From IMG/VR virus record IMGVR_UViG_3300037785_000027, positions 1 through 27,807 of that record: a stretch of DNA of 27,807 nucleotides, one strand, 5' to 3'. This document shows, piece after piece, positions 1 to 27,807 of this stretch; the stretch's first letter is position 1, and every line of letters begins with the position of its first letter. This stretch comes from a virus. Its lineage: Duplodnaviria > Caudoviricetes. The notes beneath the pieces were generated by a model. That model made no database searches, was not told where the DNA came from, and was given only the letters and a program-made list of their open reading frames with translations. Position numbers and translations under genes: made by a program.

Positions 1-37
1 CTTCTACGGGGTCGTCGGATAGACGGAAGATGTTCAT
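1..37 (-). CDS. 5' fragment of probable pyrimidine-dimer DNA glycosylase (DenV-like family); runs off window edge
   Basis: ATG at 37 with GAGGT RBS and an upstream promoter. Translation MNIFRLSDDPVE resembles the MNIFxLxxDP N-terminus of this phage family. Only 12 codons are visible. Confidence 0.5.
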   Translation of the reverse strand, partial: MNIFRLSDDPVE

Positions 38-59
38 GGATACCTCTTATCTCAGAGAC

Positions 60-88
60 ACCATACACCAGAAAAAAGTTCAAGTCAA
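60..88 (-). promoter_or_regulatory. sigma70-type early promoter TTGACT-N17-TATGGT
   Basis: Read directly; 17-bp spacer; lies just upstream of the RBS and ATG at 37. Confidence 0.75.
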
Positions 89-101
89 GTGAATTTTTTG
101 G

Positions 102-130
102 TTGACATCTACCCGGTTTTTGGGTATAAT
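102..130 (+). promoter_or_regulatory. perfect-consensus sigma70 promoter TTGACA-N17-TATAAT pointing antisense into the 143..829 gene
   Basis: TTGACA at 102-107, spacer 108-124, TATAAT at 125-130; back-to-back with the minus-strand promoter at 60-88. Confidence 0.7.
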
Positions 131-142
131 GACTGTAACGTC

Positions 143-829
143 TTAGAAGTTCTTTGAAGAGTCTTTAAAGTGGAGGTCGGCAATGTGGGTAAGCATAGAA
201 AGATATTTCTGACGAAAGCGTACCGCTTTCAGTCCGCCCACGCGGACTAGTTCTTCGTTCGTGGCGTTGATCCAGTCTTCCTTAGTCTTGGTAACGCAGT
301 CGAACTGAATGGTGGAGTCCATGAAGGTTACCTGATAATCTAGCCCGCTTATAGACAGTGGAGGTCTGGTCGTAGTGTCCGTGACGTGAGCTTTGCCTGA
401 AACGTTCGTGGTGACGCAAGCGCTATGGCTAGCTTGCGCATACTCGGACAGTACAGCCTCAGAAAACACCTCAGCGCCACCGTAAACCCTAGCATAGTTC
501 ATAGCCACAGCTTCGTGGAAGAGGAAAGCTCGGTCCATGACCATAGCGTGATCTTGAACTATCGCAGAATCCCATATCTTGGCATGACCCTGTACGGTAG
601 CGTGATTTCGAACCTTAGCATTGTGCTGGATCGAAGCATGGTCCATCACCTTAGCTTCGTCGTAGACCCAGCAATCGCCTTCTTGAGAGAGGTTGTCGTA
701 GCTCTCTACGAACCCACCTAGATCCCCCGTTTTCACGTCGGCAAAGTCTTTCAGGGCTTCGATTCGATGTAGAGTCTTGCCCTCTACCTTTATCAAGTCA
801 TCCGTTAGCGCGTACTTGTGCTTCGTCAT
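143..829 (-). CDS. hexapeptide-repeat (left-handed beta-helix-like) phage protein
   Basis: N-terminal LHRIEALKDFADVKTGDLGGFVESYDNLSQEGDCWVYD motif common in phage proteins, followed by [V/I]xxxAx hexapeptide repeats. Confidence 0.75.
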   Translation of the reverse strand: MTKHKYALTDDLIKVEGKTLHRIEALKDFADVKTGDLGGFVESYDNLSQEGDCWVYDEAKVMDHASIQHNAKVRNHATVQGHAKIWDSAIVQDHAMVMDRAFLFHEAVAMNYARVYGGAEVFSEAVLSEYAQASHSACVTTNVSGKAHVTDTTTRPPLSISGLDYQVTFMDSTIQFDCVTKTKEDWINATNEELVRVGGLKAVRFRQKYLSMLTHIADLHFKDSSKNF

Positions 830-1478
830 ATTGTCTTCTCACCTGTATGAATTTCTGTAGATAGTCATGTGGACGAACCGTAAAGACTTGGGGATCAGAT
901 CCGTCTACCGTAATGATGATGACCGCTTTCTTGGCCGCTAATCCAGTCCGTTCATAGAAAGCTCCTGCGTAGAACGAGGCTTGCAAGAAGTATCCCTCGA
1001 TCCACTCTTTCTTCTTGGGCTTCCTAGAAGTCTTGAAGTCGATGACGGAGAGTTCCCCGTCGTACTCAGCAATGCAGTCTACTCTACCCGCCGTTCGAAG
1101 CTTATCACTATATAGCGGAGCCTCTTGGTACCAGATTCGGTTGACGTGTCGGTCAAGGATGGGCTTGATCTGGTTGAACGAAAACAGGTTCGCAGGCATA
1201 GCGCCCTTGTTCCAGTCTGGCTTGTTGTTCAGGTAGTCTTCGGCTAGCTGGTGGACTGCGGTACCGCGAGTTGCGGCTTGGCGCATGATCTTGTCCGCTT
1301 CTTCGTCCCCGACTCGCTTGCGCCATTGATCTATGCCGTCCTTCTTCATAGACCCCAGAACTGTAGTCACCGATGGGTAAGCGTTGCCATCTGGGGTGTA
1401 GTAAGTCCGCCCGGTTTCTAGGGTCTCACACTCTAGCTCAGGCAGGTGAAAGTTCGGCCTTACATGTTCAAACAGCAC
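798..1478 (-). CDS. PD-(D/E)XK exonuclease (Cas4-like fold, T4-like phage type)
   Basis: Motifs YPSVTTVL, RGTAVH, QEAPLYS and AGRVDCIAEYDGELSVIDFKTS. Confidence 0.85.
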   Translation of the reverse strand: MLFEHVRPNFHLPELECETLETGRTYYTPDGNAYPSVTTVLGSMKKDGIDQWRKRVGDEEADKIMRQAATRGTAVHQLAEDYLNNKPDWNKGAMPANLFSFNQIKPILDRHVNRIWYQEAPLYSDKLRTAGRVDCIAEYDGELSVIDFKTSRKPKKKEWIEGYFLQASFYAGAFYERTGLAAKKAVIIITVDGSDPQVFTVRPHDYLQKFIQVRRQYDEAQVRANG

Positions 1479-1959
1479 CAGTCTTGATCTCTCCAGTTAC
1501 AGCCCGAATTTGGAATTCGGGTAGTTCCAAGTCTTTAATGAAGGAGTAGTCTGCCCCGCGGTCGTACGACAGCGATATGTGAGGCTTAAACGAGTCCCAT
1601 CGATCTTCAAATCCCATGGCTTCAAACTTAGCTCTTAGCTTGGAGATGCTAGGAGATTGTATCAGAATGACGGGGATGCTCTTGTCTGGTCCTAGTAGCT
1701 CGAAGCCGATGAACTCCACGTCGTCGATAGCCGCGTTGAAGGTTTGGTTCGGCGTATCGTGGGTCGATGTAGTATAGAACACGGTGGTGTGAAAGTCAAA
1801 GTCTTTCGGGTCCTGCTTCTCTTGGTTGAAGTCTATCCCGAGGTTGAACCCGCTCTCCATAGCCCAGTCTCGAAGTCGCTTTTGCGAGGCGTCGTCGTAG
1901 ACCACCGCTACGTATTTGCTTTCTTTCTGTTCGGCTAAGAAGTCCGAGAAGCTTTTCAT
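1468..1959 (-). CDS. acb1: 2H phosphoesterase, homologue of T4 gp57B/Acb1 anti-CBASS nuclease
   Basis: Two HxT/S motifs (FHTTVFY and FKPHISLSY) about 70 aa apart, an N-terminal YVAV, and 163 aa length. This mirrors the T4 57B pattern (YVAA / HSTICYS / PHITLSY) as I recall it. Confidence 0.75.
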   Translation of the reverse strand: MKSFSDFLAEQKESKYVAVVYDDASQKRLRDWAMESGFNLGIDFNQEKQDPKDFDFHTTVFYTTSTHDTPNQTFNAAIDDVEFIGFELLGPDKSIPVILIQSPSISKLRAKFEAMGFEDRWDSFKPHISLSYDRGADYSFIKDLELPEFQIRAVTGEIKTGAV

Positions 1960-2330
1960 CCTATAGTCACCTTTCCTGATCCAGTAGTTATCACGTGGTT
2001 GAAGCTAGTGCCGCCGTTGTAGGTGTCGCCTATGCGCGCTACGCGCTTGCCCTCGAACGTCACTTTACTAGAGTATGTATCTGCGAACGGAGTGTGGTTT
2101 ACTGGGGATGGAACGCAAGGATCTCCGTCGGGGTGTGCAGCCATCAAGTCGTTTTCGACCACGGGGTAGTTGCCCTCAATGGTCACCTTCGTGATGGTCT
2201 TGGGTCCAGAGACTTGAACAGACGGAGCGTTCCAGTTGAACTTGGGGTCCGGGGCACATTGCGTCCCCTTAGTCCCATCCGTGCATTCTACCACACTGAG
2301 TCCCTCTGCGAACGCGGCGAAGTCAGCCAT
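1956..2330 (-). CDS. PAAR-domain tail spike tip protein (gp5.4-like)
   Basis: SSKVTFEGKRVARIGD and ITTGSGKVTIG motifs; His/Cys metal ligands (HPDGDPC...NH). Confidence 0.8.
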   Translation of the reverse strand: MADFAAFAEGLSVVECTDGTKGTQCAPDPKFNWNAPSVQVSGPKTITKVTIEGNYPVVENDLMAAHPDGDPCVPSPVNHTPFADTYSSKVTFEGKRVARIGDTYNGGTSFNHVITTGSGKVTIG

Positions 2331-2475
2331 CTTCCTCTTCCTCGTCTATCATGAAGTCTATGATTGCGATTGGATCCCAACCTAGTTGACGCAGAACTTC
2401 TACTGGCACGTCGAAGGACAGTTGCCCGTCCTCGACTATGCACTTGGCCATGTACTCTTTCTTGGAGTCCGTCAA
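2323..2475 (-). CDS. 50-aa acidic small protein, possibly AbrB-like (absent from ORF track)
   Basis: MTDSKKEYMAKCIVEDGQLSFDVPVEVLRQLGWDPIAIIDFMIDEEEEDG. TTG start overlaps the phoH stop and the ORF fills the gap exactly. PxEVLRQLGW resembles AbrB-type motifs. Confidence 0.6.
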   Translation of the reverse strand: MTDSKKEYMAKCIVEDGQLSFDVPVEVLRQLGWDPIAIIDFMIDEEEEDG

Positions 2476-3221
2476 GACTGTAGCTCCGTACGATTCTTGG
2501 CGATGATGTAGGACTTCACTAGGTCGCTGCGGACGATGTCGTCTTCGAAGAACTCCACGAAGCTTATCTCGGGCATCTTCTTGATGATCTTGATGAAGTC
2601 TTTCAGACCTGATTCTTCGTTGAAGCGTTTGCTGGTCAAGTCGTCCTGACGAATGTCTCCAGCGAAGAACACCTTACAGTCTTGACCTACGCGAGTCATC
2701 ACCGTGTCACATTCTTGGAAGGAGCAGTTCTGCATCTCGTCTACGATGATGATGCAGTTGTTGAACGTGGTCCCTCTCAGGAACGAGGTAGACTTGAACT
2801 CGACGATGTCTTTCTGTTTGAGGATGCCGTACGCGTCTCCACGTCCAAAGATGTCGGTGCAGATTGGAGGGTAGACTTCTTCGTATACCGCTTCTTTCTG
2901 TTTCTGAGAACCTGGCAAGAATCCCTGATTTCGCGTAGCTACGGTCGAGCGTACGATGTAAACCTTTTCGTATGGGGTCTTGCGGTCATAGACGTCTCGA
3001 AGGGCGAAGTATAGCGCCAGAAACGTCTTACCTGTTCCTGCTACTCCGTGAAGCATCATGTTGCTTCCTTTTCTCCAGCAATCGAACGCTTCTTGCTGAG
3101 CTAGCGTCATTGGCTGGATGTCTTCGTTTATCGCGAACGAAGACCGATTGAGGTTCCCCTCTGCATCGATAATTCCCTCTTGCCGCTGGATTCTTTTTTG
3201 TTTTCGTGAGAGGCGTGGCAT
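2472..3221 (-). CDS. phoH: PhoH-family ATPase
   Basis: Motifs GVAGTGKT, GFLPG, FLRGTTF, IIVDEMQN, TRVG, GDIRQ and DIVRS. Confidence 0.95.
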   Translation of the reverse strand: MPRLSRKQKRIQRQEGIIDAEGNLNRSSFAINEDIQPMTLAQQEAFDCWRKGSNMMLHGVAGTGKTFLALYFALRDVYDRKTPYEKVYIVRSTVATRNQGFLPGSQKQKEAVYEEVYPPICTDIFGRGDAYGILKQKDIVEFKSTSFLRGTTFNNCIIIVDEMQNCSFQECDTVMTRVGQDCKVFFAGDIRQDDLTSKRFNEESGLKDFIKIIKKMPEISFVEFFEDDIVRSDLVKSYIIAKNRTELQS

Positions 3222-3230
3222 CTGGACTCC

Positions 3231-3467
3231 TTATGTCCTAGTCTGGATGTTAGACCCCGGGTTCTTCTTCTTGGCATTCTTGAGCAGGTCTTGGAAGCCA
3301 TCCGGCGTCTTAGTAATACCCATCCTCACCGGATCTCCAAAGCTTGGAGCCGAGAATTGCATTTTGAGGTGGGGGTGGTCTAACAGGAATTGGTCGACTT
3401 CTTTGATAGACAGATATTCGACCACTTCGGTGTTATCTCTGGTGTCGTTGAAAACGTAACGTGGCAT
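3231..3467 (-). CDS. conserved small phage protein (FmdB-like N-terminus, no Cys) typically found upstream of phoH
   Basis: MPRYVF start, C-terminal GFQDLLKNAKKKNPGSNI, AGGAG RBS. Confidence 0.7.
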   Translation of the reverse strand: MPRYVFNDTRDNTEVVEYLSIKEVDQFLLDHPHLKMQFSAPSFGDPVRMGITKTPDGFQDLLKNAKKKNPGSNIQTRT

Positions 3468-3479
3468 ATCGACTCCTAT

Positions 3480-3513
3480 AATAAAGAAGGGGCAGTAGCG
3501 CGACTACTGCCCC
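3480..3513 (-). terminator. rho-independent terminator-like hairpin
   Basis: GGGGCAGTAG-tcgcg-CTACTGCCCC (10-bp perfect stem) followed by TTCTTTATT on the minus strand. Confidence 0.7.
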
Positions 3514-3532
3514 ATTGCATTCATCGCAATGT

Positions 3533-3540
3533 TATTTATT
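3533..3540 (-). promoter_or_regulatory. T4-like late promoter (AATAAATA)
   Basis: One mismatch from TATAAATA; intergenic; upstream of the operon that includes PAAR. Confidence 0.6.
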
Positions 3541-4121
3541 CACGCCAACGCTTGGTAGATTTCTCTCCAGCCGTTGACTACGCGAATACCACGCTCCATC
3601 AGACGAATTTGTTCCGACTTGTTATGATCGTGGTGCACCAAGAAGCTGTCTAGCCCCAGTTCGTGACCTAGCTCCGCGTTGCTGACTTTGTCTTCTACCC
3701 ACGGAAGATAGGAGTTCTGATACTCCGACAAAGCGTCTCGCTTGCCATCCCCAACGCAGACTACCCGCTCGAAGACACCTGGACCAAATACTCGGTCTAG
3801 GTTCTCCTTTCGAGCTTCTACGGTCATCGGGTCCGACCCCACCGAAGTTACGCAGTGGAAGACGACTCCGTGGTCTTCGTAGAACTTTCGAACGTACTTG
3901 TAAGCGTCCCGTAGCGGGGTGAGCTTAGCGAAGTACAGAGACTGGTTGAAGTCTTCGATCAGACGATCCGCTGCCTCAGAGGTTGTCCCGTAAGTAGCTG
4001 CGATGCAGTACTCGTCGGTGGTCTTCTTGGAAAGACCCCTACTGACAGCCCAGCGGTCAAAGGAGTGCTCCCAATCTAAGAGCACCCCATCGCAGTCGGT
4101 GAGAATCACCTTGTTCATCAT
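3540..4121 (-). CDS. HAD-family 5'(3')-nucleotidase-like protein (T4 gp30.2-like)
   Basis: ILTDCDGVLLDW (DxDG) motif and WVEDKVSNA. Start trimmed to MMNKVIL because a separate small ORF occupies 4126-4296. Confidence 0.8.
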   Translation of the reverse strand: MMNKVILTDCDGVLLDWEHSFDRWAVSRGLSKKTTDEYCIAATYGTTSEAADRLIEDFNQSLYFAKLTPLRDAYKYVRKFYEDHGVVFHCVTSVGSDPMTVEARKENLDRVFGPGVFERVVCVGDGKRDALSEYQNSYLPWVEDKVSNAELGHELGLDSFLVHHDHNKSEQIRLMERGIRVVNGWREIYQALA

Positions 4122-4125
4122 ATCT

Positions 4126-4296
4126 TTAGTTCCCCTTGAAGAAGTCTTCACGTTGTCGAGACTTGTTGCGGCGTTCATTCTGGATACGCGCTTTCTTCTT
4201 GTCGTATCGCTTCCCGTCGCGTTTGGGTTTTTGCTCGCCCTCTTGATAGTAGGATTCGCTTTCCATCCAGTCTTGAAAGTTCTTGCTCTTAGCCAT
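4126..4296 (-). CDS. 56-aa highly charged small protein (absent from ORF track)
   Basis: MAKSKNFQDWMESESYYQEGEQKPKRDGKRYDKKKARIQNERRNKSRQREDFFKGN; overlaps the upstream stop and fills the gap. Confidence 0.65.
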   Translation of the reverse strand: MAKSKNFQDWMESESYYQEGEQKPKRDGKRYDKKKARIQNERRNKSRQREDFFKGN

Positions 4297-4729
4297 CGGT
4301 CTTAGCTTTGTCGCCCTTTGTCTTGATGATCGGTCCGAATGCTTCGTTGATAGTGTCCGCTGTCAGCCCTTTGAACGGCTTGCGCTCTAGCATCTGTTCC
4401 AGGATCTTTGCGTCCTCAGCCGAGACCGTCTCCATGATTTCGATCATGATCATCTCGCGTTTGATCTGAGGAATGTTGTCCCCAGCCAGTCCCTTCACGA
4501 TATATTTCAGTTTACGTGCCGCGCGATACAGAGCCATTGGGCCACCGTTCTCGGCTGGGTTGTTCTGGTATGGAGCGCCAGGACCCACGTACAGTTCGTG
4601 GCTCTGGTCGTAAGTGAGGATGAGGATGTTTCGCAGAACAACGCTGTTGTTGTCTCGCAGCCACTGCACCTTTTGCTCTTTTTTGCGAAGTTTCGAGGCA
4701 GTGTTGATTACCTCACTGATGGGTAACAT
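4289..4729 (-). CDS. conserved T4-like phage protein (DUF6433-like) next to RNase H
   Basis: MLPISEVI...LRNILILTYD...KREMIMIEIMETVSAEDA pattern; synteny with rnh. Confidence 0.7.
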   Translation of the reverse strand: MLPISEVINTASKLRKKEQKVQWLRDNNSVVLRNILILTYDQSHELYVGPGAPYQNNPAENGGPMALYRAARKLKYIVKGLAGDNIPQIKREMIMIEIMETVSAEDAKILEQMLERKPFKGLTADTINEAFGPIIKTKGDKAKTDG

Positions 4730-4743
4730 TCTATAGGTTCTCC

Positions 4744-5604
4744 TTAGAAGTCGTTGATGTTTTCGATTAGTAGCTTCAGGCGATTTTGGATGAAGAAGTT
4801 TAGCAGCTTGCTACGCCCGATGGTCTTCTCCTCGTTATATTTATCTAGGATTTTAGCCTTCAAATCCTCGGGAGTTTCGCTCAGATCCACGAGCTTCTTG
4901 TTGCGATACCAGTTTCGCCGAGTGTTCTCTTCCACTTGGTCGAGGTTTTCGAGTTGCTTCAGGCGCTTAGCCGTCATCGGGCGCTGACGTTCTCCGATCA
5001 CGAGGCAGTTGTCGCTAGACAGCACGTTGGGGATGCCATCGCCAGTGTCGCCACGCGCGATGTGTTCGAACAGGTAAGCTTCGGGGTCCGAGTGCTTAAC
5101 CCACTTCTTCTGGCTCGGGCTGTACTGCACCACGTTGGCATACTTTTGTAGCTGGATGTAGTCTTTGTCGCCAGATAGGATCAGGATCCTATCTTTCTTG
5201 TCTCCAGAGTTCAGAGGCGTACCATACGTGTGGCAGATCGTACCGATGATGTCGTCAGCCTCTGCCTTGTCGATTTCGATCACCTTGTAGGGAAAGAACT
5301 CGTCTAGCTCGGAACGGATCTTGTTCAGGGTGTTGAAGATGTTGTTCCAGTCGATGTCCGAGTTCTCGCGGGCTTTGCGCCGAGCCGCTTTGTAGTAGGG
5401 GAAGATGTCCCGACGCCAGTAGTGACGTCCGTCAGCACAGATCACCAACTCTCCATACTCGTCTCCGAATTTCTTGCGAATGCTTCGCAGGGAGTTGAGG
5501 ACGAAGTGCCGAAGCATGTTCTCGTCTAGCTCGGCGTTGCTGTGGCTGCCAAGTTGCATCATCAGGTTGGCAATCATCACCTGATTGAGGTCTACCAAAA
5601 TCAT
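4744..5604 (-). CDS. rnh: T4-like RNase H / 5'-3' exonuclease
   Basis: Motifs MILVDLNQV, YWRRDIFPYYKA, EADDIIG, SGDKDYIQL and GDTGDGIPN. Confidence 0.95.
   Translation of the reverse strand: MILVDLNQVMIANLMMQLGSHSNAELDENMLRHFVLNSLRSIRKKFGDEYGELVICADGRHYWRRDIFPYYKAARRKARENSDIDWNNIFNTLNKIRSELDEFFPYKVIEIDKAEADDIIGTICHTYGTPLNSGDKKDRILILSGDKDYIQLQKYANVVQYSPSQKKWVKHSDPEAYLFEHIARGDTGDGIPNVLSSDNCLVIGERQRPMTAKRLKQLENLDQVEENTRRNWYRNKKLVDLSETPEDLKAKILDKYNEEKTIGRSKLLNFFIQNRLKLLIENINDF
4838..4845 (-). promoter_or_regulatory. possible late promoter (GATAAATA) embedded in the 3' end of rnh
   Basis: Encoded with AAA/TAT codons where these genes usually use AAG/TAC; about 110 bp upstream of the next gene. 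Confidence 0.35.
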
Positions 5605-5629
5605 TTCAAGTTCTCCTGTGTTCTCTCAT

Positions 5630-5658
5630 ACTATAGACTATGTAAGCGTCCTTGTCAA
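5630..5658 (-). promoter_or_regulatory. early promoter TTGACA-N17-TATAGT upstream of rnh
   Basis: Read directly; followed by an AGGAG RBS. Confidence 0.8.
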
Positions 5659-6845
5659 GAGAACACGCGCAGAATCAGAGTTCGGTCGTTGCAGCGACCA
5701 TTGGCGCCTTGGGGCTTGGAGTTGATAGCTTCGAACTTCTTCCCTGCCTGAAGCTTGGTACCCTTCAAGAAGTCTCCGAGAGCCTCTTCAGGCTTGCGAA
5801 TCTTCTTCTGGAAAGAGGCTTCGAGGTCGATGTTCTGAATCGTAGTCCCCTTGACCTCGAAGCCAGTAGCGCTCGAAGTGTGGAGAATCGTCAGGTTTCG
5901 AGTTCCAGTATCGAACAGGAGTATGGTCTTGGCTCCGACGATCTTTTCAGGAGACGTGCTAGTAACCTTGAGGGTATCGCTCGACTTGAGATACTTCAGG
6001 CTAGCCGTCTGTTGGGTAGAAGTCTTGACTTTCTTGGTGCGCGGCTTTCGCACCGCTTGCTTCGAAGCCACGTACTTCTCACAGTCCGAGACGATCTCTT
6101 CTAGGACGCTCAGGAGCTTCTTCTTCTTGGCGACTGACAGGTGCTCATATCCCTCGCGAAGCTCTTTAGCTTCTACCGACTTCACGCGGTTGTTGCACAC
6201 CAGCGCGATCTCATCTCGAATCGGCTGATAGTACTCCATGCAGCGTTTCGCGAGGATAGCAGGAGCTTCTTGGGACACCAGAGTCGTGTACAGGTTCAAT
6301 GGCTCCGTAGCCGTGTAGACTTGGTCGAGGTACTCTTCGACCTGGGCGATGAAGTCTGACGTCCGCTCTTTCACGATCTCTGCTGGACTCTTGCGAGTGG
6401 GAGTCGCGACTGGTTTCGGGGTCTCTTCTTCCTCGACTTCCTCGACGGTCTCTTCTGCGGCCATCAGTTCTTCGATCTTGCGGTCGAAGAAGCTCTGGCT
6501 CTTCTCGTCTAGGATAGCGCCGTTCGAGAGGATCTTAGCCAGACCGCCGAGAGTGGGGCTAATCTTCCAGTCTGGAGTCGAGCGAACCGCTTTGACCAAG
6601 TCGGTATTCTTGTTCTTCTTGGCCCAGTCGAGCAACCACTTAGCAGCGGTCTTGTAGTCGTAGAAGTAGCCATAGTGGCGCAGACACCGACCAACTTCTC
6701 GGTTCATGTCTTCGGGCGCGACTTGAGACCAGTCTACGATCTCGGGGCCGATGTGCTTCTCTTCCATAAGCAGAGAAGCCTTCGACCCACGGGCTGGGGT
6801 CGAAGGCGCTTTCGTCTTCTTGCGTTTCAGTTTAGCTACAGCCAT
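5655..6845 (-). CDS. conserved hypothetical protein of T4-like phages (396 aa)
   Basis: Long ORF with RBS and promoter; C-terminal GFEVKGTTIQNID...KKIRKP...NGRCNDRTLILRV pattern; function unknown. Confidence 0.75.
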   Translation of the reverse strand: MAVAKLKRKKTKAPSTPARGSKASLLMEEKHIGPEIVDWSQVAPEDMNREVGRCLRHYGYFYDYKTAAKWLLDWAKKNKNTDLVKAVRSTPDWKISPTLGGLAKILSNGAILDEKSQSFFDRKIEELMAAEETVEEVEEEETPKPVATPTRKSPAEIVKERTSDFIAQVEEYLDQVYTATEPLNLYTTLVSQEAPAILAKRCMEYYQPIRDEIALVCNNRVKSVEAKELREGYEHLSVAKKKKLLSVLEEIVSDCEKYVASKQAVRKPRTKKVKTSTQQTASLKYLKSSDTLKVTSTSPEKIVGAKTILLFDTGTRNLTILHTSSATGFEVKGTTIQNIDLEASFQKKIRKPEEALGDFLKGTKLQAGKKFEAINSKPQGANGRCNDRTLILRVFS

Positions 6846-6868
6846 GTGTGTTCTCCTTGTTCAAGAGA

Positions 6869-6897
6869 ACCCTAGCATATCAAGAATCTCTTGTCAA
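6869..6897 (-). promoter_or_regulatory. early promoter TTGACA-N17-(TGC)TAGGGT
   Basis: Read directly; the -35 box lies in the last codons of the glycosyltransferase gene. Confidence 0.75.
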
Positions 6898-7824
6898 CAT
6901 GTTATTTAGAAGGGCTGTCCACTGATGCGCGCGGTCTTCCCATCCATATTGTTTGTTAGTCATCTTGGATACGTTGCTTCGAACCGCCGGAAGTTCTGGA
7001 TTGGCTCGAACCGTCTGGACCGCGTGAGTCAAGTAGTGGTGGAACGTCTGGGCGTGTTCGTTGCGGTCAGGCGTGTACTCATACATGATAGTACGTCCAG
7101 CAGAGGTCTCAGGCAACGCACCTAGAGACGAGTGGACGCAGATCAAGCCTGCTGCCATAGCTTCGATCAGGCACAGACAGGAGGTCTCCTGCCAGGTCGA
7201 AGGGTAAGCCAAGATGTCGTAGTCTAGCAGGTCCTTTCGAATCTGTTCGTTAGACACCGTTCCATGATTGACGATCTGAGGGTGAGCGTCGAGCTGGTCG
7301 AACAGGTCTTGGTAGGCCTTATCGCTATGCTCCCATCCGTATAGCTTGAACGAAGAGTATACATGAAGCTCTATGTCAGGATCCGTCTTAGCCATGTGCT
7401 CAAACACGGCGTACAGGATGTCGAGGCCACGATGTGGTGTGCTAAAGTACACCAGCTTGACCTTACGGTCTCCCTCGTTTCGAATCTTCGGGACGTACGC
7501 GATCGGCTCAATCGCGTTCAAAAGAGTCGTGGATTTCTCGTACGGAACTCCAAGAATCTCGTGGTACATCGAACGCTGCCAGTGAGAGACGAAAACGATC
7601 TGGTCGTACTTCTCGTGGCCGCCGTTCGCTAGATGCGCGACTTCCGGGTCTCGTGGCAAGTCATGGCACCAGAGAATCTTCTTGCGATTAGGATCTAGCT
7701 CCCTCACCCTCGAAGCGATGATTTGGAACTGATCCAACAGAGCAGGATCTACACGCCGTTCGAGACCGAGTTGCATCAACTCGGTCCCTCCCATTGCTTT
7801 GCGGTTAAGTTCGTTGAACTCCAT
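6880..7824 (-). CDS. GT-B (family 4-like) glycosyltransferase
   Basis: Motifs MGGTE, LWCHD, FVSHWQ, STPHRGL and YPSTWQETSCLCLIEAMAAG (EX7E). Confidence 0.9.
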   Translation of the reverse strand: MEFNELNRKAMGGTELMQLGLERRVDPALLDQFQIIASRVRELDPNRKKILWCHDLPRDPEVAHLANGGHEKYDQIVFVSHWQRSMYHEILGVPYEKSTTLLNAIEPIAYVPKIRNEGDRKVKLVYFSTPHRGLDILYAVFEHMAKTDPDIELHVYSSFKLYGWEHSDKAYQDLFDQLDAHPQIVNHGTVSNEQIRKDLLDYDILAYPSTWQETSCLCLIEAMAAGLICVHSSLGALPETSAGRTIMYEYTPDRNEHAQTFHHYLTHAVQTVRANPELPAVRSNVSKMTNKQYGWEDRAHQWTALLNNMLTRDS

Positions 7825-7826
7825 GC

Positions 7827-8093
7827 TCAGACTGTCTCTACTTCGACTTCTTTAGAAGCCGAGAGGAGACGATCCCAACGGAACGAACGCCAGCCCTCTA
7901 CTTCTAGGTCCCATACAGCTTGGACGTCGGGGTTGACAGCCCGCTTCGGTTTCGACTCGTCTACGATAGTCTCAGGCACTAAGCCTTCAGCCAGGGTGCA
8001 TCGCATGGTGCGAATCGAACCATCGCTCTTAGTGAACTCTAGGGACACGACCCCGTCCCGGAGTAGCGTGATCACGTCTTCTTTATTCATCAT
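7827..8093 (-). CDS. SH3-fold WYL_2/DUF2693-like protein
   Basis: FTKSDGSIRTMRCTL and VWDLEVEGWRSF motifs. Confidence 0.75.
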   Translation of the reverse strand: MMNKEDVITLLRDGVVSLEFTKSDGSIRTMRCTLAEGLVPETIVDESKPKRAVNPDVQAVWDLEVEGWRSFRWDRLLSASKEVEVETV

Positions 8094-8325
8094 GGTTTAG
8101 TTCCTTCTTCAGGTCTTCATATCCGCCGATCAAGCGGTCTAGGAGAAAAACTCTCGGGATAGTTCGAAACGGCTCCCCGTTCAAGCGCTTCTCCAGCTGG
8201 GTTAAGCCGTCTCCCTCTGTGATGTCGTAGTAATCGTAAGGGAGTCCGGCCTCTTCGAGAAGCTGGACCGCCATCTTACAGTAAGAACACCAAGCGGCTC
8301 CAAAGACTTCGTACTTAGCCACCAT
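8083..8325 (-). CDS. glutaredoxin (T4 NrdC-like)
   Basis: WCSYC active site, TIPRVF cis-Pro loop, IGGYEDL. Confidence 0.9.
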   Translation of the reverse strand: MVAKYEVFGAAWCSYCKMAVQLLEEAGLPYDYYDITEGDGLTQLEKRLNGEPFRTIPRVFLLDRLIGGYEDLKKELNHDE

Positions 8326-8581
8326 TGCGTTTCAGCGCGTTGAGGTAATCACGACCAGAGACGCGGACCTTGATGAACAGCCGGTTCGTCTCTTCTTTGT
8401 TCGGGTTCGGAACAGTGAGGACGATATCCTTGCCCTTGTTCAGAGCCGCTTGCTGGTTCAGCGGGCGCATACCAGAGTCGAGATAGGCTCGACGGGTGAG
8501 GCGCTTGGTCGCCTGAGATACGTTGCTATGCTTTCCCTGGGAGACGTACGTCTTACCCGAGGACTTCTTACCCTTACCCAT
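8315..8581 (-). CDS. basic hypothetical protein
   Basis: AAGGA RBS; VPNPNKEETNRLFIKV motif; tight packing. Confidence 0.7.
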   Translation of the reverse strand: MGKGKKSSGKTYVSQGKHSNVSQATKRLTRRAYLDSGMRPLNQQAALNKGKDIVLTVPNPNKEETNRLFIKVRVSGRDYLNALKRNGG

Positions 8582-8584
8582 AGT

Positions 8585-8902
8585 TTATCCTTTCAGGTTG
8601 CCATTTTCTATGTCATGAATTACGTCTTTCCGAACTCGCCAGTACACCCAAGACTCCAGGCAGTGGTGCGTCTGAGGCGTTATGGTGAGACCGGATCTAG
8701 TAACTCTCAGTATATACGATAGCAGGTTTCCAGTCAAGAGAAAGATGGCATCGATGACGACCACGCCGTTGGGCTTTCCCTCTCGCTTCCAACCGTAGTT
8801 ACGTGCTGAGAATGTCTGGTTGCTCGGTCCTCCCAAGAGGACGTTTAGAAGAACGGACAGCGAAATCGCTACCCGGGAAATGTACTTAGCTAGCCTTACC
8901 AC
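8585..8902 (-). CDS. small phage protein of the NxLLGGxxxxTxSxR...IDxxF...HC type
   Basis: LNVLLGGPSNQTFSAR, IDAIF and HHCLESW. Probable GTG start at 8902 after GAGG, rather than 9028. Confidence 0.6.
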   Translation of the reverse strand: MVRLAKYISRVAISLSVLLNVLLGGPSNQTFSARNYGWKREGKPNGVVVIDAIFLLTGNLLSYILRVTRSGLTITPQTHHCLESWVYWRVRKDVIHDIENGNLKG

Positions 8903-9071
8903 CTCTACCTCGTATGTCTCTTTTATCCCGCGCGAGCCACGCGCAGGAAGCTCCACAGAAGTATATAGCGGCGTTCTCTGGGTCGTTTGGACCAGCGCCG
9001 AAGTAGTATAGTGGAAAGCCCTTGTCACATACTAACGTGGTGGGCTTTCCACAGTAGTCGCATTTGAACAT
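8886..9071 (-). CDS. small Zn-binding protein (CxxC...FCxxxC, TRASH-like)
   Basis: CDYC and YFCGASC motifs. Confidence 0.55.
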   Translation of the reverse strand: MFKCDYCGKPTTLVCDKGFPLYYFGAGPNDPENAAIYFCGASCAWLARDKRDIRGRGGKAS

Positions 9072-9193
9072 CGATCTCTACTATCTAGGTCGCGCTCCGC
9101 GTCTAAAAAACTCGGAGACGCCTTTTCTCTCATCTGACATGGGCAAAGTGGAGCCCCGTTCTGAGGCCCCACGCAGTTGCAAGTCCAGTTCAT
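9032..9193 (-). CDS. 53-aa Cys-rich peptide (absent from ORF track)
   Basis: MNWTCNCVGPQNGAPLCPCQMREK...; ATGA overlap with the upstream stop; fills an otherwise empty gap. Confidence 0.55.
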   Translation of the reverse strand: MNWTCNCVGPQNGAPLCPCQMREKASPSFLDAERDLDSRDRCSNATTVESPPR

Positions 9194-9618
9194 TGGTGTA
9201 GAGGCAGAGTCGCGAGGATCTGCGCTGCCTTAGTTTCTGCAACTTCTTCGTGCCAGAAGAACCAGCCACAGGTATACGTCGAATGCACGAATCGTTTACC
9301 GTAGTAGTTGATGTCCGGGTACGAGGTGTCTTTCACCATACCAGCACTGTAAAGGGTCAGGTGGTCTGCTCGTGCCGCAGCTACCATTTCTTCGATAGTA
9401 GCAAGAGGTGCTGACAGCACGATAGTAGTGCCAAACCCATGACCCTGTTCGATCCAGTCCTCGAATGCACTTTTCTCGACTGGGGATGCGAATTTTTCTT
9501 TGTGCATCTTGTCCCACATGAAAGCAGCCTGAGCGTGGCTTCCCTGGGCAATTCCCTTTCCAGGGTTCATGTTCGCGAGGTCTTCGCGCATGATGATGTA
9601 GAATCGTGGTTCGGTCAT
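9190..9618 (-). CDS. PTH2-like peptidyl-tRNA hydrolase family protein
   Basis: YIIMREDLANMNPGKGIAQGSHA matches the PTH2 N-terminal motif; also TIVL, MVKD and C-terminal LPL. Confidence 0.75.
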   Translation of the reverse strand: MTEPRFYIIMREDLANMNPGKGIAQGSHAQAAFMWDKMHKEKFASPVEKSAFEDWIEQGHGFGTTIVLSAPLATIEEMVAAARADHLTLYSAGMVKDTSYPDINYYGKRFVHSTYTCGWFFWHEEVAETKAAQILATLPLHQ

Positions 9619-10136
9619 TAGGCCTCCAGGAGTTTCTTCCAGCTTGGGTGTTTGATTTTGCGCTTGTTAGTGTATTCGATCATTCGCAGGATGGTGCGAT
9701 AATCTGGCATACGTGGTTCCGTCAGCGGCTTGATAAGGGTATCGCCCTTCTTCTGGTTGCACGGCACACAGGAAGCCACGATGTTGTCCCAAGACGTCTT
9801 GCCGCCCTTGCTCGAAGGTATGACGTGGTCCAGAGTCAGATCCTCGGGGGCGAAGCCCTTGCCACAGTACTGACAGGTGTAGTGGTCTCGCTGGAAGATA
9901 CCACGACGGGAGAACGCGACTTGACGCGAAGCTTTGTTGACGTAGTGCTTCGTGGCGATGACCGCTGGGACTTTCAGGGCGGTGTGCTGCGAGCGGACTT
10001 CCCAATCGTCATAGTATTCCACCACTTGGACCTTGTCGAGGTAGGAAAGACGAATGGCGTCTTTCCAAGTGATCAGGCTCAGGGGATACATGCTGATTGG
10101 TCGAAAGTCGGCGTTCAGCATCAAACAGTCGGACAT
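9618..10136 (-). CDS. HNH endonuclease
   Basis: LMLNADFRP N-terminus, RDHYTCQYCG, LTLDHVIPSSKGG and WDNIVASCVPCNQKKG. Confidence 0.9.
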   Translation of the reverse strand: MSDCLMLNADFRPISMYPLSLITWKDAIRLSYLDKVQVVEYYDDWEVRSQHTALKVPAVIATKHYVNKASRQVAFSRRGIFQRDHYTCQYCGKGFAPEDLTLDHVIPSSKGGKTSWDNIVASCVPCNQKKGDTLIKPLTEPRMPDYRTILRMIEYTNKRKIKHPSWKKLLEA

Positions 10137-10151
10137 TTTATCTTCTTTCTT

Positions 10152-10436
10152 TTAGCCGACTTGGCTATCGATCACCTCAACCAGCTGGTTAAAGTAGACA
10201 CCGTTAACCGTCTTGTCGGTAACCATTTTGAGTTTGCGAATGCGGAAGAACTCCACGTTGTAGAGGTCGGCTGCCTCGTCGTATTTAATGTACACGTAAC
10301 CCTTCCAGCGAACCATGCCGGAAGTCTTGAACTTGAGGCCGTCGCCCATATCGATGAACTCTTTGGCGCCCCATGCGAAGAAGGAGCGCCAGTCGAGGGC
10401 TTTGATTTGGTCGCGAATCGTGGCTGCTACGGTCAT
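10152..10436 (-). CDS. conserved hypothetical phage protein
   Basis: GAGG RBS, own promoter, ADLYNVEF motif. Confidence 0.7.
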   Translation of the reverse strand: MTVAATIRDQIKALDWRSFFAWGAKEFIDMGDGLKFKTSGMVRWKGYVYIKYDEAADLYNVEFFRIRKLKMVTDKTVNGVYFNQLVEVIDSQVG

Positions 10437-10463
10437 GTGATTACCTCTCTTGATTACAAGATA

Positions 10464-10492
10464 GACTTAGCACATGCCCTAGGACTTGTCAA
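10464..10492 (-). promoter_or_regulatory. early promoter TTGACA-N17-(TGC)TAAGTC
   Basis: Read directly; -35 box within the last codons of cca; TCTTGTAA downstream. Confidence 0.7.
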
Positions 10493-11699
10493 CCACTTTC
10501 TTGACGGCTTCGATGCGGGCTTTCCGCATCGCTTCTCCGATCTGATTTCCGTTCTTCGGAACGCGGGTTTCATCGGGGAAGACGTCCGAGAACTTGACGC
10601 TATCGAAAGCCTTCTTGTAACGCAGCAGGAGGTCCAGATGCGACACATCGGCGTCTTCGTAGCCAAGCCGACCACGTTGATCAGCCCGACCAACCACTAG
10701 CAGAGTCTGGACACCATCTCCAACCGCCTTGAGCATCTTTTCGATGGTCTTGGGGTTCATCTGGTCCAAGCGGTGCATATTCATGTGGTAGCGAGCCGCC
10801 ATCTTCGAGGACGCCTTGATCTTAGCCGGAAGCGCATAGCGCTCTGCTAGGGCATCGATCATCCAAGCACCAGCGACGTCGTGGCCATGATGCGCGGGGT
10901 AGTCAGCCGGGTCGGTCTTGCTCTTCCCGATATCATGGAACAGAGCCGCTACCCGCTCTTCGAGCGTAGCTCCCATCTTCGCGGCTGCGGTCAGGACCAG
11001 CATAGTGTGCTCGAAGGAGTCTCCCTCGGGATGCCAGAAGCGGCATTCCATGGTGTGCTTCAACTTGTAGAGGTCAGGAAAGACCGCTTTCAGAGCATCG
11101 CACTCCAGGAGGGTATCGAAGAACAGACGCGGATTCGGTTCCATGAGCGCCCGAGACATCTCTTTCCAGATACGCTCCCCGTTCAACTCGGACAGCACAC
11201 CTTTCTTAGCCATGCGGTATACCAGCTCATGGGTCTCATCGGCGACTTTCCAGTCTGCCCCGAAGCGAGCCCGAAAGCGAGCCATCCGAAGGACCCGAAC
11301 CGGATCTTCTACGAAAGCTTCGCTGGTGTGACGAAGGATCTTGTTCTCCAGATCGAGGCTTCCACCGAACGGGTCGATGTACTCGCCATTGAGCCGATCA
11401 TATGCGATGGAGTTGATAGTGAGGTCCCGACGCGCCAGGTCGTCTTCGATGGTGACTTCTTTCCCGAACTCAGTTTCAAAGCCGAGATAGCCCTTGCCGG
11501 ACTTGCGCTCGGTGCGAGCCAGAGCATACTCTTCCCGAGTCTTCGGGTGGAGGAACACTGGGAAGTCTGCCCCGACCTGTTCGAAGCCTGCTTCTAGCAT
11601 CTCTTCGGCCGAACCGCCAACTACCACGTAGTCGCGATCTTTGGGTTCTAGACCCATCAGAAGGTCTCGAACGGCGCCACCTACCAAATATGTTCGCAT
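10479..11699 (-). CDS. cca: multifunctional CCA-adding tRNA nucleotidyltransferase with HD phosphohydrolase domain
   Basis: Motifs YLVGGAVRD, DRDYVV, DLARRDLTINS and EDPVRVLR; HD domain HPEGDSFEH...FHDIGK. Confidence 0.95.
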   Translation of the reverse strand: MRTYLVGGAVRDLLMGLEPKDRDYVVVGGSAEEMLEAGFEQVGADFPVFLHPKTREEYALARTERKSGKGYLGFETEFGKEVTIEDDLARRDLTINSIAYDRLNGEYIDPFGGSLDLENKILRHTSEAFVEDPVRVLRMARFRARFGADWKVADETHELVYRMAKKGVLSELNGERIWKEMSRALMEPNPRLFFDTLLECDALKAVFPDLYKLKHTMECRFWHPEGDSFEHTMLVLTAAAKMGATLEERVAALFHDIGKSKTDPADYPAHHGHDVAGAWMIDALAERYALPAKIKASSKMAARYHMNMHRLDQMNPKTIEKMLKAVGDGVQTLLVVGRADQRGRLGYEDADVSHLDLLLRYKKAFDSVKFSDVFPDETRVPKNGNQIGEAMRKARIEAVKKVVDKS

Positions 11700-11720
11700 G
11701 GGAACCTCACTTTCAATCTA

Positions 11721-11749
11721 CACATAGCACGTCTACTTGGACGCGTCAA
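11721..11749 (-). promoter_or_regulatory. early promoter TTGACG-N17-(TGC)TATGTG upstream of cca
   Basis: Read directly; 17-bp spacer; GAGG RBS downstream. Confidence 0.65.
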
Positions 11750-12173
11750 TACTTTTCTCAGCCTCAGCCTTAGCTACACGCTTTCTCAGGTCGCTAGTGC
11801 TGAAACGGTGGTCTCGCTTGTTGAAGTGGAGTTCGATTCCACGTTTCCGACATACGTCTTTGCCGGTAAACTCTTTCTCGCGATACTCTTCCCCGAGAAA
11901 CCGAACGTCGATCTGAAACATCTCTAGGATGTCCAGCACGTCTTCTTCCGTCTGATACGGAACGATCTCGTCCACGAATTTCAGGGCACTGAGTTGCGCA
12001 TAGCGCTCCACGAGAGTCTGGACTGGTCGGTTCTTCTCCCCGGGACGATCTAACGTAGGATCCGTTTGGAGACCGACGATCAGGTAGTCGCAGTTGGCTT
12101 TAGCTTCTCGCAACATAGTAACATGACCCGCGTGAAGCAGGTCAAAGGCGCTGAAGGTTATTCCGACTCTCAT
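11733..12173 (-). CDS. cytidylyltransferase (glycerol-3-phosphate cytidylyltransferase/TagD-like)
   Basis: FDLLHAGH (HxGH), YLIVGLQTDP, FLGEEY and FSTSDLR. Confidence 0.9.
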   Translation of the reverse strand: MRVGITFSAFDLLHAGHVTMLREAKANCDYLIVGLQTDPTLDRPGEKNRPVQTLVERYAQLSALKFVDEIVPYQTEEDVLDILEMFQIDVRFLGEEYREKEFTGKDVCRKRGIELHFNKRDHRFSTSDLRKRVAKAEAEKSIDASK

Positions 12174-12440
12174 TCATCCCACCTGAAAACTTAGAGACGA
12201 CCCATCTTTGAACCAAACCACCGCTTCGTCGAAGTCGAGGTGGTTCAGGTCGTGATCGGCGTCGGACTCGTAAGCCCACTCGCGGCGAAGAGTGTCCACC
12301 ACATCGGCTAGGATAAAACGCCCATCCGAGTAGAAGGTGGTGAATTGGGCGAGTTCTGCGATACTCACCGCGCTCAGGTTGTTGAGCGGCCGAGTGAACT
12401 GGACTTTGAAGTGGTCAGAAATCTTGTAATTACCGTACAT
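12174..12440 (-). CDS. hypothetical protein
   Basis: The ORF-track TTG start at 12494 coincides with a -35 box. The real start is likely the ATG at 12440 after GGAG. Confidence 0.6.
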   Translation of the reverse strand: MYGNYKISDHFKVQFTRPLNNLSAVSIAELAQFTTFYSDGRFILADVVDTLRREWAYESDADHDLNHLDFDEAVVWFKDGSSLSFQVG

Positions 12441-12465
12441 AGCCATCTCCATTGGATTCATGATA

Positions 12466-12494
12466 ACCATAGCATAGTGGTGGATACGTGTCAA
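12466..12494 (-). promoter_or_regulatory. early promoter TTGACA-N17-(TGC)TATGGT
   Basis: Read directly. Confidence 0.75.
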
Positions 12495-12959
12495 CTACTT
12501 TCTACAGGCTGGTATGCCTAAGTCTATCAAGTCCGATCCTCGAACTCTCACCAAACCGACGATGATGTATCGCACGTCTTTTAGGAACCATTCCTTGATT
12601 GGCGACGGATAGTAGTCGGCCATGATGTGAGACCAGTATTCGAAAGACTCTGGAGAAAGACCAACGCCATAGATTTGAGAAGATGGTCCGTGAAATCCAA
12701 AGACGGTGTCTGGAGATATGCAGACAGTGTCCATGCCAAGATACATGGTGCAAGCGGAGTTGCATCGGTCTCCAGTTATCTGGACTAACGTGCCGTCTTG
12801 GTTCAAGCGGTCTATCTGTTCTACCCTCTCCCGTATGCTACCACCGTCGTCGTTCAAGACTACGAGGACCGAAGGGGTCTTAGAAACAGCTACGCCTGCG
12901 GCTAGAAGAATGAAGATTCCTAGCACACAGGCGTATAGAAGGTAGAAAGCGTTTTTCAT
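12495..12959 (-). CDS. signal-anchored ClpP/crotonase-like small protein
   Basis: Hydrophobic N-terminus; DDGGS, GDRCNSACTMYLG and VCISPDTVFGFH motifs, a family I associate with Rhodobacteraceae/Rhizobiales. Confidence 0.65.
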   Translation of the reverse strand: MKNAFYLLYACVLGIFILLAAGVAVSKTPSVLVVLNDDGGSIRERVEQIDRLNQDGTLVQITGDRCNSACTMYLGMDTVCISPDTVFGFHGPSSQIYGVGLSPESFEYWSHIMADYYPSPIKEWFLKDVRYIIVGLVRVRGSDLIDLGIPACRK

Positions 12960-12988
12960 GGGTATCCCGTAGTGATACCCTATTTATC
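12960..12988 (-). promoter_or_regulatory. late promoter GATAAATA directly followed by an RBS-occluding hairpin
   Basis: Minus strand reads GATAAATA-GGGTATC-actacgg-GATACCC-ATG. Confidence 0.65.
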
Positions 12989-13196
12989 AAATCGTGGTGT
13001 TAACACCGTCGCCCCACTCGTTTAGGGTGTCATAGGTGCAGATGAAGTCTCCGATTTCGTTCATTCCAAAATCGCTCAAGAAACGTACGGTGCCTCCACC
13101 CACGTAGTCGCTTTCCTCCTCGGAGATGTAGACTCGAATCGCTTCCTCAACCTCTTCTCGGGTGAGGGTGTACACGACTTTTTTAGACACTTGCAT
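12987..13196 (-). CDS. hypothetical protein
   Basis: AAGGA RBS; tight packing. Confidence 0.6.
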   Translation of the reverse strand: MQVSKKVVYTLTREEVEEAIRVYISEEESDYVGGGTVRFLSDFGMNEIGDFICTYDTLNEWGDGVNTTI

Positions 13197-13207
13197 TTAG
13201 GATCCTT

Positions 13208-13552
13208 TCAGGCTTCTAGACTCTGGCTTTCGACTGGAATCACCCCACGAAGAAGAATCTCCTTCGCCACGTCTTCAATAGGTACGTAAGCCCCAATGTA
13301 GTGCTCGTCTTCTTCCCAGAAGGTAGGTTCGACGTCGCTCAGGTTCATCACTTCGACGTGAGTCCACGGACCGTAGTCGCTGCGAGGGGTGCAGTAGTTG
13401 TATGCTGCGGCTTGAACCGAGAACTTGGATCCATCTAAGCATGTGATGGCTTCGACAGGCGCTTTGAAGCCGCCGCGTTCGATGCTGGCCGATGACAGGT
13501 GTTGTTGGAGAGCCTCAACCGTGCTCTGCACTTGCTGCTGGTCGAACTTCAT
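13208..13552 (-). CDS. conserved hypothetical phage protein
   Basis: ITCLDGSKFSVQA...YCTPR...WTHVEV...YVPIE pattern; ATGA overlap. Confidence 0.7.
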   Translation of the reverse strand: MKFDQQQVQSTVEALQQHLSSASIERGGFKAPVEAITCLDGSKFSVQAAAYNYCTPRSDYGPWTHVEVMNLSDVEPTFWEEDEHYIGAYVPIEDVAKEILLRGVIPVESQSLEA

Positions 13553-13953
13553 GCGAAATCATACTCCTTAAACGTTACGATCTCCATCAGATCCTTGACC
13601 AGCTGGCGACCTTCCTCAGTGAACAGGATATCCCGTTCCCATACCCAGTGCTCCACGCACTGCACATTGTAGAACTCGTCTTCGCTGGTCATCCAACGAA
13701 GAGCGGTAGCGCGGTCGCCAGCACCGAGTTCGATCAGGTTAGCGACCTGCGCTTCGAAGTCCCGAAGCGCGCGGGCTTCGTGCTCTTTCTCGGCTTCGAT
13801 GTTTTCGCTGACGATCTCGACCAGGGTGTCCCAAGTCTTGTGCTTTTCAGCGAGAGACTTGGAGTTCCACTGCTGGAACCACCAAGTGCTGGGACGGCTG
13901 CCGTAGGCATCTTTGTAGAGATCGGAAACGCAGGAGAAGTCAAAGTCGGACAT
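13549..13953 (-). CDS. conserved hypothetical phage protein
   Basis: SDLYKDAYGSRP and GAGDRATALRW motifs; GAGG RBS and own promoter. Confidence 0.7.
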   Translation of the reverse strand: MSDFDFSCVSDLYKDAYGSRPSTWWFQQWNSKSLAEKHKTWDTLVEIVSENIEAEKEHEARALRDFEAQVANLIELGAGDRATALRWMTSEDEFYNVQCVEHWVWERDILFTEEGRQLVKDLMEIVTFKEYDFA

Positions 13954-13978
13954 TGGTCACCTCTTTTCTTACAAGATC

Positions 13979-14007
13979 AACCTACAACATCCGAACAAGA
14001 ATGTCAA
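13979..14007 (-). promoter_or_regulatory. early promoter TTGACA-N17-TAGGTT
   Basis: Read directly; TCTTGTAA downstream. Confidence 0.7.
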
Positions 14008-14014
14008 GCGGTTT

Positions 14015-14242
14015 TCACCACTCCGGCAAGTCTTTTTTCACCTCTTCCGGCGTGTTGTAGTATCGGGCTGCGTTACCAGACACCACCGAGGTTGGCCAAC
14101 CGAAGTCCGGATCGTTCTTGATGCGCTTGAAAGCCGATCGACACTCCTTGCGGGAGAACTCCTGTCGGCTCCAAGCAAGGGGACGCACTAGGCGAGAATC
14201 GCCATAGAGCGCCACCAGTACATGCAAGGCGTCTATCTTCAC
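14015..14242 (-). CDS. hypothetical protein
   Basis: GTGA overlap with the RNA ligase stop. Confidence 0.55.
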   Translation of the reverse strand: MKIDALHVLVALYGDSRLVRPLAWSRQEFSRKECRSAFKRIKNDPDFGWPTSVVSGNAARYYNTPEEVKKDLPEW

Positions 14243-15414
14243 CCGTAGTACTCCACGTCGAGGCCGATCATCTTCTCGGCCGCTTCCCAGTTCACGTTGC
14301 GCGTGGTCTTGGTCTTCAAGAAGGTGGTGACCACATCGAACGCCGTTGCGCCTTCCTTGCTCAGATCGAGGTAGCGGAAGAACATCGGCTTGAGGTTCGG
14401 GTCGACCTTTTCGTTGACGTACTTCGTGGCAATCGACTTGCGATCTTCCCCGTACTCCTCGACTGCCTCACGAACCCAAGTCTCCAGCTTCGCAGAGATG
14501 TCGTATATGGCGTCGTGGAGAAGAGTGGCGTAAGCACGAATGGCTTCCGCGCGCTTCGGCGGGACTTTGGCCAGAGTGTCGTCGAGACCACCGTCGAGGA
14601 CCAGAGCCGCGACGCTACGCGCCACAGAAGTCTCGTCTACCACGCGGTGCAGCTGGACGTACTCGTCGGTCTTGATCTTCACCCGAGTTCCGTTCTCGAA
14701 AGCCACGATGAAGCCTTCGATGTCGCGCATAGCCGAAACGGCGTTGAGGAAGTCTGCGGTCGATTCAACGTTACGCGACTCGACAATCGGCACCGGGGAC
14801 ATCTTTGCAGTTACAGATTCCAGCGGCAGGTATTCGCCAGTGAGGTTAACCCGGATAGCCAGAAGCGTGAACTTGGGAGTGTCTCCGTAGTCGATCACGA
14901 CCCGGTTCGCAGGCGAGCACCATTCGAAGATCGGGGTCAAGCCCATACCGTAGAGCATACGCGCCCAGATATCGAACGGAATCTCATAAGTCTCCTTCAC
15001 CCATTCCAGAGCCGCGTCTGCGATTTCAGTCATGCCCATCTTGGTGCAGAACCGAATTTCTCCTTCGTGCATGATCGGGTGGATCATGGAACCGTCGAGC
15101 TTGTCCAGGATACGGTGCGGCTTGGAGAAGTCGAGGTTCTCCACACGAGTCTCTTCTTTCTCCCCAAGGTTGAAGAACTTGTGGAGCGGGCGACCGATCA
15201 GTTTGCCGTCTTTGTCGAACTTGAGTCCACGACATTCCCGACGGATCTTCCACCCGAGTTCGTCGTCGGCTCCACGCGCGAAGGTCTCTTCAAAGGCAAC
15301 CGTGTAGTCGATCACGGTACCGAAGTCCCGCTCAGCGACGATGAACTCGTTATATCCCTCGATATGAGGAAGGACGTCTTCGATGGTGCGAATGGTCGGA
15401 AATTCGTAGCTCAT
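14239..15414 (-). CDS. rnlA: RNA ligase 1 (T4 RnlA/gp63-like)
   Basis: Motifs ECRGLKF, KFFNLGE, motif I KLDGS, FEWCSPANRVV, EGFIV and KIKTDEY. Confidence 0.9.
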   Translation of the reverse strand: MSYEFPTIRTIEDVLPHIEGYNEFIVAERDFGTVIDYTVAFEETFARGADDELGWKIRRECRGLKFDKDGKLIGRPLHKFFNLGEKEETRVENLDFSKPHRILDKLDGSMIHPIMHEGEIRFCTKMGMTEIADAALEWVKETYEIPFDIWARMLYGMGLTPIFEWCSPANRVVIDYGDTPKFTLLAIRVNLTGEYLPLESVTAKMSPVPIVESRNVESTADFLNAVSAMRDIEGFIVAFENGTRVKIKTDEYVQLHRVVDETSVARSVAALVLDGGLDDTLAKVPPKRAEAIRAYATLLHDAIYDISAKLETWVREAVEEYGEDRKSIATKYVNEKVDPNLKPMFFRYLDLSKEGATAFDVVTTFLKTKTTRNVNWEAAEKMIGLDVEYYG

Positions 15415-15421
15415 TGAGTTC

Positions 15422-15634
15422 TCACTTTACCACTTTGTATTCAAACACGAACCGTTCGTAGTTCATTTCGCGCTGGATGATTCCTCGATCATACAACCAC
15501 TGTAAAGCATGGTGGTCGTAGTCTTTGTTGCCGTCTTGGTCTTTGAAGCTTCCGTCTCCAGAGTTCTGGGTGAAAACTTTCCCGAGCGCGCTTTCGTACG
15601 CTTTACGGATCACCTTGTTGGGAAAGTTTTTCAT
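15422..15634 (-). CDS. hypothetical protein
   Basis: First gene after the promoter at 15661-15689. Confidence 0.6.
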   Translation of the reverse strand: MKNFPNKVIRKAYESALGKVFTQNSGDGSFKDQDGNKDYDHHALQWLYDRGIIQREMNYERFVFEYKVVK

Positions 15635-15660
15635 ATCGTCGTCTCTTTAGCTTCGACTAC

Positions 15661-15689
15661 AGACTAGCACGGAGCAGAGGTCAAGTCAA
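15661..15689 (-). promoter_or_regulatory. early promoter TTGACT-N17-(TGC)TAGTCT
   Basis: Read directly. Confidence 0.7.
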
Positions 15690-15693
15690 GCGG

Positions 15694-15828
15694 TTAATCG
15701 TCCGACATAGTCATAACTTTAGAGAGCGCCTCCAGGAAGAGGAAGGCCATGACTATGATCCAGATCACCACTCCAATCCCTGATAGGAGAAAGGATGCGA
15801 TCATTAAAATTTCGATAGCTCCCATCAT
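15694..15828 (-). CDS. 44-aa membrane peptide (absent from ORF track)
   Basis: MMGAIEILMIASFLLSGIGVVIWIIVMAFLFLEALSKVMTMSDD; GGAG upstream. Confidence 0.55.
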   Translation of the reverse strand: MMGAIEILMIASFLLSGIGVVIWIIVMAFLFLEALSKVMTMSDD

Positions 15829-16020
15829 TCAAGCTCCAGAAACTTCAGGGTCTTCCGACCGCGTATCGAAGTCGATGGTGTTGGAGTATACAAAGGAAAG
15901 TTCGGGCGCGAACGTGAACGCGAACAGCCAGAACAGGATGTTCAGCGGAAGCGAGAACACCGGACCAGCGTTAATCATTGGCCAGAGCGGGGTAGGGTAG
16001 GGGTAGTAAAAGAAGCGCAT
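15829..16020 (-). CDS. 63-aa membrane protein
   Basis: MRFFYYPYPTPLW...LNILFWLFAFTF; GGAGG RBS before the ATG at 16020. Confidence 0.6.
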   Translation of the reverse strand: MRFFYYPYPTPLWPMINAGPVFSLPLNILFWLFAFTFAPELSFVYSNTIDFDTRSEDPEVSGA

Positions 16021-16021
16021 G

Positions 16022-16171
16022 TCAGTTTCCTCCGTGGAAGTCAGCTTCGGCGTTGAGGTGTTCGAGGACTTCGATATCGACGAACTGAATGGTGCCTTGG
16101 AACATAGCAAGGTAGATCAGGTACGTCACAGTGGCGACGAACGCCAGAATGGTCAGTTGGTGTAGGATCAT
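16022..16171 (-). CDS. 49-aa membrane peptide (absent from ORF track)
   Basis: MILHQLTILAFVATVTYLIYLAMFQGTIQFVDIEVLEHLNAEADFHGGN; directly after a promoter. Confidence 0.6.
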   Translation of the reverse strand: MILHQLTILAFVATVTYLIYLAMFQGTIQFVDIEVLEHLNAEADFHGGN

Positions 16172-16199
16172 GGCTCATCTCTCTCTCAGTTACAGATAG

Positions 16200-16228
16200 A
16201 CCATAGCACGACTAGGTTACCCTGTCAA
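16200..16228 (-). promoter_or_regulatory. early promoter TTGACA-N17-(TGC)TATGGT
   Basis: Read directly. Confidence 0.75.
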
Positions 16229-16777
16229 GCGGTTTGTTAGCTCCTCAAGATTTATTGGTCGATAATCGGTCTTCTCCACGCAGACGTTGAAGTACCTACC
16301 TTCCGGCGGATCCCATTGGTGAATGTGTCCGTGGATGTTGTAGAGTTCCACTGCATCCTCAGGGTACTTCCCTTTCCTATTCAGCAACCGGAGTTTCGAT
16401 TCTCTGTGGATCGGTACGTGAGACAGCAAGACACCTAGTTCGGGGAACATACGCCACATCTGTACCTTCTGAAAGATGCCAGTGCCGACTAGGAACGGAA
16501 TGTCGTCGTGGTTGCCAACGATGAGGCGCTTGCGCCCTGGTAGCTTTCGAATGGTCTCTACGGTAGATTCCTTCTCGCCCATCATGACGTCCCCGAGGTG
16601 GTACACGATGTCCCCGGGCGCTACTGTTTCAGCCCAGTGATCGTACATCTCCTGGTTCATCTGTTCGACCGATGCAAACCTATCCCCGCGAATCAGTTCT
16701 CCATCGCCACCACGGAAAGTCAAGATGTTGGCGTGGTCAAAATGAGTGTCAGAAATAAGCCAAGCGTTTCGCATCAA
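16217..16777 (-). CDS. calcineurin-like metallophosphoesterase
   Basis: Motifs SDTHFDH, HLGDV, GNHD, SHVP and HGHIH. Confidence 0.9.
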   Translation of the reverse strand: MMRNAWLISDTHFDHANILTFRGGDGELIRGDRFASVEQMNQEMYDHWAETVAPGDIVYHLGDVMMGEKESTVETIRKLPGRKRLIVGNHDDIPFLVGTGIFQKVQMWRMFPELGVLLSHVPIHRESKLRLLNRKGKYPEDAVELYNIHGHIHQWDPPEGRYFNVCVEKTDYRPINLEELTNRLTG

Positions 16778-16968
16778 ATATCCTCAAGGTTCGTCTTTTC
16801 CATTCCAGTCGCAGGAGGGTTGTGTGGTTTGAACCGAGCCTGCTTCTCTTCCATGAGCGCGATAGACCGCAGAATCTCGGCTCGACTTTCGGGAGGCATA
16901 CCCTCTGGCCAAGTGATAGTCGCTGGTCCCCACTTGGTAGATACCTTGGTCACATCGGTCATTATCAT
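16774..16968 (-). CDS. hypothetical protein
   Basis: GAGGGAG RBS; ATGA overlap with the downstream gene; exact start uncertain. Confidence 0.5.
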   Translation of the reverse strand: MIMTDVTKVSTKWGPATITWPEGMPPESRAEILRSIALMEEKQARFKPHNPPATGMEKTNLEDI

Positions 16969-16999
16969 CTCCCTCAACAGTCACATGGGTATATAGTGC

Positions 17000-17791
17000 T
17001 CAGACGTCTCCGCTGATCGGATAATATGGGCTTTTCTCCGCTTGACCTTCTTTAGGCTTCGTGTCAATAAATTGGTTTGTGACGTACTCTTCCTGTTCTT
17101 CGAACGTAGAAAGCAGGTAGTTCTTAGCGCTGACATAGCTCTGGCCGCAGGGCAAAGACCGGTCACTCCTAACGAACGTTCCAAACCTGAAGATTTCAGG
17201 CTGGTCTTCCCAGATCACGCCATATTCATCCTGAAGAATTTGGATCATACTGGTGCTGGATAGACCCTGCATCTTCTTGTGACCAGCGGTCCACCGAAAC
17301 AAAGAAGAGATGCTATTGCGTCGGCAATCCTGAATGCGCCAGAGGACGTTGTTAGCGACTTCTCCAGTAGTTGGCACCCCGAAAGCCCGAGCGTCAAACA
17401 GAGCAAGCTCAGCCTTACCACCGAGTGGGTTATCGATAGAATTGTTGAACGTAGCCGAAGCGAAAGACGCCAAGATGGAGTTCAGCTTGGAAATCTTTCC
17501 ACCAAACATATGCTCGGTCTGCTTCTCGGTTTTCCCGAAGACCAGGGTGATCTCATCCGACTGAGTGTAGCCCAAGATAGCATTGGTGTAATCCACGAGG
17601 GCGGTAGTAGTCGTGGTCATGGCTAGCCAGATTCGCTCGTCAAACGGACGGTCGAATGGTTTCGTGTACTTGCTGAAACCGTTACCGTCCAGACGAACGA
17701 TCAGGTATTGGTCGAGCGGGACCCGATAACCGGTGTACGCACCTTCGTACGCCTTCATGCGGTCGCCGAGACTGTCTTTTGAAGTTGTCAT
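17000..17791 (-). CDS. thg1: tRNA(His) guanylyltransferase Thg1-like protein (3'-5' polymerase family)
   Basis: Motifs DRMKAYE, RLDGNGFSKYT, YTQSDEIT, FDARAF and WRIQDCRRNS. Confidence 0.92.
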   Translation of the reverse strand: MTTSKDSLGDRMKAYEGAYTGYRVPLDQYLIVRLDGNGFSKYTKPFDRPFDERIWLAMTTTTTALVDYTNAILGYTQSDEITLVFGKTEKQTEHMFGGKISKLNSILASFASATFNNSIDNPLGGKAELALFDARAFGVPTTGEVANNVLWRIQDCRRNSISSLFRWTAGHKKMQGLSSTSMIQILQDEYGVIWEDQPEIFRFGTFVRSDRSLPCGQSYVSAKNYLLSTFEEQEEYVTNQFIDTKPKEGQAEKSPYYPISGDV

Positions 17792-18312
17792 TCAAGAACC
17801 TCCACGAGCTTACGGATGGGTCGGTCATCCGGTTTGCCACGGTCGATCCGGCCCTGTCGAGCAAGCTGGGCATAGTCCTCTTTGCTGTAGAGATACCCGT
17901 TGTACTCCCAGAAGACTTTGGGTTCAACAGGGGCAGGCGCAATCCGGTAGGAAAGATAGTCAACCAACTCGCGATGTCCAAGTCGGAGACCTTCCCCGAC
18001 GTCTACATTACACCACTCTCCATCTACGTAGTACTCTACCGGGTCTCCACTGTAGACGGCCAAGAGGATTGCACCCTTCTCTGCGTTGTCCAAGTCTTTC
18101 CAAGCTGTCGGCTCCACAACTTCTTCAACGAGGTCCAGGGGATGCTCATCAAAGGATGTCGCCTTTCCGTTCAGGTACCAGTCGAAACTAGTTTCTGAGC
18201 TAAGGGCATCCTTAAACCCCAAGAGTTCTCCATCGGACGCGTAATGCTCCATCATCGGTCCACGGATCTTTCCATCACGGGTACGGTACATACGACCTTC
18301 TTGAATTTTCAT
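17788..18312 (-). CDS. hypothetical protein
   Basis: N-terminal EGRMYRTRDGK...DLVEE small beta-domain pattern; ATGA overlap. Confidence 0.7.
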   Translation of the reverse strand: MKIQEGRMYRTRDGKIRGPMMEHYASDGELLGFKDALSSETSFDWYLNGKATSFDEHPLDLVEEVVEPTAWKDLDNAEKGAILLAVYSGDPVEYYVDGEWCNVDVGEGLRLGHRELVDYLSYRIAPAPVEPKVFWEYNGYLYSKEDYAQLARQGRIDRGKPDDRPIRKLVEVLE

Positions 18313-18324
18313 GTCTTGCCCCTT

Positions 18325-18762
18325 TTACTTGATAAACACAGTTGCGATAGTGCAGTGGTTGTAGTCTTCGAAGTAGCCCTTCCAATCTCCGGTGTAGACC
18401 TCGACGCCTTCAAAGTCAATTCTGTTCTTCTCATCGCGGCTGTTACTGTCGATCAGGTGCACCAAGCGACCAGCCCGCGCCAAGTCCGTGAAAGCCCACA
18501 GAACGGTGTGGCGACCAGACTCGCGGCCAAAGCTGTCTCCGGTGTCGTAATCGACGACCACCAGAAGAAGAACGTCTCCTTTCTTGGGCTCGGTTTCACC
18601 GGGGAATAGCGCGACGTCACCCCACTGATCTTCGGTGTCTACGATGTAGGCACCATTGTAGGAGTAGCAGTGGTCCTCGGACCACGTATAGTCCCAGCGC
18701 CCTCCATCTCCCTGTTCTTCGTCGCGTCTTCCGTAGTCGCGCACATCTAGGTTAAAGTACAT
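18325..18762 (-). CDS. acidic hypothetical protein
   Basis: Start trimmed to MYFNLDV (GAGGA RBS); YDTGDSFG motif. Confidence 0.65.
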   Translation of the reverse strand: MYFNLDVRDYGRRDEEQGDGGRWDYTWSEDHCYSYNGAYIVDTEDQWGDVALFPGETEPKKGDVLLLVVVDYDTGDSFGRESGRHTVLWAFTDLARAGRLVHLIDSNSRDEKNRIDFEGVEVYTGDWKGYFEDYNHCTIATVFIK

Positions 18763-18772
18763 CTTGATTTCC

Positions 18773-19024
18773 TCAGAAGTAAACGTGGATGTTAGAGGCG
18801 AGGTTGCTATTTTCGAGCATTTCTGCGGCGTCGAGAACGATGCTGTCCCGGTGGCCACCATGAACTTCGATCCCGCCGGGGATTTCGATATAGACGTTAA
18901 GCCCGCCACCATAGGTCGAGCGAACCATAGTGATGGTGCCTTCAAACGGGGCACCGCAATAGTACCCCGTCACCGAGCAACCTTCGCCGTTCTGGTAGAG
19001 TTCGTTGTAGAACGTGTTGGACAT
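18773..19024 (-). CDS. hypothetical protein
   Basis: GAGG RBS; first gene after a promoter. Confidence 0.65.
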   Translation of the reverse strand: MSNTFYNELYQNGEGCSVTGYYCGAPFEGTITMVRSTYGGGLNVYIEIPGGIEVHGGHRDSIVLDAAEMLENSNLASNIHVYF

Positions 19025-19050
19025 GTTAGCCTCTCTCTAGCTTCAAGTCT

Positions 19051-19079
19051 TGTATAGCATAGTGGAGGAGCGCTGTCAA
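19051..19079 (-). promoter_or_regulatory. early promoter TTGACA-N17-(TGC)TATACA
   Basis: Read directly. Confidence 0.7.
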
Positions 19080-19082
19080 CCG

Positions 19083-20210
19083 TTAATCTTCACGTTCTCC
19101 AAAACCGTAGTCGACCACGACGGGGAAGCGCGGGACTCCATCCGGAGTAGGAGTGAAGTAGCGAAGCGTGACCCAGTCCGGCGTCTTACCCTCTTCGTGC
19201 AGAGCTTTCAGTTGCTCCTGAGAGCCACGAACTCCAGCCCCACAGGTTTGCCCGTTGCCGAGGTCGATGATGAACCGCTTGATGTAGCCAGACCAGTTAC
19301 CCAGCCCCTCTTCCATAGAGACGACCCGGAACTCATCGGTCAGAAACTCCTTGCGCTTGATCAGGTTCTTCGACCGCTTGTTCTCGTACCCAGAACTCCC
19401 AATACGAAGCATCTGGCCTTCATACCCTTGCTCCAAGTACTCCCCATAGAGAGCGTCGGTTTCTTCGGCTGAAAGGATGAGGTCGGTGCGCACTAGAACG
19501 ATGCTAGCCGGGGTCTTTCCCGAGCCAAGAAGTTGTTGAAGCGCCTTGTTTCGAATGTCGAACGGATCGGCACTGTACAGGTCGTAGACGTGGTACTGGA
19601 CCAGCTTCGCGGTCTCTTCCAGATCCTCAGAGGTCGGTTTCTGCTTTCGCACCAAGCTGGTGATCTTGTTGAAGTTGTCTTTCAGATCGTGGTTGTACAG
19701 TTCACCGTCGAGGATTAGAGTCGGGTACTCCTCGAAGTAGGGACGCAGCGCTTCCATGATGTGAGGGACTGAGGTGATCGGTTTACCCTGTCGAGTCCAC
19801 AGACCATCTTTGCGAGCGATGCAGCGAATGCCATCCAGCTTGGGCTGAGAGAAGACGGTGCCGTCCCAGTCGATCTTGGCGTCTTCGTACTTGCTAGCCA
19901 GCATCGGCTTGAACTTGTCGAACTTGTCGATGTTGTCCATGTCGTAGAAGTAGCCGCGCTCCAGCTTCTTCTCCATCGAAGCCTTAGCCTCAGCTAGTGC
20001 CTGCTCCTGGGGAGTCGTCTCGTTGGCGCGCCCGACGTTCTTGGCTTCGACGACGCGCCACCCCGAAGTCACCAGCTTACCACCAAGAGTCCCAGAGACT
20101 GCGGCCCAGCCCCAGTTAGTCCCGTCGGTTCCGACTAGGTATCGCCAAGTACGGGTCTTCCCCGTCGAGTCTTGTTTGAAGATTTCGGGTCCTGTTGCCG
20201 TCGGTTCCAT
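19083..20210 (-). CDS. lig: ATP-dependent DNA ligase
   Basis: Motifs PMLA, motif I QPKLDGIRC, LDGELY, YHVYD, EGQMLR, KRK and PRFP. Confidence 0.95.
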   Translation of the reverse strand: MEPTATGPEIFKQDSTGKTRTWRYLVGTDGTNWGWAAVSGTLGGKLVTSGWRVVEAKNVGRANETTPQEQALAEAKASMEKKLERGYFYDMDNIDKFDKFKPMLASKYEDAKIDWDGTVFSQPKLDGIRCIARKDGLWTRQGKPITSVPHIMEALRPYFEEYPTLILDGELYNHDLKDNFNKITSLVRKQKPTSEDLEETAKLVQYHVYDLYSADPFDIRNKALQQLLGSGKTPASIVLVRTDLILSAEETDALYGEYLEQGYEGQMLRIGSSGYENKRSKNLIKRKEFLTDEFRVVSMEEGLGNWSGYIKRFIIDLGNGQTCGAGVRGSQEQLKALHEEGKTPDWVTLRYFTPTPDGVPRFPVVVDYGFGERED

Positions 20211-20219
20211 GTATTTTCC

Positions 20220-20474
20220 TTAGCGATACGCAGTGGGGTTGAGTTGAGCAAGCGTAACGTTGACGGTGTACTCTTCCCCGAGCTTGAACAGGCGATCTCC
20301 TTGTTCAGGCTTGTAGGAACCCGAGATGAGTAGTTCTCCGGCGTTCACCGCGTTGAGCAGGGAGAGTTTTTCTTCTCCATCTCGGTACTGTACCAGGAGG
20401 TACTGCCAGGTCTTTCGTGCGGACCCGGTTCGGGCTCTACTGGCGGGATACACCTCGTACATTGTTTCGTCCAT
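20220..20474 (-). CDS. hypothetical protein
   Basis: GGAG RBS before the ATG at 20474; promoter upstream. Confidence 0.6.
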   Translation of the reverse strand: MDETMYEVYPASRARTGSARKTWQYLLVQYRDGEEKLSLLNAVNAGELLISGSYKPEQGDRLFKLGEEYTVNVTLAQLNPTAYR

Positions 20475-20500
20475 ATTAGTTCTCCATCTGCTTCGTGTTA

Positions 20501-20529
20501 AGGGTATCATGGGGTGGGACCTTAGTCAA
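20501..20529 (-). promoter_or_regulatory. early promoter TTGACT-N17-(TGA)TACCCT
   Basis: Read directly. Confidence 0.6.
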
Positions 20530-20578
20530 GCTGAAAGTACAGGCCATTTAGGGTTTCAGGTCGTCCATTGTCATATAG

Positions 20579-20818
20579 TCATTCCTTTTCTCCACAACTG
20601 CACTCATAATACTCGACACGTTCTTTGGGATACCAACGAATGTCGTCCTTGTTAACCCATTTTGTGTATGGAATAAACCCAAGAAACTTCTTACGGACTT
20701 TTTGGTATTCTCTGGTATGTCCGTATTTGGTCACCCGTTTACAGAACGGGAGAAGTTCAACAGGCTCTAGATCATATCCGTAGTCACCGAACACACTTTC
20801 ATAAGGTTGATTCATCAT
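20579..20818 (-). CDS. hypothetical protein (AT-rich segment)
   Basis: ORF with ATGA overlaps and A/T-ending codons. Confidence 0.6.
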   Translation of the reverse strand: MMNQPYESVFGDYGYDLEPVELLPFCKRVTKYGHTREYQKVRKKFLGFIPYTKWVNKDDIRWYPKERVEYYECSCGEKE

Positions 20819-21015
20819 ATTCCATCCTTTTCAATCATCTCAATAACTCTTAGTATTGCGTGTCGAGTCATGTAACACGCATCTTTGTAACGTTGGATCA
20901 TTTCATCCTTAGTTAGTGGAGAGTGTCTGAAACCAACTTCAAGGCTATCATACAACGGATTTTCAAGGCAATCAACACAAAAATTCAGGTTGACTAGCAG
21001 TTCTTCTTTGGTCAC
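20815..21015 (-). CDS. hypothetical protein (AT-rich segment)
   Basis: GTG start at 21015 after a GGAGGT RBS. Confidence 0.6.
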   Translation of the reverse strand: MTKEELLVNLNFCVDCLENPLYDSLEVGFRHSPLTKDEMIQRYKDACYMTRHAILRVIEMIEKDGI

Positions 21016-21017
21016 GC

Positions 21018-21644
21018 CTATACCTCCAGATCCATGTAGTCGCATTCTCCCAGACACTGGAACTTGGTTCCGTTGATTTCCATGTTCTTCGTATCGTGCC
21101 AGTGACCGAAGATCCAGTACTCTGGCTGGTGCAGTTCGAACATCGCTTGAAGCGCCTCACCCGTGCGAGTCAAGTACTGCACCCGACCAGCTAGCGTTTC
21201 CCCAGCCCGAACGAACATGTAGTAAGACGCTAGCGTCGGGCAGTCGTGAGTGACCATAACGCGTGGCTTCACTTGTTCGTACACGTCAATCAACGTGCCT
21301 AGTTCTTGGTAGCTGAGTTCTTCATCTTTCCACCAGTCGATCCCGGGGGTGCGAGTCATGTGGTCGATGCTCCACGCACCACCAATAAACATGACGTCTC
21401 CATTCACGGTACCATCTGGAATCCAACCGACCATCTCTTTACACCGCTCAGGATGGTCGTGGTTTCCACGAATGAACTTGTGCTGTCCACTGGCATGGTA
21501 TTCGTTCACTCGGTCATGCCATTTCTGGTACCAGAAGCCGATCGTGAAGTCTCCGACCTGTACTGTGTTACCGTCGAACCCTTTGGTCACGTCGATGTAC
21601 GTGGACACCTTACCGTGGATGTCTCCTACGAATCTGGTTAGCAT
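21018..21644 (-). CDS. calcineurin-like metallophosphoesterase (second family)
   Basis: Motifs GDIHG, QVGDF, RGNHD, GGAWSID, THDCP and FGHWH; start trimmed to MLTRF. Confidence 0.9.
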   Translation of the reverse strand: MLTRFVGDIHGKVSTYIDVTKGFDGNTVQVGDFTIGFWYQKWHDRVNEYHASGQHKFIRGNHDHPERCKEMVGWIPDGTVNGDVMFIGGAWSIDHMTRTPGIDWWKDEELSYQELGTLIDVYEQVKPRVMVTHDCPTLASYYMFVRAGETLAGRVQYLTRTGEALQAMFELHQPEYWIFGHWHDTKNMEINGTKFQCLGECDYMDLEV

Positions 21645-21850
21645 TTCAGTTCTCCTCGTTTGGCGGCCCGAAGGATGTCTATACCCTTCGCCCAAATATA
21701 CTGGTCGCCAAACGTGCCTCGCCGCGCGTAGCGTAAAACGCCGTCTGCGGCAACCATGACGTTTCCGACTCGGTTGACATAGTTGTTCAGGTGAAGCTCC
21801 GCCCAAGCTCGCTGGCGTTCTTCGGGTGTGGTTGCGCGGTCGTAGCTCAT
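21638..21850 (-). CDS. hypothetical protein
   Basis: GAGGA RBS before the ATG at 21850. Confidence 0.6.
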   Translation of the reverse strand: MSYDRATTPEERQRAWAELHLNNYVNRVGNVMVAADGVLRYARRGTFGDQYIWAKGIDILRAAKRGELKC

Positions 21851-21857
21851 AGAATCC

Positions 21858-22301
21858 TCAGATGAACGCGATAATGAATAGGAGCACGAAGGTGAACCCA
21901 AGGATGGCGGTCATAGACGGCGAGAGGAATATCCCCTTCTCGCGCTCTTCTAGTTTCTCCTGAAGCTCCTTGTTTTCTTTAGTCAGCCGATCTACCTCCT
22001 TCTCGACCGCGCGAACCAACGTCAAGTCGTTCTGGTCGCTAAGACGGTAATATTCTTTCAGCGCCTTGATGTGAGACTCCGCATATTCTAGCTTCTTGGC
22101 ATATCTCTTAGCCTCTTCCATCCACCTGACCCCGAGGCGATAAACCCGGTCGTACTCTTGCTTAGCCTGCTCCCGTTCGTTAGCCGAGAAGTCGATGCCA
22201 CCGCCAGTATGCTTCTTACGGGCCATGCGAAGCGCGGAAACCGCCTCTTCTTCCGAAGAAGTCGAGAGCGCTTTCCGCATAAGGCTTTCAACCACGCTCA
22301 A
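21858..22301 (-). CDS. coiled-coil protein with DUF2786-like N-terminus and C-terminal TM anchor
   Basis: RKALSTSSEEEAVSALRMA N-terminus; heptad-rich middle; hydrophobic tail. Confidence 0.6.
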   Translation of the reverse strand: MSVVESLMRKALSTSSEEEAVSALRMARKKHTGGGIDFSANEREQAKQEYDRVYRLGVRWMEEAKRYAKKLEYAESHIKALKEYYRLSDQNDLTLVRAVEKEVDRLTKENKELQEKLEEREKGIFLSPSMTAILGFTFVLLFIIAFI

Positions 22302-22467
22302 GGTATTTCTCCTCGATCTTGGCGAACGCTTTGGCGTCGTCCGTTTCGTAGAACAGGCTCGGATCCTTGATGTTGTAGAGGTTACAGAACCACTGACCCG
22401 TGCGCTGGTGTAGTGGCTTGGTGGCCAGCGTGGCGCAGAAGTCTTGGTATTCGTCTTGGCTGATCAC
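22288..22467 (-). CDS. hypothetical protein
   Basis: Likely GTG start at 22467 after GGAG; QRTGQWFCN...LFYETD motif. Confidence 0.6.
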   Translation of the reverse strand: MISQDEYQDFCATLATKPLHQRTGQWFCNLYNIKDPSLFYETDDAKAFAKIEEKYLERG

Positions 22468-22491
22468 GACAATCTCCATCATTACAAGAAC

Positions 22492-22520
22492 ACTCTAGCA
22501 CCACTCACCGGTCCTGTCAA
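22492..22520 (-). promoter_or_regulatory. early promoter TTGACA-N17-(TGC)TAGAGT
   Basis: Read directly; TCTTGTAA downstream. Confidence 0.75.
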
Positions 22521-22523
22521 GCG

Positions 22524-22745
22524 TTAACCCTTCTTAATTTTTTCCGTCGCGTACATGACAGCGTCGATCACGGAAATAGCCATTACCATTTGCCACGGGA
22601 ACCACCCAGCCGCCATAAGCAGATAAAACGGTGCCATAGACCATGTGAAGAAACAAGCCATAAAAATAGACACCAAAAGCCCAGCTGTTAGCAGAGACAT
22701 CACTAGTAGCGCGTGAACTCCGGCTAGTCTGAGGAACATCGTCAT
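22524..22745 (-). CDS. small hydrophobic membrane protein
   Basis: ATGA overlap with the RNA ligase stop; almost entirely hydrophobic. Confidence 0.55.
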   Translation of the reverse strand: MTMFLRLAGVHALLVMSLLTAGLLVSIFMACFFTWSMAPFYLLMAAGWFPWQMVMAISVIDAVMYATEKIKKG

Positions 22746-23770
22746 TCGCCACCTTTGAGAAGAAACTGGTTGCTGATGGCCTTGAAGCTGAACTCCGGCT
22801 TCTCGTTGCACTTCCAGACGAGACCCTCGCGGATCTGGTTATGGATGCTGGGACCATCGGCTAGAGACAGTGCCTCTTCTACCGAGTCAGGTGCTTTGGC
22901 ATTAGTGACCAAGACCGGCACGTGGTCCAAACCTGCTCGCTCTACCATCTCTCGTCGCTCTGGTGGAGTCAGGTAACGTTGCCCAGTGATCTCCAGAACG
23001 TCGAAGACGAAGAACTGAAGGTCCTTGAACCCCTCACGGTTGCCTTGAATGCCAGGACCCATCAGTTCGCCTTGGAAGACGTAACCCTCGGGGATCTGGT
23101 CTCCGATGCGGTTCGCCATCTGGACGAAAGAGTTAGTGGCATTGTCTTCGTTGATCTTTAGCTCCAGGTTCCGGCTGCAAACTCGCAGGTCTCCCTCGTG
23201 GCGGAAGATCGTCATCGAAGAACCGTCGAGCTTCATCGAAATCTCGTAGGTGAAGTCCCCACGGAGAAGCTTCGGGAAGCAGTTCTGGATGCGCTCTTGA
23301 TCGGTCTTGGGCGCAATTTCAGTCGGGAAGTTGCCACGCGCTTGGCCCTGTAGCTGGGCCGCAATTGGTGCTTCCCACTTCTGGACACCAAGACATTCAG
23401 TCAGATCATCGCCGATTCGTTCTTCATCGTCGAGGATATTCTTTTGAAAGTTCTCGTCAGACCACTCAGAAAACACAGGGCGGAGAGGCAGAAGCAGCCC
23501 CTGGCTGATCTGGCCGCGCAGCTTGATGGTACGCAGACGTTCGCCCTTGACCCCATTGTACTCGCGCGGCTCTTTCCCCTTCGAGAGGAACGGAGCCAGT
23601 TCATGTGGAACCCAGCTGTCAATCTCTAGGTAGAGCGCCAGTTCACCAGGTGTGAACTCTCCTTTCTTAACTACGACCCTCCATCCATCGACGGTAGCGA
23701 CTTCAATGGCGTCCGCGCCTTCGATGGGGTCAATCGAAGCGATTTGTCGGATACTTGCTAGTTTTCGCAT
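22742..23770 (-). CDS. RNA ligase, DRB0094 family
   Basis: Motifs RKLASI, LRGQISQGL, PKTDQERIQN, KLDGSS, QGELMGPGIQGN, REGLV and FKAISNQFLLK. Confidence 0.92.
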   Translation of the reverse strand: MRKLASIRQIASIDPIEGADAIEVATVDGWRVVVKKGEFTPGELALYLEIDSWVPHELAPFLSKGKEPREYNGVKGERLRTIKLRGQISQGLLLPLRPVFSEWSDENFQKNILDDEERIGDDLTECLGVQKWEAPIAAQLQGQARGNFPTEIAPKTDQERIQNCFPKLLRGDFTYEISMKLDGSSMTIFRHEGDLRVCSRNLELKINEDNATNSFVQMANRIGDQIPEGYVFQGELMGPGIQGNREGFKDLQFFVFDVLEITGQRYLTPPERREMVERAGLDHVPVLVTNAKAPDSVEEALSLADGPSIHNQIREGLVWKCNEKPEFSFKAISNQFLLKGGE

Positions 23771-23794
23771 TCACATTCTCCATGTTTACAAGAC

Positions 23795-23823
23795 ACTGTA
23801 GCTCAGCTACTGGTCTTTGTCAA
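23795..23823 (-). promoter_or_regulatory. early promoter TTGACA-N17-(GC)TACAGT
   Basis: Read directly; TCTTGTAA downstream. Confidence 0.75.
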
Positions 23824-24019
23824 GCTCTAATTTTCGAATCTGCCTAGTCTCGGAGACCACGACCAGAACCGAGATCGCGGCCGCTGATAGAAATATTGTG
23901 GCTAGAGCGAAGTCTCCAACACACAGGCTGAACACCCCGACTACTAACCCAAAGAGACCAAGGACGGCCATGTTGAAACGACTGTGGCGCAGGCCAGCTA
24001 TAAGTTCTTCTTGGTTCAA
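23807..24019 (-). CDS. small two-TM membrane protein
   Basis: Probable TTG start overlapping the upstream TGA; two hydrophobic segments. Confidence 0.55.
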   Translation of the reverse strand: MNQEELIAGLRHSRFNMAVLGLFGLVVGVFSLCVGDFALATIFLSAAAISVLVVVSETRQIRKLELDKDQ

Positions 24020-24426
24020 GGTCCTGACCTCACGATCTTTCGTCCGTGAGTCAGCGTAACGAATCGTCCATCTCTCACTTCGTACCACGTATCTTCCCAA
24101 GGGCCGCGAATAGTGAAGCACCAAGAAGTGGTCAGGGCGTTGACGCGGTGGATGTTGTCTTTCTTGGTGACTTTGGGCAGCAACGACCGCTTATAGATCG
24201 TAGACTTCTTTCGTAGCTCCAACGGCTCTTCGATCAAGAAGCCGCTGAGAAACCAGGTCCATGCGTGGAACGCGTGGCTGTGGTAAGCTTCGCGACGTCC
24301 CTTGTTGAATCGAAGGAATGCCACGCTAGCAAACTTCTTGGCTTCAAACAGAAAGAAGGCATCGACGGGCGAATCTGGCCCGCCGTCTTTCGCCCACTCC
24401 AAGATACGCACGTTTCCGATCTTCAT
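24016..24426 (-). CDS. cupin-fold protein
   Basis: YHSHAF...FLSGFLIEE...IHRV...WCFTIRGPW (HxH...E...H metal motif). Confidence 0.7.
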   Translation of the reverse strand: MKIGNVRILEWAKDGGPDSPVDAFFLFEAKKFASVAFLRFNKGRREAYHSHAFHAWTWFLSGFLIEEPLELRKKSTIYKRSLLPKVTKKDNIHRVNALTTSWCFTIRGPWEDTWYEVRDGRFVTLTHGRKIVRSGP

Positions 24427-24833
24427 TGGGTAGTCTCTGCTCGGAATACTGGAACTCTTGCTTTGACCGCTCGGCTGATCATGTCTTCGGTTCCTTTACC
24501 ACCTGGGAACGCCAACACCATATTTGGCTGCCCCTCTTCTAGCATACGCTGGTTGCGAATCGGACCAGCTCTGCGCCCATGAGTTTTCCAGTCTGCCTTG
24601 AAGACCCTCACTGGTACGTCATTCTCTCTGGCCCACTCCTCAGCTAAAGTGTCTGCACCCGGAGCGCCCCCGGAGATCACGACAAGGCAATCTCCGAGTT
24701 TTTCTAACGCCCCGTCGAGGTAAGAGTAGACGATTTCTCTGTGGTTGTAGTCGCGTCCACCACAGACTATAAGTCGCGCTTCTTTACCCGCCAAAAGAAG
24801 TCCCTCCGCTGGTACGACCAGCGCCAAACCCAC
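24423..24833 (-). CDS. SLOG-superfamily (DUF2493/YspA-like) protein
   Basis: Motifs VCGGRDY, SGGAPGAD, AGPIRNQRM and AFPGGKGTEDM; exact start uncertain. Confidence 0.85.
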   Translation of the reverse strand: MGLALVVPAEGLLLAGKEARLIVCGGRDYNHREIVYSYLDGALEKLGDCLVVISGGAPGADTLAEEWARENDVPVRVFKADWKTHGRRAGPIRNQRMLEEGQPNMVLAFPGGKGTEDMISRAVKARVPVFRAETTQ

Positions 24834-25428
24834 CAGTCGAGCGAGCTACCGGTGCAGGACGTGCAGAGGTGAAGCCCGTGGCAGGGCGCGCTTGAGTAGT
24901 GCTGGTGAAGCGCGGCGAGGTGCTCGGTGCCGAACGTAGCGACCGATCGATGCTCTGGAACCCAGGACGACGCGCTACCGTGCTAAAACCACTCCCGTTG
25001 TTGATGAGATAGCTGTTACGGTCTTCGCGGTTGTTGTACATCGGGCGACCAGACCCAGACAGCGCGTTGCCAATCAGGTACCCAGCCATCAGCGGTAGAA
25101 GGAACGACCCACCGTCGCTGTCCGTTCGAGCCACGCAGTTGCCTACCCCGTGAATCTCTTCACAAGTAGCTGTGTCGTTGTAGCGAGGAGCCACGCGGTC
25201 GTGCTCCGCGGTGGCGCCAGCAAAGCCTTCTTCGCATAGCTCCGGGGTGATGGTGTCACTCGATCGGCTAGCCGTAATGCAAGCATCCATAGACTCGAAT
25301 ACGCGCCCACCATTCTGTGTGGGATCCTCGACTTGACAAGCTGATAGAGCCAGCGCCGAAACCATAGCTCCAGTCAGGACGAACCCTCGGGTGATGTTTC
25401 CTCGTTTCACGTTGCTTCCTTTCATCAT
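24784..25428 (-). CDS. DUF1190 (YgiB/YjfM-like) lipoprotein
   Basis: Lipobox LSAC; APRY...CEEIHGVGNC; FLLPLMAGYLIG; low-complexity tail ending GGFGAGRTSGGTSFGG. Confidence 0.9.
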   Translation of the reverse strand: MMKGSNVKRGNITRGFVLTGAMVSALALSACQVEDPTQNGGRVFESMDACITASRSSDTITPELCEEGFAGATAEHDRVAPRYNDTATCEEIHGVGNCVARTDSDGGSFLLPLMAGYLIGNALSGSGRPMYNNREDRNSYLINNGSGFSTVARRPGFQSIDRSLRSAPSTSPRFTSTTQARPATGFTSARPAPVARSTGGFGAGRTSGGTSFGG

Positions 25429-26588
25429 TATGCAATCAGGTGAGGTTTGAAGCGGCTCAAGTTCTGCGTGATCCGACTCTTGTCTTCTCGAATACCCATT
25501 CCAACGCAGTCTCGGCCGACGATCCAGCTCCCGATGACGGGTCGCGCCCCGTTGAAGTTAGGAAGCTCTACGTATTTTTGCACAATCTTGGTGTGCTGAT
25601 TGTATGTAGTGTCACCAGCCGACTCTTCCAGCTGGCCGTTGTTGAAGATGTCGATGGACGATCCCTCCCGAGAGAAGATCGGCTTTCGAACATACTGGCT
25701 ACCAAGGTCCGCTTGCTCTTCACCCTCAAAGTAGGCAGGGAGAAGATTCTTGTGCCCCTTGAACTTGTTCCACAGAACCGGTAGGATAGCTTTGTTCGAC
25801 ACGATAGCTTTCCACGGTGGTTCGAACATACGTACGCCCGACGACTTCAGGTAGACAGCGAAGTCATCCCGAAGCATGTCTTCCCACGGGTACAGCTTGA
25901 ACATCTGGTCGATGTACTCCTCGTTCACCGAGGACATGAACTGTCCGTTCTCTGCAATGGCGATATGTTCGGTCGCCACGTACTCGACTCGGAACCCAGC
26001 ATCCGAAGCAGCCCATGCCAGAGTCTCCACCGTGGCGTAGTCTTCGACGTTTTCTGGACCACCGACCGAGGAGAAGTAGAAGGGAAGGTCTTCGGTCATG
26101 TAGTAACGAATGTGCTCCAGACGTTTCACCAGGGCTTCGTAGATCGAATTGAACTGGTCCTTGTCTTTCGCCACATCTTCGAGCCATTCCCACTGGTACA
26201 TCGCCGCTTCGTACAGAGAAGTCGGGGTGTCGCCGTTGTACTCCAGCATCTTGGCGGGGCCAGTTCCGTCGTACACCAAGTCGAATCGGCCGTAAAGCTC
26301 GGGTTCGTCCTTCTTGTAAGACTGCGCCACGTAGTCCCAGTGTTGCTCCGGAATCCCGAACTTTGCCATCAGGCTCTCATCGGCGATAACATCGGCGACC
26401 GCATCGCGAACCATAGCGTGTAGCTCAGTGGACGGATCCTCGATGTCGTCTTCGACCTGCTTCAGGTTAAATTCGTAGTACGAAGATTCGTCCCAGTAGG
26501 TCTCTCCGTACATAGTGTGGAAGTCGAACCCGGCTTCTTCGGCAATCTGTTGCCAGTTCTCACGGGGTTGGGTTTCGATACGTTTCAT
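25428..26588 (-). CDS. glutathionylspermidine-synthase-like ATP-grasp ligase (YgiC/YjfC family)
   Basis: Motifs YWDES, LYGRFD, KMLEYNGDTPT, FKLYPWE, EPPWK, SNKAILP, KPIFSREG, GIRED and SRFKPH. Confidence 0.95.
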   Translation of the reverse strand: MKRIETQPRENWQQIAEEAGFDFHTMYGETYWDESSYYEFNLKQVEDDIEDPSTELHAMVRDAVADVIADESLMAKFGIPEQHWDYVAQSYKKDEPELYGRFDLVYDGTGPAKMLEYNGDTPTSLYEAAMYQWEWLEDVAKDKDQFNSIYEALVKRLEHIRYYMTEDLPFYFSSVGGPENVEDYATVETLAWAASDAGFRVEYVATEHIAIAENGQFMSSVNEEYIDQMFKLYPWEDMLRDDFAVYLKSSGVRMFEPPWKAIVSNKAILPVLWNKFKGHKNLLPAYFEGEEQADLGSQYVRKPIFSREGSSIDIFNNGQLEESAGDTTYNQHTKIVQKYVELPNFNGARPVIGSWIVGRDCVGMGIREDKSRITQNLSRFKPHLIA

Positions 26589-26605
26589 TTTTCAGACCAT
26601 TCCTT

Positions 26606-26782
26606 TCAGTCACACATGCCCAGCCAGGCAGCGACGGCGGCTTTATCTCCAAGGAGAAGAGCCCGAGCGCCACACTCTTGGAAGGTGTACACGGCGTTTG
26701 CGATCCCAAGGAGAAAGAAAATAAAGAACAGGATCCGGAACCAAACCGGGATGTCTTGCCACATTTGCCACATTTCAGTCAT
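26606..26782 (-). CDS. 58-aa membrane protein (absent from ORF track)
   Basis: MTEMWQMWQDIPVWFRILFFIFFLLGIANAVYTFQECGARALLLGDKAAVAAWLGMCD; AGGAG RBS; fills the gap. Confidence 0.65.
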   Translation of the reverse strand: MTEMWQMWQDIPVWFRILFFIFFLLGIANAVYTFQECGARALLLGDKAAVAAWLGMCD

Positions 26783-26788
26783 CTCCTA

Positions 26789-27772
26789 TCAGCTTACAAC
26801 ACCAATGTAATACACTGTGGCTCCAATGTCAACAACTTCTTCGTCCACCGAGATGATATTGGTGCCGTAGCCGTTGTCGTACCCGATGAAGCGATATCCC
26901 ACAGCCGATAGCTGGTCGACTAGCTCTTTCACCGAAGTTCGATTCTTGTTGACCATCTGCATGATAGTCGGCGCTTCGGTGCTGGTAGAGATAGAGTTCA
27001 GGACCTTTGCCGCTCCTGGAGACTGCACCGCCCGAGCCAGTTCATCTGTGGTGTTATCGTGTAGAGCGACGACCCTAGAGAACGTAGCTTCTAGAATGTC
27101 CGCTGTAGCTTTGTCGGATACGTGAGCTACCGCTTGAGCATAGCTAGAGTCTCGGTTTAGCATGGCCGCTAGTTTGAACGCGTCCCCGTCCGATGACATG
27201 ATGACGACGTGGTCCGCTTCGGTTGCCGCAGCCCTAGTGTAAGACTCTTGGTCGCATAGTACATCGGTCCATACCCAAGAAACCCGTGGTAGCGACTTGA
27301 CTCGGTCGGAGATTTCCTCAGAGACCACGACGATATCTTGATAGTAGCCCGACAACCGAAGGTCGTTGATCAAGCGCGCAGTTTGCTTTGGCACGAAACC
27401 AAAGATGACAATGTGTCCGGTCATATCTGAGAAGTCTCCTAGTCCATTGCGAGTTCGTTCGATGGAAGCAGTAACGGCGCTAGCAATCTTACCGACTACT
27501 GCGCCAAAGATCAAGAGGGAGAATGGAATGACGAAGAGCGAGTGGAATAGACGACCCGCATCGGTAGATGGGCTTAGGTCTCCGTAACCGACTGTAGACG
27601 CAGTCACCATGTAGAAGTAGGTGTACGTCACTGGATCCGAGACCAAGTCTTCTTCACCAGCTAGAGACAGCCCAACGTAAGTCAAGCTGGCGTGTAGAAT
27701 CGTAACCGCAAGAATGAGGCTAGCGCTAGCAGCGCAAGCCTTTCTCCAGATTCTCCTAAAGAACAGCATCAC
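26789..27772 (-). CDS. two-TM potassium channel with C-terminal RCK/TrkA-N-like domain
   Basis: Selectivity filter TASTVGYGD between two TM helices; HIVIFG Rossmann start with a degenerate GxGxxG. Confidence 0.92.
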   Translation of the reverse strand: MMLFFRRIWRKACAASASLILAVTILHASLTYVGLSLAGEEDLVSDPVTYTYFYMVTASTVGYGDLSPSTDAGRLFHSLFVIPFSLLIFGAVVGKIASAVTASIERTRNGLGDFSDMTGHIVIFGFVPKQTARLINDLRLSGYYQDIVVVSEEISDRVKSLPRVSWVWTDVLCDQESYTRAAATEADHVVIMSSDGDAFKLAAMLNRDSSYAQAVAHVSDKATADILEATFSRVVALHDNTTDELARAVQSPGAAKVLNSISTSTEAPTIMQMVNKNRTSVKELVDQLSAVGYRFIGYDNGYGTNIISVDEEVVDIGATVYYIGVVS

Positions 27773-27807
27773 ACATCCCTTTGTTCGCGCTCCCAGACAG
27801 CAATAGG
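27769..27807 (-). CDS. 3' end of an upstream gene (partial)
   Basis: ...PIAVWEREQRDV-stop overlaps the channel start; too short to assign. Confidence 0.35.
   Translation of the reverse strand, partial: PIAVWEREQRDV

Follow-up and report, generated by a model that had tools for sequence, protein, structure and literature searches.

The conserved unit in the 27,807-nucleotide stretch of phage DNA analysed here (the window) is, as judged by sequence comparison across bacteria and phages, a pair of genes, one for a YgiC/YjfC-family ligase and the other for a lipoprotein whose tail has the form GGFG...Gly-Gly. We put the probability at roughly 0.5 that the ligase polyaminates the free C-terminus of the lipoprotein, which would then act in the envelope. 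The source phage is T4-like, and the six ORFs that a sequence-only reading had described as tightly packed and co-directional were all found, on the minus strand and abutting or overlapping one another. The features of the region are as follows:

26789..27772, minus strand: MthK-type K+ channel, an optional partner of the pair (Ion_trans_2, MthK profile match, locus counts)
26804..26832, minus strand: TTGACA-17-TACATT, a promoter-like site that falls within the channel gene's last codons and precedes the 58-aa gene (motif count)
26606..26782, minus strand: 58-aa hydrophobic phage protein, a neighbour outside the module (homologue L208 in an unrelated context; 0/80 and 0/60 loci)
25428..26588, minus strand: YgiC/YjfC-family ATP-grasp peptide-polyamine ligase, core gene, activity predicted (PF03738, PDB matches, invariant residues)
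24784..25428, minus strand: YgiB/YjfM-type DUF1190 lipoprotein, core gene (PF06693 E 1e-26, alignment, AlphaFold model)
24787..24840, minus strand: conserved lipoprotein tail, STGGFG and then 12 small residues to Phe-Gly-Gly-COOH (conservation, terminal statistics)
24423..24833, minus strand: YspA-type SLOG protein, a neighbour outside the module (PF10686 E 3e-22)
24016..24426, minus strand: cupin-like protein, a neighbour outside the module (PHROG 4786 E 4e-23)
23795..23823, minus strand: next promoter-like site, upstream of an RNA ligase gene, marking the likely end of the unit (motif count)

Positions 23733-27807 are also present as a single piece, with 59 differences, in a contig from another sample. 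Scattered contig pieces of the region occur in RNA libraries X12 and X20, which is not proof of transcription.

The ligase (386 aa, without a signal peptide) matches GSP_synth PF03738 over profile positions 1-371 of 371 (E 8e-138) as a stand-alone domain without an amidase, and its PDB matches include E. coli YgiC (7UK8, E 1e-105), YjfC (E 1e-95) and GspS (E 7e-23). Residues R101, D103, E116, N118, K266, K302, R307 and R367 are invariant in 86/86 dereplicated homologues. The RxD and ExN motifs and the ATP-binding lysines and arginines, whose roles we take to be those known from GspS, are intact, and TPT replaces the GspS SAS motif. The family identity and intact catalytic motifs thus bear out the ATP-grasp assignment first made from the sequence alone. 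Triglycine serves as the model substrate in work on the YgiC/YjfC ligases. For YgiC, the accessible text of a 2025 study (PMC11762307) describes peptide-spermidine ligase activity in vitro, states that the physiological substrate is unknown, and notes that the enzyme lacks GSP synthetase activity; the usual phage annotation, glutathionylspermidine synthase, is therefore likely wrong.

Across genomes, a tailed lipoprotein adjoins the ligase in 60/60 bacterial loci, in 74 of the 79 viral loci left after removal of one spurious match, and in all 16 cases from the family nearest the window's ligase, while control loci yielded none (0/67; 580 kb). Co-occurrence in other phages, which the sequence-only reading expected of its whole cluster, therefore holds for the pair but not for the rest: the channel accompanies the ligase in only 3/38 viral groups, and the SLOG, cupin-like and 58-aa genes occur in 0/80 viral and 0/60 bacterial ligase loci, so that the proposed six-gene system is not supported. 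In distant pairs (Bacillus, Pseudomonas and Acinetobacter phages), the lipoproteins likewise end in small residues. Phage Motura carries a homospermidine synthase directly before the pair, a gene also mentioned in PMC9992855. Roseophage DSS3_PM1 retains an intact lipoprotein, with channel and ligase reduced to fragments, and a lipoprotein ending SFGG is found without any PF03738 gene in 5/5 enterobacterial phages checked. As a side observation, NAMPT lies near the ligase in 2/38 viral groups and a macro domain in 1/38; we had asked whether such NAD/ADP-ribose neighbours point to an anti-defence island and dropped the idea, these counts having no control. Single-protein scans of viral contigs with the ligase or the channel returned no matches.

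The lipoprotein, whose likely start is GTG 25410 (homologues, 208 aa), has a lipobox (LSAC31, Cys31), a four-Cys folded core at about residues 40-133 and a long, basic, disordered tail ending SGGTSFGG. The AlphaFold model gives a pLDDT of about 90 for the core and 49-74 for the tail, which together with the PF06693 match and lipobox agrees with the earlier description of a DUF1190 lipoprotein with a disordered tail. An Atlas search recovered DUF1190 alone by structure, plus leads below 0.9; among candidate distant partners is UPF0323/Cj0371 (Atlas 0.83; described in the accessible part of PMC6104132). Tails differ widely in length and the core also varies strongly, while the last 20 residues are kept. 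G199, G200, F201 and G202 are each at least 90% conserved in the lipoprotein alignment, and 84/127 lipoproteins end in GG, against 9.8 +/- 3.0 expected from shuffling. By these statistics, the end of the tail is under selection.

This selected ending bears directly on ubiquitin-like tagging, in which the ligase would attach the Gly-Gly end to lysines on membrane proteins, for example the channel. GG is indeed the commonest ending (45/60 bacterial partners; 48/86 dereplicated pairs), but 38/86 dereplicated partners end otherwise, often in GS, SS, GE or SA, and the last residue across 162 distinct ligase partners is G in 113, S in 33, A in 10, E in 5 and T in 1. The lipoprotein model has no ubiquitin or beta-grasp fold (AlphaFold model, Foldseek) and no PDB match at E 0.001, no E1 or E2 family was detected among the window proteins scanned, and most modules are without a channel. 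The family's known acceptor, as far as the available text of the source goes, is spermidine. We consider such tagging very unlikely. Because the last residue varies, spermidine-type amidation of a free C-terminus fits better, so that of the earlier idea of a ligase activating Gly-Gly for a polyamine or protein amine, joining to polyamine gains support from the in vitro activity of YgiC, the pairing and the selection on the tail end, and protein tagging does not. Co-variation between ligase columns and the partner's last residue gave high raw scores that vanished once phylogeny was controlled (median p 0.5 across phylogenetically independent pairs, a test of low power), and this line was dropped.

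In the mechanism that we propose, the cytoplasmic ligase would spend ATP on linking a spermidine-type polyamine to the free carboxylate at the C-terminus of the lipoprotein encoded next to it. Docking on the ligase may be the task of the GGFG motif, which lies about 12 residues before the end; an acyl-phosphate would form and be attacked by the polyamine. Modification would probably precede export, since the lipoprotein model shows no membrane-spanning helix. Such a helix was considered as a general feature and rejected. The charge around the hydrophobic stretch did look suitable, being net negative before it in 127/127 and net positive after it in 125/127, but the hydrophobicity is borderline (median 1.1), residues 108-120 form strands of the folded core in the AlphaFold model, and short partners, inspected by eye, have no such stretch. 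We found no report in the literature naming the tail as a YgiC/YjfC substrate. The topology is awkward for amidation, as the enzyme is cytoplasmic and the lipoprotein whose end it has to reach is exported. Part of this export problem would be sidestepped if the tail were cleaved. In that alternative the ligase would make a small peptide-polyamine metabolite, from the clipped tail on the logic of a precursor peptide or from some other peptide, and the tail itself would do no more than bind or regulate the enzyme. Small peptides are the substrates of the nearest characterised relatives, GspS and trypanothione synthetase, and the retention of the last 20 residues despite the variability elsewhere would suit a clipped product. 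Against it, no protease gene was noticed alongside the pair in the loci read, and the lipobox is retained in 121/131 aligned members and in most short forms, which indicates that the lipid anchor matters; we regard this alternative as unlikely.

Of the two products, the lipoprotein probably does the actual work, its most probable job being to bind anionic envelope components and keep the infected cell's envelope intact, a suggestion based on bacterial context and weak phenotypes. According to the accessible text of one report (bioRxiv 2021.12.13.472529), the Cpx envelope response induces ygiB. A ligase of the phage's own would be needed mainly in hosts that may have none; it is present in only 16/151 genomes from the family to which the host likely belongs. 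Aeromonas and Acinetobacter phages, which carry both ligase and lipoprotein, probably count against this division of labour; their hosts presumably have ligase and lipoprotein genes of their own, and an Acinetobacter contig match at 38% is consistent with a host copy. A different role would be for the lipoprotein to interfere with phage receptors from the cell surface, masking or inactivating them, or to stop a second infection; addition of the polyamine would then be a tailoring step. The lipoprotein stands alone in many unrelated large lytic phages (142 records; 5/5 checked without a ligase), and receptor blocking has precedent in phage lipoproteins such as T5 Llp. However, the lipoprotein is similar in phages using different receptors, and it is a conserved chromosomal gene of free-living bacteria, tied in the accessible text of PMC11237479 to PspA, DUF350 and polyamine genes; we judge receptor interference quite improbable.

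The third conspicuous gene of the cluster, the channel, does associate with the pair, though locus counts show the association to be optional. It encodes 327 aa with two helices, a TVGYGD filter and a C-terminal RCK (Ion_trans_2 E 2e-13), and a profile built from relatives of the window channel aligns with MthK over positions 6-331 (E 3e-33); the K+ channel with an RCK-like domain read from the letters is thus upheld, though its TrkA_N match is below cut-off. The sequence-only reading suggested that the three products might work together in ion homeostasis and so counter abortive-infection effectors that depolarise the membrane. In favour, the channel subfamily is tied to ligase operons (ligase nearby in 34/45 relatives with enough flank), three channel architectures are coupled to the pair in phages (two-helix with RCK in the window and DSS3_VP1, pore-only in LAh_8 and L073/L074, six-helix in L078-L093), the likely host family is almost without this channel (1/151 genomes), and a domain scan found an Acb1 anti-CBASS homologue elsewhere in the same phage. 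On the other side, besides its scarcity among viral groups, the channel lies beside the ligase in only 10/60 bacterial loci; among five isolate phages with the ligase, four lack any K+ channel and the fifth has one about 18 kb away. The window and DSS3_VP1 channels belong to one clade and are therefore not independent cases, and a predicted promoter-like site divides channel from ligase. Moreover, K+ usually leaves through an open K+ channel when the membrane depolarises. Such a unit is hardly probable. We favour an accessory role for the channel, which comes from the same class of bacterial operon and probably adjusts K+ flux.

A further elaboration would have the pair perform an undescribed C-terminal polyamine amidation of which many phages make use, some of them providing just the lipoprotein and borrowing the host ligase; in modules with a channel, the polyamine on its long tether would act as a channel blocker that sets K+ efflux in the infected cell. 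Free spermidine blocks MthK, according to the accessible text of PMC7335011, but a tethered blocker requires a tail that faces the cytoplasm, and the model gives no support for this. We think this full version very improbable; the even odds given above attach to lipoprotein modification alone, without a tethered blocker.

The remaining genes appear to be bystanders. The 58-aa protein has no family match, its best Atlas match (0.80) is a viral hypothetical cluster, and its single convincing homologue, L208, sits amid unrelated small phage genes, which tells against its suggested role as a DUF350 replacement. The SLOG gene, correctly recognised from the sequence, likely starts at TTG 24794, overlapping the lipoprotein's last codons; the cupin-like protein has no Pfam match, and its PHROG carries the label cysteine dioxygenase. 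Motifs of the TTGACA-17-TACATT type number five in the window against 0.17 expected, four of them on the minus strand at gene boundaries. As the earlier reading had remarked of PspA and DUF350, neither these (PspA as the CesT/Tir-PspA dyad) nor DUF2491 was found among the 34 window proteins scanned; the window stops only 35 bases upstream of the channel gene, and PspA or DUF350 could lie beyond. Overall, that reading survives in part: its ligase-lipoprotein pair and the idea of polyamine joining gain support, its ubiquitin-like chemistry, six-gene extent and DUF350 replacement do not.

The comparison offers the lipoprotein tail as a candidate for the YgiC/YjfC substrate that PMC11762307, in its accessible text, leaves unnamed. 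If this is true, bacteria would have a further protein modification, new and widespread, and the label glutathionylspermidine synthase would be wrong for the many phage genes that bear it. Natural contrasts for the module's role in infection are provided by DSS3_VP1 versus DSS3_PM1 and by the lipoprotein-only enterobacterial phages.

The bacterial operon and the ligase chemistry have been published, and a roseophage shows the three-gene order. E. coli YgiB-YgiC and YjfM-YjfC (PDB 7UK8/7UKA and 7UK6/7UK7) likewise set a DUF1190 lipoprotein beside a PF03738 ligase and share all catalytic motifs and the TPT motif with the window ligase; the window pair, in contrast, is phage-borne, has no tolC, PspA or DUF350 inside the window, and runs from ligase to lipoprotein, as in Rhodobacteraceae-like relatives. 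GspS and trypanothione synthetase, which use acyl-phosphate chemistry, share the ligase fold (E 7e-23 and 1e-34), but the window ligase is without the amidase domain of GspS and has DTPT in place of the DSAS glutathione-site motif. MthK and the window channel have two helices, the TVGYGD filter and RCK in common over their full length. Phage-encoded K+ channels have been reported before (Greiner et al. 2018, PMC6163359); those in the accessible text are of other sizes and are not connected with this ligase. The third-group PspA operon (Ravi et al. 2024, PMC11237479, in its accessible text) corresponds to the bacterial operons mentioned in the sequence-only reading: it joins an ATP-grasp ligase, a DUF1190 lipoprotein and a ligand-sensing K+ channel, as the window does, whereas the window shows only these three members, in another order, with CesT/Tir-PspA, DUF350 and DUF2491 unseen. 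A parallel in gene order is roseophage DSS3_VP1 (NC_055826, Naomviridae), an unrelated 75-kb phage family without a 58-aa gene between channel and ligase and with channel and lipoprotein not annotated as such, in which gp028-gp027-DUF1190 repeats the window's order of channel, ligase and lipoprotein at 53% identity for the ligase and 28% for the channel.

All six minus-strand ORFs described in the sequence-only reading were recovered, and family, profile and structure-database matches bore out their identities. The window covers 27.8 kb of a T4-like phage and encodes T4-type RNase H, glutaredoxin, PhoH, PAAR and RNA ligases. Pond, algal and aquatic metagenomes contain nearly identical DNA, and a contig from a different sample covers 23733–27807 in one piece. 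The named close relatives of the window ligase are Rhodobacteraceae proteins (51–56%), which suggests this family as the host group. The window also carries a large set of tRNA repair and maintenance genes, spanning 9190–23770 on the minus strand; in the related contigs L020–L022, the ligase–lipoprotein pair is flanked by PTH2-like and CCA genes.

Further features of the window
1468–1959, minus strand: Acb1 anti-CBASS phosphodiesterase homologue (PF23474, E 6e-11)
6880–7824 and 11733–12173, minus strand: group 1 glycosyltransferase and cytidylyltransferase-like gene
9190–9618, minus strand: PTH2
10479–11699, minus strand: CCA-adding enzyme
14239–15414, minus strand: T4-type RNA ligase 1
17000–17791, minus strand: Thg1
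22742–23770, minus strand: second RNA ligase
within 9190–23770, minus strand: two metallophosphoesterases, part of the tRNA repair/maintenance set

The window holds five copies of the motif TTGACA-17-TAYA, where 0.17 would be expected; one lies in the final codons of the channel gene, and the next precedes an RNA ligase gene. A separate promoter thus likely serves the 58-aa, ligase, lipoprotein, SLOG and cupin genes, and transcription of the channel would begin further upstream. The proposed membership of the SLOG, cupin and 58-aa genes in the module found no counterpart elsewhere, as single-sequence queries recovered homologues at 0 of 80 viral and 0 of 60 bacterial ligase loci. DUF350 was present at 21 and 40 of these, respectively.

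The pairing of the YgiC/YjfC-type ligase with a DUF1190 lipoprotein recurs in other phages, as had been anticipated. Within the best 80 of 116 viral loci, 79 had a full-length ligase ORF and 74 of these a tailed partner (75 scored, one spurious removed); those with no scored partner include the roseophage DSS3_VP1, whose lipoprotein gene crosses the record end, and two loci with fewer than 250 bases upstream. Of 401 genomes sampled, 63 had a ligase match and 60 loci were taken, leaving out two GspS-length matches and one genome already included; all 60 had a gene for a lipoprotein-like product whose tail is of the GGFG type (59 by detector, plus locus L185). The same detector found none in 67 control loci (580 kb). 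Because many partners are 100–150 aa long and score below the DUF1190 cut-off, annotation understates this link. In the family closest to the window's ligase, the enzyme is present in only 16 of 151 genomes, and in all 16 the lipoprotein follows it (13 ending in GG, two in GT, one in AG). The ligase is frequent in phages, matching 145 of 50,697 records (duplicates and a few bacterial contigs included), and viral and cellular sequences interleave in its tree, with seven changes, at least four of them forced by well-supported branches. The pair also occurs in Bacillus phage PJN02 (L217:1958–3631; tail ending GFGG) and, given this Gram-positive host, is independent of an outer membrane. Across phyla, the partners in L026–L077 share an unusually similar signal-peptide start (MKxSxxIxLxL-like), even in L060 and L063 with an altered lipobox; it is possibly a recognition or slow-export element.

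The tail ends in GG in 87 of 150 lipoprotein representatives, and in 84 of the 127 carrying the motif versus 9.8 after shuffling; this set was ranked by a tail-containing query, and a ligase-selected set agrees (45/60 GG). The expected conservation of the terminal Gly-Gly therefore stands as the commonest ending but not as a strict one, since it is found in 48 of 86 dereplicated pairs, the others ending mostly in GS, SS, GE, AS or SA. The conserved features are the motif, a spacer of some 12 small residues, and a last residue that is small, nearly always uncharged and has a free carboxylate. Such a variable ending fits a peptide-end-amidating enzyme rather than the ubiquitin-like conjugation originally suggested.

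For the window ligase, the match to E. coli YgiC has E 1e-105 and that to GspS only E 7e-23. All 86 dereplicated homologues keep R101, D103, E116, N118, K266, K302, R307 and R367, which we take, after GspS, to serve ATP, metal and acyl-phosphate roles. The primary study of YgiC activity reportedly used triglycine as a model substrate. Passages of a 2025 review (PMC11762307) describe YgiC as having peptide-spermidine ligase but not glutathionylspermidine synthetase activity, and give its physiological substrate as unknown. We put at about one half the probability that the ligase amidates the lipoprotein C-terminus with a spermidine-type polyamine; the steps established so far are those visible in the sequences. 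The tail would dock on the ligase and act as the substrate for polyamine-joining chemistry, and the modified lipoprotein would act in the envelope. Two results weigh against this mechanism: co-variation of ligase residues with the partner failed after phylogenetic control, and the predicted model gives the lipoprotein no membrane-spanning helix, so that modification would have to precede export. The envelope role is suggested by operon context (passages of PMC11237479) and by induction of ygiB by Cpx (as stated in part of bioRxiv 2021.12.13.472529). The counter-defence role proposed earlier drew no direct support from any of the results.

The channel family matches MthK over its whole length, and the channel subfamily is tied to the ligase–lipoprotein operon: among the best 80 of 450 metagenome loci, 45 had a 3.5-kb downstream flank, of which 34 carried the ligase and 36 carried the lipoprotein. 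In the other direction the association is weak: the channel is found at only 10 of 60 bacterial ligase loci and in 3 of 38 viral groups. It is present in one of five ligase-bearing isolate phages, 18 kb away, and in one of 151 genomes of the likely host family, that one not a ligase carrier. The window and DSS3_VP1 channels fall in one supported clade and were thus counted once; three channel architectures adjoin phage pairs, which argues for some functional tie. In a family of viral contigs, mostly 50–120 kb (L078–L093), a short lipoprotein whose sequence ends in ISA, a six-helix K+ channel and the ligase lie in a row (e.g. L080:3987–6107); the relative L095 has no channel.

Phages keep the lipoprotein where the ligase is lost. 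A DUF1190 match is present in 142 phage records, among them those of Klebsiella (30), Erwinia (21), Cronobacter (15) and Citrobacter (8), genera not named among ligase-carrying phage records in the 12 of 13 name groups shown. PF03738 was absent genome-wide from all five such phages checked, representing five genera, and their lipoprotein ends in SFGG. As E. coli carries the ligase (the control in this search), lipoprotein-only phages could plausibly borrow the host enzyme. Phage DSS3_PM1 retains an intact lipoprotein, with channel and ligase left only as fragments. Its deletion scar (L010:3334–3970) comprises a short ORF with part of the channel and then what is left of the ligase, its C-terminal end alone, ahead of the intact DUF1190 gene. 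In Aeromonas phage LAh_8 (L008:4001–5209), annotation splits the ligase into two ORFs, and the lipoprotein and an upstream pore-only K+ channel are intact.

Full-text searches of the open literature listed no paper that, in its title, opening abstract lines or consulted passages, puts the tail forward as substrate or reports the phage trio. Phage Motura groups homospermidine synthase, lipoprotein, ligase and DUF350, a grouping noted in passages of PMC9992855 and interpreted there as glutathionylhomospermidine synthesis. The full run (L005:1405–6896) comprises a membrane-anchored coiled-coil protein, a solute-binding protein, homospermidine synthase, the tailed lipoprotein, ligase and DUF350, and amounts to a condensed phage counterpart of the bacterial operon. 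The operon class of ligase, DUF1190 and channel is already described in parts of PMC11237479, as are phage K+ channels in parts of PMC6163359, and phage ligase copies are already annotated in phage records; the pair belongs to a known, unsolved kind.
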